Source: a virus
Lineage: Duplodnaviria; Caudoviricetes
Direction: 5' to 3' (one strand)
Virus record (IMG/VR): IMGVR_UViG_3300010347_002584
Location: 1,443-65,442 of that record
DNA: 64,000 nt
In this document: positions 1 through 64,000 of the stretch, one piece after another
How positions within the stretch are numbered: the stretch's first letter is position 1
How the letters are laid out: each line of letters starts with the position of its first letter
Program-made: the position numbers and the translations under genes
Notes under the pieces: generated by a model
What the model saw: the letters and a program-made list of their open reading frames with translations, nothing else
The model's database searches: none
What the model was told of the DNA's origin: nothing

Positions 1-39
1 GAAATTGCTTTACATAGTGGGTGGTAAATTGGTATTATT

Positions 40-372
40 TCAATTTTTTGGAGAAGCATATTTACGTTTCCTCTCTCTTGAACGAAATAATCGTTTTGTA
101 TTAATAACACTCAAAACGAATACAATCAAACTTATAATCAATAAATTATTAGAAAGAATTGAAAGTAATACTATTTTAGTAGAACTTACAGAATTTAATG
201 CAACTAAGTATAAGACTAATGAGATAACTCCTAGAATTGATGATAACGCCCATCCAGTTATTACTAATTTATCATTCATTGTTTTCTTCTCACCATATAC
301 AGATGCTAGAAAAAATAAAGTTGAAAATATTAAAAATCCTACTATTGCATATTCTACCATAATCCCCTCCAT
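40..372 (-). CDS. hypothetical membrane protein
   Basis: Three hydrophobic segments and a basic C-terminal tail. Divergent from the late operon. Preferred over the antisense ORF 5..376. Confidence 0.6.
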   Translation of the reverse strand: MEGIMVEYAIVGFLIFSTLFFLASVYGEKKTMNDKLVITGWALSSILGVISLVLYLVALNSVSSTKIVLLSILSNNLLIISLIVFVLSVINTKRLFRSRERKRKYASPKN

Positions 373-446
373 ATAAATTTAGTTCACAATTCTTCCTTTC
401 ACTAATTAATATATATAGTTTCTTATACTAATCTGTATCTAAATTG

Positions 447-461
447 AGAACAAAATATAAA
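447..461 (+). promoter_or_regulatory. putative phage late promoter motif AGAACAAAATATAAA
   Basis: Matches the motif at 19374-19388 and 21869-21883 except for one base. Lies upstream of the + strand structural operon. Confidence 0.55.
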
Positions 462-509
462 CTAATGTGTTAATCTTACGATAAAATTATTATTCCAAAT
501 GGAGTATTT

Positions 510-995
510 ATGCGGAATTTGGATGCATACTTAGAACAAATTCAAAATAACGAGTCTATTTTTCCTATGGATTCTTATCATACAGGTGTTCCTAAAAAAC
601 CTGTAAAACGAGTTTACATGGATGAGGATGGAAATATAGTTGAAAGAGAGAGATTACTTATAGATTTTGATGGAACTATACATAAATATTCTAAAGGTTG
701 GGCAGATGGAAGTATATATGATATTCCAACTACTGGAGCAAAAGAGGCGATTGACATACTAAAAAATAGATATGAAATAGTTATATTTTCTACGAGAGCT
801 TCATGTAAAGAAAATAGAGATTGTCAAAGACAAATTGCTGATATGAGAAAATGGTTAACTAGGTATGACATTCATTATGATGATATTACATCTGAAAAGA
901 TTGGAGCATTTAAAATTATTGACGATTTAGCTATTACATTCAAAAGTTGGTCTCAAGTATTGAAAGATATTAAATCAGCTGAAGGTGAGAAGTAG
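510..995 (+). CDS. HAD-superfamily phosphatase / nucleotidase-like
   Basis: HAD motif I LLIDFDGTI, motif II IFSTR, motif IV IIDD. Confidence 0.75.
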   Translation: MRNLDAYLEQIQNNESIFPMDSYHTGVPKKPVKRVYMDEDGNIVERERLLIDFDGTIHKYSKGWADGSIYDIPTTGAKEAIDILKNRYEIVIFSTRASCKENRDCQRQIADMRKWLTRYDIHYDDITSEKIGAFKIIDDLAITFKSWSQVLKDIKSAEGEK

Positions 996-998
996 TAA

Positions 999-2432
999 AT
1001 GTTATGTGAAGTATGTAAAAAGGAATTAGTATCAACAAAAGCTCTTAGTCAACACATAAGGTTCCATAATATAACTTCACAAGAATACTATGATAAATAT
1101 CTTGGAAACTCTAAAGAATGTGAAGAGTGTGGGAAAAAAACAAACTTTTTAGATTTGACCAGAGGATATCAAAAATTTTGTAGTTTACGGTGCTCAAATA
1201 ATAATAAAAATAGAAAAGAGAAGTTTAGAGAATCTTATTTGAGAAATGATCTGGAACAAATTAAAAATAAACGAAAGAAAACTAACTTCGAACGGTATGG
1301 AAATGAAAATGCTAATCAGATTGAAGAAATAAAAGAAAAAACTCTAACTACTTTTAGAAAGAATAGGCTACCTATTATTAGAAAGCAGCTAGAAGTACTA
1401 GATTTGCAACTAGTTTCTAGTAATTATGAAAGTTGTTACAATAAGGAAACAGAAATAAGGTGTTTAAAATGTAACAAAATATTTAAAGAATCAATTTTTA
1501 ATATTTCTCAAAGAATGTATCCTTGTAGTTGCCAAATTCGTTATAGTAGATCTAATAAAGAAGTAGAACTATTTAATTTTGTCTATAGTTTAGATCCTAC
1601 TTGTAAGAGTAATGAAAAAATTGATAATATAGAACTGGATATTTTTATTTCAAGTAAAAATATAGCAATTGAGTATAATGGAATTTATTGGCATTCTGAC
1701 AGAATACTAAAAGATCCAGTTAATTATCATTGTAAAAAACTTTCTATATGTGATAAGAATGGAATTAAGTTAATTCAAGTTTTTGAGGATGAGTGGGTTT
1801 TAAAAAAAGAAATTGTTAAATCAAGACTTAAACGAATTATTCTAAATAACAAATATGATGATATTGTAAGAATACACGGAAGAAAATGTACTATTAAAAG
1901 AGTAATAGATAATAAAGTCAAGAATGACTTTTTAAATAGCTATCATCTTCAAGGTTCAGATATTTCAGAAATTGCAATTGGTGCTTTTTATAATGATGAG
2001 TTAGTTTCTATTATGACATTTAGTCATGGAAACATATCCAAGGGGAGTAAGAAAACAGAATATGTTTGGGAACTTAGTAGATTTTGTATAAAAATAGGAT
2101 ATCATATACCTGGTATTTCTGGAAAATTACTTAGTTATTTTAAGAAAAATTTTAAATGGAAAGAGATATTTAGTTATGCTGATAGAAGATGGAGTGATGG
2201 AGATGTCTATTATAAATTAGGATTTAACTTAAATTCAATTACAAAACCTAATTATTGGTATACAAAAGATGGGACAAAGAGAATTCATAGATTTAACTTG
2301 AGAAAGAAAGAAGAAGAACCATCAAATATCCCAGAATGGGTCTTGAGGTTACAAGAAGGATACTATCGAATCTGGGATTGTGGAAATTTAAAATTTTCGA
2401 TGATTAACAAAACGGAGGAAATTGTAGAATGA
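999..2432 (+). CDS. Hef-like putative homing endonuclease (Zn fingers + Vsr-like PD-(D/E)xK nuclease + GNAT-like C-terminus)
   Basis: C2H2 finger CEVC..HIRFH, nuclease motif ELDIF..IAIEYNGIYWH, C-terminal ELSRFC / SYADRRWS / IWDCG. Confidence 0.7.
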   Translation: MLCEVCKKELVSTKALSQHIRFHNITSQEYYDKYLGNSKECEECGKKTNFLDLTRGYQKFCSLRCSNNNKNRKEKFRESYLRNDLEQIKNKRKKTNFERYGNENANQIEEIKEKTLTTFRKNRLPIIRKQLEVLDLQLVSSNYESCYNKETEIRCLKCNKIFKESIFNISQRMYPCSCQIRYSRSNKEVELFNFVYSLDPTCKSNEKIDNIELDIFISSKNIAIEYNGIYWHSDRILKDPVNYHCKKLSICDKNGIKLIQVFEDEWVLKKEIVKSRLKRIILNNKYDDIVRIHGRKCTIKRVIDNKVKNDFLNSYHLQGSDISEIAIGAFYNDELVSIMTFSHGNISKGSKKTEYVWELSRFCIKIGYHIPGISGKLLSYFKKNFKWKEIFSYADRRWSDGDVYYKLGFNLNSITKPNYWYTKDGTKRIHRFNLRKKEEEPSNIPEWVLRLQEGYYRIWDCGNLKFSMINKTEEIVE

Positions 2433-3142
2433 AAACTTCATTCAAGAATCTTACAAGTAACCTTTTAACTAGGAAGTTTGGTGGAACATCTGTTGGAGTT
2501 GCTGATCCATATGTGTCAGGATATCACTTTATTTGGTTTGATAAATTTCCTGCAGCTCTTACTAAGTACACATCTCGAGGTATCAGTCAGATGGACAGTG
2601 TTGGCGATATTCAAAAAGTATTGGCAGCATCCTGTTTATCTGTAACTCCTCCTGGTGGAACTCTTTCTAAGATTGAGTTTACAGGGCTTGGTGGAATTAA
2701 ATGGGCAGTTCCTGGTAACGTAGATTATGGAAACTCAATTTCCATCAAGTTCCTTGAGTTCAGTAAAACCCCCATTCTTGACATTATGCATGGTTGGGTT
2801 AAGATGATTAGGGACTATAGAAGTGGTGTTACTGAACTTGAAGACACAGATGAAGGTGTTGGATACAGTAATAGGACTTATGCTGCTACACTATTCTATT
2901 GGACTACAGCTCCTGATGCTATGACAATAGAATACTATGCTGCATATGATGGTGTATTCCCAACAAAAGATCCACAGGACCTCTTCTCAAGTGATGTTGA
3001 AACAATTGGTAAGCTTGATATTGAAATTGAATTTAATTGTGATACACCATGGCATGAACCTTGGGTAAAAGACAAGATTGTAAGTAACTATATTCCTGCT
3101 CTTATTGGATCAAGGGATATAGTTCATCAATACTCAATTTAA
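2429..3142 (+). CDS. tail tube protein (T4 gp19-like)
   Basis: Pattern SVTPPG..L....F...G...AVPG.VDY..ISIKF; YDGVFP; size and position upstream of baseplate genes. Confidence 0.7.
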   Translation: MKTSFKNLTSNLLTRKFGGTSVGVADPYVSGYHFIWFDKFPAALTKYTSRGISQMDSVGDIQKVLAASCLSVTPPGGTLSKIEFTGLGGIKWAVPGNVDYGNSISIKFLEFSKTPILDIMHGWVKMIRDYRSGVTELEDTDEGVGYSNRTYAATLFYWTTAPDAMTIEYYAAYDGVFPTKDPQDLFSSDVETIGKLDIEIEFNCDTPWHEPWVKDKIVSNYIPALIGSRDIVHQYSI

Positions 3143-3160
3143 CAAAAGGAGATAAGTAAT

Positions 3161-3637
3161 ATGAAAGAACTAAAATGGTTAGCAGACTATGTTATCGAGT
3201 TTTCAGATATGTCAGAAAGTGCTAAAGAAATTGCATTTAACTATATTAAAGAGGCTGACGATGTTCAGATAGCACATCTTCTTCTTACTGGAAAAATGGT
3301 AGTTGAAGTAAAGAATCCAAAAAAGGTTATTTCTGAGTTTAGAACTTCTCCTGCTTATAGACTTCTCACTGAAGAAGAAAAGTATTATCCAACAACTGGA
3401 AGAAAAACTGCAATGTCTGTTGCAGGGTTAATTTTCGGTCTTGGTCCTGTGTGGTGGGCAGTTTATAGAACAATTAGAGCTTCTTTTGACCAGTGTACAA
3501 AAAAATGCGGAACATATAAAATTAATACACGAGAACGACAAGTTTGTATGGCAAAGTGCCGAGAAGAAAGAGACAAAAAGATGGCCGCTCTCAAAACTAA
3601 AGCTAAAGCAGCTAAAGCAGCTAAAGAAAAAAAGTAA
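3161..3637 (+). CDS. putative virion protein, hydrophobic segment + Cys-rich helical domain
   Basis: GLIFGLGPVWWAVY followed by CTKKC...CMAKC. Resembles 5639, 6283 and 10129. Confidence 0.5.
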   Translation: MKELKWLADYVIEFSDMSESAKEIAFNYIKEADDVQIAHLLLTGKMVVEVKNPKKVISEFRTSPAYRLLTEEEKYYPTTGRKTAMSVAGLIFGLGPVWWAVYRTIRASFDQCTKKCGTYKINTRERQVCMAKCREERDKKMAALKTKAKAAKAAKEKK

Positions 3638-3667
3638 ACAATGTAACAAACCGAAAGGAGATTTATC

Positions 3668-4459
3668 ATGTTTAAAGGATTTAACCTCAAGTATCCTGAG
3701 TACGAAGTCATAACTCCACAAACGAAATTGTCATTTACGATTAGATCTTTGAATGTTCAGGAAGAGGAAAGATTAAAAGGAAGTCTTTTAACACCTCAGA
3801 AAATTACAGAACATCTGAATAAATGTTTATATGAGTCGCTAATTTCAAAACCAGAAGTAGTTAAAGATTTTAAAAGTTTCTTAGAAAATGTTACTCTAAA
3901 AGATAGAGATGCTCTCTTATATGGTCTTTATCATATTACATATGAAGAAATTAGAAACTATGATATTAAATGTGGAAACTGTAGAAAGGATTATCCTGTT
4001 ACAGTTAAAGCATCTACTACATTTAATATCAATCCATATCCTGGTACTGATGATATTAGAAAGAGAAAAGTTGTAGTTGATTTACCAGTTTCAAAAGGTG
4101 TAAAAGCTTATTTGAAACAACCAGTTCTTCTTGACGAAGTTGAAGCAATTAAAACTCTTTCTGCAGCACCTGGATTAACAATTGATAATATTGTTGAAAC
4201 TCTAATTATTGATAAATTTGAACAGGATGTTCCAGAATCTACTGAACCAATCACATGGGTTGATAGAAATGATATTATTGACGCTTACCGAAGTCTTCCT
4301 GCAAAGGACAAGAGATCTATATATGAAAAATATAATGAAGAATTTGGTAAGTATAATATTGAATTAAAAATGAAAACGTTTTGTATCCATTGTGGAAATG
4401 AGGAGACAATCACTATTGATCTAGTTGAAAACTTTTTTCGAATGGTATACAGTTCATGA
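3668..4459 (+). CDS. baseplate hub assembly / tail assembly chaperone (T4 gp26-like)
   Basis: FTIRSLNVQEEE, DRDALL, two CxxC motifs, ends near NFF. Located between tail tube and gp25. Confidence 0.65.
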   Translation: MFKGFNLKYPEYEVITPQTKLSFTIRSLNVQEEERLKGSLLTPQKITEHLNKCLYESLISKPEVVKDFKSFLENVTLKDRDALLYGLYHITYEEIRNYDIKCGNCRKDYPVTVKASTTFNINPYPGTDDIRKRKVVVDLPVSKGVKAYLKQPVLLDEVEAIKTLSAAPGLTIDNIVETLIIDKFEQDVPESTEPITWVDRNDIIDAYRSLPAKDKRSIYEKYNEEFGKYNIELKMKTFCIHCGNEETITIDLVENFFRMVYSS

Positions 4460-4676
4460 GGATAAAATTGACGAGTACCGAAAAAGTTTAGAACTAAATA
4501 TTTTTTCAGCAATTGAAATGCTTAAATTGCAGTATGATACAATTATGCTGATGCCTATTAAAAGGTTTTATAATATGTTGAAATGGAAGTCTGAGTTGGA
4601 AGAAGAAAGATCAAAATTGATGCAAGAAAAAGCACAACAATTTCAAGCACAACAAAAACAAAGAGCTAAAAAATAA
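4425..4676 (+). CDS. gp51-like / chaperone C-terminal extension, possibly expressed by frameshift
   Basis: TIMLMPIKRFYNML resembles second-ORF tail chaperone segments. TTG start without clear RBS, overlapping the TTTTTTC run. Confidence 0.5.
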   Translation: MKTFFEWYTVHEDKIDEYRKSLELNIFSAIEMLKLQYDTIMLMPIKRFYNMLKWKSELEEERSKLMQEKAQQFQAQQKQRAKK

Positions 4677-5107
4677 TGGCAAATGCATTTGAGAGATTCA
4701 ACAAACTAGTAGTTGGAACTTCTACTAGTTATGCAGATTATACATCTAAAATTTCTTCTAAAGGTGATTTTACTAGACTGGAGGGACTACAAGCTATTTT
4801 AAACTCATGGAATAATATTTTAATGACTCCAGTGAGAACTGTAGATCATGATCCAGAATATGGATGTGAATTATATAAGTATGTTTTTGCCCCAGCGGAT
4901 GCTAGAACTTTAGAAGGAATAAAAAGAGAAGTTTACGAAAGATTATTCTATTATGATGATAGAGCAAATATTAAAAAAGTAGATGTAAAATTTCTTAAAG
5001 ATAGAAGAGGATTTGTTATCAATATTTATATTAACTATCAAGGTCATGAAGAGAATTTACAAGTATTTATAGATGAAAATAAATACTTTAATGCTATTCA
5101 GTCATAA
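4676..5107 (+). CDS. baseplate wedge protein (T4 gp25-like)
   Basis: NSWNNILMTP..T..HDPEYGCELYKYVF pattern of the gp25/GPW family. Confidence 0.8.
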   Translation: MANAFERFNKLVVGTSTSYADYTSKISSKGDFTRLEGLQAILNSWNNILMTPVRTVDHDPEYGCELYKYVFAPADARTLEGIKREVYERLFYYDDRANIKKVDVKFLKDRRGFVINIYINYQGHEENLQVFIDENKYFNAIQS

Positions 5108-5117
5108 GGAATAATAA

Positions 5118-5615
5118 ATGGATCTATATTATAGCGTTCTTAAACATTACAAAGGTTTGTTTAAGAAAAAGCACGTTCGAAATACACATACTTTAATGAT
5201 TCCTATATCAGATACTCATAGTTTATATCTAGTATTGATTGGAAGATCCAAAGAAGATGAATCTGTCTTCTATGCTCAATTAGTTGCTAAAATCTCTAAT
5301 GAAATAGTCGAGGATCTATTAAGCGAGGAAATCGACTATTTTGATGAGAGATTTTCTGTAATTGAAAAAATTCCATGTTCTGTATCAAAACTTGAGGAAA
5401 TATATATAGCAAAGATTAAGAATAAAGGCAAATATATAAAATCAAATTTATTAATAACATTTAACGAAGAAGAAAGTACAAATAAAAAAAGATTCTATGT
5501 TGTAAAAGGCCAAATTGATTTAGAATTAAGTGATGTTATTACACCGGAGACATTGGGAATGGTATCAAGCAGGGTCATGGCAAAATTTGGAGACTTAGAC
5601 AGAATAAAAGTTTAG
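5118..5615 (+). CDS. hypothetical protein
   Basis: 165 aa ORF in operon with RBS-like AAGGA. No motif recognised. Confidence 0.6.
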   Translation: MDLYYSVLKHYKGLFKKKHVRNTHTLMIPISDTHSLYLVLIGRSKEDESVFYAQLVAKISNEIVEDLLSEEIDYFDERFSVIEKIPCSVSKLEEIYIAKIKNKGKYIKSNLLITFNEEESTNKKRFYVVKGQIDLELSDVITPETLGMVSSRVMAKFGDLDRIKV

Positions 5616-5638
5616 AAGAATGGGAGGATTATTATATC

Positions 5639-6280
5639 ATGTTAGATAAAAAATTAGTTGAGTCAGCATGCAAAAAAATTCTACTCAAAGCTGTAATGGA
5701 GAGTGAAACTCTACAGAAGAAACTATCTGTAGAAGAACACACAAAGCTTTGTGAAAAGGTTCTTGAACTAAAATATCATGAAGCTCTACCTCTTCTTTTT
5801 GGTGGTGATCCTCTAAATGTAAACGAGAGAGAAGAGATGAGAGATTATGAATCAAAGTTTAAGAAAGGTGTAAAATATACTGCTGCTGCTGCAGTAGGAA
5901 GAAAAATTGGTCATATTGCAACTGGTTCAAAGGCACTAAAAGTTTTTGGTGGATATAAACCAGGAATGGCTAAAGGTGGAATCAGAGGTGCATTGCTCGG
6001 TGCTGGTGCATATTATCTATATCGAAAACTTTCTGATCCATGTAGAGCAAAAGCTGCAATGGCTCCTTCTCCACATAAGAAATTGGAAGTTAAACATCAG
6101 TGTCAAGCTGAAGCTGCAAAGAGAATAATTGCACAGTTGAATAAACAATTTGCTCAATGCGATTTAACAAATAATCCTGCAAAGTGCAAGGCAAAAATTC
6201 AGAAAGAGATAATTACATGGAAGAAAAGATTACAGCAGGAATTGATTAGTCTTGCAAAAGTAAAAAGATCTGCTGCATAG
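5639..6280 (+). CDS. putative virion protein, Gly-rich hydrophobic segment + Cys-rich domain
   Basis: ALLGAGAYYLY, then CDLTNNPAKC (C-x8-C). GGGAGG RBS. Confidence 0.55.
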   Translation: MLDKKLVESACKKILLKAVMESETLQKKLSVEEHTKLCEKVLELKYHEALPLLFGGDPLNVNEREEMRDYESKFKKGVKYTAAAAVGRKIGHIATGSKALKVFGGYKPGMAKGGIRGALLGAGAYYLYRKLSDPCRAKAAMAPSPHKKLEVKHQCQAEAAKRIIAQLNKQFAQCDLTNNPAKCKAKIQKEIITWKKRLQQELISLAKVKRSAA

Positions 6281-6282
6281 AT

Positions 6283-6966
6283 ATGAGTAATATAACTGAG
6301 TTATATTTAGAGTATATATCTAACAATGTGAATAATTTGTTAGAATATAAAAAAAATAAACCTCCAGTTATATCATATGAAGTTAGATATATTTTAGATA
6401 AAGGTCTTGCTACAGCAGCTGTTTTTCTTCCTGGTGGAGTTCTTTATTTTGTAACTAGAAAATTATATGACATGTATGATTACAAATGTGCAGTAGATTG
6501 TTATATAATTAAAAATAATAAGAATAAAACTATTTGTTTCAAACGATGCAATTTAAAATCAATTGAAAATGTTATTAAAAAAGTTCAATCTGAGTTTTAT
6601 GATTGTGATCATACAGGAAACCCAGATAGGTGTAGAAAAAGATTAGGTAAAATTTTACTTTATTGGAAAGAGTTACAAATAGATTCAGAAGCTAAATTAC
6701 AAACTAAACTTAAAAAACTACAATTAAGAAAAATGAGTAACGTTAATGAGCAAGAACAAAAAATGGTTGCAAAATTATTACGTTATATAATGTTAATGTC
6801 TGATGATATCCTGTTACTAGCAAATAAAAAGAAACAAGTTATAAAACAAAAATATAAAAATAGAGATGAAATAATCAAAAATATTAACGAAAAAATTATT
6901 GACAAGAAGAAAAAGATTGCTGCTGCAAAATTAAAACTGCAACAACTAAGATCAGGAAAAAGATAA
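6283..6966 (+). CDS. putative virion protein, hydrophobic segment + Cys-rich domain
   Basis: AAVFLPGGVLYFV, then CAVDC..CFKRC..CDHTGNPDRC. Confidence 0.55.
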   Translation: MSNITELYLEYISNNVNNLLEYKKNKPPVISYEVRYILDKGLATAAVFLPGGVLYFVTRKLYDMYDYKCAVDCYIIKNNKNKTICFKRCNLKSIENVIKKVQSEFYDCDHTGNPDRCRKRLGKILLYWKELQIDSEAKLQTKLKKLQLRKMSNVNEQEQKMVAKLLRYIMLMSDDILLLANKKKQVIKQKYKNRDEIIKNINEKIIDKKKKIAAAKLKLQQLRSGKR

Positions 6967-7620
6967 ATGCAACTATATGGAAGATTGTATGATTACATAA
7001 ATGAGTACTGGAAACTAATTCATGAAACTTATGCAGTCCATGCAATTCCATTTTTAGTCACTTATTATCATATCAACAAAACAACAACTGTATGGGATAA
7101 TACATATTTAATGGGGGGATCATACGAGAAATTTGGTCAACTAACAGGAATGAAATGGGATAGATATCTTCTTCTTCCAGTATTTTGGATTGAAGAAACC
7201 CAAACTATTTTTGATGCACAAGAAATTGGCTATGTAAATGAAGGAGAATCTGGTTTAGTTGTTCCAGCTAACTATGGTTTCGTCCCATTAGCTAACGATA
7301 TGGTTAAATTCAATCAAGATTATTTAATTTCAGAAAGGATGCTTCCGGATAGAAATTCTATATTTGCAGTCACTGGAATACAACATGCACCAGGAACAGA
7401 TAAGTCATATTGGAAGTTGAAACTTTTTGTTGAACAGACTGTAACTACAGAAATGATTAATCAGCAATTAACTAATACATATGTTTTTTATGATTATGAT
7501 AAAAAAATGCATACTATAGAAGAAGCCGCATTAATGACAAAGATGTTATCTAAACATGATACTTTGAAAGGAAGACTAAAAAATTTATTTGATTCAAACT
7601 CGGGATTTTACTTTGTATAA
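6967..7620 (+). CDS. hypothetical structural protein
   Basis: 217 aa ORF immediately upstream of the baseplate wedge gene. Function not recognised. Confidence 0.55.
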   Translation: MQLYGRLYDYINEYWKLIHETYAVHAIPFLVTYYHINKTTTVWDNTYLMGGSYEKFGQLTGMKWDRYLLLPVFWIEETQTIFDAQEIGYVNEGESGLVVPANYGFVPLANDMVKFNQDYLISERMLPDRNSIFAVTGIQHAPGTDKSYWKLKLFVEQTVTTEMINQQLTNTYVFYDYDKKMHTIEEAALMTKMLSKHDTLKGRLKNLFDSNSGFYFV

Positions 7621-7633
7621 GGGAGTATAACAA

Positions 7634-10114
7634 ATGCCATCTACTACTATATCTGATCAAATATACTTATCTAGAGATCAGATTGTAAACCAAATTACGG
7701 AGTTTGCAAAACAATACTTAGAACTTGAAAATATTGTTTTAACAAAGTCTTCCTTCTTATCGTTTGTAATTAATACATTGTCTACCTTAACATCAAATCT
7801 TCTTTTTTATGAAACTTCTGTATATAGAGAGTTCTTTTTAACAACTGCACAACTTCCAGAATCTATACTGAACTTATCAGCTTTTCTTGGTTATAACACA
7901 AGAGAAGCAAAATACTCAACTGTAAATGTCTTGATGACTGTTCCATTTGGTTTTGAAGATTCTACTGCACGATTTACTATTCCTGAAGCGTTTAAATTTT
8001 ATGGTAGTGATATTACATTTCAAACATATTATAAAGCAGATGTTACTGTTTATAATAATAGTTATGTTACAGTTCAAATAACAGAGGGTAATAAAGTTTA
8101 CTCGCTTCCTGTTGTTGTTGATTCTACAACAGCAACACCAAGTTTTTCATTTGTCCTTCCTCTTAGACAGTATAAAAAGACTATTCAAGAATTCCAAATT
8201 GATAGTGATTTACAAAGATATCAGTTTACAACTATTGATGTTCCATTAAAAGGGAAAGTTTCTGAGATGACTGTTGAAGTTAAAGATCCTGACGGAACAT
8301 CATGGACACTATATTCTGAATATCAAAGTCTGTATCTGATGACATCTACAGACTTCGGGTATGTTTCCAGAAGAACATCCTTTGGTCGAAGAATATATTT
8401 TGGAAACGGACTCATTGGGTTTCAACCACTTCCAGGGTCTACAGTAAAAGTTACTGTCTATGAAACAGAAGGAGAAGATGGAAATGTAATAGCTGGTTCA
8501 ATAGTTTCTGGAGATAGGATTTATACAGTTACATTATCTGGTTATACAAGAATTTTAAACTATTCTGTTATAAATACTTCAGATGCATTTGGTGGAGAAG
8601 ACGAAGAATCAATTGAAGAAATAAGATCAAACGCAATTTCAAACCTGACAGCACTCGGAAGATTAGTTTCAGAAACAGACTATAAAGCTGCTAATGTTGT
8701 TATTGAAAACTCACCTCTAGCTGGAGCATCTGTTCCTGTATTAAAAAGATCTGATGTTAAAGTAAATGAAATCCAGCTCTTTACTAGTATTCTTTTTGGA
8801 AATGATATTGTTCCAACTAGAAATGTAGTTTTAGAAACAGATCCCTCAGTTGTGTATATTCCAAGAGATACAATAATAATTGATAATGGAGAAGAATACT
8901 ACACAGTTTTTGATATGACTGTTGATTCTATTAATAAGAGTGTTAATTATCATTATATAATGTATGAAATTGAGTTGGTTCCAACACTTGTAACAAGCTA
9001 TGGTTCAACATATAATTTATATGCAACTCAGGTTTTGATGTCTAAATCAGGAGACCTAGCAAATATAGAATTATCATATACTTCAGACGAACTGGATTAT
9101 TCAGTATGTGAATGTGAATTAGCAATATTAGAAACAAACCAAAAATTTACAATGACTAATGATTCAGGAAGTAGAAAGTTTACATATACATTTGATCCTT
9201 ATACTATCATCCAATCAGGAGAATTAACATATTATTTTACACTTTCACACCTGGGGACTCCATTTGGTAGATATTATACAAAGTTTACATTTAGAAGAGC
9301 TTTAAAAGACTTTATGATGTCAAATATGGAAATTGACTCAACAAGTCTAATCATATATGATATTCCTGCTGTGAAGAAGACATATTATGATTCAATAAAT
9401 AAACGAGATTTTGAAACACAGGTATTACAAAAAATTGTTGAGACAATGACATTTTATAAGTATAGAATGATTACAGACTTTACCAATTTGAAGTTTGTAA
9501 ATTCATATGGTGCTATGACCAATATGCAATATAATACTGTTACTAAACTTCCTGTTCTAGATATTCAATGTAACCCACCACTTGCTGGAAATATTGGTGA
9601 CAGATATATTGTTGCAAATGATCCAGTTCCTGGAAGTAGTTGGGATGGTTATGGAAATAAGTATGCTACAATAATTGATGATGTCTCAATGACATGGGAG
9701 TTTGAAGATCCATCAAGTAATGATATAGTATATGTTTCAAACCAAGACAAAAAGTATATTTTCAATGGTTCCAAATGGTTAGATCCAGTATATCAAATTC
9801 CATTACTAATAGAGGCTGAAGTATTTAAAACAAGTAGTTATTCTGGGACAGATGTTCAATTAGCAAATACAGTAAAAAGCGTTATATATTCAGTATTTAG
9901 TCAATTCTTTGGTGCAAATGTCCCTCTGTATAGATCAGAAATAATATCAGTTATTCAATCTATTGATGGTGTAGCTTATTGTAACTTAATAAAACCGGCT
10001 TCTGATATATTCTTTAATTTTGACTTGGATCAATTTACCCAGGATCAGTTATTAAGATATACTCCAGAATACCTATATTTTACAGAGGGTAGTATTTCTA
10101 TTAGAGCCATATAA
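7634..10114 (+). CDS. baseplate wedge subunit (T4 gp6 / baseplate J-like) with DUF2793-like insert
   Basis: EFFLTTAQLPESILNLSAFLGY, IYFGNG...G, GGEDEESIEEIRSNA, RLVSETDY. Insert GDRYIVA..W.G..W.F..P...YIFNGSKW. Confidence 0.8.
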   Translation: MPSTTISDQIYLSRDQIVNQITEFAKQYLELENIVLTKSSFLSFVINTLSTLTSNLLFYETSVYREFFLTTAQLPESILNLSAFLGYNTREAKYSTVNVLMTVPFGFEDSTARFTIPEAFKFYGSDITFQTYYKADVTVYNNSYVTVQITEGNKVYSLPVVVDSTTATPSFSFVLPLRQYKKTIQEFQIDSDLQRYQFTTIDVPLKGKVSEMTVEVKDPDGTSWTLYSEYQSLYLMTSTDFGYVSRRTSFGRRIYFGNGLIGFQPLPGSTVKVTVYETEGEDGNVIAGSIVSGDRIYTVTLSGYTRILNYSVINTSDAFGGEDEESIEEIRSNAISNLTALGRLVSETDYKAANVVIENSPLAGASVPVLKRSDVKVNEIQLFTSILFGNDIVPTRNVVLETDPSVVYIPRDTIIIDNGEEYYTVFDMTVDSINKSVNYHYIMYEIELVPTLVTSYGSTYNLYATQVLMSKSGDLANIELSYTSDELDYSVCECELAILETNQKFTMTNDSGSRKFTYTFDPYTIIQSGELTYYFTLSHLGTPFGRYYTKFTFRRALKDFMMSNMEIDSTSLIIYDIPAVKKTYYDSINKRDFETQVLQKIVETMTFYKYRMITDFTNLKFVNSYGAMTNMQYNTVTKLPVLDIQCNPPLAGNIGDRYIVANDPVPGSSWDGYGNKYATIIDDVSMTWEFEDPSSNDIVYVSNQDKKYIFNGSKWLDPVYQIPLLIEAEVFKTSSYSGTDVQLANTVKSVIYSVFSQFFGANVPLYRSEIISVIQSIDGVAYCNLIKPASDIFFNFDLDQFTQDQLLRYTPEYLYFTEGSISIRAI

Positions 10115-10128
10115 TGAGGAGAGAAAAT

Positions 10129-10542
10129 ATGAAAGAATTTGACTTCTATACAAATTATCTTGATGAGCAATTGGAAATAGCATTGGGTCCTATTCTTATT
10201 GGTGCATTTGTTGGTTCAATTATTGGACAGCAGATAGTCAACACACAAGACAAAAAAATGGGAGCTTGTTTTGATAAGGTAAATCAGTTGGCTAGAGAGA
10301 AAAAAATAGTTGGTTTTAATAACAAAAGGATTGCAATACTAAATTGTCGAATTGAATTTTGTAATAATATTTTAAAAAGTTTAAAAGCTAATAGATCAAA
10401 ATGCAATAAAAGTGCAGACCGAGATCTATGTCTTGCAAGACTTGATAAAGAAATAATGAAATTTCAAAAACTAATATATAGATACCAAAATGCAAAACAA
10501 AAAATTCAAACACAAAAGATAGCATTACCGAGATTAATATAA
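10129..10542 (+). CDS. putative virion protein, hydrophobic segment + Cys-rich domain
   Basis: IALGPILIGAFVGSIIG, CNKSADRDLC (C-x8-C). Start moved to ATG 10129 behind GAGGAG. Confidence 0.55.
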   Translation: MKEFDFYTNYLDEQLEIALGPILIGAFVGSIIGQQIVNTQDKKMGACFDKVNQLAREKKIVGFNNKRIAILNCRIEFCNNILKSLKANRSKCNKSADRDLCLARLDKEIMKFQKLIYRYQNAKQKIQTQKIALPRLI

Positions 10543-11648
10543 TGAAAGATTTACTATCAAAGAGTAATATCGACAAAGCTAGAATTAAAGCTTATTTAAC
10601 TCAAAGGGTTGCCCACGAATTGTCATCATTATCAGAACCTTGCTACTATCCATCTCTCAAAAAAGACTATTTTGAAATGCTTTCAATGTGCGGGCTAAAC
10701 GAGAAAGATATCAAAAATCATGTAAAAAAATTCTATGCTGGAACAAAAGCGGCAGGATTCTTACTGCAGCAAGATCCACAAAGAAATTTTATTATATTTA
10801 TGATGTATTATTTTTTACATCAGAGAGATGCAACTTCTTTTGTTACATCTATGGTATATACTATCATCAGAGAATATACAAATTATATGAGCAGTAATTT
10901 ACCATATTGTAATCCAGCGATATTTTCAGCATCTCTAGATAGAATTGCCAGAACACATTTGTTTGCAAGAGAAAAAACAATTCCAAATGCTCTCTATTAT
11001 CTGGCACAAGAACTAACAAAAAGATATACTAATATTATATATGAAGCAACGCCAGATGGTATTGCTAAATTCATTACAGAATCAAGACATAGAGTTGCTC
11101 AAAGTGTTAGAGGATTTTTGCGAACATATTATGAACTAAGTAAATCAGGAATAGGATACAGGTCACCACAGGAAACTGAATCTGGAGATGAGTACCAATA
11201 TGACTCGATGGATCGTGGTGAAAGATTAGTAACCGATATTACAAAGAAAATTACAGTTTATAGGGAAATAGATAGAAAAGCAATTGATGATGCAAGAAGT
11301 CTGACTAAGGTTAGCACATCTCTTTCAACATTATTGGTTGATAAACTTGGTAATACAAAATACTCAGATGATGTTAGGGGAATTCTAGTATTTTTTATTA
11401 AGGATTTAAATAATGTTAAAGAGATTTGTGGGAGTGCTTATTTTAAATATCTTAGAGATTTGATGGCAACGAAGAGAACTAATAAAGAAATATACTTCAA
11501 GAAGTTAATTTGGGATCTATTAGAGAAACTTATAGATGAGATTGGTTATAAAAATAGATTTAACAAATTGAGTTCTCAGACACAATTTCTTATTAGTTTG
11601 TTTCTTGCTTATTATATTACTATGGTCATGCGAAACTCAATTTGTTAA
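10542..11648 (+). CDS. hypothetical alpha-helical protein
   Basis: 368 aa ORF translationally coupled to the upstream gene. No motif recognised. Confidence 0.65.
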   Translation: MKDLLSKSNIDKARIKAYLTQRVAHELSSLSEPCYYPSLKKDYFEMLSMCGLNEKDIKNHVKKFYAGTKAAGFLLQQDPQRNFIIFMMYYFLHQRDATSFVTSMVYTIIREYTNYMSSNLPYCNPAIFSASLDRIARTHLFAREKTIPNALYYLAQELTKRYTNIIYEATPDGIAKFITESRHRVAQSVRGFLRTYYELSKSGIGYRSPQETESGDEYQYDSMDRGERLVTDITKKITVYREIDRKAIDDARSLTKVSTSLSTLLVDKLGNTKYSDDVRGILVFFIKDLNNVKEICGSAYFKYLRDLMATKRTNKEIYFKKLIWDLLEKLIDEIGYKNRFNKLSSQTQFLISLFLAYYITMVMRNSIC

Positions 11649-13040
11649 TTATCGTTTTATCATCTTTGCTGCATTATTAAAAATTTGCTGATATGCATTT
11701 TGACTTTGTGTTTGTTGTCTTGTTTCTTGCATTGTCCTTACAGCAGATTGGGTAACATTTGTTTGGATACCTCCATAATATCTCTCTTCTGCAGATTTTA
11801 ATGCAATATCTCCTGTTAATGCATTTCCTCCAGAATCAACAGCAATTTCTCCCATTTCTCTACTACGAAGATCTTGTATCGGAGGTGGTTCTGGAAGTTT
11901 CCCATTTGCGTCATCAATTATATCTTCTTCTATAATTGTTTTTTCTTCAAGGATTCTTTCTAAATCTGTTTCATATGGGTCTAATGCATCTGGAGCAACA
12001 GTTTTTGTAAATGTTTCTTGATTTGCAAATAATTCTCCTGGTGTAGCTCCCACTCCAATATTTTCTTCTTCTAAATCATAAATATACATAATATCATTTT
12101 TTTCTCTCATTGCTGCAATATATGATTTAATTGTTGGTCTATCTAGATCTTCCTTTCCTCCAGAAATTATACTACTATAAACATTGATGAAATCTAATCT
12201 AACATCGACTTGACCAACTCTTTGTGTCCATGCAACTTGACCTTGGTCACCACCTTTTGTTACTGTAACATTTGTAATTGCTCCAGCTTGTATATTAAAT
12301 AATCCTGGACATCTAATTCTGTGAAAATATGGCCATCTATATGACTCACCTGTCTCATCTGACATTGGAGAAGCTAATAATAAAATTAGAGCTAATGGTC
12401 CAAGTATAAATTTTTCATGTGCATCATCATCTGAAGGTTTTGGATTATATAATTTTATTGTTACTGAATACGAAACATTGAATGCACTATTTTTCCATAT
12501 TTGTGGGAAGTCGATTCTCTGTCCTGCGATTAATTTATTTGCTAATTGAGCTCCACCAGATTTTTCTTCTTTTAACCATTTGTCCATTTGTTCATTTTTT
12601 TGACCAATGAAAGAACCAATTGTACCAGTAATACCACCCATTTCTTTCGCAGAGTTAGCTAATTTTTTAATTGCTTCACTTCCTGTTTTTGTATTGGTCA
12701 TTTGCATCAGTTCACTCATTCCTTCAGATGCAACATCTGTCATTCTATTTAAGAATGTTTCTCCATATTCATTAGAAAATGTATCAGATGGAAAAGATTC
12801 TGCTTGAAATGCAAATCTAATTGGATCATTAACGGAGAATCCCAAATTCTCTAGTTTAGCATCAAAATTATCATCGCCGCCACGTCTAGCAGATTGTAAT
12901 GTATATAAATTAATAGCTGTTCCCATTGAAGGTGTACATGGCGTTATATCCAAAATGGGCATAGTATTTCGTTTTAAAATATCGTTGGACATTAATCTTC
13001 CTGCTGGTGGTAATCCAATGATATCTTCTAGTTTTATCAT
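11649..13040 (-). CDS. baseplate tail-tube cap / initiator (T4 gp48-like)
   Basis: YSVTIKLYNP...LLLASP...WPYF..I......ITNVTV..G....VDVRLDF pattern. Directly downstream of the tape-measure-like gene. Confidence 0.55.
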   Translation of the reverse strand: MIKLEDIIGLPPAGRLMSNDILKRNTMPILDITPCTPSMGTAINLYTLQSARRGGDDNFDAKLENLGFSVNDPIRFAFQAESFPSDTFSNEYGETFLNRMTDVASEGMSELMQMTNTKTGSEAIKKLANSAKEMGGITGTIGSFIGQKNEQMDKWLKEEKSGGAQLANKLIAGQRIDFPQIWKNSAFNVSYSVTIKLYNPKPSDDDAHEKFILGPLALILLLASPMSDETGESYRWPYFHRIRCPGLFNIQAGAITNVTVTKGGDQGQVAWTQRVGQVDVRLDFINVYSSIISGGKEDLDRPTIKSYIAAMREKNDIMYIYDLEEENIGVGATPGELFANQETFTKTVAPDALDPYETDLERILEEKTIIEEDIIDDANGKLPEPPPIQDLRSREMGEIAVDSGGNALTGDIALKSAEERYYGGIQTNVTQSAVRTMQETRQQTQSQNAYQQIFNNAAKMIKR

Positions 13041-13053
13041 TTATTAAATCCTC

Positions 13054-16000
13054 TTATCCGAAATCTCCAGTTAGAATACTTTGTAGAACTGGATCTTGTT
13101 GTGATCCACTTCCACTACCAGATTTATTACTTATTGCATTATTGATATTATTTGAAATAACATTTGCTACACTTAATAATGTAGCACTGGTTTCTCTTCC
13201 TAATCCACTCAATGCACCTTTCATATTCATTCCACTAGCGTTTGCTGCACTCGCTAACATATCAGCACTTGCATATGCATCACCAACTTGCATTCTAGCT
13301 ATTTCTTTTTGACTAAGTCTAACAGCTGGATATGCATCACCGACCTGACTTGTTCTTGCCATTTCAACATGCCATGGTTCAGATTTCTTTCCTGGTCCAC
13401 CACCCCAAGGTGGGAACATTGGTCTATAGAATCCATACTTCTCCATAAGACCACTTGTATAGAGTTCATTCGCTTGTCTTGAATCCATATCTATGGCGGT
13501 CCCTTTCTCGTGCCTTGAACGACCTGGGGGTGCTGCAAGGTGAGGTTTTGCAGCATACAGTCTTGCTTGTTCTTCTCTGGATCTAAATGCATCAGTAATA
13601 GTTAGTTTCTTTCCAGTAATTTGTGTATACTCTTTTGCCATTCCAGCAAACTTAGATGCAAACTCAGGATTCAATCCTTCAATATGAACACCACGTCCAG
13701 CTCGTGTAATTATTGAATCTGTCAGTGCCATGGTTCCAGTAGCTAGAACCTGAGCAGCTGTAGGAATTAATTCCCGATTAGATTTTTCAACAATTGATTT
13801 AACTTTATCTGGTGTAACAGCTGGTCTATTAAGCATATCAGCAAAGTTAACTGGTTCTTGTTTCTTAGCTGCCTCTGTAGCTTTTCCAGCTATGGATGTA
13901 GCTTGATCTTGCATTTCTTCTTTTAGGACTTTTCCAACTACACTATATCCTTCAAGAATTGCATCTCTTATTGCTATAGTTGTTTCAGGATCAACAGTTA
14001 CTCTTGATCTTGGTCTTGGATATGCATCTCCTTGCTCTCCTGCTACTCTTGCACTTATTGCAGCAGCTGATTTTTCATATTCACTTGCTGCAGCAGATCC
14101 TACAGCACCAAGAGCTTTCCCACCCATATCCATTGCTGCCCCTGCTCCGGATTTTAGTTTCTCTAGAACAGGTTTCAATATGGGTAGTGTTGCTCCAATC
14201 ATATCAAGAGCAACATCTTTTATCTTAACTATAAGATTTCCAATTAGTTTTGCAAAATCAACTATAACATTAAATAGATAACCAAATACACCTTCTTGTT
14301 TTATAGCATCAATTTGGTTATTGATAAACTCTTTTGCTTGAGTATATAGACTTTTGATTGTTCTGAATGGCCACATGATAAAGTCATATATACCTTTAAC
14401 AAATTCTTCTGCTGAACTCATTACTGGATCTATAAATTTAGAAATATTTTCAGCACCAACAAATCCCAAAACACCACCAGCAATTGCTCCAATTGCTCCA
14501 CCAATGGCAGTTCCAACACCTGGAAATACACTTCCAATCATCATTCCAAGACCAGCACCTTTTGCAACACCTTCCATTGCTCCTTCGGCGCCGCCCTTTC
14601 CACCAAGGAATCCACCGACTGCAGCAGCAGTTGTACTAACTCCCCAAGATTTAGCACTTTTCATTGCATCAAGTGCATCCATTACTCCCATTGCTCCACC
14701 AGCTAAACCTCCAGCAGCACCGAGCATTGCTTTTCCTGCTCCACCTGCTCTTTTAGCCCATCCTCTTCCCATCCCAGCTAAACCACCACCCACCATTCTT
14801 CCAGCTCCGGCAATACCTCTTCCTGCCAATTTAAATGGGAATCCTAAAACCTTTCCAATCAAACTTCCAATTGATGATATTGCTGGCATAATGAACATCA
14901 TAAAGAGATCCATTAATGTTCCACCAATATTTTTCACCAACCACTTCATACTATTGAAAAGAGTTTTTGGGAGTGTTATAAGAGTCCAGAATGCTAACTT
15001 AAATGGAAGCTTTATAAAAAACTTAGTCCATTCCCACATACCTTTTGCTATTTGTTTGGTATTTCTAGCAACAGCATCCATCTTATCTTTTAAACCATCA
15101 AACTTTTTACCTACAGCTTTTGGTCCACCTTTTAAGAAGTCTTTCCATGTTTCACCCTTTTCTTTAATTCCTTTTCTAAATCCTGATATTTTTTCTTCAG
15201 CTTTAATTTTTGCTTCTAACGCTTTTGCTTGTGCAGGACCAACAGCTGCAGAAACCATTGCTGTTGCTTCTTGTGGGGAACTAACAAATCTTAAAACATT
15301 TGAAAAAATACCCTTTGCTTTTTCTTTTGCAGCTGTACCACTAGATCCGACACCGTACATTTTTTCTACTGCTTTTTTATCATCATATCTTTGTTTTCTT
15401 AAACGAAACCAAGATCCTATTCTCCCATATACAGATGCCATCATTTCTTTGGCTTCTTCTGGATTATTTGCCATTAATATCATCTTCTCTTTTGTTTGTA
15501 CTGCTCTTTTACTTGCATTACCATATGCATCTATTGCTTTATCTTTAAGTCCTGCACCAGATTTTTTTCCAGTTCCCAACATTCCACTAAACCCACCGAA
15601 GAATCTGTATGAATTTCTTAAATCATCAGCTTTTGTAGTTGGAGCACCAATATTTGGAAGTGTTGGTGAAGCACCGCAAACACATTTAATAAGAGTAGCC
15701 AAATGATGAATTATTACATCAAGCTTATACATTCCTTGAGTAAATATTAAACCCAATGTTCCAGAAATTATACCAAGAGGGTTTCCTGTTGTTGGAAGCA
15801 TTCTTCTATATTTCCCTCTTGCATATGTAAAGAATTTTCCTATTGCTGCCACTGCACGAAAAAATCCAGCTAATTTTCTAACAAGAGGAAAATCCATAAA
15901 TGTCTTTACTAATCTAGTTTGAAATTCACCCATAAATCCAAGAAGACCATAACGAAGAAGTCTTAGTTCTTCTATGATTCTTTTGTTATCTTCTTTTGCA

Positions 16001-16746
16001 AGAGTGAATGACTCTTTAATAGTCTTCAAAAACTTCTCTACTGGAACTACAACTTCAGCTGCATGAAGTTTAGCAAGACCACCTTTTTCAACATAACCTC
16101 CAGACTGCATTGCAGGAACTCTTTTGAATCTTGCTTCCTCTCCCCTTTCTCTTCCACGCTTTCCAATATGAAAGAAATTTTTAAATCCTTCAATCATTCT
16201 GGAAAACATTATCTTAAACTTATCACCAACGCCAGAAAAGATATCTTGAAATTTCTGTCTTGTCTTTTCTGCCATTCTTTTGAAAATTGTAGTTTCAAAA
16301 AATTTAGACGTAAAATACCCGAGTATTGGTGATGACTTAGCAATTGCCATTGCAACTATATTTTGTTTATTAACACTAATATCAGAACTTACAGCTCTAC
16401 CATATTCTGCAATTGCTTCTTTTGTTGCCTTTGCTGTTTCAAGGGTTATCTTTTTAGTTCCTTGTGATAGATTATCAACAACATATCCCAATTTTTTGAG
16501 TATCTCATTTACAGAATTATGTATCTCTTTAACATCTTTGCTCTCTGCTAAAGGTGTTCTCTTATTCTTTGCTGTATTCTTTTGCTCTTCTAATTGTTTA
16601 ACCATTAATGAATTAATGGATCTAGACATTTGCTGCTGTTTCTTCGTCGCTTCATTTGCATCTCGCATAAGCTTGGACATTGAGTTTATTTGTTTTGATC
16701 TATCTATCCTAGGAGGTCCCTTTGGAGTTTTATCCTTTGGTGCCAT
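13054..16746 (-). CDS. tape-measure-like protein with C-terminal M15 (VanY-like) peptidoglycan peptidase
   Basis: 1230 aa, helical with Gly-zipper region. QSGGYV..GG.AKLHAAEVVVP. M15 motifs DAFRS..EQ..LY, PPGRSRHEKGTAID, EPWHVE. Confidence 0.75.
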   Translation of the reverse strand: MAPKDKTPKGPPRIDRSKQINSMSKLMRDANEATKKQQQMSRSINSLMVKQLEEQKNTAKNKRTPLAESKDVKEIHNSVNEILKKLGYVVDNLSQGTKKITLETAKATKEAIAEYGRAVSSDISVNKQNIVAMAIAKSSPILGYFTSKFFETTIFKRMAEKTRQKFQDIFSGVGDKFKIMFSRMIEGFKNFFHIGKRGRERGEEARFKRVPAMQSGGYVEKGGLAKLHAAEVVVPVEKFLKTIKESFTLAKEDNKRIIEELRLLRYGLLGFMGEFQTRLVKTFMDFPLVRKLAGFFRAVAAIGKFFTYARGKYRRMLPTTGNPLGIISGTLGLIFTQGMYKLDVIIHHLATLIKCVCGASPTLPNIGAPTTKADDLRNSYRFFGGFSGMLGTGKKSGAGLKDKAIDAYGNASKRAVQTKEKMILMANNPEEAKEMMASVYGRIGSWFRLRKQRYDDKKAVEKMYGVGSSGTAAKEKAKGIFSNVLRFVSSPQEATAMVSAAVGPAQAKALEAKIKAEEKISGFRKGIKEKGETWKDFLKGGPKAVGKKFDGLKDKMDAVARNTKQIAKGMWEWTKFFIKLPFKLAFWTLITLPKTLFNSMKWLVKNIGGTLMDLFMMFIMPAISSIGSLIGKVLGFPFKLAGRGIAGAGRMVGGGLAGMGRGWAKRAGGAGKAMLGAAGGLAGGAMGVMDALDAMKSAKSWGVSTTAAAVGGFLGGKGGAEGAMEGVAKGAGLGMMIGSVFPGVGTAIGGAIGAIAGGVLGFVGAENISKFIDPVMSSAEEFVKGIYDFIMWPFRTIKSLYTQAKEFINNQIDAIKQEGVFGYLFNVIVDFAKLIGNLIVKIKDVALDMIGATLPILKPVLEKLKSGAGAAMDMGGKALGAVGSAAASEYEKSAAAISARVAGEQGDAYPRPRSRVTVDPETTIAIRDAILEGYSVVGKVLKEEMQDQATSIAGKATEAAKKQEPVNFADMLNRPAVTPDKVKSIVEKSNRELIPTAAQVLATGTMALTDSIITRAGRGVHIEGLNPEFASKFAGMAKEYTQITGKKLTITDAFRSREEQARLYAAKPHLAAPPGRSRHEKGTAIDMDSRQANELYTSGLMEKYGFYRPMFPPWGGGPGKKSEPWHVEMARTSQVGDAYPAVRLSQKEIARMQVGDAYASADMLASAANASGMNMKGALSGLGRETSATLLSVANVISNNINNAISNKSGSGSGSQQDPVLQSILTGDFG

Positions 16747-16769
16747 TCTATTGTTTAATCTCCATTAAA

Positions 16770-17660
16770 TTACTTCACTAGATTTTTTATTGAACTATAT
16801 ATTTTACTATTTGTTTTAGTTTCAGAATATATACATATAACTTCTGAAACAATTATAAGCTCCTGAATTACCAAATATCTTAAATTTATTCCAAATGCAG
16901 TTTTGTAAGCTTTATAAATTGGATTTAAAACATGACCAAAATTATTTGCAGCCTTTTTAAATCCTCCTGCACCAGATAAAAGAACTTTTGCAGATAACAT
17001 ATAATCATTCAACATTTTTTCATAATCGCTCCTTTTCAATCCAGTATGATTTTTAAATGTTGAATCTAGTAAATTATAATAAGTTTTAAACTTATCCATT
17101 GTATAATAATTAGTCATTTCCATATTATATATAAATGTAACTATTGGCATAACATCGACTTTATTTTTTAACTTAAACATCTCAGTAAACATATCTGAAT
17201 AGAATTGCTGTAACTCATCTTTATAATTACTAAGAAAATTTGAATCCTCTTCAGCAACTTTATGCATCAACTCATGAATCGTATACTTAGCTAAAAGAGC
17301 TTTTGAATCTGATTCAAAGAATACATGATTATTATTAGTAACCACATATACTTTCTTATTTCTACTATCATAGAATCCTAGAACTGGAATTGATTCTGCA
17401 AATCTCTGGTTTGGATTTATTGTTTTATATTTTATGTAATCAAATATTCCTTTCTTGACTATACACGGAATTATAATTTTATTATTGACTAAATAATTTA
17501 TTGTACCAATTATAGGTTTTGTTTTAGGAGTATTTGCTAATGCATTTAAAAATTGTCTCCGCAAAACTGGAGATCCATATAATTTATATCCATCAAAATT
17601 TGCAACTGGATAAGTTATAAATGGAATAGGAACAACTTCAAACTCATTTATTACACTCAT
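16770..17660 (-). CDS. putative Zn metallopeptidase (HExxH)
   Basis: GFYD....VYV upstream of TIHELMH zincin motif. Confidence 0.55.
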   Translation of the reverse strand: MSVINEFEVVPIPFITYPVANFDGYKLYGSPVLRRQFLNALANTPKTKPIIGTINYLVNNKIIIPCIVKKGIFDYIKYKTINPNQRFAESIPVLGFYDSRNKKVYVVTNNNHVFFESDSKALLAKYTIHELMHKVAEEDSNFLSNYKDELQQFYSDMFTEMFKLKNKVDVMPIVTFIYNMEMTNYYTMDKFKTYYNLLDSTFKNHTGLKRSDYEKMLNDYMLSAKVLLSGAGGFKKAANNFGHVLNPIYKAYKTAFGINLRYLVIQELIIVSEVICIYSETKTNSKIYSSIKNLVK

Positions 17661-17666
17661 TAATAA

Positions 17667-19349
17667 TTATCCCCTATACATTCCTAGAATATCTGTAAAT
17701 CCTTGAACATCTCCATCCTCAACTTTCTTTCTGATGTCTTTCATAATCTGAGAATTTTCTGGTAACATATCAGGTTTTTTAACTCTTTGGTTATCTGTAT
17801 TCAATCCCATGATTTCTTTTAAGAAATCTCCAGCTTCTGAACCTTGTAAATTGATTGATAGTGGGGGATCCCATTTTCTGACGTAAAACGCCATTGCTGT
17901 TGATAGAGCAATATCATCTGTACAACCAACATCAGCTTCAACTTTTCCATTTGGTTTACTTATCAATCCAACTAACTCAAGAGCAAGTCTTCTTGACTTA
18001 ACCATTTCTGGAAATTGACTTACATAAGAATATAGTGCATCAATCATTAGCGGTCTTGTTTTTACGTTCGTATTAAGACCAGGTCTTATCCTATCTCCAA
18101 TCTTTTGCTTATATAACATATGACCATACTCACTTGAATTGAGAGACTCTATCACCTGGTTTCCATATGAGTTATCTTCTACAACAACAGTAGCATTTTG
18201 ATAATTGCCACATGCATACTTTATAACTTTAATAAAATCTTCTACCTTACATTTTCCCTGATATTCCCACACCTGCTCAAGAGTTTCAAAATCCCAAACA
18301 GTTGCAGCGGACTTATCCTCTCCATGTTCAGGAGCTGTATCTACCCCAATAAGATAGAACTTTCCTGGTTCAGAATCTTTAAATTTCCACACTTCACCAT
18401 TAAATAGTTTAAATACTTCTTTTGGTTCCGTAACAAGATCCTGTAAAACCATACAAGTCTTTTCATCAAAGAATGATCCAGAAGTTGGTAAGAACTTTAG
18501 TTCAAGCTCTTGCTGAATCTTTCTTGGATCATTATCAAACATTCGGCATTGGTTTAAATACCATTCTGGATCATTAGCTAATTCTTTTACTTGTTTCCAA
18601 TGAATAATAAACGGTTTGAAAATATCAGTCCCAGAACAAGAAGACATATATTTAGAATAAAACCATTTTCCTGTACCAACTGTTTTATTTGGTGTAGAGA
18701 GAATAACTGTTCCATGGGGAATTCCTCTCTGTCTAGCATGTCTCTGACTAGTTGCAAGGGCAGGTACCATACTAGTCCATGCATCTTCTATATACTCAAT
18801 AAATGCAGCTTCGTCAATAATCAAGAATGTAATAGCCTTACCACGAAGAGTTTTAGATGGTGCCTTTGGGTTTACTGTAGCTGCAAATACTTTTGATCCA
18901 TTTGTTAAAATGAATGACTGCTCAGTATACTTATCGAAACCTGGACCACTTGCTCCTTTTTTAGGTTTCATCCAGGATGGTAATTTTTCAATCATACCCC
19001 TGATTGAACGAGCAAAGTCTGTTGCCTCTTTTCCGTCTTTTGAAATAATACCAATAACTACGTTATCATAGAAGTTAGTTAACCATGCACAGTAAGCTTG
19101 AAGAACAGTTGAAATTCCAATCTGTCTTGATTTCAATACTAAAACATTTTTATATTTCTGAATTGTATCACATAGTTCCTTCTGTTTTTGATATGGATGA
19201 AGAAGCATATCCCCGCCAGGAAGTTCAATATATATATAACTATTACAAAAATAATCGAAGTTATTCTTACATTTTATAAACTCTTGAACCTTCTCCTCCG
19301 CAACATTCTTAGCTCGTTGAATGTTTTGATTAATAGATTGAGCTTGCAA
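17667..19349 (-). CDS. terL: terminase large subunit
   Basis: KSRQIGIS (Walker A), LIIDEAAFI (Walker B), STPN, RNase H-like IGVDTA and DDIALS. TTG start behind GGAGG. Confidence 0.92.
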   Translation of the reverse strand: MQAQSINQNIQRAKNVAEEKVQEFIKCKNNFDYFCNSYIYIELPGGDMLLHPYQKQKELCDTIQKYKNVLVLKSRQIGISTVLQAYCAWLTNFYDNVVIGIISKDGKEATDFARSIRGMIEKLPSWMKPKKGASGPGFDKYTEQSFILTNGSKVFAATVNPKAPSKTLRGKAITFLIIDEAAFIEYIEDAWTSMVPALATSQRHARQRGIPHGTVILSTPNKTVGTGKWFYSKYMSSCSGTDIFKPFIIHWKQVKELANDPEWYLNQCRMFDNDPRKIQQELELKFLPTSGSFFDEKTCMVLQDLVTEPKEVFKLFNGEVWKFKDSEPGKFYLIGVDTAPEHGEDKSAATVWDFETLEQVWEYQGKCKVEDFIKVIKYACGNYQNATVVVEDNSYGNQVIESLNSSEYGHMLYKQKIGDRIRPGLNTNVKTRPLMIDALYSYVSQFPEMVKSRRLALELVGLISKPNGKVEADVGCTDDIALSTAMAFYVRKWDPPLSINLQGSEAGDFLKEIMGLNTDNQRVKKPDMLPENSQIMKDIRKKVEDGDVQGFTDILGMYRG

Positions 19350-19373
19350 TTTGAGTGCAAACCTCCTGTGTCA

Positions 19374-19388
19374 TTTATAATTTGTTCT
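19374..19388 (-). promoter_or_regulatory. putative phage late promoter motif AGAACAAATTATAAA
   Basis: 20-bp identity (ATTTATAATTTGTTCTAAAA on +) with 21868-21887. Upstream of the terL RBS. Confidence 0.6.
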
Positions 19389-19396
19389 AAAATATA

Positions 19397-20095
19397 CTAA
19401 AGACTATGGTTAAAATAAGTAATTACAGATTTTACAACAGCATCAGAGATTACATTGATTATATAATCACTTCTTAGAGTTAATTCGTCACTCCTATTAA
19501 CTATAATACCACATTCTAATAAAACAGCCGGATATATTGATTTTAATAGAAATAAATCATCATATCTATATACACCATATTCTTTATTTAGTAGTTCCCT
19601 ATTTTCCCCCTTAACAGGTTCGGTATGATGATATGTAGGATATAGTCCAGCTTCGGTCATAAATCTTCCAAGTAAATTAGCGAATCTTAAACTATTTTTG
19701 AATTGTTCATTCTTTTTAGATACAAATATTGAAAATCCGCTAAACTTATCAGAATAATAATATTCTTTTCCCTCAAACTTCCAAGTTGATAAATGATGTG
19801 GTTGAACAGAATCATGATGTATAGATATTACCATATCTGGATTATATTTCTTTATTCTTTTAACTCTATCAGCTAGTTCCATATTTGATGATAAATATAC
19901 TTCAAATCCTTGATTAGCAAGTTTCTTCGATATTACAATTCCAGTTAAATAATTAAATAAAATCTCAGGATTTCCTCTTGCACTTATAACACCAGGTTTC
20001 TCTACTGTGTGTCCAATATCAATAATGATTGTTTTGGCAAATGAAAATGTTGAGAATAGTAGAACTAGAATAATAGATAGAAATAGCTTTTTCAT
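19397..20095 (-). CDS. N-acetylmuramoyl-L-alanine amidase (Amidase_3) with signal peptide
   Basis: IIIDIGH, E, SIHHDS, AVLLECG Zn-amidase motifs. N-terminal signal sequence ending FSFA. Confidence 0.85.
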   Translation of the reverse strand: MKKLFLSIILVLLFSTFSFAKTIIIDIGHTVEKPGVISARGNPEILFNYLTGIVISKKLANQGFEVYLSSNMELADRVKRIKKYNPDMVISIHHDSVQPHHLSTWKFEGKEYYYSDKFSGFSIFVSKKNEQFKNSLRFANLLGRFMTEAGLYPTYHHTEPVKGENRELLNKEYGVYRYDDLFLLKSIYPAVLLECGIIVNRSDELTLRSDYIINVISDAVVKSVITYFNHSL

Positions 20096-20105
20096 TTTAG
20101 CCTCA

Positions 20106-21362
20106 TTATATTGTTTTATTAGTTCTCATTAAATTAACTCTTGCTGTTGATTGCCAATCTTTTCCTCTGTTTAAATTTATTTCTGATGATTTTAAAATAT
20201 ATTTTCCTGATAAATCAACATATTCTAAAGTTTTAGTAATAACCTTAACTGGTTCTCCAACATTCATAAGGTTTAAAATTTTTAAATTTTTTTCTATATT
20301 TATTCCAACATTAGCAAGACCAACTAATTTTCTAGCATCTTTTGCTATAGCCCATGTTTTACTTTTTTCATATCCAATATGATATGAATTCACTTGTGTT
20401 CTAGAAACATTCTCATCAATATTCAATGCTAGTTGATTATCTTTTCTACTCTGGTATACAGCAGCAGAATTTTTACATAAATCATCTACTGTGTGTTCAA
20501 CAATATGATATAATGTATCTTTTGGATTAACAACATACTTTATATTTTTAGCCATATATGCAACTTTTGTATTTGCATTATATGAATTGTCTACTGTATC
20601 ATATGTATAGAAGTTCTTTCCATCTACGTCTTTATCTATTGCATCTCGTTCTTTTTTATCTGTAGCTAAGACATATATTGTAAAAGTTTGATCCTTATTC
20701 ATTCTTTCACTCAAATTCAAAATTTGTAATTTATTTTCAAAGTTACAAAAACCAAGATTTGATGCTCCATTGAACAAGCCAAAATTATTATCCAAGTATT
20801 CTATACTTTTATAAAGAGTCATTGGTCTAATTAGAACTTGATCTATTTGTTCTTCATTATTATTAGTTGAATCATATTCTAAATCAGCATCTGTTTCAGA
20901 AGCAAGTTCTTCTATTATATCTTTTACTTTTTTTTCAAAGAATAAACCAGTAACCATAGTAGTCATTGTTTTATATGCATCTCTACAGACAGTTATAATG
21001 GATAATTGACCTCGTTCAGACTGAGCTTTTTGACCTTCTGACATTTGGGTTTTTGGTGAAAAATTAGATTTTGATGTTAGATACATCAAATCTAAGTTAA
21101 TGTCTTCTAGAGTTCCCTGAACAACATTACTTAATAAACTAATTCTCAACTTTATTGGATCTTGACCATATAGTTTATTTAAAATTACGTCATTTTCATC
21201 AACAAATAGATCTAATGTTACTGTTTGATATGGTGCTATAATAGATGAAATTATTTTAACATTAACCAATTCTGCTGAATAATCTTTATCTTTTATAATA
21301 AGTTGGATATCATATCCACGAGATGGTGAAAATGTACGTTGCCCTTGAGTTTCTTCAGGCAT
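20106..21362 (-). CDS. baseplate hub-like protein (gp27/VgrG/protein D-like)
   Basis: Size, beta-rich composition, C-terminal ...LSGKYILKSSEINL pattern and structural context. Confidence 0.45.
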   Translation of the reverse strand: MPEETQGQRTFSPSRGYDIQLIIKDKDYSAELVNVKIISSIIAPYQTVTLDLFVDENDVILNKLYGQDPIKLRISLLSNVVQGTLEDINLDLMYLTSKSNFSPKTQMSEGQKAQSERGQLSIITVCRDAYKTMTTMVTGLFFEKKVKDIIEELASETDADLEYDSTNNNEEQIDQVLIRPMTLYKSIEYLDNNFGLFNGASNLGFCNFENKLQILNLSERMNKDQTFTIYVLATDKKERDAIDKDVDGKNFYTYDTVDNSYNANTKVAYMAKNIKYVVNPKDTLYHIVEHTVDDLCKNSAAVYQSRKDNQLALNIDENVSRTQVNSYHIGYEKSKTWAIAKDARKLVGLANVGINIEKNLKILNLMNVGEPVKVITKTLEYVDLSGKYILKSSEINLNRGKDWQSTARVNLMRTNKTI

Positions 21363-21385
21363 TTTTTATCTCCCTACTTTTACTT

Positions 21386-21838
21386 CTATTTTACTCTATT
21401 TTTACCCTTTCCTTTTCCTTCACCTCTTCCCATTCCTGGTCCACCTTCTGGACATTCTCCTGTATTTTGACCAGCTCTTTTTCCTCCTTGTTTTCCTTCA
21501 CCTTTTCCTGATCCATCCATTGGTCTTTCAATTCTCCTTGGATTTACAGATTCTTCTACTTCTTTATCCTTAGTTCCAAGTTCTCTTTTCCCATCTTCTT
21601 CCATTTTCTTTAATCTAGTATAATAGTCAGGAAGTTCCGCTAAATGATCTTTTGCAATCTCTTTTGCAATTGCAGGATTATCGGTATGTTCTTTTTCTAC
21701 ATCAATTCCCATTTCAAGTTCTTTAGGATCGAACTTTTCATCTGGAACTCCTTTATGTTTTCCAACACCAGCAGGGATATCCTGCTCAAAAATATACCTG
21801 TAGTCCAGAAATCTCGATACTAAGTTAATTTTCTTCAT
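21386..21838 (-). CDS. DUF5661-like protein with Gly/Lys-rich tail
   Basis: ELEMGIDVEKEHT...AKEIAKDHLAELPDYYTRL. Start moved to ATG 21838 behind GGAGG. Confidence 0.65.
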   Translation of the reverse strand: MKKINLVSRFLDYRYIFEQDIPAGVGKHKGVPDEKFDPKELEMGIDVEKEHTDNPAIAKEIAKDHLAELPDYYTRLKKMEEDGKRELGTKDKEVEESVNPRRIERPMDGSGKGEGKQGGKRAGQNTGECPEGGPGMGRGEGKGKGKNRVK

Positions 21839-21868
21839 TTTTCGTTCCTCCTGCATAAACCGCATGTA

Positions 21869-21883
21869 TTTATAATTTGTTCT
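21869..21883 (-). promoter_or_regulatory. putative phage late promoter motif AGAACAAATTATAAA(TA)
   Basis: Identical to the terL upstream motif and includes TATAAATA. Directly downstream of a terminator. Confidence 0.6.
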
Positions 21884-21900
21884 AAAAAATAAACAAAAAA

Positions 21901-21932
21901 AAAGACCCGGAAAGAGAGGGAACCGGGTCTTT
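21901..21932 (-). terminator. intrinsic terminator
   Basis: AAAGACCCGG/CCGGGTCTTT inverted repeat followed by a long U-tract on the minus strand. Confidence 0.8.
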
Positions 21933-21943
21933 CTTTTTGGAAC

Positions 21944-22834
21944 TTATCGTCCCCTTGCCCTGAGAGTTTTTAGTGCTCTTTCTAATTCAACTGGAAGAAC
22001 AAGAACTCTCTCAGCAACATTTTCCATAATGAGTTTTGCGTTTAGATTTTTTTCAAGAGTCGAGAATCTTGTAATTGCAAGGAACAAATCCCATGTAGTA
22101 ATATTTCGATTCTGTTTTTTTAGGTCTGCTAAATATGTTGAGACTTCCTCCCTTCTCTTTTTTCCAATCTTTTCAACAACATCTAGAATTGAAAGAAGAC
22201 CATCTTCTTGAACCTGTAAAGTAAAGTTCATTGTAATAAGGTCCTTGATATTAGAAGAAAATGCCTGTAGATATTCACCAATATTACTTGTGATTCTAGA
22301 TCTAGCATGCTCATGGTGCATCTGCTTCATTGAACACAATGAGAATGTAAACCCATAAGTTCTATTTCTACTCCCTGATTCATACATAGAAAGACCAAAA
22401 GTAACTTCTTTTGATCCTCTTCCATCATATGTATTCCTTACAGCAATGTGCGGATAAATATCACCAACCCTTGGGTCAGATTGTCCATTTTGAATAATGA
22501 TTTCTTTGGACATTGATGTATATCTTGGCCAATTCATATAATGAGATTCTTGAAAAATCGGAGTTCCGACATCGGCAATAGATTGTTTAATTCTATTTAC
22601 CATAATGTCATTTCCTTCAAAATCATATAGATCTGAAACAAAACTAGCAAACCTGTATTGTTGACTATCTCCTAGTGGTTTTGTAAATACACCGTAATAA
22701 GGAATTTCTCCTTCACTTGCTGCAACCAATTGCTCATATTTTACACAACTTATCGAATCTACATATTCGTATACACCTCTGGCAGGAATTGTCAAGCCTT
22801 TTTCTAATGCCACTTCTGAAAATCCCATATTCAA
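21944..22834 (-). CDS. DUF932-like phage protein
   Basis: IYPHIAVRNTYDGRGS resembles the DUF932 NShDG motif. Confidence 0.4.
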   Translation of the reverse strand: MNMGFSEVALEKGLTIPARGVYEYVDSISCVKYEQLVAASEGEIPYYGVFTKPLGDSQQYRFASFVSDLYDFEGNDIMVNRIKQSIADVGTPIFQESHYMNWPRYTSMSKEIIIQNGQSDPRVGDIYPHIAVRNTYDGRGSKEVTFGLSMYESGSRNRTYGFTFSLCSMKQMHHEHARSRITSNIGEYLQAFSSNIKDLITMNFTLQVQEDGLLSILDVVEKIGKKRREEVSTYLADLKKQNRNITTWDLFLAITRFSTLEKNLNAKLIMENVAERVLVLPVELERALKTLRARGR

Positions 22835-22845
22835 ATTCTCCTTTT

Positions 22846-23184
22846 TTATGATGATCTTCCATTAATATTGTTTATCCAAAATGTATATCCTTTACCATTA
22901 CATTTACTACATATTTCTAATCTCTCATCTTGTTTAACAATTTCATGAGCTTGCTTTCGTATTCTATACATATGTAATAAATTTCTGTAACTTTCTAGTA
23001 TAGCTGATCCAATTCTAATAAATCCAGAAACAACTAAAAATCCACCAATTAGTATAAGAATCATGTATAGAATTGCTCTCATAACAATATCAAAATTCTG
23101 GTGATTTCTTAAAGAGTATGCAAGAATAAATAATGGTGATATTAGTAATATATTTATAATGGTATTTTTAAATATTTTTTTCAT
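22846..23184 (-). CDS. membrane protein with C-terminal CxxCxGxG-x3-W motif
   Basis: Two TM segments, then CSKCNGKGYTFWINNING. Start moved to MKKIF because the longer start lies within the terminator. Confidence 0.65.
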   Translation of the reverse strand: MKKIFKNTIINILLISPLFILAYSLRNHQNFDIVMRAILYMILILIGGFLVVSGFIRIGSAILESYRNLLHMYRIRKQAHEIVKQDERLEICSKCNGKGYTFWINNINGRSS

Positions 23185-23205
23185 AGTTACTCCAACGAAA
23201 AATAT

Positions 23206-23239
23206 CCCCACCAGAATCTTTTAAGATAAACTGGTGGGG
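23206..23239 (-). terminator. intrinsic terminator
   Basis: CCCCACCAG/CTGGTGGGG inverted repeat followed by ATATTTTT on minus. Confidence 0.65.
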
Positions 23240-23252
23240 TATAAAGAGAAGT

Positions 23253-23471
23253 TTATACTATTTTTGTGATTTCACTATCATGGAATATAAAAGTTTTTCG
23301 TGGTGTTTTGACGTAGTATTTTGTTGGAAACATTTTATCCAGGTCGATTCTTGAAATAGTTCCTATTCCAGATGAACAAATTGTAGATCCAAAAAACGTA
23401 CGGCAATCTCTTCTAATATAGCCAACTTTATCACCAACATTACCCTTCAAAACTTTTCTGTTGTTCCTCAT
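23253..23471 (-). CDS. hypothetical small protein (SH3-like)
   Basis: VGDKVGY...GIGTISRID...YYVK pattern. Confidence 0.5.
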   Translation of the reverse strand: MRNNRKVLKGNVGDKVGYIRRDCRTFFGSTICSSGIGTISRIDLDKMFPTKYYVKTPRKTFIFHDSEITKIV

Positions 23472-23757
23472 TATTTTCTCCTTCCAAATATTGAACTATT
23501 ATATCACCATGACACTTTTCTGGTTTACAGTAACAGGCTAATTTCTTACCTTTTAAAGATAGTACATATCTTCTAAATCTTTCATTTTTTATTTTTTTAT
23601 AAAAGTCTTTTTCATACTTTTTAATAACTTCTGTTCTGTCTCCATCTTTTCCTATTATATATGGATTTCCCAATGGAGATCCTCTTCCAATATAAACATA
23701 ATCTTTTTTAGGATAAGTTTTAATATTTACAACAACAGTCTTAGTTCTCTTAGTCAT
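23440..23757 (-). CDS. DUF4326 family protein
   Basis: VYIGRGSPLGNPY...LKGKKLACYCKPEKCHGDII. Confidence 0.85.
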   Translation of the reverse strand: MTKRTKTVVVNIKTYPKKDYVYIGRGSPLGNPYIIGKDGDRTEVIKKYEKDFYKKIKNERFRRYVLSLKGKKLACYCKPEKCHGDIIVQYLEGENNEEQQKSFEG

Positions 23758-23765
23758 CTGTTATC

Positions 23766-24098
23766 CTATCCTCGTCTTCCAACAATTTGCTCTACCCAAT
23801 CTAACCAACCAATACCTTTACACTTTGGACAAATAGTTAAACCAACAATTCTAGCCTCTTTTCTTTGTTTTAAGAAATATCTAAACTCGCCAATATTATT
23901 AATTAAATCTGCAACCATAACTGCTATACATATAGATACAAGAATAGTTATAAATACATAAAATTCAAACTCAGTTACAAGAGTTTTAGTAAGTGATACT
24001 ATATACATAAGGAATATTAAGATAATTTTAAAAATTTTAAATAACATGGTTTTTATTCTCGATCTCATTAAAAGAATCCTTTCCATAAATTTTCTCAA
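23766..24098 (-). CDS. membrane protein with C-terminal CxxCxGxG-x3-W motif
   Basis: Two TM segments, then CPKCKGIGWLDWVEQIVG. Confidence 0.65.
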   Translation of the reverse strand: MRKFMERILLMRSRIKTMLFKIFKIILIFLMYIVSLTKTLVTEFEFYVFITILVSICIAVMVADLINNIGEFRYFLKQRKEARIVGLTICPKCKGIGWLDWVEQIVGRRG

Positions 24099-24453
24099 AG
24101 AGTTCTTTGTTGACGATCATTTTATTTATACTCCAAACAGAATAATTATTTATCATTTTCTTATAATCCCAGATACAATTATAAAACGGATATTTAACTA
24201 CTAATTTTTCTGGAGAACTATTAGATATTATAAAACTTATTAACCATTGATCTTTTTCACGAAGTGCTTTTTCTATATAGTTATCAACAGCACACATATG
24301 TTTCTTTAGTACATATCCTACCCACATCATTCTAAAAGATCGTATCATTAGATATATACCAACAAGAAATAACAAAATTACAAATCCCCAGTAGATAGTT
24401 ATATTATATACACTTTGGTTTTTAATTATAAAAGTTACTGATAATGTAATCAT
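24037..24453 (-). CDS. hypothetical membrane-anchored protein
   Basis: N-terminal hydrophobic segment, co-directional ORF. Confidence 0.55.
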   Translation of the reverse strand: MITLSVTFIIKNQSVYNITIYWGFVILLFLVGIYLMIRSFRMMWVGYVLKKHMCAVDNYIEKALREKDQWLISFIISNSSPEKLVVKYPFYNCIWDYKKMINNYSVWSINKMIVNKELFEKIYGKDSFNEIENKNHVI

Positions 24454-24529
24454 TCTTCTAACTCCATTTCTTTCAACTCAATTGTATCGTGAGGGAAATT
24501 ATTCCATTCTTCATAACCCTCAAATATTG

Positions 24530-24601
24530 TAGCCGGGGGAGGAGTTGAACCTACCATTGAGCGATTATAAGTCGCCTATTCTACCATTGAATTACCCGGC
24601 C
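24530..24601 (-). tRNA. trnI: tRNA-Ile (anticodon TAT/UAU)
   Basis: Cloverleaf: acceptor GGCCGGG/CCCGGCT, anticodon arm GGCGA-CTTATAA-TCGCT, T-loop TTCAACT. CCA not encoded. Confidence 0.85.
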
Positions 24602-24606
24602 ACATT

Positions 24607-24682
24607 TGGTTCAGGGACTAGGATTCGAACAAGTGTCAGTCCTTATAAGGGGACTGCTACTAACCAATTGAGTTATAGGACT
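24607..24682 (-). pseudogene. chimeric tRNA remnant
   Basis: 5' half resembles tRNA-Ile(TAT) (CTTATAA loop). 3' GTTCGAATCCTAGTCCCTGAACCA does not pair with it. Overlaps the HNH stop codon. Confidence 0.6.
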
Positions 24683-25256
24683 TTATATAATCATTTATTT
24701 TATCAATAATTAAACTTTTAAATTTACAATGCATATATCTATGATGTGTTGGACATAAAGGAATTAAATTTTCTGGTTCATTATTTTTATTATCTTCATC
24801 TAGATGATGCACATCTAAAATATTCTCTTCCATACACACAACACATTCTTTTTTGTGAAACTTGAAACAAATTCTTCTATGAGAATCTAGACAATCATTA
24901 TCATCTTTTTGATTTTGCTTAAATGTTCTATTTGCACAAGTATGGGAACAAGTTTTATTATGTTTATAATCTTTTATTATATTATCACATACAGGGCAAA
25001 TTTTTAAATTATCTGGATTCAAATAACAAGATTTCTCATGTTGTGTTAATCCTCCAGATCCTGTAACATAACCACAATATTGACATTCTTTTTTAATGGA
25101 ATTTGGATTAAATCTTTTAAACTTATTTCCCCTTAATGCTTCACTATTTTTTCTTTTAATTTCCGTACATTTTGAGGAATGATTTTCACAGCAAAATTTT
25201 CCATTTTTTAATGTATATTTTGCTTCTCTATTACAACCAAAGTTACAAACTATCAT
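24660..25256 (-). CDS. HNH endonuclease with N-terminal Zn-binding motifs
   Basis: CVVC...LDVHHLD.D..NN..ENLIPLCPTHH..H. Inserted in the tRNA cluster. Confidence 0.85.
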   Translation of the reverse strand: MIVCNFGCNREAKYTLKNGKFCCENHSSKCTEIKRKNSEALRGNKFKRFNPNSIKKECQYCGYVTGSGGLTQHEKSCYLNPDNLKICPVCDNIIKDYKHNKTCSHTCANRTFKQNQKDDNDCLDSHRRICFKFHKKECVVCMEENILDVHHLDEDNKNNEPENLIPLCPTHHRYMHCKFKSLIIDKINDYIKSYNSIG

Positions 25257-25316
25257 ATTAAAACTCCTATACTATAGATTTTAAATTTTTGTTCTATAGT
25301 ATCAAGAGGTTCGATG

Positions 25317-25387
25317 CTCACCGGTTAGGAGTCGAACCTAAATGACAAGATCCAAAATCTTGCATCCTACCTTTAGATGACCGGTGA
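25317..25387 (-). tRNA. trnQ: tRNA-Gln (anticodon TTG)
   Basis: Acceptor TCACCGG/CCGGTGA, anticodon arm CAAGA-TTTTGGA-TCTTG, T-arm TTAGG-TTCGACT-CCTAA. Confidence 0.88.
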
Positions 25388-25398
25388 TCTTTAGTTAT

Positions 25399-26004
25399 TT
25401 ATTTTACCCTTCGTGCTTTGAATCTCATATAAATATCCCGTCCATCAAATTCAAAAGGAGTTACAATATTCTCAACTTTGAATCTTCCCTCTAACTCAAA
25501 ATAATACTTTGCCCTCAATGGAGACCACAAACTAAGATGTGGTGAGCTTTCCTCGTTTACAACTTCTGTTGTTACTAAAATATCATGAGCAGGGAACTCA
25601 TCTATGGATAAATCTCTTTCATTTAAAATTTTTTGTGCTAAAATTTCAATGTTTGGAACTATAATATCAATATATCCTTCAACTTCAACAGCTGTAGATA
25701 AAAGGTAAATAAAATATAACAGTTTATTTAATGGAACATGTTCCATAAATCTATAAATTACTATTCTGTCGAATTTAGTACTATATCTCTCAAGAAATTC
25801 ATATACATCCATGTTTATATACTTAACTAAAGATTTTGCATGTGTAACAAACTTCCATTCAAAGTGCATCCTTTCAAACCCATTTTCCCAGTCATTTCTA
25901 AGATACATTGTATCTAAGTTCACTAGTAAATATGGATAATCAGGAAGGTCCAATGGGTTTATCTTTCCCGCAGCAATATTCAATATATTATTATCCCTAA
26001 GCAT
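25399..26004 (-). CDS. class I SAM-dependent methyltransferase-like protein
   Basis: ILNIAAG (motif I variant), FDRI....FMEHVP, G.IDIIVPN. Confidence 0.6.
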   Translation of the reverse strand: MLRDNNILNIAAGKINPLDLPDYPYLLVNLDTMYLRNDWENGFERMHFEWKFVTHAKSLVKYINMDVYEFLERYSTKFDRIVIYRFMEHVPLNKLLYFIYLLSTAVEVEGYIDIIVPNIEILAQKILNERDLSIDEFPAHDILVTTEVVNEESSPHLSLWSPLRAKYYFELEGRFKVENIVTPFEFDGRDIYMRFKARRVK

Positions 26005-26005
26005 T

Positions 26006-26269
26006 TTATCCTCTCACATAGTCATTACAAATTATTATATTGATAATTCCACCTTTTTCTGTAGTAATAACTTTCGATAGATCTTCAACCTTAAATTCTG
26101 ATCCAAACTCGTCTTTTAATCCTTCAATAAATATATCTTTTTTATCAGTTTTAACTGCAAACAGTGGAAATGTAATTCCATTTATAGTTAAACTCTTTAA
26201 TCCCATTCTATAACATGCTGTTACTTCTTCTTGCTCTGGAATCAATAGTGTTAGATCAATAGTTTTCAT
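26006..26269 (-). CDS. hypothetical protein
   Basis: Co-directional coupled ORF. Confidence 0.55.
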   Translation of the reverse strand: MKTIDLTLLIPEQEEVTACYRMGLKSLTINGITFPLFAVKTDKKDIFIEGLKDEFGSEFKVEDLSKVITTEKGGIINIIICNDYVRG

Positions 26270-26477
26270 TCCTTACAGGAAGCCTCCTTACTCCAGTTAT
26301 TTCCTCAATCCAATCTAGTCTTTTTTTCCCTAGACATCTTGGACAGACAACTGGTTTATAACGACCTCTTAAATAATCTTCAAGAGATGTTATTGCCTTA
26401 TAACCATCACTTGAATTTACCCAACCCCAACCATTACAACACTGACACGTTTTTTCCAGTGTAACTTCTTCACTCAT
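26256..26477 (-). CDS. DnaJ-type Zn-finger microprotein (W-motif family)
   Basis: CQCCNGWG...CPRCLGKKRLDWIEEITG. Confidence 0.7.
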   Translation of the reverse strand: MSEEVTLEKTCQCCNGWGWVNSSDGYKAITSLEDYLRGRYKPVVCPRCLGKKRLDWIEEITGVRRLPVRNENY

Positions 26478-26479
26478 TT

Positions 26480-26728
26480 CTAAACCTTCCTAATAATTTT
26501 ATCTATCCATAAAACTACTCCAGTCCCTTTACATTCATTGCATATTATTTTCTTATTTTCGTAATAATATTTTATTGTTGTTTCACCATTTACATCTGGA
26601 GAAATAGTATACGTTTGTTTGGATTGACTCAGTTCCGTTCCTGTATATCCCTTTGCTTTACAGGTAGGACATTTTGCAAACACTCCATTTTTTACTTTTC
26701 CTATATACTTCTTCTTAACTTTTTTCAT
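26480..26728 (-). CDS. DnaJ-type Zn-finger microprotein (W-motif family)
   Basis: CPTCKAKG...CNECKGTGVVLWIDKII. Confidence 0.7.
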   Translation of the reverse strand: MKKVKKKYIGKVKNGVFAKCPTCKAKGYTGTELSQSKQTYTISPDVNGETTIKYYYENKKIICNECKGTGVVLWIDKIIRKV

Positions 26729-27450
26729 ACAAACTCCACAGTTATACTTTTAGTAAATGGTTCAATATAATAAGTAAAATAATATTTCTTATCTATATCA
26801 TCTGTATCCATTATTCTTGCCATACTTTTAGATACTTCTAATTGACCATATTGCTTAAAGAATACTGCATACTTATCTTCTTCTGTTGGGATGCAATATA
26901 ACGAGACATCATCAGAAGATAAAATTTTATCTTTTATATTTTGAAGTGATTTAAAAACACTTTCTTTATTTAAGTAATTTATACTAACAATTTCTTTATA
27001 TATGTTATCTATGGAATCATATCTATGTGGAACACCTTTTATTATTACATTAGTTCCATCGTTTGCAATATACATATTTCTGTTAAACGAAATAATCATA
27101 ACTTGAAATATTGATCTCAATTCCAAAGGCATAGATGGGTTTACTATTTCTTTTATTGGTTTTTTTGTAATTACTCCATCATATTGTCGTATTATTAAAT
27201 CATCATCTGTTATATTATTTCGTAATAGATACTCATTTATAAGAGATGTTGTAGTTGATCTTAAGATAGATGTCAATCTTGGATTATCCCTCATTAATAA
27301 TCCAATTTGAGTATTTCTTTTTTCCTTATTAGTTTTGTCTATCTTTGAGAGATCAAATCCTAGATTCTCCATAATGGTGTAATGACAAGAAGAGATATCA
27401 TATAAATATACATCTCTCATGAAAAGTTTACAATTCTTACTAATATTCAT
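26725..27450 (-). CDS. minimal family-B DNA polymerase-like palm/thumb domain
   Basis: YDISSCHY (motif A-like), KEKRNTQIG (B-like), RQYDGV (C-like), IKGV, DKKYY..YYIEPF. No exonuclease domain. Confidence 0.5.
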   Translation of the reverse strand: MNISKNCKLFMRDVYLYDISSCHYTIMENLGFDLSKIDKTNKEKRNTQIGLLMRDNPRLTSILRSTTTSLINEYLLRNNITDDDLIIRQYDGVITKKPIKEIVNPSMPLELRSIFQVMIISFNRNMYIANDGTNVIIKGVPHRYDSIDNIYKEIVSINYLNKESVFKSLQNIKDKILSSDDVSLYCIPTEEDKYAVFFKQYGQLEVSKSMARIMDTDDIDKKYYFTYYIEPFTKSITVEFV

Positions 27451-27692
27451 TTTTTTATTTTTCTCCCGACACAGTGGAACTCAATACATTTATCGAATTC
27501 TTTCCATATCTTATATTTTTGTTCCCAAGTTAGAGATCTCTTTCCAACAATTCGATGAATCCAATCAACTTCTCCATCACCATGACAAAATTCACATATA
27601 TCTAATTGAAAAGGAAGATCTACTTCTTTTTGTGGTTCAACTTTAACAATACCTTGTCCATTACATTTAGTACATTTTGTAAACGTATTCAT
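27447..27692 (-). CDS. DnaJ-type Zn-finger microprotein (W-motif family)
   Basis: CTKCNGQG...CEFCHGDGEVDWIHRIVG. Confidence 0.7.
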   Translation of the reverse strand: MNTFTKCTKCNGQGIVKVEPQKEVDLPFQLDICEFCHGDGEVDWIHRIVGKRSLTWEQKYKIWKEFDKCIEFHCVGRKIKK

Positions 27693-27742
27693 GTCACTTT
27701 TCCTATTCTAATCTATATCTTTTTTTGTGACATCATCGTAAA

Positions 27743-27958
27743 CTACCTTGGTCCTGAACTTAAAGTTCCAAATCTTGGATTAAAATAATCAGATTCGAAA
27801 TTGTAATTTTTCTTTCCTATTATCATTTCAATCCAGTCAAGATTTCCATATCCTTTACATTTTGGACATGTTCCCCATCTCAGTTTTAACCACGTATTAT
27901 CTATTGAGTAAAAAGTACTCCCTTTCCCATTACACTTGCTACATATATAAGTTTCCAT
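27743..27958 (-). CDS. DnaJ-type Zn-finger microprotein (W-motif family)
   Basis: CSKCNGKG...CPKCKGYGNLDWIEMIIG. Confidence 0.7.
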   Translation of the reverse strand: METYICSKCNGKGSTFYSIDNTWLKLRWGTCPKCKGYGNLDWIEMIIGKKNYNFESDYFNPRFGTLSSGPR

Positions 27959-27973
27959 AGGATAGAATCTTTT

Positions 27974-28153
27974 CTAAATACCCTTTCTAGTTACTCTTGT
28001 TAACCAGTCTATTTTTCCTGTTCCTTTACATAATTTACAATCTTTTTTAGATGCATATTCTTGATTTGGAGGTCCCTTTCTACAGTTTATAAATATTAAT
28101 ATAGTATAACCATCCCACCCCTTACCTTTACAATCAGGACAATCAACTTTCAT
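27974..28153 (-). CDS. DnaJ-type Zn-finger microprotein (W-motif family), 59 aa, not in ORF track
   Basis: Manual translation MKVDCPDCKGKG...DCKLCKGTGKIDWLTRVTRKGI. ATGA overlap with the upstream stop. Confidence 0.7.
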   Translation of the reverse strand: MKVDCPDCKGKGWDGYTILIFINCRKGPPNQEYASKKDCKLCKGTGKIDWLTRVTRKGI

Positions 28154-28612
28154 CGTATTCTGACCCTTCCACTCCTCTTAGAAAATAATTTAGCGATATC
28201 ACTTTTCTTTTTCTTTTTACTTTTTCCTGTAATGTTGTCTATCCAATCTAGGTATCCAAACCCCTTGCATGCTTCGCACTGACCGTCCCTCTGTAGTCCG
28301 CTTCCCCTGCATTTTTTGCACATGAATTTTCCGTCGTCCATCATTGTTCTCAATAGTTCCTTCATTATTTTTTTATCAATAGATTCAGCAATAACATTTG
28401 ACATTTCTTTTATATATTCCTTATGAAAGTTTTCAAAATCATCTTTTAGACTATCTAATTTTCTCCTATTTCGCCCAGTAATATATTCAACCCAATCTAC
28501 ATATCCTGAACCACCACAAAAAACACATATTGAGTTTATAAAATTATCTTCTTCTGTTGTTTATATTCCCAGTTCCATTGCATTTTTTACATTTGAATTT
28601 TTCAGCACTCAT
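28150..28612 (-). pseudogene. tandem double Zn-finger/W-motif gene interrupted by a +1 frameshift
   Basis: ATG 28612 gives MSAEKFKCKKCNGTGNI, stopping at 28544. Removing one A near 28560 joins it to ...CVFCGGSGYVDWVEYITG... and the ORF-track product 28150..28404. Confidence 0.65.
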
Positions 28613-28651
28613 CTTTTTTTGACCTTGCTTATTTTTTATATCAAAAAATTA

Positions 28652-28695
28652 TGGGTGTGGTATACATTCATAAATAAATATATATACCACACCCA
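28652..28695 (-). terminator. 13-bp inverted repeat, probable terminator with AT-rich loop
   Basis: TGGGTGTGGTATA/TATACCACACCCA with 18-nt loop, followed by TAATTTTTT on minus. Confidence 0.6.
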
Positions 28696-28708
28696 CTTTT
28701 TCATGATT

Positions 28709-29488
28709 TTACCCTGCAAAGACAAACATCAATACTTTATCAATTAATAGAAAATGATTGATATCTACAACTCCTTTTTCTCTTGTAATAAACCATTTCA
28801 AAAGATCCATATTAGTAACAATTTTTTCATCTGCTTTTTGTAGTTGCTTATAAAGAAGAATCGCACTTTCAAGATCTGCGTTAAGTCCAAGTCTTCTTCC
28901 AATTTCTTGAACTTTTGGTTCAACAATTTCAATACCTGGATCCTTCTTCTTTAGTTTTGTACTAGAATATGGAATTAGCATACCATCAACATTTAGACAA
29001 TATGTAATAATAAGTCCAGTTTTAATTCCATATGCTTTTAGAATAATCGAATTTCCAACATCATATAGGATCCGAAAACCATTATTATAAATATTCATTC
29101 CAACACCAGGAAGATCTAGAACCTTAATTTGATCCGCTGGTTTAATAATAAATAGATCTCTTTCCGAACTTCCCTCTTTTCCAACCAGTACAGATAATGC
29201 TAAGTTTCTTTTTTGATTTACATCTTTAGATTCAACCTTGACCTTTTTGATATGACTAATAAATTTATCTTTATGTTTTTCAAACCAATCATAAAGAGAT
29301 ATAACACCGATTCTTGTAGATTTGTTTTCTTCTTCTTTACTTTTTGTATTCTTACCAACAGATGTTTCTGTAGAAGGTATTTCTAGTTTCTCCATATTAG
29401 TAGGTTTCGATTCTTTAGTTACTTCTGCTATCATATCTTGCAGATTTTCGTGCATTTTCCACCTCGTTTTTTTAGTATACACCTTCAC
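28709..29488 (-). CDS. hypothetical protein
   Basis: 259 aa co-directional ORF. No motif recognised. Confidence 0.65.
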   Translation of the reverse strand: MKVYTKKTRWKMHENLQDMIAEVTKESKPTNMEKLEIPSTETSVGKNTKSKEEENKSTRIGVISLYDWFEKHKDKFISHIKKVKVESKDVNQKRNLALSVLVGKEGSSERDLFIIKPADQIKVLDLPGVGMNIYNNGFRILYDVGNSIILKAYGIKTGLIITYCLNVDGMLIPYSSTKLKKKDPGIEIVEPKVQEIGRRLGLNADLESAILLYKQLQKADEKIVTNMDLLKWFITREKGVVDINHFLLIDKVLMFVFAG

Positions 29489-29672
29489 ATGGTTCTGATG
29501 TGAATCTCTTTTTTCCCTCGTTCACATAGGTGACAACGTATTCTTGTCCCATAATCATAAATTTTATTCCTTTTTTTGGTAGAACAATTTCTTTTTCCTT
29601 CTTTTCAGAGACCTTCTCTTCTTGCCCACTTACCATAAACTTTTGGTCTTCCATTATTACTCCTTTTTCCAT
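29472..29672 (-). CDS. hypothetical protein
   Basis: Small ORF in operon. Confidence 0.5.
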   Translation of the reverse strand: MEKGVIMEDQKFMVSGQEEKVSEKKEKEIVLPKKGIKFMIMGQEYVVTYVNEGKKRFTSEPCEGVY

Positions 29673-30034
29673 TTATCTTTAATTCCTTCTTTTCTCCATT
29701 CTTCAGGATTAATATCAGTATATGTTTCTAATATTGCTCCTGCGAGAACCATAATTTTTATAATAAACTCATAAGTTTTAATTGGAGCTGTTCCTTGGTC
29801 ATTAGATTCTGTACATTCTATCAACCAAGGAGGTAAATTAGCTGACCAACTTTCGGCATAAGACTCTTTAGCTCTTTTAAGATAAGTGTCGAGAAATACT
29901 ATAAAACTAGCAAGATTAAGACTGTCATTATTTCTATAGTCTCCAAAAACTCTTTTCTGATATTCTCTTTCTATAGTGTATAGTTCAAATAATGTATCCT
30001 GGTTCATTTTACCATCCTTCACCCCTGAGTTCAC
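29657..30034 (-). CDS. hypothetical protein (weakly MazG-like helical bundle)
   Basis: EREYQ..FG and IIKIMVLAGAILE helices. Weak resemblance only. Confidence 0.45.
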   Translation of the reverse strand: MNSGVKDGKMNQDTLFELYTIEREYQKRVFGDYRNNDSLNLASFIVFLDTYLKRAKESYAESWSANLPPWLIECTESNDQGTAPIKTYEFIIKIMVLAGAILETYTDINPEEWRKEGIKDKWKKE

Positions 30035-30449
30035 TACGAAGTTGCATTAATAATACACCCAACATATTTTTTCCATGTCCTCTACAAACTCCCCAAAATG
30101 TATCTCCCCAGTTATTTCCCTCAACTAAATCATGTGGATATGTATCTAGTAACAATTTTCGCAATTGTGGATTTTCAAATTTCTTTTTTAGTAAGTCTCT
30201 CATTACTTCAACTTTTATTTGTTCCCAATCTTCTCTTATAGTCACATGACGCCCAATCTGTTTAGCTCTTCTAACTTGTTTTTCTTCTCTTATTTTTTTT
30301 CGTTCATTTGGATCATTTGTTTTTGCTGCTTGATATGCATGTTCTAGAGAAGGATAAATATCTCCATCAAACTCAATAAGACATGGATAAAAATTAGATA
30401 GGAAACTATATTCCATAGTAAATGATGAGATTGTCACTATCCACTCCAA
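30009..30449 (-). CDS. NADAR (YbiA/DUF1768) family hydrolase
   Basis: FLSNFYP, EHAYQAAK, KKFENP, LVEGN.WGDTFWG, GKNMLG.LLMQLR. Confidence 0.9.
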   Translation of the reverse strand: MEWIVTISSFTMEYSFLSNFYPCLIEFDGDIYPSLEHAYQAAKTNDPNERKKIREEKQVRRAKQIGRHVTIREDWEQIKVEVMRDLLKKKFENPQLRKLLLDTYPHDLVEGNNWGDTFWGVCRGHGKNMLGVLLMQLRSELRGEGW

Positions 30450-31102
30450 CAGAGATTAAATTTCTTAATTTCTTTCTTCGGATGTTCTAATACATAATCA
30501 ATTGTTTCTAAAACTATTTCTAAACACCTAGAATAATCTTTATAAACATTCGGATTTACTTCATTTTTTTCATTCTCTTCTAATTCCGGATTGAAAACAA
30601 TATACACACAATCTCTTCCGAAAGAATTCTTTCCAGGAATAAATGCATAACATTTTAAACCGTCAAAATAGAAATGACCATTTCTATTAGTAAAAGACCT
30701 GAAGGTTGAGTCAACATCTTTTTCATCTCTCATCTTTAAAAATATATCTGTAGCATCTTTTTCACTCCTTGGAATTTCACTTTCTGTAGATGGTGGAACA
30801 TTAATTTTAGTTATAGCAACATTTCCCAACTTATTTATAGTAAAGTCATTAAACTCTTCAAGTACATTAAGACATCTCATTCTACAATCTAACCAGTTCG
30901 GTTTAAAAGTATATTTTCTATCTGGTGGTTCAAATATATAATACAGATTTTTTCCGACAGTTCTTGAAAGAACATGGTTTAGTCCCCACTCGTTATATGA
31001 ACTTCTAAAATATCCAATTTTAAAAAAATGGTTTGGATACTTCTTCGAATCTTCTTGTACTATCTCATTCTTTCCATATTTCAAGTATATATCAAGACCC
31101 AT
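30437..31102 (-). CDS. conserved phage hypothetical protein
   Basis: MGLDIYL N-terminus and IGYFR motif typical of a widespread phage family. Confidence 0.6.
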   Translation of the reverse strand: MGLDIYLKYGKNEIVQEDSKKYPNHFFKIGYFRSSYNEWGLNHVLSRTVGKNLYYIFEPPDRKYTFKPNWLDCRMRCLNVLEEFNDFTINKLGNVAITKINVPPSTESEIPRSEKDATDIFLKMRDEKDVDSTFRSFTNRNGHFYFDGLKCYAFIPGKNSFGRDCVYIVFNPELEENEKNEVNPNVYKDYSRCLEIVLETIDYVLEHPKKEIKKFNLCWSG

Positions 31103-31105
31103 ATT

Positions 31106-31402
31106 TTATCCTTTCGTAGTAGCTACAGGTTTACAATCGGCGGTATATATTTTTTTCTTTCTATCATAATAAGCTTTCTCTGTTGCTTGCCAAACATCGT
31201 TTCCCCAAATATCAGTAATAGGAATATCTCCATTAAACATTCTGAAGATATCCCCCTTTTTAATTTTTTTAAATTCTATTTCTTGCCATGTTCCACTTTC
31301 AGTAAAGATCTCAACTTTACTTATTTTCCACTCGTGTTCTGCCGTGACAGTCTTTTCCATTATAGTTTCTCCCACTTTTAGAGAGGTCGTACTTTTCAAC
31401 AA
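31106..31402 (-). CDS. hypothetical protein
   Basis: Co-directional ORF. True start may be internal (MEKTV). Confidence 0.5.
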   Translation of the reverse strand: MLKSTTSLKVGETIMEKTVTAEHEWKISKVEIFTESGTWQEIEFKKIKKGDIFRMFNGDIPITDIWGNDVWQATEKAYYDRKKKIYTADCKPVATTKG

Positions 31403-31766
31403 TACTCATAATAGCATTTTCTAAATCTTTTTCAATTTGCTCTGTAAATAATTTAAGTTTATTTATATTAAATCTCATAATTCCAATTCTAAACATTTTA
31501 ATAAACATTCTCATTATTACATTGGTATTGACAAACTTAAATCCTCCATCAAAAGATTCATTTTTGATAATTTCTATTTCTCCGTTATGTTTCAATCCAA
31601 TAACAACTTTCATATCATGCATGGTTGATTTGACACCATATGAAGAATCGAAATTTACATTAAAATCGAGTTTTTCATACTTTTCAAATGTTGGATATTT
31701 TGGTTTTTTTAGTTTATATGGATTCATTGTCTTTCTCCAATTTATCGTAACTAGAACTATTTTCAA
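31317..31766 (-). CDS. hypothetical protein
   Basis: Co-directional ORF. True start likely internal (MNPYK). Confidence 0.5.
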   Translation of the reverse strand: MKIVLVTINWRKTMNPYKLKKPKYPTFEKYEKLDFNVNFDSSYGVKSTMHDMKVVIGLKHNGEIEIIKNESFDGGFKFVNTNVIMRMFIKMFRIGIMRFNINKLKLFTEQIEKDLENAIMSIVEKYDLSKSGRNYNGKDCHGRTRVENK

Positions 31767-32334
31767 AGATTTCTTTTGGACTTTTTGATCTCATCTCTAA
31801 AATCCATGACTCACGATTCTCTCTTTTTGGATATATTTTTATAATTTCATTAAAGGTAACTGGTTTAAATTCCCACACATCCACACCAACATTAATTAGT
31901 AAATCATACCCATTCCATATAATAAATCTACCTTTTTCATGAATATGACCACATACTAAGATATCAGCCTGTTTTTTGAGATCATCAAAATCTCTCACAT
32001 ATTTTGGCCAATGACACATCAGGACTTTGAACCCGTTTATATTCTTCAATATAAATCCTTGACGACTTCTAAATGGACGACTTCTATCATGGTTTCCTTG
32101 AATAAACGTAAATACACCATTCATTCTGGGATAATATCTTTCGTGATCTCCACCAAATTGAAAGTCTCCTAAGAAATAAACTTCATCATTGGGTGCAACA
32201 ATTTCGTTATGATTACTAATAATTCTTTCATCCATCTCCTTACTTGTCTTAAATGGTCTATTACAGTATCGAATTATATTGAAGTGATTTAAATGATAGT
32301 CAGATGTAAACCAAATCATATATACCATGTCCAT
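31714..32334 (-). CDS. calcineurin-like metallophosphoesterase
   Basis: FTSDYH, FLGDF, QGNHD, CGHIH. Confidence 0.88.
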   Translation of the reverse strand: MDMVYMIWFTSDYHLNHFNIIRYCNRPFKTSKEMDERIISNHNEIVAPNDEVYFLGDFQFGGDHERYYPRMNGVFTFIQGNHDRSRPFRSRQGFILKNINGFKVLMCHWPKYVRDFDDLKKQADILVCGHIHEKGRFIIWNGYDLLINVGVDVWEFKPVTFNEIIKIYPKRENRESWILEMRSKSPKEIFENSSSYDKLEKDNESI

Positions 32335-32570
32335 TTATGAAATCTTATTTTAAATAAAAATGTTGCATAATCTCTTTGGCCACCTTTTCTATCTATTATA
32401 GCAGATCGAAAACCCATTACTTTTACAACTTTAGCTTCTAAATCATCTAATCTCTTTTTCCATATCCAGGTAAAGATTTTGATTTCATATTCCTGCTGAA
32501 GTTGTTTTACTAATTCCCAATACGTCATAAATATTTCCTTCCATCGAATCCATCTTTGATACCCTTCCAT
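32316..32570 (-). CDS. hypothetical protein
   Basis: Small co-directional ORF. Confidence 0.4.
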   Translation of the reverse strand: MEGYQRWIRWKEIFMTYWELVKQLQQEYEIKIFTWIWKKRLDDLEAKVVKVMGFRSAIIDRKGGQRDYATFLFKIRFHKWTWYI

Positions 32571-33376
32571 GAAATTGCAATTGCATCACTTGTATGGATT
32601 GATTCTTCGTGTGTACATTTAACAATCCAATCTTTAATATAGAGATGCTTATTCAATGAGTTACAAATCATTCTAATTGCATCTTCTACAAATATAGGAT
32701 TCTCCGCAGCCAGTCGTGCAATCTCCTGCTCATCAATACGTTGGATAATGGGATATGGGATAGTTTTGATGGAATTCTCAACCATACCAATAATCTCCTC
32801 CAACCATACAATATTGGGCGGTACAATTTCAACAAGAACCTCTGCGAAGGACCGTTGGGCATGAGGATAGCCTGCTGAGTTATTTTCATCAAGGTGTCCA
32901 CACAAAGCAGCAGAGCACGGACAATAAGAGGCGTATTGAACACGAACCTTTTGAAAGAATTTAAATACATCACCTTCCATTCTCCCCTCAAACATACATT
33001 TATAATATTGGGGAAACACCCAACCACTCTTTGGAGATTTCTTTTGTATTGGAAGAAGAAAGTCAAATCTTATTGAACTATTACATGAGTTAGTTTCAAC
33101 CTCAACTTTAAATTCTTCTAGAATTTTCTTAATTAGTTTGTGCTTCAAAGGTTGATCTAAATAATTATTTAAGCATCTTATTAGTTTAGACATACTGATC
33201 CCTTTCAACTCAGGTTTGAGATCAGTAGTCATTGTAATATCAGCAACTAACTCGTGTCTTCCACCATACATGGAATCTAAAAAGAATGGTGCTTTTACAT
33301 GCTGAACTCCAACTTGGTTAATATAAAGTGGAATAGCTGGTTTTGAGGTATGTTGAATATCTGGTAGTTCACTCAC
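32525..33376 (-). CDS. folE2: GTP cyclohydrolase IB (FolE2)
   Basis: PDIQ, VGV, GISMSK, SYCPCS, HAQRS, NPIFVEDAIR, EESIH.SDA. GTG start at 33376 overlaps the upstream stop. Confidence 0.9.
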   Translation of the reverse strand: MSELPDIQHTSKPAIPLYINQVGVQHVKAPFFLDSMYGGRHELVADITMTTDLKPELKGISMSKLIRCLNNYLDQPLKHKLIKKILEEFKVEVETNSCNSSIRFDFLLPIQKKSPKSGWVFPQYYKCMFEGRMEGDVFKFFQKVRVQYASYCPCSAALCGHLDENNSAGYPHAQRSFAEVLVEIVPPNIVWLEEIIGMVENSIKTIPYPIIQRIDEQEIARLAAENPIFVEDAIRMICNSLNKHLYIKDWIVKCTHEESIHTSDAIAISWKGIKDGFDGRKYL

Positions 33377-33519
33377 TTTTTTTCCTCCTTCTTCCATTCT
33401 TCAAATAACTCTAAAATATACATAGTAATTAGTGTTGCCATATTTTCACTTGATATCTGCCCATTTTCCAATAGTTTTAATCTTGGAATAAGAGCTTTTT
33501 TTATCTCTTCCTTATCCAT
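33373..33519 (-). CDS. small hypothetical protein (48 aa), not in ORF track
   Basis: Manual translation MDKEEIKKALIPRLKLL...EEWKKEEKK. Fills the gap and is coupled to folE2. Confidence 0.5.
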   Translation of the reverse strand: MDKEEIKKALIPRLKLLENGQISSENMATLITMYILELFEEWKKEEKK

Positions 33520-33718
33520 TTACTACATCTCCCTTGTCATACATATATATTTTATACTCGGCTCTCTTGTTTGCAACTCGAATGAAGTCTACTTCACAAC
33601 CATACTGATCTTTGAGAGATGATATATAATTCTGATGAGAGTAGATTTCCCGAGCCTTTTGTTCTGAAATTTCATTAGGAATTTCAATACTCAGTGTGAA
33701 ATAATATCCTTTTCCCAT
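33512..33718 (-). CDS. hypothetical protein
   Basis: Small co-directional ORF. Confidence 0.5.
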   Translation of the reverse strand: MGKGYYFTLSIEIPNEISEQKAREIYSHQNYISSLKDQYGCEVDFIRVANKRAEYKIYMYDKGDVVNG

Positions 33719-33720
33719 AG

Positions 33721-33942
33721 TTATTTTCCCATAAGTTTTTTAATGGCAGGATTCTCTGGACAAAGAGGATCGTCCTTTGTAATTGGCATTGTACTAGTTT
33801 TAGAAATTCCACACCAATCACATTTATAATAACCAGGATAATTCTCAATCCAATAATGAGAATTAAATATCCAATCAGCTATTGATCCTGCTAGTTTTTC
33901 CTCTTCTTTTAAAACATATCTATTCGCTACAGTTTTCCACAT
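33721..33942 (-). CDS. small Cys-containing protein
   Basis: HYW..YYKCDWCG...LCP, a possible Zn ribbon. Confidence 0.5.
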   Translation of the reverse strand: MWKTVANRYVLKEEEKLAGSIADWIFNSHYWIENYPGYYKCDWCGISKTSTMPITKDDPLCPENPAIKKLMGK

Positions 33943-33945
33943 TTC

Positions 33946-34611
33946 TCAATCCCATAGACAGAAATAATATTTTTTGAATAGTTCCCAACCTTCATCATAC
34001 CGCTTTATTTCTTCATTCGTCATAATATGATGTGGATCTTTTGGATCGTTATATTTTTCGATCATTGATTTACAAAAGTCTAGATGTTGATTATATTTTT
34101 CTTCTTCTTTAAAATCTTCTCTTCTTACTAAATACCATTTATCTTCACTTATTTTTTTATTGACCATAAATGTCCAAGAAATAGTATCAAGCATCTCAAC
34201 CCATTTTTTAGCGCATGCATCATCTATTTCTTTTCTCTTTTCGTCGTCATCATATGTTGAGTCATAATTATAATCATCTGGAAGGATCATAGTTGGAAAT
34301 CCATGATGATTATCCTTTAAGTGTTTCACACTGCTACTTATTACATCAGATAAATAATGATGAAGATCCCAAACATCAATTTCTGACCATCCCTTTTTAC
34401 CACGAATGAAATAACATTTCAATCTTCTTAGTTGCCATCTAATCTCAGATGGTTTAAGATGAAATAAGATCTTAAACCAAACCCAATCCCATGCGTGGTT
34501 ATACCATTTTTTTGCTAGTCTTTTCCTTTCCCACTCAGCTTCCAGTTCTTCCCACGTACAATAATCTTTAGTCTTATCTTCCGTGTCTTCTTTCATATTG
34601 AATCTCCTCAT
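33946..34611 (-). CDS. conserved phage hypothetical protein
   Basis: WDL..YL...I...W..MLD.I.W.F and C-terminal GWELFKKYYFCLWD pattern. Confidence 0.6.
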   Translation of the reverse strand: MRRFNMKEDTEDKTKDYCTWEELEAEWERKRLAKKWYNHAWDWVWFKILFHLKPSEIRWQLRRLKCYFIRGKKGWSEIDVWDLHHYLSDVISSSVKHLKDNHHGFPTMILPDDYNYDSTYDDDEKRKEIDDACAKKWVEMLDTISWTFMVNKKISEDKWYLVRREDFKEEEKYNQHLDFCKSMIEKYNDPKDPHHIMTNEEIKRYDEGWELFKKYYFCLWD

Positions 34612-34849
34612 CTACTTCTTCAAATCCTAAGTCTTTAGTGTATGCAATATCCATGTTATCTACTAATTTTTTTCCATATTGTTCTTTGAGAATTTTCTTT
34701 ACATTTCTAATATCTCCATAACCCATGAAATCAGTTGAACCACAACCGACAGAATTTAACTCAAAATTTAAATCATTTTGAATGAAATCATCCATACTGG
34801 CTGCATAGTGACAATCTGGAATACTGATAACGATTTGTTCGTTTTTCAT
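34574..34849 (-). CDS. hypothetical protein
   Basis: Co-directional ORF. Confidence 0.5.
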   Translation of the reverse strand: MKNEQIVISIPDCHYAASMDDFIQNDLNFELNSVGCGSTDFMGYGDIRNVKKILKEQYGKKLVDNMDIAYTKDLGFEEVDEEIQYERRHGR

Positions 34850-35136
34850 AAATTAGGCCTCATAGCTTTCAATTTTTTCTCACAAATTTTACAATAACCA
34901 ATTCTATTAGACCTCATTTCTGGTTCTAAATATGCACCTCCTGTAAATAACATCCACCTTCTACAAAGAGATTGTTGCTTCACAAAATAATGCCATTTTG
35001 GAGTATTATATAACCAGGTCCATCCTTCATTTGGTTTTGTTTCTACAGATGCTATTTTTGGCATCCCCTTCTTCTCGTTTTTATTTTCTGTATTTTCTAA
35101 GATCTCTAGTGTCATTGATTCTCCTTCTGCTTTCAT
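34846..35136 (-). CDS. hypothetical protein with H/C Zn-binding pattern
   Basis: KWHYF....SLC..W...CKIC. Confidence 0.5.
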   Translation of the reverse strand: MKAEGESMTLEILENTENKNEKKGMPKIASVETKPNEGWTWLYNTPKWHYFVKQQSLCRRWMLFTGGAYLEPEMRSNRIGYCKICEKKLKAMRPNL

Positions 35137-36267
35137 CTATCTGACATATTCAGAATACTCATCAATTATATTATGATTCATATTAGATAAATGTTTTAAA
35201 GAAAGAATTTCGTTTATATTATCATAACTAATAAATGAACATTTATCTGATAATGCACCGCTTTCAAGAAGTGAAAACGTTGGTCTTTGAATTTCAGCAA
35301 AAACTTTTTCTCTTCTATCTTCTGGAGCAACAATATGTATATTTATATGCATATTAGTTTGAAGAGATAACAAATCAGACATTCTTAAAATTCCAGAGTA
35401 TATTGATGTAGTATGTTCAACTTCAAATACTCTTACTATAGTTTTCTTGCTAAAAAATATTGCATCTATTTGTTCAATAGTTTTTATTGTTGCATCATCA
35501 TAATTTAGTGGTAGAACTTTCAATAAAGTAGAGTCATTTATATTTCCTACTTTTTTAACAAGTTGTCTATTATTAGCAGGAATCCAAACTTTATATCCCA
35601 TTATTTCTCCAATTTTTGCAACAACTGATTGAATTTTTATTGACTCTTTAATTTCATCTGTTTCTTCTTTAACTTCATCACCATTTGTTGTTGGAATAGT
35701 AACAATAATAGATTCATCAGAATCTGTTTTAACCTCAAAAGATTCTTCTCTGATTCTATCACCAAGTCTAATCCAAGATGCAATTGCAATATTATCGTTT
35801 TTAGATAATGGAAATACTTTCTTGATTTCATTTTGTTCAATAAGTTTTTTTACTAAAAATAAAGCATCATCTTCTTGCGATCTTCCAAGAGATCTTTGAA
35901 ATAGTGCTCCCCACCCTGAGTTTTTACTTCTTCCTTTTGTAATTGATAATTCATTCCAAATAGTAGAAATTGGTAAAGAATGTTCAATATCAAGTAAAAC
36001 TACAGGTTTCACTTTAAACTGTAAATTATATGGATCATTTTCAAAGTAAATTCTATCATCAGAAATAAATGCTTCTGACTGGACTTCTAAAATTCCACAA
36101 AATCTAGAAACCCCAGTCATATATATTATCATAACATCTCCAACTTTAACAGATTTTGCTATTCCTGAGTATCTTTTTTGAATTCCTGTTCTATCCATTT
36201 TAGATTTCAAAAATAATGGATATGTATATGGACTATATGTAGCAAAATAATAGTTAGTTTCAGTCAT
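35137..36267 (-). CDS. EVE-domain + PD-(D/E)xK endonuclease (modification-dependent restriction-like)
   Basis: N-terminal VKVGDVMIIYMTG..RFCGILEV (EVE/PUA fold). C-terminal IDAIF......VFEVEHTTSIYSGILRM nuclease motif. Confidence 0.7.
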   Translation of the reverse strand: MTETNYYFATYSPYTYPLFLKSKMDRTGIQKRYSGIAKSVKVGDVMIIYMTGVSRFCGILEVQSEAFISDDRIYFENDPYNLQFKVKPVVLLDIEHSLPISTIWNELSITKGRSKNSGWGALFQRSLGRSQEDDALFLVKKLIEQNEIKKVFPLSKNDNIAIASWIRLGDRIREESFEVKTDSDESIIVTIPTTNGDEVKEETDEIKESIKIQSVVAKIGEIMGYKVWIPANNRQLVKKVGNINDSTLLKVLPLNYDDATIKTIEQIDAIFFSKKTIVRVFEVEHTTSIYSGILRMSDLLSLQTNMHINIHIVAPEDRREKVFAEIQRPTFSLLESGALSDKCSFISYDNINEILSLKHLSNMNHNIIDEYSEYVR

Positions 36268-36295
36268 AAAATCTCCAAGTTAATATTAAAGTTTG

Positions 36296-36323
36296 AGGGG
36301 GTAGACTATTTCATCTACCCCCT
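36296..36323. terminator. GC-rich hairpin, probable terminator
   Basis: AGGGGGTAGA/TCTACCCCCT inverted repeat between the HTH gene and the EVE nuclease. Orientation ambiguous. Confidence 0.5.
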
Positions 36324-36332
36324 TTTAGATTA

Positions 36333-36719
36333 TTATCCAACTACAATCTGAACTCCAGGAGCCAGTTCAAAAATTCTCTTTTCCTCAGATCGTTCTATTT
36401 CACTACAGCAATTTTCCAGGATTACAGCAAGTTTATCTTTCAACGCAATACTTGCTTCTGGTTCAGGTGCTACGGTTTCGGCTACAGGAGTAGTAGTAAT
36501 CTCGGGAGCAGGATTCATTTCCCTCAATACTTCTCCACGTGTTGTACCCAATTTAGAAAGAATCAACATTGTCATAGCCCTATGAGGTCTAGACCTTCCA
36601 GTTTCAATTGCACACAACAACGTTCTTGAAATACCAATTAATTCACTTGCTTGTTGCTGTGTCATTTCAAGTTTCTTTCTCTGATACCTAATGATTTTTC
36701 CAATTCTCGGCATATACAA
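36333..36719 (-). CDS. XRE-family HTH transcriptional regulator
   Basis: IRYQRKKLEMTQQQASELIGISRTLLCAIETG. Confidence 0.85.
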   Translation of the reverse strand: MYMPRIGKIIRYQRKKLEMTQQQASELIGISRTLLCAIETGRSRPHRAMTMLILSKLGTTRGEVLREMNPAPEITTTPVAETVAPEPEASIALKDKLAVILENCCSEIERSEEKRIFELAPGVQIVVG

Positions 36720-36724
36720 TTCTC

Positions 36725-39700
36725 CTATCTACGAATTCCAATCACAGTAATATACGCGTTCAACAATTTCACTGATTCTGGAACAGCTGAAATTTCTTCA
36801 GGTTCTTTCGTAAAATCAGTTTCCATCATCGTTCTAATATACGCATTTTTCAAATCAATACAATCACTTTTTGTTGTTAGAAACTCTGATAAATTTATCG
36901 GAGCATCGTGAGCAATCATACATGCAGTTTCCATTTCACCCATTCTCTGACCACCTTTATTTTTTCTTCCCCCAAGAGGTTGCAGAGTCCTTCTAGCATA
37001 AGAGGCAATTCCTCTTGCTGCTAATCTATTCTCGGCTATATGAACCATTCTAAAGAAATACATATACCCTACTGCTACTTCTTGTTGTAAAGTGGTCTTT
37101 GAAATAGGATCATAAATTGGAACCTTATATGGAGTTTTTGTATAATCCATTGCATTCTTTACCATATCATCTGTAACTGATTCGAATGGTGCCTGAATAA
37201 GACATAGATTATTTACAAAATTCTCTGTTACCTCTCCTAACTGCTCCTTAAATTGCTTAGAATACCATTTATTCTCTGTTCTATCAATAATGTCAATATA
37301 GTCTAGTAGATACTTCCTTAATGTTCTCTGACTCTTTCCATCTTTTATCATCTGTAATAGTTTTGTTTTCAAGTCTTCAAGAGATTTGGATAAATGTAAC
37401 TCAAACAACTGCCCAACATTCATCCTAGAGATAATACTGAGAGGATTGATACAGATATCAACATGTCGACCATCTTCTAATTGTGGCATACTTTCATGTG
37501 GAATAATCTCTGTAACAACTCCTTTATTCCCATGCCTATTGGCAATTTTATCTCCTGGTTTAATTGGTCTTGCATACATCCCATATAATTCTACATAGAC
37601 ACCATTTATTTCTTCACCTTTAATTTTATATTTTCCTACATTAGAAAATTTATCTAAATTATGTTGTCTAATTAATTGTGCTGCTACATCTTTTGGGCAA
37701 TTCTTTGTTATTACATCTTGGATTTTCTTCTGTTCTTTAATTTGACTTGAAATTTTTTCTTCAATAAACGCATTCCATTCTGGAATTCCAGTATGCCATT
37801 TATTAGCATATATATTTACATCTGTAATTAAGATTTGTCTTTTCGCATTTAGTTTAATAGGTTCTTCAAAAATTGTGCAGAAGTCAATCGGGCCTTCTGG
37901 AATCCCCTTCATAATTGCATAGGGTTCTCCAGTTCCAATTTTCTCCGGTTTTGATAAATTAACAGTAGGGAGTGGTTTATACTTATTATTTTCAAGACTA
38001 AGAAGAACTTTATCCGGAGGGACTACAAAAGAAAGATCTGTATAATGGATTGAAGTAAATAATTTTTCTTTAACCACTCTATCAGAAAGAACAATTCCAT
38101 CTTCATAATTCTTTCCATAATAAATCATTACACCAGTTAATAAGTTTTTTCCAATATTTATTTTTCCATCTGTGCAGAAATTGCTTTCTGCGAGTATATC
38201 TCCAGCTTTGAACTTATCTCCAACTTTAACATACACCTTAGTTATATCCATATTATCAACATATATTTTTCTTAGTGATATGTTAAAGATATCTATTTCT
38301 TTGTTTGAATATACTACAACTAAGTAATGATTATCAAGGAATATTACTTCTCCATCTTTCTTGGCTCTTTTTACAAATTGTGTATAATCAGTATATAATC
38401 CTTCACACCCTGATTGAATCATTGGTTTATCAAAACTTGTCAACATTATTGCCTGTCTCATCTGAGATGAAGACATTTGTAATCTAGTCTGGTCATCGTG
38501 TTCCAAAAATGGAACTAGACTAACTGGAATAGAAATTGGTGCTTGATCTAGTATATTATCAGTAAACATTAAGTTATTATCTAAATCAACATTTGGAAGA
38601 AGATTTTGAAGAATTCCGCAATTATCTCTATCAGGGGTATCTACTGAGCACACCCTTCCAAACATACTTGGGCAAACATCCCTTAAATATTCTGGGACAT
38701 TTTCCCTATTGAAACCACCAGGACCTAAAAGGCTCGCTCTAGAAAGTTTTGTAAGTTCGTCTACTGGGTTAATTGAAAAGTCAAATTGAACAATGTCAGA
38801 AACATTGCACTCAGATAAAATTGCATTTGAGTTTATGTTAAATTTTGGTTGTTTAGATGTTCTGTTTGACATACACAAGTCAAAAACTGCTTTCGCAACT
38901 TTTCCTAAGATAAGATACTCAAAGCATCTAATTCTCTTATTTTGGTAGTTTGTATCGTCAATACCATCTGTACTAATAGCATATACAATCTCATCTATAA
39001 GAGTATTTGTTTTAAATAATTTTTTAGACATGATATCTACTTTTGGAATAAGGTCTATACAATATAATAAATCTTCTCCTTTTGATCTTGCGTCATATGT
39101 AGAAAATTTTGATCCTACTTCTTTAATGTATTCTTCCCTCTTCTCTCCATCATAGCCATCTGCCCAATCTTTTAAATCAAACATTAAGAAATCAATAAGT
39201 CTTGACTTATTAGTCAAAACAATTGGTTGCATTGTGGAAAGACCGTACATATCATTAAGTTTTTCAAAACCATAGTATGCTAACATTACCAACGAAAGAG
39301 GAATCTTTTTTCCAAGAATTGTCAGATGAATATAAGGAAAATCCTTCTCTTTGGAAATAATCATATTTGCTACATTTGTTCGTAACTTTATTGTTTCACC
39401 TCTTGTTACAATTGGAATATCAAAAATCTGAAATTGTGGTATCTTCTTTCTTCCACTAATAACAATATAGTTATCATCAACAAGTTTTGGAATATACATA
39501 CTCAAATCAATTTCAGATGTTCCTTTTTGTAACTTTATAACTAGATTCTTTTTTAGACTTTTTTCTAATTCTCCAGCTGAAGTTCTAGAATCTTTTATCC
39601 CAAATTCATTTATAGAAAATCCAAGTTCTTCAGCAGGTTTTAAGATTTCTCTAATATTGGATTCTAATTGGTCATATTCCTGTTTTCGTATAATGAATAT

Positions 39701-39745
39701 ATTTTTTTCTTTATTCACCTTAAATTTAGGATTTACGATTTCCAA
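36725..39745 (-). CDS. rpoB: multi-subunit RNA polymerase beta subunit (phage)
   Basis: GPGG..RDV, PFLEHDD..R..M, YEDGIVLS, GDKIANRHGNKGVV, SRMNVGQ, GGQRMGEME. Confidence 0.95.
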   Translation of the reverse strand: MEIVNPKFKVNKEKNIFIIRKQEYDQLESNIREILKPAEELGFSINEFGIKDSRTSAGELEKSLKKNLVIKLQKGTSEIDLSMYIPKLVDDNYIVISGRKKIPQFQIFDIPIVTRGETIKLRTNVANMIISKEKDFPYIHLTILGKKIPLSLVMLAYYGFEKLNDMYGLSTMQPIVLTNKSRLIDFLMFDLKDWADGYDGEKREEYIKEVGSKFSTYDARSKGEDLLYCIDLIPKVDIMSKKLFKTNTLIDEIVYAISTDGIDDTNYQNKRIRCFEYLILGKVAKAVFDLCMSNRTSKQPKFNINSNAILSECNVSDIVQFDFSINPVDELTKLSRASLLGPGGFNRENVPEYLRDVCPSMFGRVCSVDTPDRDNCGILQNLLPNVDLDNNLMFTDNILDQAPISIPVSLVPFLEHDDQTRLQMSSSQMRQAIMLTSFDKPMIQSGCEGLYTDYTQFVKRAKKDGEVIFLDNHYLVVVYSNKEIDIFNISLRKIYVDNMDITKVYVKVGDKFKAGDILAESNFCTDGKINIGKNLLTGVMIYYGKNYEDGIVLSDRVVKEKLFTSIHYTDLSFVVPPDKVLLSLENNKYKPLPTVNLSKPEKIGTGEPYAIMKGIPEGPIDFCTIFEEPIKLNAKRQILITDVNIYANKWHTGIPEWNAFIEEKISSQIKEQKKIQDVITKNCPKDVAAQLIRQHNLDKFSNVGKYKIKGEEINGVYVELYGMYARPIKPGDKIANRHGNKGVVTEIIPHESMPQLEDGRHVDICINPLSIISRMNVGQLFELHLSKSLEDLKTKLLQMIKDGKSQRTLRKYLLDYIDIIDRTENKWYSKQFKEQLGEVTENFVNNLCLIQAPFESVTDDMVKNAMDYTKTPYKVPIYDPISKTTLQQEVAVGYMYFFRMVHIAENRLAARGIASYARRTLQPLGGRKNKGGQRMGEMETACMIAHDAPINLSEFLTTKSDCIDLKNAYIRTMMETDFTKEPEEISAVPESVKLLNAYITVIGIRR

Positions 39746-39759
39746 TTGAAATCCTCCTT

Positions 39760-39990
39760 TTAGTTTGGAGTTGTTTCCTCCATTGAATTTACTATCTGGC
39801 TAAACATTTTTACCAGAGTTGAATCTGATCGTGATGAAAGGAACCGATCGCTCATTCGAAGATATTGGCTATTTAATCTTATAAACTTAATTAAAATTCT
39901 TCTTTGGTGTGATCGTTGTTTTATCATACTCTCTAGTTGATCAGCCTGGTATTTCACAAACTCCATATTATTTAGTATTTTTTCTTTCAT
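39760..39990 (-). CDS. small hypothetical protein between RNAP subunits
   Basis: 76 aa, coupled to the rpoC stop. Confidence 0.55.
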   Translation of the reverse strand: MKEKILNNMEFVKYQADQLESMIKQRSHQRRILIKFIRLNSQYLRMSDRFLSSRSDSTLVKMFSQIVNSMEETTPN

Positions 39991-42686
39991 AATTTCTCAC
40001 CACATAGTATTTTATCCATAATTCCACTATATAAACCTCTATGAACTATACCCTTTAAAATATGTCTCTTTGGATTAGAAAATCCAAGTCCTAATAACCA
40101 ACTTTCTTTGCTTGGAACAGATTGAACACTATGATAATCAGGTACAATTTTATCTCTATTCTCTAATAGTCTCCATTTGGAATTTCCTTTCCACATCATT
40201 TGAGAAACAACACATTCAAAATGAACATGATATATATCTCTATTTGAGTTATATACCCTAAATAATTCAGAAATTAATTCTTTATATTGTTTCTCTTTTT
40301 TCAGATGAAGAAGCTTACTAGCACTATCTAAATCACTTACAATATCTAGTTGCTTCATTTGTTCATCTTTATTCATTTTGGCAACACCAGATGTATGGAA
40401 AGTTCTCAAAATCAACTGAGTGTTACACTCCCCTAGAGATTGTGCAGCAATTACACCAATAAACTTACTATGCATATTTCTAAAAGATTCTCCATAGCAA
40501 GTATGACAGATATCTTCACTCTTACAGAAAATTGGACTTCTCACTTGAATGGTTTTTCCTACAAAAGCTTCACAATTTTCTGGATCAATTAAAACTAGTT
40601 TATTATAGCCTGGAATCTTACAATACTTATTGACTAACATTTTTGCTTTCTTCAAACTATCAACATAAACATCTAAACAATCTGTAGTTCCACAATCATT
40701 TAAAGTTTCATGAAGTTGAAGATTTGCACAAGTAAATATAAGTTTTCTTGATAAATATCCAGATGCTCCAGTATTCAACGAAGCATCCAATAATCCCTTT
40801 CTACAACCGTAAGTGGACAGGAAAAACTCATGCTGGGTCAACCCATCTAGTAAACTATGTTTAATTGGCGTAGCTAAAATCTGTCCCCTAAAATTTGAGA
40901 TAAAACCTCTAGTCATAACTATCTGTCTTACTTGTTCCCAACTACCTCTTGCACCAGAAGTTATAAGATATGAGTAACTAAAATTATTTTTCAAAATATT
41001 TTCTAATTCATTACTAGAAACTTTTTCCAACTGTGAAATAGTATCATCTCCTTCATAAAGAGAATTTCGTATAGATTTTGAATTTTCAATTCTACATGCA
41101 TCCAATGATAAAGTCGTTCCTAATAAAGTTGAATATTTAAATCCTTTCCACTTAATTTCATCTAACACATTTTTTGTAACTTCTTCAGAATACTTATTTT
41201 TTATATCATTTAAGATTGCTATCAATTCTTTCTTTCCAACAACATAATCAATAATAGGATAATCTTCTGGTAATGCTTCATTAAATAATCGTAATCCTTC
41301 AGTAATTTCTTTTCCTTTAAATTCAACTTTATTTTCAAGATTTGAAATTCTATGAGATGTTAAAGCATAAATTCCAAGAACAATATCTTGACTAGGAACT
41401 GTCGTTAAACTTTCATTTGCTGGATTTGAGAGGTTTTTTGTAGATAAGAACTTTTTCTTTACTTCTTCTTTTGCTTCATCAGATACAGGAATATATACTG
41501 CCATCTGATCTCCATCAAAATCTGCATTAAATCCAGAGCAGACTAATGGATGAATCTTAATAACATTATCCATTGACATCTTAATTTTGAATCCGATCAT
41601 ACTTAATCTGTGTAATGATGGTTGCCGATTAAGAAGACAAAACTCGTTTTCAATGGCTTCTTCTGCAATTCTATAAAGACTTGGAATTTTAAAGTCAATA
41701 CAATTATCTATAAAATCGACAGCATCATTTAGAAGTTTAAACTTTCCAAGCTCAATTAAAATCTTTGATATCTTAAGCTTAAATAGTTCTAAAATCATTA
41801 CATAAGGAAGACAACATTCATCCAGAGAAAGAGTAGGATCTGGAATAATAACAGCTCTTCCAGAAAAGTCAATTCTCTTTCCTAGAATATTTCCTCTAAT
41901 CAATCCTTCTTTTTTAGATAGTTTCTCAATTATGTGTTCATAAAGTTCATTGACATCTTTTTGTATTTGTTTAAAATAGGTATAAAATATTCTCTTATCC
42001 TTCGAGATACTAAAACTTGTATTTCGCATTGCTTCTTTCTTTGTTAGTATTTGTACATAATATCTATTTATCTTATCTATAACCTGATTATTTCTTTCAA
42101 TTCCTTTAGCAGCAGGTCTCAAATCCGGGGGTAGCACTATTACATTATTCAGAAATAATAAATGTAAATTATCCTTGATTATTTTCCAATTGGTATTTCC
42201 ATGTTTAATATTATCATTTGTAAGACCACTAACCAATTCATGAATAGCTTCTAACATTTCCCATCTTTTTGCTTTTTCTGGGACATTTTTATCCTCTACA
42301 CATACATAGTCGTCACCATCCTTGTATAAACTAACATCATCTTTTTTCATTAAAGTATCTATCATACTTTTAACATTGTTTCCACCAATGCTAATAAGTA
42401 AATCATAAAAAATAGGATTTACTACTGGAATTGGAAGAACTATTTTCGCAAATCGTTGTCTTCTAACATTATTATTAACTATATCTACTTTACATGTTTT
42501 ACACTTTCCTCCAGATTTAGAAGATCCATAATAAATTCCACATTGGCATGTGTAGTTTTTCAATGGTCCAAATATCTGTTCAGAAAATAAACCTTCCGGG
42601 TGGAATTTTCTTTTAGTTACTATATTTGGAGATGTTACTTCCTCTAAATTTTCACAAAACTTATTCTGATCTAATAATGTGGGCAT
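39987..42686 (-). CDS. rpoC: multi-subunit RNA polymerase beta' subunit (phage)
   Basis: IFGP..Y.CQCG, GKRIDFSGR, NRQPSLH, catalytic NADFDGDQMAV, SGARG, GYLSRKL, TQLILRTFH. Confidence 0.95.
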   Translation of the reverse strand: MPTLLDQNKFCENLEEVTSPNIVTKRKFHPEGLFSEQIFGPLKNYTCQCGIYYGSSKSGGKCKTCKVDIVNNNVRRQRFAKIVLPIPVVNPIFYDLLISIGGNNVKSMIDTLMKKDDVSLYKDGDDYVCVEDKNVPEKAKRWEMLEAIHELVSGLTNDNIKHGNTNWKIIKDNLHLLFLNNVIVLPPDLRPAAKGIERNNQVIDKINRYYVQILTKKEAMRNTSFSISKDKRIFYTYFKQIQKDVNELYEHIIEKLSKKEGLIRGNILGKRIDFSGRAVIIPDPTLSLDECCLPYVMILELFKLKISKILIELGKFKLLNDAVDFIDNCIDFKIPSLYRIAEEAIENEFCLLNRQPSLHRLSMIGFKIKMSMDNVIKIHPLVCSGFNADFDGDQMAVYIPVSDEAKEEVKKKFLSTKNLSNPANESLTTVPSQDIVLGIYALTSHRISNLENKVEFKGKEITEGLRLFNEALPEDYPIIDYVVGKKELIAILNDIKNKYSEEVTKNVLDEIKWKGFKYSTLLGTTLSLDACRIENSKSIRNSLYEGDDTISQLEKVSSNELENILKNNFSYSYLITSGARGSWEQVRQIVMTRGFISNFRGQILATPIKHSLLDGLTQHEFFLSTYGCRKGLLDASLNTGASGYLSRKLIFTCANLQLHETLNDCGTTDCLDVYVDSLKKAKMLVNKYCKIPGYNKLVLIDPENCEAFVGKTIQVRSPIFCKSEDICHTCYGESFRNMHSKFIGVIAAQSLGECNTQLILRTFHTSGVAKMNKDEQMKQLDIVSDLDSASKLLHLKKEKQYKELISELFRVYNSNRDIYHVHFECVVSQMMWKGNSKWRLLENRDKIVPDYHSVQSVPSKESWLLGLGFSNPKRHILKGIVHRGLYSGIMDKILCGEKL

Positions 42687-42688
42687 GT

Positions 42689-42907
42689 TTAGTCTCCCGA
42701 TGTTTTATCTAAAAGATCAACAGCTATTGTTCTTAGATGCTGTTTTACATTTTTTGCAATCATGACTTCAATGTTTGGCATCACCTCCTTAATTAACTGT
42801 TTTAGTTCTAATTTTGTAATTTCCCTGTTTTCTTTTTTCATTGTTTCCTTTACAAGTTCAACAATTTCTTCTTCTAACTGAGGACCAAGAAGACCTTTCT
42901 TTTTCAT
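42689..42907 (-). CDS. small hypothetical protein
   Basis: 72 aa directly upstream of rpoC. Confidence 0.55.
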   Translation of the reverse strand: MKKKGLLGPQLEEEIVELVKETMKKENREITKLELKQLIKEVMPNIEVMIAKNVKQHLRTIAVDLLDKTSGD

Positions 42908-43177
42908 TTATTTGATCTCCTCTATTTCAATAATAATATCCTTTGGCTTTTCTTCTGATTTCTTTCTTTCAATTGCATTAACGATTTTCTTATGATTAAA
43001 ATCAAAAACAATATGAGTTAGATTTTTAACAGCTTTTTCTATTGGTTCTTTTAAATCAGTTACTAGACCACTTAACGTATCCAAGATCTGATTTCTATGA
43101 ATATTAGACATTAAAAACCTCCTATCAAAATTTTTTATCATAGGAGAAAGCAAACCAAGCAGAAAAATAACAATCAT
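42908..43177 (-). CDS. small hypothetical protein
   Basis: Likely starts at MSNIHRN behind GGAGG. Confidence 0.5.
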   Translation of the reverse strand: MIVIFLLGLLSPMIKNFDRRFLMSNIHRNQILDTLSGLVTDLKEPIEKAVKNLTHIVFDFNHKKIVNAIERKKSEEKPKDIIIEIEEIK

Positions 43178-43466
43178 TCATATTATATGTAGATAATAAT
43201 TTATCTAAACTCCTAAGAGATTCCTTAGAAATTTTTAAGTTATCTTTGAATGTTTTAGACAAACAAAACTCATTTGTTTCTGGATCACTATTTGGATGCT
43301 TTCCATTAATAACCACTTTTTCAACATTTGACTCATCATCTAAATATATAGAATATCCATTGATTATAAAATCGGTTTTTATCGAAGTAATTTTCCTGAC
43401 TGAGTCCTTATATATTACTCTCGCAGGAACTACAATCTTTTTAAATTTTAGTACTCTTTTTTTCAT
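43125..43466 (-). CDS. putative E2 (UBC-fold) protein
   Basis: HPN-x8-C (HPNSDPETNEFCL) followed by LDKLLSTYNMND, resembling the UBC post-catalytic helix. Directly downstream of a ThiF-like gene. Confidence 0.5.
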   Translation of the reverse strand: MKKRVLKFKKIVVPARVIYKDSVRKITSIKTDFIINGYSIYLDDESNVEKVVINGKHPNSDPETNEFCLSKTFKDNLKISKESLRSLDKLLSTYNMNDCYFSAWFAFSYDKKF

Positions 43467-43474
43467 CTTTATTC

Positions 43475-44359
43475 CTATGCAGAACCATCATCCGGAATTA
43501 ACTCAATGACTGGACCCTGTGGTGTTATCGGTGAAAATGAAACGATATAGTAATTACTTTGGAATCTCAATTGAATTAATGGAATTAAAGTTATCATCAA
43601 GTCATTTACTTCAGATAATCTATTTGGAGGAATAACTTCTTTGACTGTTGGTCTATCCTTTCCACCAACATATACAGTTATGGGTGAGTTTTTATTTGCA
43701 GAAATTATTGGTTGTGAATATTCTACTAAATTCAATAATTTATGATCCCCATTACAATAATCATATATTATATCTGGTATGTTTTCTACTCGATTGAGTT
43801 TATCTTCTACTTTTTTATCTAAATAATCTAACTCAAATTCTTGAACTAGGTTTTTATCAATTAACTTTTGAATATTATTACTATTTATTAAATTTGATAC
43901 AATTGCAGCTGCATATAACAGATGATGTTTATGAATTATAGACGAGTAGGAACCTTCCCTATTCTTTTCATATATAATATTATTTCTACAATCTACAATT
44001 AATTTTCTTGAAGAAATATACGTTCGAATCGAAGGAGTATTTTCGATCTTATCATATCGAAAATCTCTACAGTCAATAATCAAATCAAAAATTTGATGTA
44101 TTTCTGTTGAGTTAAATCTAATTGCTATTCTATCAACAACAATTTTGTTGATATTCTGTTTTATTTTATCATATATAGCATCTATTTTCAATCTTCCAAT
44201 GTCATTTTCATCATATAGACTTTTTCCTACATTATTTATAGTTACCGTATCATAGTCTATTAACGTTAATTTTTTTAAGTTAGTATTTGTATCTACAAGA
44301 GTTCGGGCCAAAAAACTTCCAAATGATCCTAATCCGACTAAACAAATACTACTATACAA
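43475..44359 (-). CDS. ThiF/E1-like adenylation protein (divergent, second copy)
   Basis: ICLVGLGSFGS, LTLIDYDTV...N, K.DA, DLIIDC.D. Lacks NxxRQ and an obvious catalytic Cys. Confidence 0.75.
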   Translation of the reverse strand: MYSSICLVGLGSFGSFLARTLVDTNTNLKKLTLIDYDTVTINNVGKSLYDENDIGRLKIDAIYDKIKQNINKIVVDRIAIRFNSTEIHQIFDLIIDCRDFRYDKIENTPSIRTYISSRKLIVDCRNNIIYEKNREGSYSSIIHKHHLLYAAAIVSNLINSNNIQKLIDKNLVQEFELDYLDKKVEDKLNRVENIPDIIYDYCNGDHKLLNLVEYSQPIISANKNSPITVYVGGKDRPTVKEVIPPNRLSEVNDLMITLIPLIQLRFQSNYYIVSFSPITPQGPVIELIPDDGSA

Positions 44360-44408
44360 TTCACCATCCTCCGCATATTAGTTTGTTCTCACTTACTCAG
44401 AAGGCATC

Positions 44409-44654
44409 TCAAGTTCCCTCCATAATAGAAACTATTTGTTCCATACATGAATTTACAAACTTTATTTCCTCAATAGTCATTCTTCCAGATGCTTTATATG
44501 ATGATGTTCCATCATTTTTTTCAAACCTTCTGGAAAATTGTAGTTTTGGTTTTCCCCCATCATAGGATAATATTGATACTATAAAAAAATTTCCATTTCC
44601 CTGAGGCATTTCAAATACTTTTAGTACTTTATCTCTATCTTGATTATATGCCAT
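44409..44654 (-). CDS. PC4/YdbC-like ssDNA-binding protein
   Basis: VSILSYDGGKPKLQFSRRF..DG...SGRMTIEE pattern. Confidence 0.6.
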   Translation of the reverse strand: MAYNQDRDKVLKVFEMPQGNGNFFIVSILSYDGGKPKLQFSRRFEKNDGTSSYKASGRMTIEEIKFVNSCMEQIVSIMEGT

Positions 44655-44673
44655 ACTATTATCTCCTTGGTAA

Positions 44674-44777
44674 TAGTGGGTGGGTTACAATAGGTTACTC
44701 CTTGAAAACTAGTCGGTGTAAGGGGAAACCCTTTGTGGATCTAGCATCAAGTTCCTCCCTACGTCACCCACCCACTA
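44674..44777. ncRNA. 104-nt rod-like structured intergenic RNA candidate
   Basis: 12-bp perfect outer stem TAGTGGGTGGGT/ACCCACCCACTA with nested helices TAGG/CCTA, CTTGA/TCAAG, CTAG/CTAG and AAGGG-GAAA-CCCTT. Confidence 0.5.
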
Positions 44778-44783
44778 CTTAAT

Positions 44784-45272
44784 CTACCTTACTTTTGGAA
44801 TCTTTTCTGCAATTCTCTTTTCTTTCTCAGTTGGTTCAGGTCTGAACTCTGATTTAAATTTAAATTGCTTGGAAGTTTCTTCAAGGGGATAGAATCTTGG
44901 AACATAAACATTCTTACTTCCTTCAGGAATAAAAAATGTTTCGTTTATTCTGGCAAGTTCATCTTCAGTCATTTCTTTTTTAATTTTAAATAAAACAAAT
45001 GAAGGAAATCTCTGTCTCTCAGCATTTATTTCATCAGAGTTACCTTTCTTCATTACTGCTTTAACAGCTCTACCATGAGCAATATATCTTGCAACTGACT
45101 TCTTATGCATATCGAGAAGAGATCTAACAGCAATTCCTCTTGAGACAATAGACAAGTCACTCTTATCAACAAGAATACATGCTGTATAGATATTTCCAAT
45201 CAAATCATCTGCTTCATAGTAATACTTTGGAAACAGGTTTCCAATGTCAATCTGTTTGCCATCTTCCATCAC
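44784..45272 (-). CDS. phage hypothetical protein
   Basis: SRGIAVRS..D.H.K..AR.IA.GRA pattern seen in phage proteins. Function unknown. Confidence 0.6.
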   Translation of the reverse strand: MMEDGKQIDIGNLFPKYYYEADDLIGNIYTACILVDKSDLSIVSRGIAVRSLLDMHKKSVARYIAHGRAVKAVMKKGNSDEINAERQRFPSFVLFKIKKEMTEDELARINETFFIPEGSKNVYVPRFYPLEETSKQFKFKSEFRPEPTEKEKRIAEKIPKVR

Positions 45273-45297
45273 TTTTCTCCATCGTTGTAGTAATATT

Positions 45298-45329
45298 TTC
45301 CCCAGCTCCCTTTTCAGAGAGCTGGGGAA
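45298..45329. terminator. hairpin downstream of the Ubl gene
   Basis: TTCCCCAGCTC/GAGCTGGGGAA 11-bp inverted repeat. Weak U-tract on minus. Confidence 0.5.
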
Positions 45330-45337
45330 TTCATTTT

Positions 45338-45787
45338 TTAGCCTTTCCGGCCAGCAGGTTTTAGGAACTCAAGGTTATCTCCCTCTTTGAGACAATATGA
45401 ATCTTCCACCTCTTTACCATTAACAACTCCTCTGGACATACGATCAACATTAAGAACCTCCCTGAGGAACTCAGCAACTGCACCAACAGTCTTTCCAACT
45501 ACAGGGAAATTTCCGTATGAAGCACCACAAGATACTAGAATTGTAGTTGTGGTCTTGTTCCCTTCTGAAGAAGAAGGATTTGTAACCTTACTATGCAATA
45601 CAGACCTCATCTCATCAAGGTTCTGACTTCCAGTTTTATTCCCAGAAACAGTATCTTGTCTGTAGTATGATAGGAGGGCATCAACAATGATATCCTTCCT
45701 CTTCTTGCTCATACCAACAATACCAAATCGAGTACAAATGCTACGAAGTTCATCTACAGTTTTCGCTTCAAGTTCTGCTCTAGTCAT
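45338..45787 (-). CDS. ubiquitin-like (beta-grasp, Prok_Ub/ThiS-type) protein with N-terminal HeH/Rho_N-like domain
   Basis: C-terminal ...VNGKEV..SY.LKEGDNLEFLKPAGRKG-stop. N-terminal LEAKTVDELRSIC...GMSKKRKD.IV..LL. Confidence 0.85.
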   Translation of the reverse strand: MTRAELEAKTVDELRSICTRFGIVGMSKKRKDIIVDALLSYYRQDTVSGNKTGSQNLDEMRSVLHSKVTNPSSSEGNKTTTTILVSCGASYGNFPVVGKTVGAVAEFLREVLNVDRMSRGVVNGKEVEDSYCLKEGDNLEFLKPAGRKG

Positions 45788-45797
45788 TTCAATCTCC

Positions 45798-46484
45798 TTA
45801 CTTTTTGTTTTTTGGTTCTCTAGATGTAGAATGTGCTCTCATAGTTTTCATATCAAAATAGATTTCCGAATTTGTGAGGTCCATATTTTGTATATTATAG
45901 AAGGACCAACACATAATTGTTGCAACCCCTAAGTTCGTAAAGAATAATTGGGGTTCAGAGTTTTGTAACTCTTCACAACTCATTTCATTTGGCAATTTGT
46001 CTTCTGGATTTTCGATTTCTGGATGATAATCTGTCAGACTTGGTGTTAGATTTTCACCTCCTTTTCGGACATAGATTTGAACATTTCCATCTGTAAGATC
46101 ATTTCCTCCAGAGATAATAGTAATATCTTTCAGATTTTTAGCATAATCAGAAACAAGTTTCCTTGTTTTATGATTATCTACTGCTAGAAAAACAGTATCT
46201 CCTTCACTAATTATCTTATCTACAGTAGTTTCATCAATAAAATATGGAATATTCCTGAAATTAATATTCTCATATCTCGCTTTTAACTCATTTGTCTTAA
46301 CCACTGCCTTATTACCCAAAGAGAAGAAATCTTGACGTTCAAAATTTTTCTCTTCGTAATAATCACCATCAACTAGTGTAATTGTTGTTTCCTGATCTTT
46401 TTTAAAATTTTTATATCTAGAAATTTTATCAGATAAGATTGAACCAATTCCTCCAAGACCAATAATAACAATTCGTTCCATCAA
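45798..46484 (-). CDS. E1-like activating enzyme (ThiF family)
   Basis: VIIGLGGIGS, LVDGD..EEKNFERQ, AVDN..TR, candidate catalytic Cys in SCEE. Confidence 0.9.
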   Translation of the reverse strand: MMERIVIIGLGGIGSILSDKISRYKNFKKDQETTITLVDGDYYEEKNFERQDFFSLGNKAVVKTNELKARYENINFRNIPYFIDETTVDKIISEGDTVFLAVDNHKTRKLVSDYAKNLKDITIISGGNDLTDGNVQIYVRKGGENLTPSLTDYHPEIENPEDKLPNEMSCEELQNSEPQLFFTNLGVATIMCWSFYNIQNMDLTNSEIYFDMKTMRAHSTSREPKNKK

Positions 46485-46493
46485 ATCCTCCCA

Positions 46494-47639
46494 TCACTCC
46501 CAGTATTTATATAAACCACAGCTATCATAAAGTTCAGTATTTTCTAGTTCAGAATATTTTTTATTTTCACTTCCATCTTTGTAATTATCTGCAACTGGTT
46601 CTAGAGCTTTTGTAACATCATTTTTGGTTAATTTATATTCTCGGAAAATACAATCCTTACATGGATTGTATTCCACATATCTTTTTGAGTCGAAATCCAG
46701 TTCACCTTGTCTATTCTTCTCATTTGTTCCTTCCCACCAATTCTCCCCATGTCCATAGTGATATCTTCCATACGAACGGTTTGGAATTTCACTGATAGAA
46801 CCAATAGTTTCACCACCAGAACGTTCTTCTGTAATCTCAATTAGTTTCTTCTGTTCATTATCCCATACCCATCTTGTATACTTATAACTAAGTGTCTTCT
46901 TCTTTACAAACTGCATCCAATTTCTATCAAACTCTTTATCCTTATCTGAAACACCATTGATAGTATAACCAATATGTGTTTTTAAATCTTTGTTATACTG
47001 TTTTTCTCCGTTTACAATTGTAAATGATGGTTTAAATTGGTTGGGATTATAGTATGAAAATTCTACCAAATCAAGATTTTCAATATAGTCAAGTGGATTA
47101 ACCATAAATCTTGATCCATTTGTAACAATTGAAGCAGAAATATCCATTACATCATGGTTCATTTTTCCAAGAGTAATGTGCAGTCCATCAAAATTCTTTT
47201 CATCGTCACTATCTGTTCCTGAGTGGAAAGCACTCATACTACCGTGACTATGAATAGAACACATAAGAACGTGGTTCTTAAATGTTTTATCTTTAACATA
47301 ATCAAGACTTGCACCACTAACTTCTTGCTTTGGAATATAAGTTTTATATTTTTTTGTTTCTAGATTATAATATAAAAGAGCTACACATTCCGAATAGTAC
47401 TCTTTATATACCTCCTTAAAGAAACTATAAATCTTAGCAAACACAGAACCAGGGATCTTTTCAATATTTAATTTTGCATATGGTTTTAGATCCCCAAGAA
47501 TAGAGATTTTATCCACTTTAGACAAGCTTTCTATTAGTCCAACTTTTTTCTTCAAAAGGATTCCATCCTTTGCAATTAAATAGCAGATATCATCCTTTGG
47601 AAGCTCTTCACCTTCGTTATATACATATACATTAAACAT
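46494..47639 (-). CDS. JAB/MPN+ metallopeptidase (Ubl processing / deconjugase)
   Basis: ECVALL, then HSHGSMSAFHSGTDSDDE (E..HSH..S..D). GLHITLG. Confidence 0.9.
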   Translation of the reverse strand: MFNVYVYNEGEELPKDDICYLIAKDGILLKKKVGLIESLSKVDKISILGDLKPYAKLNIEKIPGSVFAKIYSFFKEVYKEYYSECVALLYYNLETKKYKTYIPKQEVSGASLDYVKDKTFKNHVLMCSIHSHGSMSAFHSGTDSDDEKNFDGLHITLGKMNHDVMDISASIVTNGSRFMVNPLDYIENLDLVEFSYYNPNQFKPSFTIVNGEKQYNKDLKTHIGYTINGVSDKDKEFDRNWMQFVKKKTLSYKYTRWVWDNEQKKLIEITEERSGGETIGSISEIPNRSYGRYHYGHGENWWEGTNEKNRQGELDFDSKRYVEYNPCKDCIFREYKLTKNDVTKALEPVADNYKDGSENKKYSELENTELYDSCGLYKYWE

Positions 47640-47651
47640 TAGTTAATAACC

Positions 47652-50240
47652 TCACTTCTCATATAAAGAAAATTGGGAAATGGATTTAATATATCCCCCA
47701 AGAAGGTTCGGAAATGCACGAACAAATCTTTCTTCTGCTTTTCTTCTTTCAGAATATCTTGGTCTACAAAATCCATATCTTCTTAGTCCATACCTTGAGT
47801 AACTTTCTGGTTTATTGTGAACATTAATAGTATTTCTAATTGTGTACGAATTTTTCTCCATTGGATAAGCAATATTTAAAAAGTATGAGTAATTTTTACT
47901 AGAAAAGTCGGAAGGAGTATTTTTATAGAAATAAATAACATCTGTCTTTTGCTGATTATCTCTAATAATATAGAAATCGCCAAGTTGGTCTTTTAATTCA
48001 GTTGGATCAACCGCTGGAGATAATTTATTCAAAAGACGGTTATACATTCTGTGTCTTTTTGGATAAATTTCAAATTGATCCATCTCATCTGCCCAAAGTG
48101 TAAGACCATTTGAGCAAAGAACTAAAGGTGGATGTGAAATTGTATCTGTAATTAGACCAACAATCTTATTTACATCTTTTTTCAAGAAGTATGGAATTCT
48201 TGGAGTCTTTGCTACAATTATATTTCCATTCTCAAGATTTTTAACGTTAAGATTAATTTTTCTTATTGATCCAACATATACCATATTTTGTTTGAAATCT
48301 ATATACTTATCCTTCCTTAAAACTCCAGTTTCAGGATCAATCGTTAAAATAAATAAGTATTGTTCATCATAGACAAAAGAGTGAATCTTTCGTGGAGTTA
48401 CCATATCATATATATTTGTCCAATCTGCTACAACAACATCATCCCCAACATTAAATTCTATATCTGAGTCATATGATGGAATTAATAACTTGTTTCCATC
48501 AGATTTAATAAGATCCTGAATAGCCAGATCTTTATTATATGATGCAGCTTCTCCACTATTGTATTTTCTTTCATCCATAATGACACAATCCTTAACAACA
48601 AAGACATCCTTATTGTTAAGTTGATATAATTTATTTAAAATTCTAAAGGTTCTTGTGGCGGGTTCCTTCAAATCTTCAGTTTTGATTACTGTATACTCTA
48701 GTGCCTCTTCATTCTCATGATATCCTTGACAATAAACTCTCCACCTTCTAGTAGTCTGTCCAGCTGGAATATATTTTTTATTTTCATTAAATGTTAATAT
48801 AATATCTCCCTCTGTGGTCACTTCATGTCCAGTATAAAGGATATGACTAAAATACTTAAACATATCATTTGTATTTCTATAAATAATATATTCTTCATCT
48901 TTCTTGATATCAATTGAGGAATATCTTGGTTTAATTTCACCCATCTTTCTGGCATCAATTTTATCTAAAAGATAGTAATCAGATGGATCACCTTTTAACA
49001 TTACTTCAAAATTTCCATCTCTACCAAGTCTTATTTTCTCAATTGTTTTTATCTTTTTAAATGGATAATTAACAATAATTGAGTCTCCAGCAGATACTTC
49101 AGAACCATCCGCTAACTTAATTTTATCAACGAGAGATTCTTTTATCTTAAATGCACTAGCAGGAATCTTTTGGACATTGACCATTTTAGAACTACCATCA
49201 GTATCTTCTAAGTTAAGATATGAAACATGACCACTAGCCTGATCTAAAATAATATCATTAATATAAAATGTTTTTTCATCTATTGTAATTTGATCCCCAA
49301 TAGAAAGAGGCTTGTTTTTCAAAAAACATGAATCTATAGATCCAATTCTAGATGAAAACATTTGTCCATTAATTATTATAGGCGTTCGGGTTAGTATCTT
49401 TTTTAAATTTGACAGAATTCTGGATGAATCAACGAAAGGCTCACCATAGTGTTGAAAGAATAAATCACATGCTTTTTTCAAATGGTTCTCGTACTTAAGA
49501 TATTTAACATTAAATATAAACATTGGATCAACTGCTGTATGGTATGCCCACGAAACAAAATCCTTAAACTCTGGAACTTGTTCCGCATACTCAGCATAAT
49601 TAGTAATATAATCTGTATTGAACGAGTTTGCCCAAAATGCAGAAATAACTGAGTTTACTCCTTCAGATAATCCATCATAGTCATTTTTTATATCACCCAA
49701 ACAAACTGTTTCGTGACCTCCAATATTTGGAAGATTTGCTTTTAAAAGATAATCATATTCTGAACTTATTGGTGATAACCTATAAAAGACCTTCATTCTC
49801 ATGAATCTATTTAATTGGTTAAACAGTAATACATATATAACATAGGGAAAAGATAATGTAATTTTATATGGTCTGGTTTTTCCAATGAGATCATCTACTT
49901 TCACTACTTTGTCTTTACCTGTAATCTTAAAATTCTCTACACATGAACTAAAATCGAAATCAACATTAACTGTTCTTACAGCAGGAGGGTCTTCAATGAC
50001 AATTAGTTTATATCCATTATCATTTATATCTACATATCTACAATTTCTTGGAAGAACCACACCTTTTACAGAAAATGTAGTCAGGAGTCTCTTATAAAAC
50101 TCTTCAGTTTTTACCAAGTTAGTTCGTTTATATGAAAGATACTCATTCTTAGTATTTACAACCGATGCAACCTTTGTGACATATTCTGGACCAATATATA
50201 TTTCTTGAAAGTTATCATTCACATCTTCGCTGAAGCTCAT
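47652..50240 (-). CDS. prokaryotic E2 family D-like domain fused to a long unknown C-terminal region
   Basis: LSFPYVIY, ANLPNIGGHETVCLG (PN..C), FWANSFNTD. About 600 further residues with SH3/KOW-like GD repeats. Confidence 0.75.
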   Translation of the reverse strand: MSFSEDVNDNFQEIYIGPEYVTKVASVVNTKNEYLSYKRTNLVKTEEFYKRLLTTFSVKGVVLPRNCRYVDINDNGYKLIVIEDPPAVRTVNVDFDFSSCVENFKITGKDKVVKVDDLIGKTRPYKITLSFPYVIYVLLFNQLNRFMRMKVFYRLSPISSEYDYLLKANLPNIGGHETVCLGDIKNDYDGLSEGVNSVISAFWANSFNTDYITNYAEYAEQVPEFKDFVSWAYHTAVDPMFIFNVKYLKYENHLKKACDLFFQHYGEPFVDSSRILSNLKKILTRTPIIINGQMFSSRIGSIDSCFLKNKPLSIGDQITIDEKTFYINDIILDQASGHVSYLNLEDTDGSSKMVNVQKIPASAFKIKESLVDKIKLADGSEVSAGDSIIVNYPFKKIKTIEKIRLGRDGNFEVMLKGDPSDYYLLDKIDARKMGEIKPRYSSIDIKKDEEYIIYRNTNDMFKYFSHILYTGHEVTTEGDIILTFNENKKYIPAGQTTRRWRVYCQGYHENEEALEYTVIKTEDLKEPATRTFRILNKLYQLNNKDVFVVKDCVIMDERKYNSGEAASYNKDLAIQDLIKSDGNKLLIPSYDSDIEFNVGDDVVVADWTNIYDMVTPRKIHSFVYDEQYLFILTIDPETGVLRKDKYIDFKQNMVYVGSIRKINLNVKNLENGNIIVAKTPRIPYFLKKDVNKIVGLITDTISHPPLVLCSNGLTLWADEMDQFEIYPKRHRMYNRLLNKLSPAVDPTELKDQLGDFYIIRDNQQKTDVIYFYKNTPSDFSSKNYSYFLNIAYPMEKNSYTIRNTINVHNKPESYSRYGLRRYGFCRPRYSERRKAEERFVRAFPNLLGGYIKSISQFSLYEK

Positions 50241-50243
50241 TTT

Positions 50244-50627
50244 TTACTCCTTCATTAGATATTTCATTATTCTTGCGTACTCAATAATTATTTTATTTGG
50301 GTCAGTTTCATTTATATCCCAACTTTTTACTCGTTTCATTCTAGTTCTCTCTGTTCCACTATTGGTATATGGACCAGTCCAATAACCAACAAAGAATGAT
50401 CCGGGAGCTTCTCTTTCAAGACAAAGATAACCAATTTCTTCTCGATCTCTACCTTTACATTCAATGGCTAAGAAAATATTTGCACCCTTTGGCATCCTAT
50501 CTGGATACTCAAATTTTCCCTTCTCTTCATCATATATTCGATCTGAAATTATTTTAACAGACTCGTCTATACCAGATATGGGATCACTTTTTAAGTCATT
50601 TATAATACTATCTAGGATTCCCATCAT
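50244..50627 (-). CDS. hypothetical protein
   Basis: Co-directional coupled ORF. Confidence 0.55.
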   Translation of the reverse strand: MMGILDSIINDLKSDPISGIDESVKIISDRIYDEEKGKFEYPDRMPKGANIFLAIECKGRDREEIGYLCLEREAPGSFFVGYWTGPYTNSGTERTRMKRVKSWDINETDPNKIIIEYARIMKYLMKE

Positions 50628-50968
50628 ATTCCTCCAACAAGTGTATGTTTTTCAATCATTTTAGAAACTTCCTCATACATTAAATCTATAAACTTATCCT
50701 TATCTTTAATCCTTCCATTTATAAAGTGGAATGATAAAGAACTGAATAAATCTAAAATAAATCGAACTAATCTTTTATCGTCTAATACTAAATCTCCCTC
50801 AATCATAGATGCTTTATTACCACTAATATCTATCATTGAAAATTTCTCTTTAATACCATTAAATTGTAAATCTTGAATTCTCAATATACAGTTTGGAGCA
50901 TTTAGCCAAACCCTTCCCGATTGTGTATCAATATCTATTGTTCCAATAATATCCTTAGAAATTACCAT
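50624..50968 (-). CDS. hypothetical protein
   Basis: Co-directional ORF behind GGAGG. Confidence 0.55.
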   Translation of the reverse strand: MVISKDIIGTIDIDTQSGRVWLNAPNCILRIQDLQFNGIKEKFSMIDISGNKASMIEGDLVLDDKRLVRFILDLFSSLSFHFINGRIKDKDKFIDLMYEEVSKMIEKHTLVGGI

Positions 50969-50978
50969 ATTTCTCCTC

Positions 50979-51290
50979 CTATTTCAACTTTATTATATAA
51001 GACTTCTTGTTAGAAGGAGTAACAAGGTAATCAACTCTATCAAAAGGAACACTTCTCCAATCTTGTTTCTCTATATCATATACTCTTAAAATATGTTTAT
51101 CATTAATAAGTTTTAGAATCTTTGCCAAATCAACACCCTTTGGATGTTTCTCTTTTGGAATTTTAGAGAAATCTAATGTACAATGCATTAGTCTTACAGT
51201 TCCATCCAATTTTTTGAATTTAATAGAAACAGTCTTCTCTACTTTAATTTTATTTAAAAAATCTATTGCAGAAGTTATTGTTTCTGACAC
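50979..51290 (-). CDS. WYL_2/Sm-like SH3-fold phage protein
   Basis: IKFKKLDGTVR.M.CTL...VYDIEK.DWRS pattern. Confidence 0.65.
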   Translation of the reverse strand: MSETITSAIDFLNKIKVEKTVSIKFKKLDGTVRLMHCTLDFSKIPKEKHPKGVDLAKILKLINDKHILRVYDIEKQDWRSVPFDRVDYLVTPSNKKSYIIKLK

Positions 51291-51291
51291 G

Positions 51292-52335
51292 TCACTTTCT
51301 CCTTTCAGAATGAATCAAATCAGATGTCATTTCAGAGTTTGAAGCTATTATTTGACTCATTCTCATACAAGTCCAGTTACATAGACGACAATAATGTAAC
51401 TTATCTCTTGTAAGCATTGGTTTCAACCTTGGATTCAAAGAGAAATCTTTTTCAAATAAATTACTGAGATTAATTCTTCTTGGTGTATCTACACCTCTAA
51501 TTCTCAAACACAGTCGTATTGTTCCATCTGCATCAATAGATAGGTTATGAATATTCTTTTCAATTTCACAATCCATATTAGATGGAAGATCATTATATAT
51601 CTTTGGAAGTAATACTTCTGCCATATGAACATTTAAGTCAGCATCTATAATTTTTTTCAGTTGTTCTTGAACATATTGTGACTTTTCAACTAAAAGATTT
51701 TTATCTGTAACATTGGAAAAATCATAGTACTTACTTTTTGCAATATCAATAAATGTTATGTCACTATTAATACCCAGTTCAGTAAGTTTTTCAACTAATG
51801 GAAATAGAAATGGTAATGTGTCATTGTCAACTGTAATCTCTGCAACCAAATCTTTTATTATACCAATAAACTCAGTAAGTCTTTTTAATCCAGCAATACT
51901 TTTCTCTACCCTGTCACCTGTAGCTGCTTTATCAAATATAACTGGATCTACAGATGATGTTAATCCTGTGATATAGTTTACTTTTGTTAATAAATTTTCT
52001 ATCATTGGTTGCACATCATTGCTGTTATTAGTAATAATTGTATAGTTAATATCATTTGTATTACAGAAATGAACTATTTCAGGAAGATCTTTTCTTAGTA
52101 ATGGTTCACCTCCATACAATATATGAAATGAACTAGAATTATGTTTTTTAAAACTATCTAATCCCTTGAGAATCATTTCTGTTGACATTTCGTTTTTATG
52201 GTATAAAGAAATTTGTGGATATTCTTCTGGAATATCCCTATAATTCCTTACTATTCTACAATATGAGCATTTCAAATTACATTTTCTAGTTAATAACCAA
52301 CTAACAATATGAACCATATCCTTCGTCATAAACAA
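51292..52335 (-). CDS. radical SAM enzyme
   Basis: CNLKCSYC (CxxxCxxC), YGGEPLL, C-terminal Cys cluster (SPASM/twitch-like). Confidence 0.85.
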   Translation of the reverse strand: MFMTKDMVHIVSWLLTRKCNLKCSYCRIVRNYRDIPEEYPQISLYHKNEMSTEMILKGLDSFKKHNSSSFHILYGGEPLLRKDLPEIVHFCNTNDINYTIITNNSNDVQPMIENLLTKVNYITGLTSSVDPVIFDKAATGDRVEKSIAGLKRLTEFIGIIKDLVAEITVDNDTLPFLFPLVEKLTELGINSDITFIDIAKSKYYDFSNVTDKNLLVEKSQYVQEQLKKIIDADLNVHMAEVLLPKIYNDLPSNMDCEIEKNIHNLSIDADGTIRLCLRIRGVDTPRRINLSNLFEKDFSLNPRLKPMLTRDKLHYCRLCNWTCMRMSQIIASNSEMTSDLIHSERRK

Positions 52336-52340
52336 CTCCG

Positions 52341-52658
52341 TTATTTCATGATCTTTGGTTTTTCGATTCTATTTCCTGTTGGAATAACTAGATTAGATGT
52401 TTGAGCAATATACTGATCTGCCAGTCTCTTATCAGCATCAATTGGAAGAACAATGATAGAATCATATCTAACTGTGATTTCATCTCCTTGCATTGGAAGA
52501 AATGGAAGAAGTAAATAACTAATTCCTTCATGTGTTACCATTTCTTTTACTGCCATTGGTTTGGTTAGTTTAACAAGAGTTCTTCCACTTTCTTCTATTA
52601 CTTCAAAGTAACAGATTAGTTTCTCACCATTTGTCAGAACCAAAAGTTGCGGTGTCAT
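52341..52658 (-). CDS. Sm-like phage protein
   Basis: LVLTNGEKLIC...KPM...LLPF.P......YIAQTSNLVIP pattern common in T4-like phages. Confidence 0.5.
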   Translation of the reverse strand: MTPQLLVLTNGEKLICYFEVIEESGRTLVKLTKPMAVKEMVTHEGISYLLLPFLPMQGDEITVRYDSIIVLPIDADKRLADQYIAQTSNLVIPTGNRIEKPKIMK

Positions 52659-52667
52659 AAATTCTCC

Positions 52668-54848
52668 TTAGAATAATTGTAATACTTCATCACAGTCAAT
52701 AAGATCTATTGCCCTATGACTAATAATATTTGTTGATTTTCCCTTTGTGAGAGATCTTAAAAGGTTTGATACATATGAGATATTCTTATCATCTAATGAG
52801 TCAAATATTTCATCTAGGAGTATTATATTCATTTTCATATCTTGAACAATATTCTGCAGGTCAGATAATGTCAAAATAGTAGCTATATCAATTATTCTTG
52901 TCTGACCTCCAGATAGCTGTTTTCTCATATTTGCTTTTGTAACTGTATCCAGAACCCTAATTGTAATTTTATCTCTTATTTCACCAGATTTATTTTCTCC
53001 TAGAGTATCGAATGATACTATATACCTCCCACCTATTGCCTCCAAGTATTCCATAATTCTCTTATTCATAAATGGAATTGTTTCATCAATTAACATACTT
53101 GGAATTCCACTCATTGAAAAACCACTTTTCCAAAATCTTAAAACATCATATTTATCTTCAATTTCAGAGAGAGAAACTCTACATCTTTCAATACTTTTCT
53201 CTACTTCTTTCTCTTTCTCAATCTGACTGTTTAAGAATGTGTCATCATATTCTTCTACCTCTTTCTTAGCAATAGTTTCTAACGTCGCCTTAATTTTAGC
53301 TTTAACTTCATTAATCATCTCTAAGTACTTCTGCTTTTCAAGTATCTTAATATTTATCTTCTCTATTTTTGGTTGTAACTCAACTAGATCTTTTTTAACT
53401 GAAGATGATTCCTCGTTATAATCGGCTTTTACTTTTTCAATCATTCTCAATTCTATATCTAATAATTGCTTTAACTTATCTTTCAATCTTTCGTTTATAG
53501 AAGAAATCTTTTCCGCTGAAGAAGATTCTACTTTTCGTATTTCATCCACAATTTCTTTCTTAATTGAGTTTATACTTTCTGTAAGCTGTTCCTTTTTTGT
53601 CATAGAGGATCTTATTTCTTCTTTTGCATTTTCAATCTCTGACTTCAAAAGTTCGATATTACGATCTATTTCGGAAATTTTAAACTGTATCTCTTCAACT
53701 GTATGTTTTTGAATACTTTGTTTACATAATGGACATATAGAATCTGTTACACCACTAACGAGAGGTTCTTTTTCAGATTCTAGATTCGATATTCTCTTTG
53801 TATTTACTTTTACCATCAAATCTAGTTTTTCTAATCTCATTTTTATTGCCGTAACTTCATCCTCAAGTTTGTTTGTCCTCTCGTATAATTTGTCTTTTAA
53901 TGAGTCAATCAGTTTATTTGCCTCTTGCGTTTCTTTTGACCTAGCTTCTGTAGCAGAAGAAATTAATTCTGCTTCCTTAGCCCTTTTCCTATCTCTTATT
54001 GAAAGAATCTCAGCTTCCAATTTATTCTGAGCATTTTGAAAGATATTTCTTAATTCCATTTCCTTAGACAAAAGTTTTTCTTTTTCAGTTTCTAATTCAT
54101 TTCCAAATTTAAGATATCTTTCATTATACTGTTTTAGAGTATCTTCAAAATCAGAGATATTTTTATTTAAAGTATTTAGTTCTTCTTTTTTTCTTGTATA
54201 AAAATTTATTCTATCTATCTTTATATGTTCAATCTGTTTTTTAATTTCTGCCAGTAAACCTTCATTGATGTTTTTTTGGTTCGTCAAGCTCGTTACATCT
54301 TCTTCAAGACCTTTTAGTCTCTTATTTGTCTCTTCATAATACAATTGGTAGTCATCCAATTGCAATACTCTTCTAAATATTTCTTTCTGCTCAGAATCTG
54401 GAAGGTCTGTAAAAAAAGTTTTTACCTTCTGACCGAACAGTATTGTATTTGAAAACAATTTTTGTGGGAGTAAAATTCGTTCAATTTCTGCTACTACTTC
54501 ATTATGACCTTTTTTTATTTTTTTTCCATTTAGGGACAAAATAACTGTATTTCCAATTTTTGTATACTTACAGTACCTTTCACATTTATAATGATCATCA
54601 TCAATATAAAATTCAACATATGTATAACAATCTTTTCCAACAACATTATTAACTACATCATCCCCCTTTAAATTTTTTGGTGTTATTCCATAAAATGTGT
54701 ATGGAATAGAATCAAAAATTGTAGTTTTTCCAGAACCATTTGGTCCAGTAATCATTACAATTTTATCATTCTTGAACTCAAACTCCATTAGATCCGTGTA
54801 ACAGCAGAAATTCTGCATACCTACTTTTTTAAATTCTACAGATCTCAA
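52668..54848 (-). CDS. sbcC: SbcC/Rad50-like ATPase (T4 gp46-like)
   Basis: GPNGSGKT, coiled coil with CPLC hook, LSGGQ, LLDE.FDSLD. Confidence 0.93.
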   Translation of the reverse strand: MRSVEFKKVGMQNFCCYTDLMEFEFKNDKIVMITGPNGSGKTTIFDSIPYTFYGITPKNLKGDDVVNNVVGKDCYTYVEFYIDDDHYKCERYCKYTKIGNTVILSLNGKKIKKGHNEVVAEIERILLPQKLFSNTILFGQKVKTFFTDLPDSEQKEIFRRVLQLDDYQLYYEETNKRLKGLEEDVTSLTNQKNINEGLLAEIKKQIEHIKIDRINFYTRKKEELNTLNKNISDFEDTLKQYNERYLKFGNELETEKEKLLSKEMELRNIFQNAQNKLEAEILSIRDRKRAKEAELISSATEARSKETQEANKLIDSLKDKLYERTNKLEDEVTAIKMRLEKLDLMVKVNTKRISNLESEKEPLVSGVTDSICPLCKQSIQKHTVEEIQFKISEIDRNIELLKSEIENAKEEIRSSMTKKEQLTESINSIKKEIVDEIRKVESSSAEKISSINERLKDKLKQLLDIELRMIEKVKADYNEESSSVKKDLVELQPKIEKINIKILEKQKYLEMINEVKAKIKATLETIAKKEVEEYDDTFLNSQIEKEKEVEKSIERCRVSLSEIEDKYDVLRFWKSGFSMSGIPSMLIDETIPFMNKRIMEYLEAIGGRYIVSFDTLGENKSGEIRDKITIRVLDTVTKANMRKQLSGGQTRIIDIATILTLSDLQNIVQDMKMNIILLDEIFDSLDDKNISYVSNLLRSLTKGKSTNIISHRAIDLIDCDEVLQLF

Positions 54849-54860
54849 CTTTATTTCTCC

Positions 54861-55130
54861 TTATCGTATCCTTGAAATCCAATCAATTAGTCCTGTGCAT
54901 TTACATATATTACACCCTGCGTAAAAATTATAGTATGAGAAACCACTCCCATCACAAGATGAACAAATACTATATTCTCCATTTAGTGAACTAACCTTTT
55001 GTATGTTTTCCACTCTTCTTCTCTTACTTTTCCATTTATTTTGTTTTATCATATACCTATTTGGCCATATTATTTTATTATATTCTTTATCAGTATAGAA
55101 ACTTATGAAAATTCCATTATTCCATGGCAT
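54861..55130 (-). CDS. DnaJ-type Zn-finger microprotein (W-motif family)
   Basis: CSSCDGSG...CNICKCTGLIDWISRI. Inserted between sbcD and sbcC. Confidence 0.65.
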   Translation of the reverse strand: MPWNNGIFISFYTDKEYNKIIWPNRYMIKQNKWKSKRRRVENIQKVSSLNGEYSICSSCDGSGFSYYNFYAGCNICKCTGLIDWISRIR

Positions 55131-55132
55131 AT

Positions 55133-56146
55133 TTATTTCCTTTCAGATAGTGAGTTAATTATAGAAAGTGCTTCCTGTAAGTAAATATCTCTTTTTTCCT
55201 CGGGAATTCCATTTATTTCTACATATCTAGAAAGTTTATCTCTCATTGACATAGTAGAATTTACTCCCCTATTTGTAATATCTTTTTCAGTTTTATCAAT
55301 AACTACAAATTCTTCACTAATATCTGCTAAATTAACTTCCTCCTTCTTTGTAATTTTAACGCTATGACCTTCTTCTTTAAGTTGTCTTGCTTTCTTTATG
55401 ATATCTTCCTTATTTTCGTTTGTTATCTGAAAATCAAAAAACTTTTTATATCCAATAGTTGGAACAGATTTAATAGAATCAGTTTCTGTATCAACAACCA
55501 AAAATCTCTTTTCTTCTCCTTTTTCCCCCCAGTCATTTTGAGTTATAGATCCTGTATAGTATATCTCAATATCATCTTTAATAATTTCTTGAGGTTTATG
55601 GTAATGACCAAGAAGAACATATCTATATTTTCCAACTAAATCTTTTATACTAATATCTGAAACAATACTAACACCAGAATTAAATGTTGCTTCATTTAAT
55701 CCAAAATGAGAAATAAGATACTTAGAACTATTCTTTTTAATTATATCTATCATGTTATCAGAATATGGAACAATAAACATATTTTCAATCATAGTTGGTT
55801 CGTATATTCTTCTAACATTTGGTTCATTATCCAATGACTTCAACGCAGATACTACATCTTCTCCTTTTCCAGATAAATCATGATTTCCATCTAAAACAAT
55901 AAAATCTAGCATTTGATGTGATCTGAAAAAGTCAAGCATTACTGATTGGGCAATAGAGTGAATAATATTTTTATTGTGTAATATATCACCACCAACAATT
56001 ACAGTTTTAATATTATTAGTAATACAATACTTTCCAATATTTTCTTGTACAATTTTCTTCTCATATAATCTTTCAGGAAGTTTATTTATCATTTTATCCT
56101 GACTATAACCTGAAAGATGCCAGTCAGCTGAATAGACAAATTTCAT
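55133..56146 (-). CDS. sbcD: SbcD/Mre11-like nuclease (T4 gp47-like)
   Basis: SADWH, GGD, GNHD, SHF, LGHYH, YTGS. Confidence 0.93.
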   Translation of the reverse strand: MKFVYSADWHLSGYSQDKMINKLPERLYEKKIVQENIGKYCITNNIKTVIVGGDILHNKNIIHSIAQSVMLDFFRSHQMLDFIVLDGNHDLSGKGEDVVSALKSLDNEPNVRRIYEPTMIENMFIVPYSDNMIDIIKKNSSKYLISHFGLNEATFNSGVSIVSDISIKDLVGKYRYVLLGHYHKPQEIIKDDIEIYYTGSITQNDWGEKGEEKRFLVVDTETDSIKSVPTIGYKKFFDFQITNENKEDIIKKARQLKEEGHSVKITKKEEVNLADISEEFVVIDKTEKDITNRGVNSTMSMRDKLSRYVEINGIPEEKRDIYLQEALSIINSLSERK

Positions 56147-56147
56147 C

Positions 56148-56240
56148 TTACCACCCCATTGTGTGTTTTACGCATTCCCCAATAACTGCAGACAAAGCTA
56201 TAATAGATAATATAATCGCTATATATTTTAGTTTACTCAT
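56148..56240 (-). CDS. 30-aa hydrophobic peptide, not in ORF track
   Basis: Manual translation MSKLKYIAIILSIIALSAVIGECVKHTMGW. Fills the helicase-sbcD gap with overlapping start. Confidence 0.45.
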   Translation of the reverse strand: MSKLKYIAIILSIIALSAVIGECVKHTMGW

Positions 56241-57663
56241 TTGTTCTCCTTACTATTTCTAGAACTTCGTCTTTTGAAATTTCTCTCATATTTCCATCAC
56301 TTGTTAATAAAATATATTTTATACTCCATTTTTGCTTTTCATAGTAAGATACTCTTGCTGATAATTGCTTTGAAATTTCTTTTTCTCCTATATCTACCAA
56401 GTCAATAATAATTGGTTGCTCCTTATTTTTAGATACTCTAACTATTCTTCCACACATTTGTTCAATATTATTTATTGGTGTTAACATTATTAGGCAATCC
56501 TTTTTAGGAATATCTACTCCATCTCGCATCTTCCCTGGTGTAGAGAAAACTAGCTTAGAATCCAAAACATCAATTTTATCACCACTTATAAATCTTGTTT
56601 TACTCCCTGTAGGTGCCCATTTATATAAAGAATCTATATGATTTATTCTTTCAGTTATATATACAATATCTCTATTATCTTTAATAAATTTTTCAAGAAG
56701 GGATTTTGAAACTTTTTCTAACATCTCAGACCTTCTCAACAAATTCAAGTATCTCGCTCTTTGAAAATAACCACCCCAATGGACATAATAGAAACTCTTT
56801 TTTGATATTTCATAATCAAATAGCATCACTGTAACTCTAGCATCCATTACAGTTGCTTTTCCTTCTGGCTCAAACACTTCTCCCAAATGATACTCAATAA
56901 TATCACCATTTCCATCATATCTGTAAGGTGTTGCACTAAATCCAAATGCAATGGCTGATGGAATATGAATTGAACATTCGGCAAATGTTGGAGCCCCTAC
57001 TGTTGTATGAACCTCATCTGCAATAAATATTCCTATATTTGCTTTATTGAGAGCAATGAGAAAATTAGCACGATTTCTTCTTAGAAGAGATATGAATGTT
57101 TGATCCGTACATATAATTACTGATTTTTTAAGTGCGTCTTCAAAATTAGATGATGTTAATCTAACAACTTCATCATCTTTCAAATCTGTAAATGCAAGAA
57201 ATCCTTGTGGTTTCTCCTTTGTTCCTGGTCCTTTCCATTGATCCGCCAAACTATCTCGATGTACTAATATAAAAGTTTTCTTCTTTCTCTCTGCTACACA
57301 ACAAACTCCTGTTACTGTCTTTCCAGAACCTGGAGAAGCTTGAATAATCCCTCGATTATTCTCCATTAAATAAGACACTATATTTTTTTGTAACTCGTCT
57401 CTTAAAGTAATATGGTGACTTATTTTTATATCTTCTCCAGGTCCAAAACTATTTTCAAGTTTACAATTTATGTAATCCCAAATTGGAAAGAACCTAGGAA
57501 TTTTAAGAATCTTATCATCTTCAACAAAGAAACTATGATAAGTAAATGAAGAGTCTCCATAGTTACGAAACCTTCTAGTCAAATTTTCTTTTATATGTTT
57601 GTAGAATGTTTCGTTTTCTAGTTCTTTTGGAATACAAATTCCTGAGGTTCTTTTTAGAATCAT
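56233..57663 (-). CDS. uvsW: SF2 helicase (UvsW-like)
   Basis: ASPGSGKT, DEVH, SATP, GVDIP, EQMCGRIVR. Confidence 0.85.
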   Translation of the reverse strand: MILKRTSGICIPKELENETFYKHIKENLTRRFRNYGDSSFTYHSFFVEDDKILKIPRFFPIWDYINCKLENSFGPGEDIKISHHITLRDELQKNIVSYLMENNRGIIQASPGSGKTVTGVCCVAERKKKTFILVHRDSLADQWKGPGTKEKPQGFLAFTDLKDDEVVRLTSSNFEDALKKSVIICTDQTFISLLRRNRANFLIALNKANIGIFIADEVHTTVGAPTFAECSIHIPSAIAFGFSATPYRYDGNGDIIEYHLGEVFEPEGKATVMDARVTVMLFDYEISKKSFYYVHWGGYFQRARYLNLLRRSEMLEKVSKSLLEKFIKDNRDIVYITERINHIDSLYKWAPTGSKTRFISGDKIDVLDSKLVFSTPGKMRDGVDIPKKDCLIMLTPINNIEQMCGRIVRVSKNKEQPIIIDLVDIGEKEISKQLSARVSYYEKQKWSIKYILLTSDGNMREISKDEVLEIVRRTNE

Positions 57664-58109
57664 TTTACATCCTTCTCACAACCGTCAAAAATTGCTACGG
57701 CATCATCTGATTCCCAAACAGCTACATAATCTAGATTTATATATTTCTCATTTGCTCTTATCCAAGAAATAAGTTGGTTATAAATATAACAAGCTAGTAC
57801 TTCTGCTGTTGGGTCGGAATTTTCAAATGTGATAACTTTCTTTCCAGGATCACCGCAAGTTTCAGAGAACGAAATTGTTTTTGTGTCTTCAGAATTCAAC
57901 AAAATTGAATGATCCAGAATAACAATTAATGAACTAAAATAATCTGACAGCCTTCCAAAATCCATTACCATATCATTATTATCCAATCCATGACATGATA
58001 ATTGAACTTCAATTTTAAGATTATGCCCATGAATATTTTTGCAAAGCCCACTATGCTTCATTAATCTATGACCAACAGGAACTTTAAAACTTTTTCTAAT
58101 TCTAAACAT
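57660..58109 (-). CDS. queD: 6-carboxy-tetrahydropterin synthase (QueD/PTPS)
   Basis: GHRL....G.C.NIHGHN, MDFG, LDH..LN, PTAE, VWES. Confidence 0.92.
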   Translation of the reverse strand: MFRIRKSFKVPVGHRLMKHSGLCKNIHGHNLKIEVQLSCHGLDNNDMVMDFGRLSDYFSSLIVILDHSILLNSEDTKTISFSETCGDPGKKVITFENSDPTAEVLACYIYNQLISWIRANEKYINLDYVAVWESDDAVAIFDGCEKDVK

Positions 58110-58404
58110 TACACACCTCTTTTTCTTTTTGATTTGGTCTTAGTATGTAGTCTATCCAACTTCTATATCCATTACCTTTACAATATGAACATGATTTAAC
58201 AATCCATTCGTAAACTTTTCCTGTCCCTTTACACACTAAACAAGACATTATATCTAATTTGTTGCTAAGATTATTCTCATAAAGTAAAATCCCTGATCCA
58301 TTACAGGACTTACACTTTAATGTTGTTTTTATAATTTCTTTTCCATCACCGAAGCATTCAATACAAACATATTCTTTATCCATCTTTATGTCTATTTTAT
58401 TCAT
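58102..58404 (-). CDS. DnaJ-type Zn-finger protein (W-motif family, 4 CxxCxGxG)
   Basis: CIECFGDG, CKSCNGSG, CLVCKGTG, CSYCKGNGYRSWIDYILRP. Confidence 0.75.
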   Translation of the reverse strand: MNKIDIKMDKEYVCIECFGDGKEIIKTTLKCKSCNGSGILLYENNLSNKLDIMSCLVCKGTGKVYEWIVKSCSYCKGNGYRSWIDYILRPNQKEKEVCNV

Positions 58405-58648
58405 GTACCATTCTCAACATACAATTTCTGCATAGATTTGCTGTTACTTTATAATACGAACTACCATATCGAAATTTTAAACATTTTTCACCAGGAATAA
58501 TAGTATTTTTACACTTGAGACATGTTCTGTGTCTAATAGCTGGTTCCATTCTAAATTCTTTCCACAGATAAGGTTCAGGATACTCATCATTTACATTCAC
58601 TAAGGGTTCTCCATGAGAAATTACCATTATATTAATTCCTTTCCTCAC
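58397..58648 (-). CDS. small Zn-ribbon protein
   Basis: RTCLKCKNTIIPGE...LCRNC. Confidence 0.55.
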   Translation of the reverse strand: MRKGINIMVISHGEPLVNVNDEYPEPYLWKEFRMEPAIRHRTCLKCKNTIIPGEKCLKFRYGSSYYKVTANLCRNCMLRMVHE

Positions 58649-58895
58649 TTATAGGTCTAATTATATTATCAAGCCAATATCTTTTACCTGATCCTTTACA
58701 AAAGATACATTTATAATGATTAAAACCATGTACGTATCCACGTCCATGGCAATAGTGACAATCTAAATTTCTTTGTAACTTATTACTAAAAACTACACCC
58801 TCTCCTCCACAATATACACATTCAATATCATGTTCTCTTATATACCATCCCTCTCCTTTGCAGACTTTACAAGTAATTGGATCTAAGTTTATCAT
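58632..58895 (-). CDS. DnaJ-type Zn-finger protein (W-motif family, 4 CxxCxGxG)
   Basis: CKVCKGEG, CVYCGGEG, CHYCHGRG, CIFCKGSGKRYWLDNIIRP. Confidence 0.75.
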   Translation of the reverse strand: MINLDPITCKVCKGEGWYIREHDIECVYCGGEGVVFSNKLQRNLDCHYCHGRGYVHGFNHYKCIFCKGSGKRYWLDNIIRPISEERN

Positions 58896-58912
58896 TTATT
58901 TTCATGCCTTTC

Positions 58913-59251
58913 TTATCCTTTTTGTAATACAGTTCTTAATAGTTCATTTTCAAATCTAGATCTTTTATATGGTCTAATAATTTTATCAACCCATGTTCTG
59001 ACTCCTGTTCCAGAACAATTTGAACAATAAACAAGAACTGATTCCATTTCTTCAATAACAGAAACAGCCATACAAAAATGGCATTTTGATCTAGTAACCG
59101 ATAATGAATAGATAACCCGATCTTTATCTATTCTAATTCCATCATATTCATTGTAACAATTTAGACATCTTCTTTTTGTGTGTAAAATATTTAATACTCC
59201 TTTTCCTCCACATACTGAGCACTTACGGGACGAAGTATCTTGTCTACCCAT
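58913..59251 (-). CDS. DnaJ-type Zn-finger protein (W-motif family)
   Basis: CSVCGGKG, CLNC, CHFC, CSNCSGTGVRTWVDKIIRP. Confidence 0.7.
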   Translation of the reverse strand: MGRQDTSSRKCSVCGGKGVLNILHTKRRCLNCYNEYDGIRIDKDRVIYSLSVTRSKCHFCMAVSVIEEMESVLVYCSNCSGTGVRTWVDKIIRPYKRSRFENELLRTVLQKG

Positions 59252-59562
59252 GTTCTATATCCAGTACCTTTACAATATTCACAATTTATCCACTTTGCAT
59301 AATAGTGTGTTCCATCTTCATCACACCTATTACAGGGAATGAACACTCCACTCCTCACACCTCTAATAAATTTCTCTTTTTTCTTTCTCCCACCACAGTC
59401 TTCACAAACCTTTCTTCCAGTTATTACATTTTGTTTTGTCCCATAACAAACTGGGCATGGAATAAAACCATTCTTAATAATTTCAGCTCTTAACTCAGTC
59501 CATTGCCATGGTTCTGGTGTCTTCATTTGTTTTCCCACTTTCTTCAGGTCTAATAATTTCAT
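59191..59562 (-). CDS. DnaJ-type Zn-finger protein (W-motif family)
   Basis: CPVCYGT, CEDCGG, CNRCDEDG, CEYCKGTGYRTWVDKILRP. Start may be internal (MKTPEP). Confidence 0.7.
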   Translation of the reverse strand: MKLLDLKKVGKQMKTPEPWQWTELRAEIIKNGFIPCPVCYGTKQNVITGRKVCEDCGGRKKKEKFIRGVRSGVFIPCNRCDEDGTHYYAKWINCEYCKGTGYRTWVDKILRPVSAQYVEEKEY

Positions 59563-59698
59563 CTATCCATGTCCTATATCCAGTTCCCTTACATCCAGTA
59601 CATGAAACTAATTTATATCTAGCTGAACCAGAAATTGATACACAAACAAGTTCTAAACCAGTACCTTCGCATATTCTACAAAATTTAACTGGCAACAT
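59495..59698 (-). CDS. DnaJ-type Zn-finger microprotein (W-motif family)
   Basis: CRICEGTG...CTGCKGTGYRTWIDEIIRP. Confidence 0.7.
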   Translation of the reverse strand: MLPVKFCRICEGTGLELVCVSISGSARYKLVSCTGCKGTGYRTWIDEIIRPEESGKTNEDTRTMAMD

Positions 59699-59739
59699 AA
59701 AACCTCCAATTCACTAACAGATTTAATCAAATAATTTAT

Positions 59740-61050
59740 TTAAGTATGACAAATTTCATTATATTGATTTAGTACGTATTTAGACAAGTTATTTAAATTA
59801 TTCTTAATTGCCCCTTTCTTTCCCTCTAATTCTTTTATATCTGTATTCGTTGTAAGGAGTTTTGAAATCCTATATTTCTGTAGCAGGTCCCTTACAATTT
59901 TTTCGTCTATTTTGGATTTATCAGAAATATTTTTTACTGCTTCATCAAATTTAAAATCTTTAATTTTCATATAAGAGGACAATACCGGTTTGATTTTTTC
60001 AAGAATTAGATTTTCTTTAATTAAAGAATCAACTCTCTCTACTTCACTCTTTAACATTGCTTCATTTGTTTTTTCAAACATATGATATGTATTCAATATC
60101 ATTTCATCTATGGAAATATTTCTAACCCTTCTGTTTCGATCAACTACAATTGTTTCAAAAGAAATTGATCCTGTAAGAGAATCTTTTAGTTTCTCCACAA
60201 AATTCTTAAATATCTCATCTCTATTTCTCTGCTTCAGAACTTCAAATACAATATTTGTTTCAGATGTAGATAAATCTGTAAAACCAATATCCTGATTCTC
60301 CAACTCTTTTGTAAACTTAGAAAGAAATGATTCAAATTTCCTTCCAGGAGGCCAAGATTTGACTACAGCTTTACAATGCGCGTTATCTACTTTTATTTTT
60401 CCTCTCACTCTTATAGAGGCTTTTCCTATTGTAAGTAGTTCTTTTAGTTCCTCATTTGTCGCTAAAATATCACAATCAGAAATTGGTTTTATTATTGGTT
60501 CCGTTACCTCTTTTTTAAGAAGATATAATAATCGCTTATATAAATCTTCTACTGTATAGCAAGGAATGTAAGTTCTATATCCAAATCCAATACCAACTGT
60601 ATACTCATGACCAATAATACAAAATGGAAACATAGTTGGTAGATACTCAGGTTCTTTATCCAATTCTGATTCTATCCAAGGAACATAGTCTAATAATTTA
60701 AACGCCATATTTATTGTCTTTTTAGATAATCTACATTCAGTATATCTCATTGCAGCTGGAGGATTATCATCAACACCAACACTAGATCCAAAGTTTCCCT
60801 GACCATCTAAAAATCCTTGGTTAACTAACTGAACGATAGTTGAATAAGATGAACCATGTGGATGATAGTGACCAATACAATGACCATCAACTCTAGCTGA
60901 TTTTACAAACTTATCTCTTGCTATTTCATACGTTGAAAGAAGGATTCTTCTCTCGACAGGTTTAAGTCCGTCCGTTAAAAGAGGAAATGCTCTAGAATGA
61001 TTTACATACTCTCCGTAGCTTTTATACAAATATCGAATAAGGTTATCCAC
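59740..61050 (-). CDS. gyrA: type IIA topoisomerase subunit A (GyrA/ParC/gp52-like, no CTD)
   Basis: DGLKPVERR, YHPHG, GQGNFG, AAMRYTE (catalytic Tyr), EPEYLP. Only 436 aa. Confidence 0.9.
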   Translation of the reverse strand: MDNLIRYLYKSYGEYVNHSRAFPLLTDGLKPVERRILLSTYEIARDKFVKSARVDGHCIGHYHPHGSSYSTIVQLVNQGFLDGQGNFGSSVGVDDNPPAAMRYTECRLSKKTINMAFKLLDYVPWIESELDKEPEYLPTMFPFCIIGHEYTVGIGFGYRTYIPCYTVEDLYKRLLYLLKKEVTEPIIKPISDCDILATNEELKELLTIGKASIRVRGKIKVDNAHCKAVVKSWPPGRKFESFLSKFTKELENQDIGFTDLSTSETNIVFEVLKQRNRDEIFKNFVEKLKDSLTGSISFETIVVDRNRRVRNISIDEMILNTYHMFEKTNEAMLKSEVERVDSLIKENLILEKIKPVLSSYMKIKDFKFDEAVKNISDKSKIDEKIVRDLLQKYRISKLLTTNTDIKELEGKKGAIKNNLNNLSKYVLNQYNEICHT

Positions 61051-61468
61051 TCTTTCCCCCTTTTATTATTACTAAATCTTTTGGTCCTTCTATATTAATT
61101 TTCTCAAAAAAGGATTTTTCAAACTCCTCTTTATTTAGAGCTTGTCTGGACTGAAGTATTAAATATTCTTTTCCATCTTTGGTTACTTTAGTGAACATGA
61201 CCGGAGGATAATCCGAATCTTTTCCAAGATTAACATAATAATTCGTGATATCCTCCGGTCTGTTCATATAATAATTTAGGATCCAATCACACACTTGGTA
61301 TAAAATTCTATATGTGAAGTAAATGTATACATCGGGAACTACTATCATTAAATTGGGATAATTAAACTTCTCCATTCCCTCTGTATATACACGCAATAAA
61401 TATGTATCATGAAATGAATAAAAAGTGTTTTGGATCCTAATTTCATGAGCGGTATCAATTTTAGACAT
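61043..61468 (-). CDS. hypothetical protein
   Basis: Co-directional coupled ORF. Confidence 0.55.
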   Translation of the reverse strand: MSKIDTAHEIRIQNTFYSFHDTYLLRVYTEGMEKFNYPNLMIVVPDVYIYFTYRILYQVCDWILNYYMNRPEDITNYYVNLGKDSDYPPVMFTKVTKDGKEYLILQSRQALNKEEFEKSFFEKINIEGPKDLVIIKGGKSG

Positions 61469-61952
61469 GAAGTTTAATCCTCAGTTTCTTAAATTTGATG
61501 TCTACATTATAACAACCATCTCCACCCATTTTATCCAAAACAATCATTCCTTCTGGAGGTTTTTGAAAATACTCAGTTTCTTCAAGAATATTCATCCAAT
61601 CTTTGTGATCATCATTACTGATAAGATAACATGGATCTGAAACAACAACCTTTCCCGATGTTACTTCAAGAATACCATCTCCAGAAACTGGTCCATTCCA
61701 TGTTTCTTCAATAGACCAATCAATATGATATTTTCCTGGTTCAATATTGTGAATAGACGATACATCTTTATCTAATTTATATCCTTTTTTCTTTTTGAAC
61801 CAATCCAAATCGGAGATTACAATCAACCCTGCATCTACACCAACATTATACACTGTCATACTATCTAAAATAGTATATCTCTTTTTATATTTTGTATGTA
61901 AGTCATGTCCCATATTATATATCTCCATTTTCTTCAATTTTCTTGTCTTCAT
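61461..61952 (-). CDS. hypothetical protein (DUF4241-like motif)
   Basis: GVDAGLIVISD and GGDGCY patterns. Confidence 0.5.
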   Translation of the reverse strand: MKTRKLKKMEIYNMGHDLHTKYKKRYTILDSMTVYNVGVDAGLIVISDLDWFKKKKGYKLDKDVSSIHNIEPGKYHIDWSIEETWNGPVSGDGILEVTSGKVVVSDPCYLISNDDHKDWMNILEETEYFQKPPEGMIVLDKMGGDGCYNVDIKFKKLRIKLHV

Positions 61953-62166
61953 ATGGTGCCATAATTCTTCTGTAAAATTCTAATTTTGCACAGTCTGCTG
62001 CAATAAGACTATTTGAAGCGTTGTCGAAATTCATTCTCCTTTCAGCAAACTCTTTCATTAAATAATAAATTGCAAAACAAAGTTGGCCCTTTGTGTCTAT
62101 TTCTCCTAGTGCTCTCTCTAGCCATTTCGTTATTTTATCTCTTTCTACTTTGTCAATGTATGGCAT
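61915..62166 (-). CDS. conserved phage protein (MPYI...YRR..PYED...NGD family)
   Basis: MPYID, LEFYRRIMAPYEDKKIEENGDI. Confidence 0.7.
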   Translation of the reverse strand: MPYIDKVERDKITKWLERALGEIDTKGQLCFAIYYLMKEFAERRMNFDNASNSLIAADCAKLEFYRRIMAPYEDKKIEENGDI

Positions 62167-62168
62167 AT

Positions 62169-63986
62169 TTATTCCTCCAATAACTTTCTCTTTTCAGTTA
62201 CATCAGAAAACAACTTCATAATCTTATCTATATCTTTACTATATGTTACTTTAGTAAAATGTCTTGTCCCATGATCTAATAAACATATTTTTAATTGCCA
62301 TGGGGATAATTCACCAAGACCTTTAAATCTGGTTATTGGTTCTCCCTTTTTTCTTGCCTTCTCTAGCTCATCTTTTGTCCATAAAGGAATAAATGTTTTT
62401 CCTTTATTAATTGCATATAGAGGAGTTTGGGCAAGATAGTAATGACCATTCTTAATTATATCAGGAACCAAATTAGCGAGAATTATAGTTAATAGACAAA
62501 AGATATGAGCACCATCTTCATCAGCATCAGCAGAACATATAATCTTATTATATTTCAACTTTGATATATCAAAATGTGGTCCAACTCCTGTTCCCAGTGC
62601 CTGAATCAATTCCCCAATCTCTTGGTTCTTCAAAATTTCTTTTGCATTTACAATTGATGGAATTTTTCCTTTTAATGGAAGAACAGCATGTAATCTTGGA
62701 TCTCTACATTGTAATAAAGATCCACCTGCAGAATCACCTTCTGTAATAAATAGTTCTCCATTTGCTGATGTGCAATCTCTAAGTTTTGTAAACCTGGTTG
62801 ACGCTCGTTTTCCATTACCAGATGCTTTCAATTTTTTAGAGTCTAGTTTTTTTCTATACTCTGCAAACTGATTGACTAACCTATCTAATTCCTCTGGATC
62901 TTTTGAAAAATAATCATCAATAGCTAGCTTTAACTTTGAAGACAATTTTGATAAAGATTCTTTTCTATTAATCAATTTATCTTTTGTCTGTCCAGAAAAC
63001 TCCGGTTTTTGTAACTTTAGTGTAATATGAGATCTCAAACCACAAAGCGCATCATATGGTTGAAATTTCAAACCAATCTTTTTAGCTCTAGATGTAAATA
63101 AATCCTTTAAAATATCCAAAAAAAGGTTTACATGCGTCCCACCGGAATCAACCGGGAGGAGATTGACAGACGATAAAGTTCGTGGGGCAATAGTTCCATT
63201 TAATGAATAGCAAAATTTTACATGCATCGACTCAATTGCATCACTTACAGAAATGTCTATGATTTTTGTTATTTCTGTATCAGAATCATTCAGACATTCG
63301 TTTTTAAAGTAACCAATAGAATCGAGTGTAAAAATTTCTTTCTTACTATCCACATTGAGAACTAATGTAACTTTATCTAGCTCGACTGAAGCTATAGCCA
63401 ATCTCTTCCGGATTCTATTTATATCAGGCAAGATTGATTCGAAAATCTTTTTATCTGGTTTAAACTGAATCTTAGTCGAAAACGGAGCTTTATCGTTAAA
63501 CGATTGAATCTTCTTTTCTTTCAGTTTTGCGTTTTCAAATACATATTTTGCATGTTTTCCATCGCGATAAATTTCAATAATATATAACGAACTCAAAGCA
63601 TTCAAAGCAACTAATCCAACACCGTGAAGTCCACTACAAATCAAATATGCAGACTTACTATCTTGAAATTTAGCACCTGAAAACAACTTAGTTGATATGG
63701 TAATTGGAGTATCATTATCAATAGGAATACCCCTACCATTATCTAATATACAATATGTATTTGTCTTTGTATCAATATTAACTGCTACAATGGTAGCATG
63801 CCCTGCTAAACATTCGTCTAAAGCATTATCCAATGCTTCTTCAACAAGATGAACTGGATTTGAGGTATCCCCTATATACATACCAGGATTTAGTCGTATA
63901 TGTAATACCTCATCCAGAACTTTGATATCCTTTCCTGTATAAGTTTTAGTCATTAAGAGTCTCCTATCAGATGTGGCAATCAACAA
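62169..63986 (-). CDS. gyrB: type IIA topoisomerase subunit B (GyrB/ParE-like)
   Basis: EALDNALDE, DNGRGIP, GLHGVG, EGDSAGG, PLKGK, DADEDG, RFKGLGE. Probable start MTKTY at 63953. Confidence 0.92.
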   Translation of the reverse strand: MLIATSDRRLLMTKTYTGKDIKVLDEVLHIRLNPGMYIGDTSNPVHLVEEALDNALDECLAGHATIVAVNIDTKTNTYCILDNGRGIPIDNDTPITISTKLFSGAKFQDSKSAYLICSGLHGVGLVALNALSSLYIIEIYRDGKHAKYVFENAKLKEKKIQSFNDKAPFSTKIQFKPDKKIFESILPDINRIRKRLAIASVELDKVTLVLNVDSKKEIFTLDSIGYFKNECLNDSDTEITKIIDISVSDAIESMHVKFCYSLNGTIAPRTLSSVNLLPVDSGGTHVNLFLDILKDLFTSRAKKIGLKFQPYDALCGLRSHITLKLQKPEFSGQTKDKLINRKESLSKLSSKLKLAIDDYFSKDPEELDRLVNQFAEYRKKLDSKKLKASGNGKRASTRFTKLRDCTSANGELFITEGDSAGGSLLQCRDPRLHAVLPLKGKIPSIVNAKEILKNQEIGELIQALGTGVGPHFDISKLKYNKIICSADADEDGAHIFCLLTIILANLVPDIIKNGHYYLAQTPLYAINKGKTFIPLWTKDELEKARKKGEPITRFKGLGELSPWQLKICLLDHGTRHFTKVTYSKDIDKIMKLFSDVTEKRKLLEE

Positions 63987-64000
63987 GAGTTAGAAGAGTA

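Follow-up and report, generated by a model that had tools for sequence, protein, structure and literature searches.

A putative second ubiquitin-like conjugation module, a tailed E1-like protein paired with a minimal E2 relative, adjoins the RNA polymerase genes of uncultured huge phages

Gene order and distribution of the block

The window (the whole 64,000-nucleotide stretch analysed here, positions 1,443 to 65,442 of the IMG/VR virus record IMGVR_UViG_3300010347_002584) carries on its minus strand a block of genes encoding, in this order, a giant E2_D-like protein, a JAB peptidase, a ThiF-type E1 (E1a), a ubiquitin-like protein (Ubl), a second ThiF/E1-like protein (E1b), a small protein with an HPN...Cys motif (mini-E2) and the beta' and beta subunits of the phage RNA polymerase (RNAP). 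The E1b gene (43475-44359, 294 aa, TTG start) lies about 980 nt beyond the end of the Ubl gene, and its stop codon (TAG) is separated by a spacer of 8 nt (gaataaag, 43467-43474) from the ATG of the mini-E2 gene (43125-43466, 113 aa). The pair is followed by a small gene (42908-43111), the likely true start of which is an ATG at 43111 preceded by AGGAGG, and by a set of conserved downstream neighbours (36725-42686) that comprises RNAP beta' (39987-42686), a 76-aa ORF and RNAP beta (36725-39745). The layout is as given in the first-pass annotation of this DNA, which had placed a ThiF-like gene 1 kb downstream of the Ubl gene, a 113-aa ORF behind it after an 8-bp gap, and the pair just upstream of the RNAP genes.

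The upstream part of the block is an E2_D-JAB-E1-Ubl cassette. The E1a protein (45798-46484, 228 aa; Pfam ThiF 3.8e-19) is a canonical ThiF-type E1 with GxGxxG, N-x-x-R-Q, D-N and C170 invariant in 53 sequences. The Ubl (45338-45787, 149 aa) combines a Rho_N/HeH head with a ThiS/MoaD-like body (both Pfam matches, Rho_N and ThiS, are weak) and ends in AGRKG; this AG(R/K)KG tail is conserved, with one extra Cys appended in 12 related loci, and no other gene of the block encodes a recognisable beta-grasp Ubl. The JAB/JAMM peptidase (46494-47639, 381 aa) matches Prok-JAB (2.7e-5) and, below the cut-off, TIGR03735 PRTRC_A (2.9e-12). The largest protein (47652-50240, 862 aa) has an N-terminus resembling Prok-E2_D (PF14460, E 0.0014 at 49584-49766, below the cut-off); one of its homologues likewise gives a faint PF14460 match, and the domain occurs in 19-33% of the members of its nearest Atlas clusters (score 0.95). 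An E2 of a second, different type, as had been proposed for this cassette, is thus probable, if weakly indicated by sequence.

The association between E1b and mini-E2 is strict. The mini-E2 gene lies directly 3' of E1b in 60 out of 60 related IMG/VR loci; its start (taking the longest ORF) is within 8 nt of the E1b stop or overlaps it in 58 of them, and the overlap is one of 4 nt or 1 nt in 38. The same order is seen in all seven further metagenome contexts that were examined. Across the IMG/VR loci the E2_D-JAB-E1-Ubl cassette and the E1b/mini-E2 pair always co-occur in constant order, ahead of RNAP beta' and beta; every such block has genes for both a JAB peptidase and a Ubl. The block belongs to a lineage of uncultured huge phages, with contigs that reach 312 kb and come from wastewater, sludge, digesters and sediments. 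A tblastn search with mini-E2 and E1b against 50,697 GenBank phage records returned no real relative, a scan of 185,579 species genomes yielded a single short MAG contig, and no description of an E1b/mini-E2 phage module was found in the literature. Contigs from RNA libraries (two runs of one study) that are identical to the window span the E1b/mini-E2 junction, and may derive from contaminating DNA.

The mini-E2 and E1b proteins

The 113-aa mini-E2 product carries HPNSDPETNEFCL and LDKLLSTYNMND, and is named by no model in Pfam, NCBIfam, PHROG or PADLOC. Its family comprises 162 representatives (E<=1e-3). In an alignment of 142 sequences no substitution occurs at His57 or Cys68, and P58 and N59 are conserved to 90% or more; the corresponding codons, H57-P58-N59-x8-C68 (43263-43298), would encode the active-site flap and the catalytic Cys. 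An HPN-x5-9-C motif is present in 139 of 153 family proteins (with x8 spacing in 124 of these) and an HPN...C motif in 58 of the 60 mini-E2s of the IMG/VR loci. A single exception at the C68 position was noted among the 153, a protein (P0049) with Asp. Given the size of the family, the invariant His/Cys pair and the frequency of the motif, the gene and its motif are, on the evidence of sequence conservation, genuine and not a product of chance. The mini-E2 family profile places its HPN...C onto the HPN...C of the PDB E2s 5nkz and 1yrv with weak scores (E 0.22-0.84), and Pfam UQ_con is touched by two of the 142 members (best E 0.0033); the mini-E2 of the window has no UQ_con match, and no family member reaches the gathering threshold of that model. 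We also considered whether H57, C60, C68 and C99 make up a zinc site. This was rejected, as the residue following HPN is often not Cys (it is Ser in the window and commonly Ala elsewhere) and only about 102 of the 153 proteins have Cys at position 99.

A structural model was obtained with AF2 from the 142-sequence alignment (pLDDT 93.2, pTM 0.84); a run with only five close homologues gave a pLDDT of 38 and was unusable. The beta-meander, crossover helix alpha2 and HPN flap of the UBC fold are all present in the model, as is Cys68. The N-terminal helix alpha1 is missing, the chain starting instead with beta-strands (residues 4-12 and 16-19), and structural alignments begin at about residue 26-38 of E2 chains. 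The C-terminal helices alpha3 and alpha4 are absent as well: the chain is only 113 residues long, and the alignments stop at around residue 133-143 of 150-residue E2s. The best 24 Foldseek matches in the PDB are all E2s (probability up to 0.91, E ~0.1), as are all 50 entries listed for mini-E2 when the 852 chains that Foldseek ranked best were aligned a second time. In a structural alignment against 48,161 cluster representatives the best 22 matches are all UBC or UEV proteins, led by 1yrv (VIA-align Z 5.6, rmsd 3.6 A over 93 residues); top matches span Z 5.6-4.0 with an rmsd of ~3.7 A over ~90 residues and TM 0.45-0.51. The best BFVD match is a mimivirus E2 (TM 0.51). These scores (Z 5.6, TM ~0.45) are modest, and such Z values are common among unrelated folds; the argument is therefore carried by the concentration of the top matches in one family together with the motif. 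Taken with this qualification, the predicted structure and the sequence support the classification of mini-E2 as a minimal UBC-fold relative of E2 enzymes with a predicted HPN...Cys active site. Both expectations of the first-pass annotation, a UBC-like fold for the 113-aa protein and conservation of HPN and Cys among its homologues, are borne out by these data.

E1b was originally described as a second and divergent E1, and this description is apt: it passes the Pfam ThiF threshold (49.7 bits versus a cut-off of 28.1, E 3.4e-13, residues 3-100) and shows only faint BLASTP similarity to E1a (E 0.086). Its profile matches in the PDB (MoeB, MccB, ThiF, UBA5, Cap2) cover residues 4-105 only, the best by sequence being MoeB (1.4e-12) and MccB (1.2e-11). 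This region, the Rossmann adenylation half (residues 1-105, 44045-44359), contains a GxGxxG loop (G9, G11, G14), D35, D37, N43, K58 and D96-C97-R98-D99, all showing little or no variation among 61 sequences. At these positions E1b keeps the nucleotide- and Mg-binding residues typical of adenylating E1s, among them the Asp that binds ribose, the Lys that binds phosphate and the Asp that binds Mg. The canonical N-x-x-R-Q is absent and replaced by N-L-[K/R]-N-S (N-V-G-K-S in the window), so that a basic residue is still nearby. No Cys outside D-C-R-D is invariant; C124 is found in 51 of the 61 sequences.

The C-terminal half of E1b is of a different kind. Its alignment has no match among PDB sequences or Pfam families, hhalign against the Ubl of the same cassette gave a probability of 0.3%, and an Atlas search with residues 205-294 returned no feature match; the structure matches of this segment in the Atlas, from a poor model, are N-domains of T2SS ATPases (TM ~0.5). 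The protein ends in D-D-G-S-A (43478-43492) with the stop codon directly after, one instance of the family pattern ...G-(A/S/G)-A (consensus E-T-G-A-A), in which Gly at position -3 and a terminal Ala each occur in 60 out of 61 sequences and an extension in none; the first-pass annotation had overlooked this tail. Besides the tail of the Ubl it is the only conserved small-residue C-terminus in the block, no other protein encoded between the Ubl and RNAP genes having a conserved tail. The small ORFs found between mini-E2 and RNAP beta' in related loci were considered as tags and rejected, as their charged tails are not conserved and the ORFs are absent from eight of the 60 loci. A split form, with a short E1b and a separate tag, was looked for and none was found; two candidates proved to be an assembly chimera (P0181) and a gene cut off at a contig end (P0182). 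Co-folding of E1b with mini-E2 scored 0.00, a result that gives no verdict and was counted neither for nor against binding.

Possible function of the pair

On balance we favour the view that E1b and mini-E2 constitute a second conjugation module in the huge-phage block, a minimal UBC-fold E2 that would be produced along with the tailed E1b serving it. An HPN...Cys mini-E2 always directly follows an E1-like gene with a G-x-A tail, and the huge phages that carry the pair therefore probably tag proteins themselves. A parallel module with a donor of its own is no less likely than a branch of one cascade, since the C-terminal tail of E1b, the only one of its kind besides that of the Ubl, is near-invariant and never extended. 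Furthermore, E1a is fully canonical and belongs to a PRTRC-like set with its own E2_D-like protein and Ubl, which leaves no obvious need for another E1 and E2. The donor may thus be E1b's own tail rather than the shared Ubl, and the data suggest a new donor architecture in the tailed E1b.

The chemistry that we infer for such a module, with its donor and target, would run as follows. E1b would adenylate a C-terminal carboxylate, most likely that of its own tail (in cis, or in trans within a dimer) or, alternatively, that of the KG tail of the 149-aa Ubl. The acyl group would then move to Cys68 of mini-E2 as a thioester and be transferred to a target amine, with Asn59 stabilising the oxyanion; the JAB peptidase might trim or reverse the modification. 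A more specific version, put forward only tentatively, is that E1b is a self-activating fusion of an E1 and its tag: its adenylation domain would activate the carboxylate of its own C-terminal Ala, again in cis or in trans within a dimer, and pass it to Cys68. At the start of the RNAP operon, mini-E2 would then ligate either E1b in its entirety or a C-terminal domain freed from it to proteins of the phage or the host. Conjugation of an entire 294-aa enzyme would be unusual, and this counts against self-tagging.

The reading given with the first-pass annotation was that of a branched cascade, in which E1b and mini-E2 would share the 149-aa Ubl with E1a and the E2_D-like protein. Such a cascade would offer two routes to different targets. 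We regard it as rather unlikely, even though the presence of both modules always together and in the same order, the single recognisable Ubl gene and the strong conservation of the Ubl tail are all in its favour. It leaves the near-invariant, unextended tail of E1b unexplained, it has to accommodate the fact that the full set of canonical E1 residues, including the invariant Cys170, is found in E1a alone, and we know of no precedent for two active E1s serving one Ubl. A linear cascade with a heterodimeric E1 would dispense with the second activity: here E1b would be the non-adenylating partner of E1a, akin to the inactive adenylation domain of Uba1, BilD, NAE1 or SAE1, and its C-terminal half, as a UFD-like domain, would recruit mini-E2. 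Such an arrangement would fit an E1b without the R-Q motif of canonical E1s and without the sequence that marks the latter half of a ThiF domain, as well as a mini-E2 that, having no helix alpha1, would require a different mode of docking. On the other hand, inactive adenylation domains usually lack the nucleotide-binding residues, whereas GxGxxG, D35, K58 and D96/D99 are invariant in E1b, and a docking domain has no need of an exact and conserved free C-terminus; we therefore consider this alternative unlikely.

Least probable, in our estimate, is a role outside conjugation, with the His/Cys pair of mini-E2 acting in a thiol peptidase or deamidase, or in passing on a persulfide or sulfur that comes from a ThiF-activated thiocarboxylate, or with mini-E2 as a UEV-like adaptor. 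Sulfur transfer also employs ThiF/MoeB-type enzymes with tailed carriers, MoeB, MccB and ThiF are the best sequence matches of E1b in the PDB, and the similarity of mini-E2 to E2 structures is only modest. Yet all of the top structural matches are UBC E2s, the HPN-x8-C spacing and the next helix with its N-x-x-D-type loop are those of true E2s, and the JAB peptidase and Ubl are constant in the block; the adaptor variant is contradicted by the invariant Cys.

To date, work on ubiquitin-like conjugation in prokaryotes has treated it as a means by which hosts resist phages (CBASS Cap2/3, Bil, Bub). The lineage of huge phages described here retains two conjugation-type modules as core genes adjoining its own RNA polymerase and, if they are active, phages themselves would use protein tagging, be it for takeover or for counter-defence. 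An active mini-E2 would be among the smallest E2s, and would help to define the minimal catalytic core and the way in which an E2 devoid of alpha1 finds its E1. Should the E1-tag version of the preferred reading hold, the block would contain an offensive, phage-encoded ubiquitin-like system whose activating enzyme doubles as its modifier, in parallel to the PRTRC-like Ubl system.

Relation to known systems

Mini-E2 resembles canonical UBC E2s (UQ_con, PF00179; UBE2U 1yrv, Pex4 5nkz, Ubc13, UbcH5) in the beta-meander, crossover helix, HPN flap and Cys of its predicted structure, and its x8 spacing agrees with the x7-8 between HPN and Cys in these enzymes. It differs from them in having only 113 aa, in lacking alpha3 and alpha4, in remaining below the Pfam cut-off, and in the extra beta-strand predicted where helix alpha1, the usual docking site of E1 and E3, would be. 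Unlike them, it is phage-encoded and invariably accompanied by a ThiF-like gene.

Bil (BilABCD) and Bub (BubABCD/E) are host defence operons with separate genes for Ubl, E2, JAB and E1; in Bub the Ubl is immediately N-terminal to the E2, from which it is freed by the peptidase, and the system acts via Ser oxyesters, its E1 and E2 having no catalytic Cys (PMC10557695, PMC11601596). The placement of the Bub Ubl is positionally similar to that of the E1b tail directly upstream of mini-E2, and the Bub E2 (9eav_D) is a weak structural match of mini-E2 (Z 4.0). In contrast to E1b, the E1 of Bil or Bub does not end in a conserved G-x-A tail.

The E2_D-like/JAB/E1a/Ubl half of the block resembles the PRTRC cassette, with matches to TIGR03735 PRTRC_A (2.9e-12), TIGR03736 PRTRC_ThiF (1.3e-9) and Prok-E2_D, all of them below the curated cut-offs; as far as the models tested show, PRTRC does not include an E1b/mini-E2 pair. 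The chemistry proposed for E1b, adenylation of a free C-terminal carboxylate, is that of MccB on MccA and of MoeB on MoaD. The tail of MoaD (a hydrophobic strand followed by P-P-V-T-G-G) resembles the ...ELIPETGAA of the E1b family. MccB and MoeB, however, act on peptides or proteins distinct from themselves and work without an E2, and by sequence the ThiF domain of E1b stops after its first half.

Type II CBASS (Cap2, Cap3, CD-NTase) likewise combines E1 and E2 functions with a JAB peptidase, and the C-terminus activated in it may be that of an enzyme, without a dedicated Ubl. E1b matches the E1 domains of Cap2 (PADLOC E1-E2 models down to 1e-11; PDB 7tsx). Whereas Cap2 is a fusion of E2 and E1 in this order, the phage pair consists of separate genes with the E1 preceding the E2, and the PADLOC matches are confined to the E1 domain. 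No CD-NTase or effector was seen in the phage block. In further contrast to CBASS, mini-E2 has a eukaryote-type HPN, the system is carried by phages and adjoins RNAP genes, and the tail would be borne by the E1.

Gene pair and conserved locus

The source IMG/VR record (65.4 kb) has an estimated completeness of ~21%; in the window, which covers 64 kb of it (G+C ~30%), almost every gene beyond 11.6 kb is on the minus strand. The first-pass annotation described there a ThiF-like gene followed, after an 8-bp gap, by a 113-aa ORF, and both ORFs were recovered exactly: E1b, the second E1-like protein (294 aa, 43475-44359), and mini-E2 (113 aa, 43125-43466), joined by TAG, 8 nt, ATG. Residues 3-100 of E1b score above the Pfam ThiF threshold; its similarity to E1a, which the block's first ThiF gene encodes (228 aa, 45798-46484), is only faint. 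An 89-aa ORF (42908-43177) overlaps the 3' end of mini-E2; it probably begins with the ATG at 43111, which a TAGGAGG ribosome-binding site precedes by 8 nt, and would then encode 67 aa; equivalent small ORFs are variable or missing in related phages.

HMMs of the window's genes were used to score 61 IMG/VR loci that encode an E1b homologue, the longest contig measuring 312 kb. The order E1b, mini-E2, RNA polymerase beta' and beta (39987-42686 and 36725-39745 in the window) was seen in 60/60 loci having downstream DNA. Wherever the upstream flank exists, it reads giant E2_D-like protein (862 aa, 47652-50240), JAB peptidase (46494-47639), E1a and Ubl. In 38 of the 60 loci the E1b stop shares 4 nt or 1 nt with the start of the longest mini-E2 ORF, which suggests translational coupling of the two genes. 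Between the two putative conjugation modules, the 162-aa and 81-aa genes (p162 and p81, 44409-45272), present in about half and a third of related loci, respectively, are non-core parts of the block.

The same E1b/mini-E2 pairing is found in seven further metagenome contexts (mini-E2 E-values down to ~1e-5). A scan of 185,579 species genomes gave one match only, on a 10-kb MAG contig, and no relative was found among GenBank phages. Many studies of wastewater, activated sludge and digesters have yielded metagenomes that contain window DNA. Wastewater metatranscriptome contigs identical to the window (two runs of one study) span the E1b/mini-E2 junction (43181-43527 and 43349-43507), a weak hint only of its expression, as RNA libraries can contain DNA.

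Motif conservation and predicted fold of mini-E2

A word-based search retrieved only four close mini-E2 relatives, one of them on a 61-kb contig whose genes are arranged identically, and an exhaustive profile search extended the family to 162 representatives at E<=1e-3 (72 at E<=1e-10). The active-site motif of mini-E2 is H57-P58-N59, x8, C68. H57 and C68 never vary across a 142-sequence alignment (~30% identity), in which conservation reaches 90% or more at P14, I26, P58 and N59. The HPN and Cys on which the first-pass annotation based its E2 assignment are therefore family features: HPN-x5-9-C is present in 139 of the 153 retrieved proteins (x8 in 124 of those), an insertion separates HPN from Cys in four, and nine keep the Cys with a varied Pro, Asn or, in one (P0126, Asn replacing His), His position. 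P0049, with Asp at the Cys position, is the sole such case among the 153. A second conserved motif reads Y-N-(L/M)-(D/N)-x-C-Y-F-x-P-W, its Cys (C99) being often Ser or Ala. Residue 60, following HPN (43287-43289), is Ser in the window, Cys in many members and Ala in many others. Some loci (L028, L038, L075) carry mini-E2 ORFs of 166-228 aa. P0132 (L012:3546-4259, 237 aa) is a tandem double mini-E2 in a single polypeptide, with HPN and Val at the Cys position in copy 1 and HPN...C in copy 2, an arrangement that recalls UEV/Ubc13-type pairs.

The AlphaFold model obtained with the 142-sequence alignment (pLDDT 93.2, pTM 0.84, against pLDDT 38 with five sequences) has five beta-strands, HPN, C68, a short helix (71-76), a second helix (81-91) and a final pair of short strands. 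The best 24 Foldseek matches in the PDB are all UBC E2s (among them Ubc13, E2-25K, Ubc9 and UbcH5); their probability reaches 0.91, yet E (~0.1) and TM (~0.45) are modest. An independent VIA-align search of 48,161 cluster representatives placed UBC or UEV proteins in all of the best 22 positions, UBE2U (1yrv) at the top (Z 5.6, rmsd 3.6 A, 93 residues) and bacterial E2s lower (Bub 9eav_D, Z 4.0; CdnG-E2 8hsb_B, Z 3.0). Upon realignment of Foldseek's 852 best chains, 50/50 entries listed are E2s, and the best BFVD match is a mimivirus E2 (TM 0.51). As Z under 8 is common among unrelated folds, the structural case lies in every top rank falling to a single family that makes up very little of the library. 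Sequence comparison supplies separate evidence: HPN...C of the family profile aligns to that of Pex4 (5nkz, E 0.22) and UBE2U (E 0.84), and two members touch Pfam UQ_con. Mini-E2 is, with good confidence, a UBC-type E2 as judged from model and profiles; since the alignments span E2 residues ~28 to ~135, it would be a core E2 devoid of helix alpha1 and of alpha3/alpha4. Neither of the two findings that would have spoken against the first-pass annotation, a fold unlike UBC or a loss of HPN and Cys among homologues, was observed.

Two E1-like proteins and the E1b tail

E1a, with GxGxxG, N-x-x-R-Q, D-N and Cys170 invariant in 53 sequences, has the features of a canonical E1; Cys170 (in M-S-C-E-E) is a candidate crossover-loop catalytic cysteine. 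PDB profile matches of E1b (MoeB, MccB, ThiF, UBA5, Cap2, Uba1) cover residues 4-105 only. Its invariant positions include GxGxxG, D35, D37, N43, K58 and D96-C97-R98-D99, as well as its own D123, R125, G136 and Y138; N-L-[K/R]-N-S stands in place of N-x-x-R-Q, and no invariant Cys beyond D-C-R-D, and none equivalent to Cys170 of E1a, was found in the alignment.

The least expected feature of E1b is its C-terminus, which reads ...E-L-I-P-E-T-G-A-A (D-D-G-S-A in the window), with G at -3 and terminal Ala in 60/61 sequences and an extension in none. A free C-terminus of small residues that is this exact and this conserved is typical of activated carboxylates, such as those of Ubls, MoaD/ThiS and CBASS CD-NTases. 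No other conserved tail was found in proteins between the Ubl and RNA polymerase genes. We only infer that the tail may act as a "tag", since sequence methods gave no beta-grasp signal in the C-terminal region of E1b. One homologue, P0181, looks cut to 190 aa; its 1-kb JGI contig (L019) ends in an inverted self-copy (L019:863-1009), and a genuinely short E1b was rejected in favor of an assembly chimera. The Ubl (149 aa, 45338-45787) ends AG(R/K)KG in most loci; among homologues compared in L020-L080, one extra Cys (KGC) closes it in 12 loci, which the JAB peptidase would presumably have to remove.

E1b and mini-E2 probably constitute a second conjugation module, in which Cys68 would carry the thioester. 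As to the donor, the tail of E1b itself is the leading, though still tentative, candidate. The branched cascade of the first-pass annotation, where E1b and mini-E2 share the single Ubl of the block, appears unlikely, the conserved E1b tail arguing against a simple branch. We give still less credence to an E1a/E1b heterodimer with the E1b C-terminal domain docking the E2; the intact nucleotide-binding residues speak against E1b as a dead partner. A nonconjugating role of mini-E2 as a His/Cys protein is the most improbable of these, the fold matches being to E2s.

The PRTRC-like half and known systems

An ordinary Pfam scan of the 862-aa protein gave no match; searching this record alone, PF14460 was detected at residues ~159-219 (E 0.0014), with a faint match also in a homologue. 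For residues 1-260, the Atlas clusters that lie closest consist of viral proteins, with PF14460 in 19-33%. Together these matches weakly suggest a Prok-E2_D domain near the N-terminus. JAB matches PRTRC_A, and both E1a and E1b match PRTRC_ThiF, below cut-offs. Combined, these signals make the two E2 types proposed in the first-pass annotation plausible, and the upstream half of the block (E2_D-like protein, JAB, E1a, Ubl) looks like a self-sufficient PRTRC-like set.

Our full-text literature searches turned up no description of a phage-encoded E1/mini-E2 pair adjoining RNA polymerase genes. Host systems of a related kind, and Ubl/JAB pairs of phage tails, are treated in the Bub paper (PMC11601596) and by Iyer et al. 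2006 (PMC1779556); the E1b/mini-E2 module is absent from both. Overall, the chemistry of a UBC E2 and a ThiF E1 is known, and what appears to be new here is its predicted use by a phage in a minimal design whose E1 bears a tail.

Follow-up and report, generated by a model that had tools for sequence, protein, structure and literature searches.

The locus lies in the genome of an uncultured large wastewater phage, represented by the IMG/VR record IMGVR_UViG_3300010347_002584, which is a fragment (~21% complete). Within the window, the stretch of 64,000 nucleotides analysed here (positions 1,443 to 65,442 of that record), four genes encode an 862-aa E2-like protein, a 381-aa JAB/JAMM metallopeptidase, a single-domain ThiF-type E1 of 228 aa (E1a) and a ubiquitin-like protein (Ubl) of 149 aa (Table 1). 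The preliminary description had reported these as a phage-borne conjugation cassette of four co-directional, tightly linked genes, and this observation is confirmed: the open reading frames lie where it had placed them and every motif quoted for the four proteins is present, although the gaps between the genes are 12, 9 and 10 nt and not 10-12 nt. Judged by profile scores, conservation and dN/dS, these motifs are more than chance resemblances. The four assignments stand, but the four genes do not form a unit by themselves. The p127 gene ends 3 nt ahead of the gene for the 862-aa protein, the genes for p127, p114, a WYL_2 protein and a radical SAM/SPASM protein are separated by 1-10 nt gaps or overlap, and the tight packing reaches upstream to SbcC. 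Genes for a second ThiF-like protein (E1b) and a small HPN..C protein (p113) follow 1 kb downstream. A GC-rich hairpin lies 11 nt past the Ubl stop codon with no U-tract after it; it was not detected by the consensus terminator scan and may be where the close packing of the genes ends.

Table 1. Coordinates of the cassette genes, their neighbours and the downstream hairpin in the window
Feature	Coordinates	Strand	Remark
Radical SAM/SPASM protein gene	51292-52335	-	always syntenic with the cassette, upstream
WYL_2 protein gene	50979-51290	-	always syntenic with the cassette, upstream
p114 gene	50624-50968	-	always syntenic with the cassette, upstream
p127 gene	50244-50627	-	always syntenic with the cassette, upstream
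E2-like 862-aa protein gene	47652..50240	-	open reading frame
JAB/JAMM 381-aa protein gene	46494..47639	-	open reading frame
E1a ThiF 228-aa protein gene	45798..46484	-	open reading frame
Ubl 149-aa protein gene	45338..45787	-	open reading frame
GC-rich hairpin, 9 bp	45300..45327	-	arms 45327-45319 and 45308-45300; read from the sequence
E1b, second ThiF-like protein, 294 aa	43475..44359	-	syntenic with the cassette in ~70 loci
p113, 113-aa candidate mini-E2	43125..43466	-	invariant H57-P58-N59...C68, UBC-type HPN..C signature

The carrier is a phage and not a plasmid or ICE, as the contig, an IMG/VR virus record, has genes for terminase, for baseplate proteins and for the beta/beta' subunits of an RNA polymerase of its own. 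The phage occurs widely in wastewater and sludge, and RNA libraries of three studies yielded contigs 99-100% identical over the cassette, for which DNA carry-over is possible; stretches of the region lacking contig cover in the RNA runs are uninformative. No match was obtained by blastn of the cassette region against 50,697 phage records, by tblastn of the 862-aa protein or by Rfam over 42000-53000, and promoter and terminator scans of the region gave nothing above chance.

The 862-aa protein carries a UBC/E2-like domain of the Prok-E2_D type at ~60-250, preceded by additional N-terminal beta strands (residues 1-60). Its E2 motifs LPNIGGHETVCLG (aa 170-182) and FWANSFN (202-208) include LPNI at 170-173, where L replaces the H before PN in the window's protein, and Cys180; N172, C180, W203 and N208 are invariant among the orthologues. 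Prok-E2_D (PF14460) aligned to ~159-219 with 13.7 bits (E 0.0014), below the 25-bit cut-off, and matched 7/17 homologues (best E 1.2e-4), so that by its sequence the protein is best described as a distant relative of Prok-E2_D lying under the Pfam cut-off. A PDB sequence search with the protein, alone or as a profile, gave no match. The AF2 model of the domain (pLDDT 86.3) returned spurious large beta proteins only in Foldseek against PDB and VIA-align was needed to show the fold: about 30 of its top 35 matches to residues 61-250 were UBC/UEV folds (Z 4.1-5.2). The domain thereby combines a UBC/E2 fold with a conserved, putatively catalytic Cys after the PN motif, at moderate scores (Z ~5), and 2751 representatives of it were found at E<=1e-3. 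The C-terminal ~600 aa evolve fast, had no fold assigned and are presumed to be the substrate-binding, E3-like part. Internal repeats sought in this part were discarded, as they amounted to weak 14-17-column 'GD-x-I/V' matches (E 0.001-0.004).

In the 381-aa protein the JAB/JAMM metallopeptidase domain spans ~20-176; the C-terminal region beyond it is variable but keeps a conserved CxxC (C327, C330). The motif HSHGSMSAFHSGTD lies at residues 130-143, and the JAMM active site E...HxH...S...D is complete, with E84, H130, H132, S140 and D143 100% conserved in 70 orthologues. Prok-JAB scored 24.5 bits (E 2.7e-5) against a cut-off of 25; the best named match was PRTRC_A (TIGR03735; 46.6 bits, E 2.9e-12), which did not reach its cut-off of 101.8, so that the protein is a homologue of that family but no member under the curated threshold. 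Its presumed tasks are trimming of the Ubl precursor and removal of conjugates.

E1a matched ThiF (PF00899) with 69.2 bits (E 3.8e-19, cut-off 28.1) and carries the motifs GLGGIG (9-14), NFERQ (47-51) and SCEE (169-172). Its residues G9xGGxG14, D39, R50, Q51, D103 and C170, the last being a loop Cys, are 98-100% conserved, and the protein therefore joins the profile match to the nucleotide-binding and Arg-finger residues of a ThiF/E1 enzyme. PRTRC_ThiF (TIGR03736) aligned over nearly its full length with 37.8 bits (E 1.3e-9) and did not reach the cut-off of 144.75. A total of 1348 homologues were found for E1a, which is presumably an adenylating enzyme capable of thioester formation. As it has no separate catalytic-Cys or ubiquitin-fold domain, direct transfer from the adenylate, bypassing an E1 thioester, is possible.

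The Ubl consists of an N-terminal HeH domain (Rho_N/SAP/LEM-like) at 1-47, a linker and a beta-grasp domain at ~89-148. The beta-grasp is borne out by fold matches to MoaD (Z 5.8), ThiS, TGS and ubiquitin, and the orthologues matched the profiles TGS (20/30), ThiS (17/30) and Rho_N (22/30). The C-terminus reads PAGRKG (...LEFLKPAGRKG) with a terminal Gly. The exact ...AG(R/K)KG end occurs in 45 of the 66 orthologues, 15 carry one added Cys and a few have <=7 extra residues. The tag, a beta-grasp with an exposed or capped C-terminal Gly, has the make-up of a Ubl modifier; since it ends either at Gly or with 1-7 extra residues, trimming is implied, and the pattern is that expected from sequence for an activated, sometimes processed C-terminus. 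A Dun1 FHA-type stretch, the best PDB match of the Ubl profile (E 0.008), was rejected because it reflects a shared 'NG..v..Y.L..GD' strand pattern and the fold searches give a beta-grasp. Likewise, a candidate second Ubl upstream of the gene for the large E2-like protein in 5 loci was dismissed, having the HeH domain alone in common.

Together with the evidence from profiles, folds and conservation, these features support the four protein identities originally proposed. Apart from these, the two downstream genes encode E1- and E2-like proteins. E1b retains GxGxxG, D35, K58 and a DCRD motif, lacks the NxxRQ arginine and ends in an invariant ...(E/D)TG(A/G)A; PADLOC E1-E2 models match it at 1e-11, and it may be either another E1 or a partner of E1a that lacks activity. 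The conserved ...IELIPETGAA end had raised an E1-Ubl fusion as a candidate, which found no support: hhalign of the Ubl against E1b gave no match, and the ESM Atlas model of residues 195-294 resembled T2SS-ATPase N-domains (TM ~0.5, low confidence) and not a beta-grasp. The p113 gene starts 8 nt past the end of E1b. The top 3 PDB matches of the p113 profile were all UBC E2 enzymes with the active site aligned, at non-significant values (E 0.14-0.76), and the protein aligned weakly to the large E2 domain over matching motifs. Pfam and ESM Atlas gave nothing usable for p113, whose dN/dS is 0.06. Most likely, E1b and p113 are accessory parts of the cassette machinery, the former as an E1 partner without activity, the latter as an additional E2.

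Comparison with related phages showed that the gene order is kept in ~70 IMG/VR jumbo-phage loci as a fixed array of rSAM/SPASM, WYL_2, p127, the large E2-like protein, JAB, E1, Ubl, two small genes, the second ThiF and the mini HPN..C E2-like protein. Catalytic residues are invariant or nearly so over these ~70 diverged orthologues, and dN/dS against a close relative is 0.09-0.22 across the four cassette genes. E1a and the Ubl (median identities across loci 55.5% and 50.5%) come close to RNAP beta' (59%) in conservation, and the gene order is fixed among loci in which the large protein is only 25-31% identical. From conservation alone we infer that the cassette is a conserved core module of the jumbo-phage lineage and not an accessory island, and this status suggests that it acts in the infection cycle of the phage itself.

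This bears on the counter-defence role suggested in the preliminary description. Possible forms of such a role are stripping of host Bil or type II CBASS conjugates by the JAB, use of the Ubl as a decoy, or tagging that disables host defence proteins. Anti-defence genes are usually patchy, and such a role fits less well with a strongly conserved module whose position is fixed in essentially all members of the lineage, with RNAP-like conservation of E1 and Ubl, than with a variable island. Moreover, conjugate stripping would need just a peptidase, and PADLOC defence models gave no match to the JAB and weak E1-E2 matches to E1a. The substrate-side 862-aa protein does evolve fastest (27% median identity, dN/dS 0.22), as in an arms race, JAB lengths spread widely (297-627 aa) among the loci, and bacterial E1/E2/JAB/Ubl systems are anti-phage (PMC11601596), which leaves counter-defence as an unlikely explanation that still has some evidence behind it.

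Among known systems, the nearest named relatives are the PRTRC systems (TIGR03734-03742) of plasmids and ICEs, for which we know of no established function. The 'PRTRC-type' match is a real likeness, though a distant one, with every score under the curated cut-off. The four enzyme types are likewise separate proteins, PRTRC_A aligns to the phage JAB over profile positions 29-187 of 192 and PRTRC_ThiF to E1a over 13-239 of 245, and the phage E2 domain matches Prok-E2_D. In contrast to PRTRC, the cassette is carried by a lytic-type jumbo phage with no ParB found, its E2 is fused to ~600 extra residues, its Ubl bears an HeH domain, and a second ThiF and a mini-E2 accompany it; PRTRC_B (TIGR03737) was found neither when the 862-aa protein was run through hmmscan nor when the contig was searched in six frames (E<=1). 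Bil (BilABCD, types I/II; operon class 6d of Iyer et al. 2006) shares Ubl, E2, JAB and E1 as separate genes and a Ubl with exposed or capped C-terminal Gly. It performs true protein conjugation with an E1 of IAD-AAD-CYS architecture (PMC11601596), which was not found here, since E1a consists of one ThiF domain (228 aa); an inactive E1 domain might come in trans from E1b. Besides, Bil is a host defence that tags a phage tail protein, whereas the genes described here belong to a phage and to the core of its lineage. Type II CBASS Cap2/Cap3 shares the E1, E2 and JAB chemistry, and the structures that the E2 domain matched in fold include Cap2 (7to3_A) and CdnG-E2 (8hsb_B) (Z 4.1-4.5), but here E1 and E2 are unfused, a dedicated beta-grasp tag is present and no CD-NTase was found.

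Shorter versions of the cassette occur in the cultured Salmonella phage Arash (gp246c-248c) and Bacillus phage vB_BauM_KLEB27-3 (gp194-196), in which E2-D-like, PRTRC_A-like JAB and ThiF genes are adjacent. Bacillus phage Edson has JAB and ThiF genes near each other, ThiF alone was matched in Bacillus phage vB_BceM_WH1 and JAB alone in Vibrio phages D69, D148 and D181. By hhalign, the E2 profile matched KLEB27-3 gp196 (3.8e-5) and Arash gp248c (5.9e-5), which, unlike the 862-aa protein, are stand-alone proteins of ~250 aa. Matches to E1b or p113, and a Ubl by profile, were not found in the cultured-phage cassettes; a 66-aa Arash ORF ending in ...TGTKG was rejected as a Ubl, since the tail alone is alike and the profile comparison was negative. 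The products of these cassettes are annotated as hypothetical or 'structural'.

Mass spectrometry of purified Arash particles detected Gp246-249 and Gp251, numbers that correspond to the homologous cassette region, though numbering in the paper and GenBank may be offset (PMC10585845). Ubl+JAB pairs are also described in phage tail assembly clusters (PMC1779556), and both observations favour a virion role, with Ubl and JAB acting like TAPI/TAPK of lambda-type tail assembly, or with the enzymes packaged and injected to act early. The Arash preparation, however, held many non-structural enzymes too, and carry-over is possible according to its authors (PMC10585845). In addition, E1 and E2 are part of the cassette and absent from tail-assembly clusters. 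The neighbours of the cassette are genes of replication and transcription, and the tail and head genes lie well away from it, at 1-21 kb of the window. We regard a virion role as highly improbable.

As ThiS, MoaD and TGS are the closest likenesses of the Ubl, we also considered that its thiocarboxylate gives sulfur for nucleic-acid or cofactor modification, or that its C-terminus is joined to a non-protein acceptor. The always syntenic rSAM/SPASM neighbour might participate in such chemistry, QueD and further base-modification genes are present in the phage genome, and Urm1 and TtuB are examples of dual-function Ubls. Yet an E2-like protein with invariant Cys and a JAB are always there, the KG end and DNA-binding domain of the tag are unlike known sulfur carriers, and the cultured-phage versions are without the rSAM neighbour. 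The reported absence of ParB, CD-NTase and sulfur-carrier genes was upheld for the contig, in which no ParB (ParB_N profile), CD-NTase (SMODS profile), MoaE, ThiG or rhodanese was found; ParB, CD-NTase and MoaE were also not found in five large relatives, among which is a complete genome of 277 kb. We regard sulfur-carrier or non-protein chemistry as very unlikely.

The reading we favour, and consider probable, is that the phage runs a functional E1-E2-Ubl conjugation system of its own, complete with a JAB, which serves a core function of the lineage in the infection cycle of the phage. Besides the evidence from domains, conservation and gene order, the contigs from RNA libraries and the Arash products seen by mass spectrometry count in its favour. 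In orthologues with 1-7 extra C-terminal residues, trimming by the JAB would expose the terminal Gly, with which the window's Ubl already ends. E1a would bind ATP and adenylate this Gly, and Cys170, in the loop that follows the Rossmann domain, would then carry the Ubl in thioester linkage before it is handed to Cys180 of the E2-like domain. The substrate would be chosen by the C-terminal ~600 aa, E2 and E3 roles thus being united in one polypeptide, and the Ubl would be attached to a substrate lysine, from which the JAB could remove it again. As the HeH/SAP-type domain of the Ubl is of a nucleic-acid-binding kind, the tagged substrate might gain a DNA/RNA-binding handle, or tagging might occur on the phage nucleoid. 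A bolder proposal, to which we give a small chance, is a two-branched system on which the jumbo-phage lineage depends, with E1-type and E2-type proteins, two of each, beside a single JAB and a single tag. It would covalently attach the HeH/SAP DNA-binding tag to phage or host chromosome proteins, as a prokaryotic-virus counterpart of chromatin ubiquitylation or SUMOylation that would serve to organise, protect or switch the replicating phage genome; in such a system E1b, with its invariant ...ETGAA end, might provide another activated C-terminus.

To our knowledge, bacterial Ubl conjugation has so far been characterised as anti-phage host defence (CBASS, Bil, Bub), and we found no paper on an E1/E2/JAB/Ubl cassette as a conserved phage core module. 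Ubiquitin is manipulated by many eukaryotic viruses; if a phage-owned conjugation system is borne out, bacterial viruses would run protein-tagging machinery of their own, and the unexplained PRTRC family would gain a functional handle. The family is large and, with related cassettes in cultured Salmonella and Bacillus phages, experimentally tractable.

The stretch takes in 64 kb of an IMG/VR virus record that is 65.4 kb long and ~21% complete by CheckV; its GC content is ~30%. Among its products are a large terminase, baseplate and tail-fibre proteins, SbcC, topoisomerase II and the beta and beta' subunits of RNA polymerase (RNAP), both unsplit. This gene content marks it as part of a jumbo-phage genome and neither a plasmid nor an ICE, so that the cassette lies on phage DNA as had been described. 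The region 45338-50240 comprises four minus-strand ORFs of 862, 381, 228 and 149 aa, which the preliminary description had read as tightly linked, co-directional genes for a ubiquitin-like conjugation cassette (E2-D, JAB, E1 and Ubl). Linkage, direction and every motif it named were confirmed, the spacers being 12, 9 and 10 nt rather than 10-12 bp, and its interpretation is supported. The close packing extends back to SbcC, with 3 nt between the stop codon of p127 (a 127-aa neighbour) and the start of the largest gene. At the other end, the hairpin past the Ubl gene may serve the phage's own RNA polymerase as a terminator or a processing signal.

Features of the cassette and its surroundings (window coordinates)
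Feature	Position	Strand	Remarks
RNAP beta' and beta	36725-42686		unsplit, 899 and 1006 aa; in every relative next to the module on its downstream side; intein in the beta' gene of one relative
p113	43125-43466		mini-E2 candidate; invariant HPN...C
E1b	43475-44359		second ThiF-like protein; GxGxxG, D35, K58 and DCRD motif kept
p81	44409-44654		81 aa; between Ubl and E1b in 19 of ~74 loci; purifying selection, dN/dS 0.09
p162	44784-45272		162 aa; between Ubl and E1b in 28 of ~74 loci; purifying selection, dN/dS 0.13
Hairpin	45300-45327		GC-rich, perfect 9 bp; 11 nt past the Ubl stop codon; without U-tract
Ubl	45338-45787	minus	149 aa; N-terminal HeH domain and C-terminal beta-grasp (model)
E1a	45798-46484	minus	ThiF family, 69.2 bits, E 3.8e-19
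JAB	46494-47639	minus	PRTRC_A E 2.9e-12; Prok-JAB 24.5 bits (cut-off 25)
E2-like protein	47652-50240	minus	862 aa; E2-like domain by profile, predicted fold and conserved Cys
p127	50244-50627		family C-terminus ...YAKQYKFLRGE, RGE or KGE in 44/60 orthologues; the window's copy terminates KYLMKE
rSAM	51292-52335		always precedes the cassette; PapB-type rSAM/SPASM peptide maturases align along its entire length (E 3.7e-15, well under the cut-off)

The assignment of the 228-aa protein (E1a) as a ThiF-type E1 rests on its family match and on the conservation (98-100% in 67 orthologues) of the GxGGxG loop, D39, R50-Q51, D103 and Cys170. PRTRC_ThiF aligns to almost all of the protein (E 1.3e-9), under its cut-off. 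Cys170 lies directly past the Rossmann domain, the place of the loop cysteine in ThiF and MoeB. The JAB isopeptidase assignment likewise holds, through the PRTRC_A and Prok-JAB matches and through E84, H130, H132, S140 and D143, which are invariant in 70 orthologues.

Sequence searches with the 862-aa protein alone returned nothing in Pfam, PHROG or PDB. In a six-frame search, Prok-E2_D matched residues ~159-219 (E 0.0014, 13.7 bits), and the same family was matched by 7/17 homologues with a best value of 1.2e-4. An AlphaFold2 model of residues 1-290 (37 sequences; pLDDT 86.3, pTM 0.72) gave nothing useful with Foldseek against the PDB; by VIA-align, a search independent of Foldseek, UBC/UEV folds including the bacterial E2s BubB, CdnG-E2 and Cap2 made up ~30 of the top 35 matches (Z 4.1-5.2, residues 61-250). 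N172 and C180 in LPNIGGHETVC are invariant among the orthologues, and their spacing of 8 residues is that of canonical HPN..C E2s. We accept a putative E2-like domain, in line with the E2-D assignment, although every single score is moderate.

In the model of the tag protein (Ubl), the HeH domain is confidently predicted and matches the Rho N-terminal domain (Z 8.0, rmsd 1.3 Å), with SAP, LEM and T4 endonuclease VII C-terminal domains as the next matches. The C-terminal part agrees with the proposed beta-grasp fold, matching MoaD (Z 5.8, 5.1, 5.0) and also Fubi, ThiS, TGS, ubiquitin and ISG15, and among 30 orthologues Rho_N was matched by 22, TGS by 20 and ThiS by 17. Across 66 orthologues the C-terminal sequence is LEFLKPAG(R/K)KG, ending exactly at the glycine in 45, one Cys later in 15 and up to 7 residues later in a few. 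A strictly conserved, sometimes capped terminal glycine is the hallmark of an activated C-terminus whose precursor has to be cut by a peptidase. At the sequence level, nothing argues more strongly than this for joint action of the four genes as a conjugation system.

A second pair of genes travels with the cassette. E1b lacks the arginine of NxxRQ, and its extreme C-terminus, (E/D)TG(A/G)A, preceded by a conserved 'IELIP' strand, is invariant in 31/31 aligned orthologues, and this constancy at a free end points to an activated tail or one used for docking. A fused Ubl in its C-terminal domain was not supported, the hhalign comparison of Ubl with E1b being empty and the modelled domain not beta-grasp-like. 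Heterodimeric eukaryotic E1s contain an inactive subunit, and E1b may play that part for E1a or may be a second E1. The sole PDB matches of the p113 profile were three UBC E2 enzymes, with the active site aligned and non-significant E-values, and p113 aligns weakly to the large E2 domain at the same motifs.

A word-indexed protein search found 18 relatives of the large protein, and IMG/VR has 74 loci with it, the contigs measuring up to 527 kb. With its N-terminal profile, 2751 cluster representatives were retrieved at E<=1e-3, of which 339 reached E<=1e-30; the top matches are mostly 820-900 aa. With ORFs called in all loci and assigned by jackhmmer, the cassette order was preserved in ~70 loci as rSAM/SPASM, WYL_2, [p114], p127, the large E2, JAB, E1a, Ubl, [p162], [p81], E1b and p113, flanked by SbcCD upstream and RNAP beta'/beta downstream, with an identity of the large protein of just 25-31%. 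The module exceeds four genes and appears to be a core rather than an accessory part. Median identities to the window proteins were 55.5% for E1a, 50.5% for Ubl, 42% for JAB, 33% for E1b, 32% for p113 and 27% for the large protein, compared with 59% for RNAP beta' and 38.5% for SbcC, and all module genes had a dN/dS of 0.01-0.22 in comparison with a relative whose contig is 234.6 kb long. The fixed place and the strong constraint argue for a probable role in the phage's own cycle; accessory anti-defence islands differ in both respects, and a counter-defence role of the cassette is unlikely.

PRTRC proteins and Prok-E2_D/Prok-JAB are the nearest named families, as had been proposed. Every curated threshold was missed, and neither PRTRC_B nor ParB_N matched the contig. 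The reported lack of CD-NTase, ParB and sulfur-carrier pathway genes was upheld by profile searches that found no SMODS, ParB_N, MoaE or ThiG in the contig; ParB_N, SMODS and MoaE were also absent from five large relatives, among them one genome of 277 kb that is complete and has terminal repeats. Because of these missed thresholds and absences, the cassette is neither a PRTRC system nor CBASS, nor part of a molybdopterin or thiamine pathway. Sulfur-carrier or other non-protein chemistry, despite the MoaD and ThiS likeness of the tag, seems quite improbable. The Bil E1 has the architecture IAD-AAD-CYS (PMC11601596), which the cassette does not share. Unlike PRTRC, CBASS and Bil, it has an E2 fused to ~600 fast-evolving residues, an HeH domain on the tag, and a co-travelling second ThiF and mini-E2 candidate.

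Among cultured phages, tblastn found JAB and ThiF genes side by side in Salmonella phage Arash and Bacillus phage vB_BauM_KLEB27-3 and a short distance apart in Bacillus phage Edson, but only a ThiF match in vB_BceM_WH1 and only a JAB match in Vibrio phages D69, D148 and D181. Neighbours of ~250 aa align to the E2 profile, PxxN..C and FNxD motifs included (KLEB27-3 gp196, E 3.8e-5; Arash gp248c, E 5.9e-5); E1b, p113 and a profile-detectable Ubl were not found in these phages. Upstream of its E2-like/JAB/ThiF genes, Arash has a 66-aa ORF (L004 8514-8714, minus; frame different from annotated gp251c) ending ...YFSRRTGTKG, a tail that resembles the Ubl C-terminus; profile comparison with Ubl was negative. 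For phages, Iyer et al. 2006 described Ubl with JAB in tail-assembly clusters only (PMC1779556), and the products detected through their peptides in purified Arash particles include those with the numbers Gp246-249 and Gp251 (PMC10585845). As the preparation also contained many enzymes (PMC10585845), these peptides show expression rather than virion location, and an assembly or virion role is the least probable reading. Full-text literature searches found no description of a phage cassette of the E1/E2/JAB/Ubl kind, and two overviews of jumbo phages are silent on it.

Metagenomes of wastewater, activated sludge and digesters from 14 studies contain near-identical DNA, and contigs 99-100% identical over the cassette, one of 762 nt covering the entire Ubl gene, occur in metatranscriptome libraries from three studies, which fits transcription, though DNA carry-over may contribute. 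The cassette is a distinct phage-borne variant, predicted to work like known Ubl systems. E1a would adenylate Ubl and form an E1 thioester, from which the tag would pass to an E2 thioester and an isopeptide bond, while substrate choice would fall to the E2 fusion protein, and both processing of the tag and reversal of conjugation to JAB. We consider it probable that such a canonical cascade serves the phage's own cycle.
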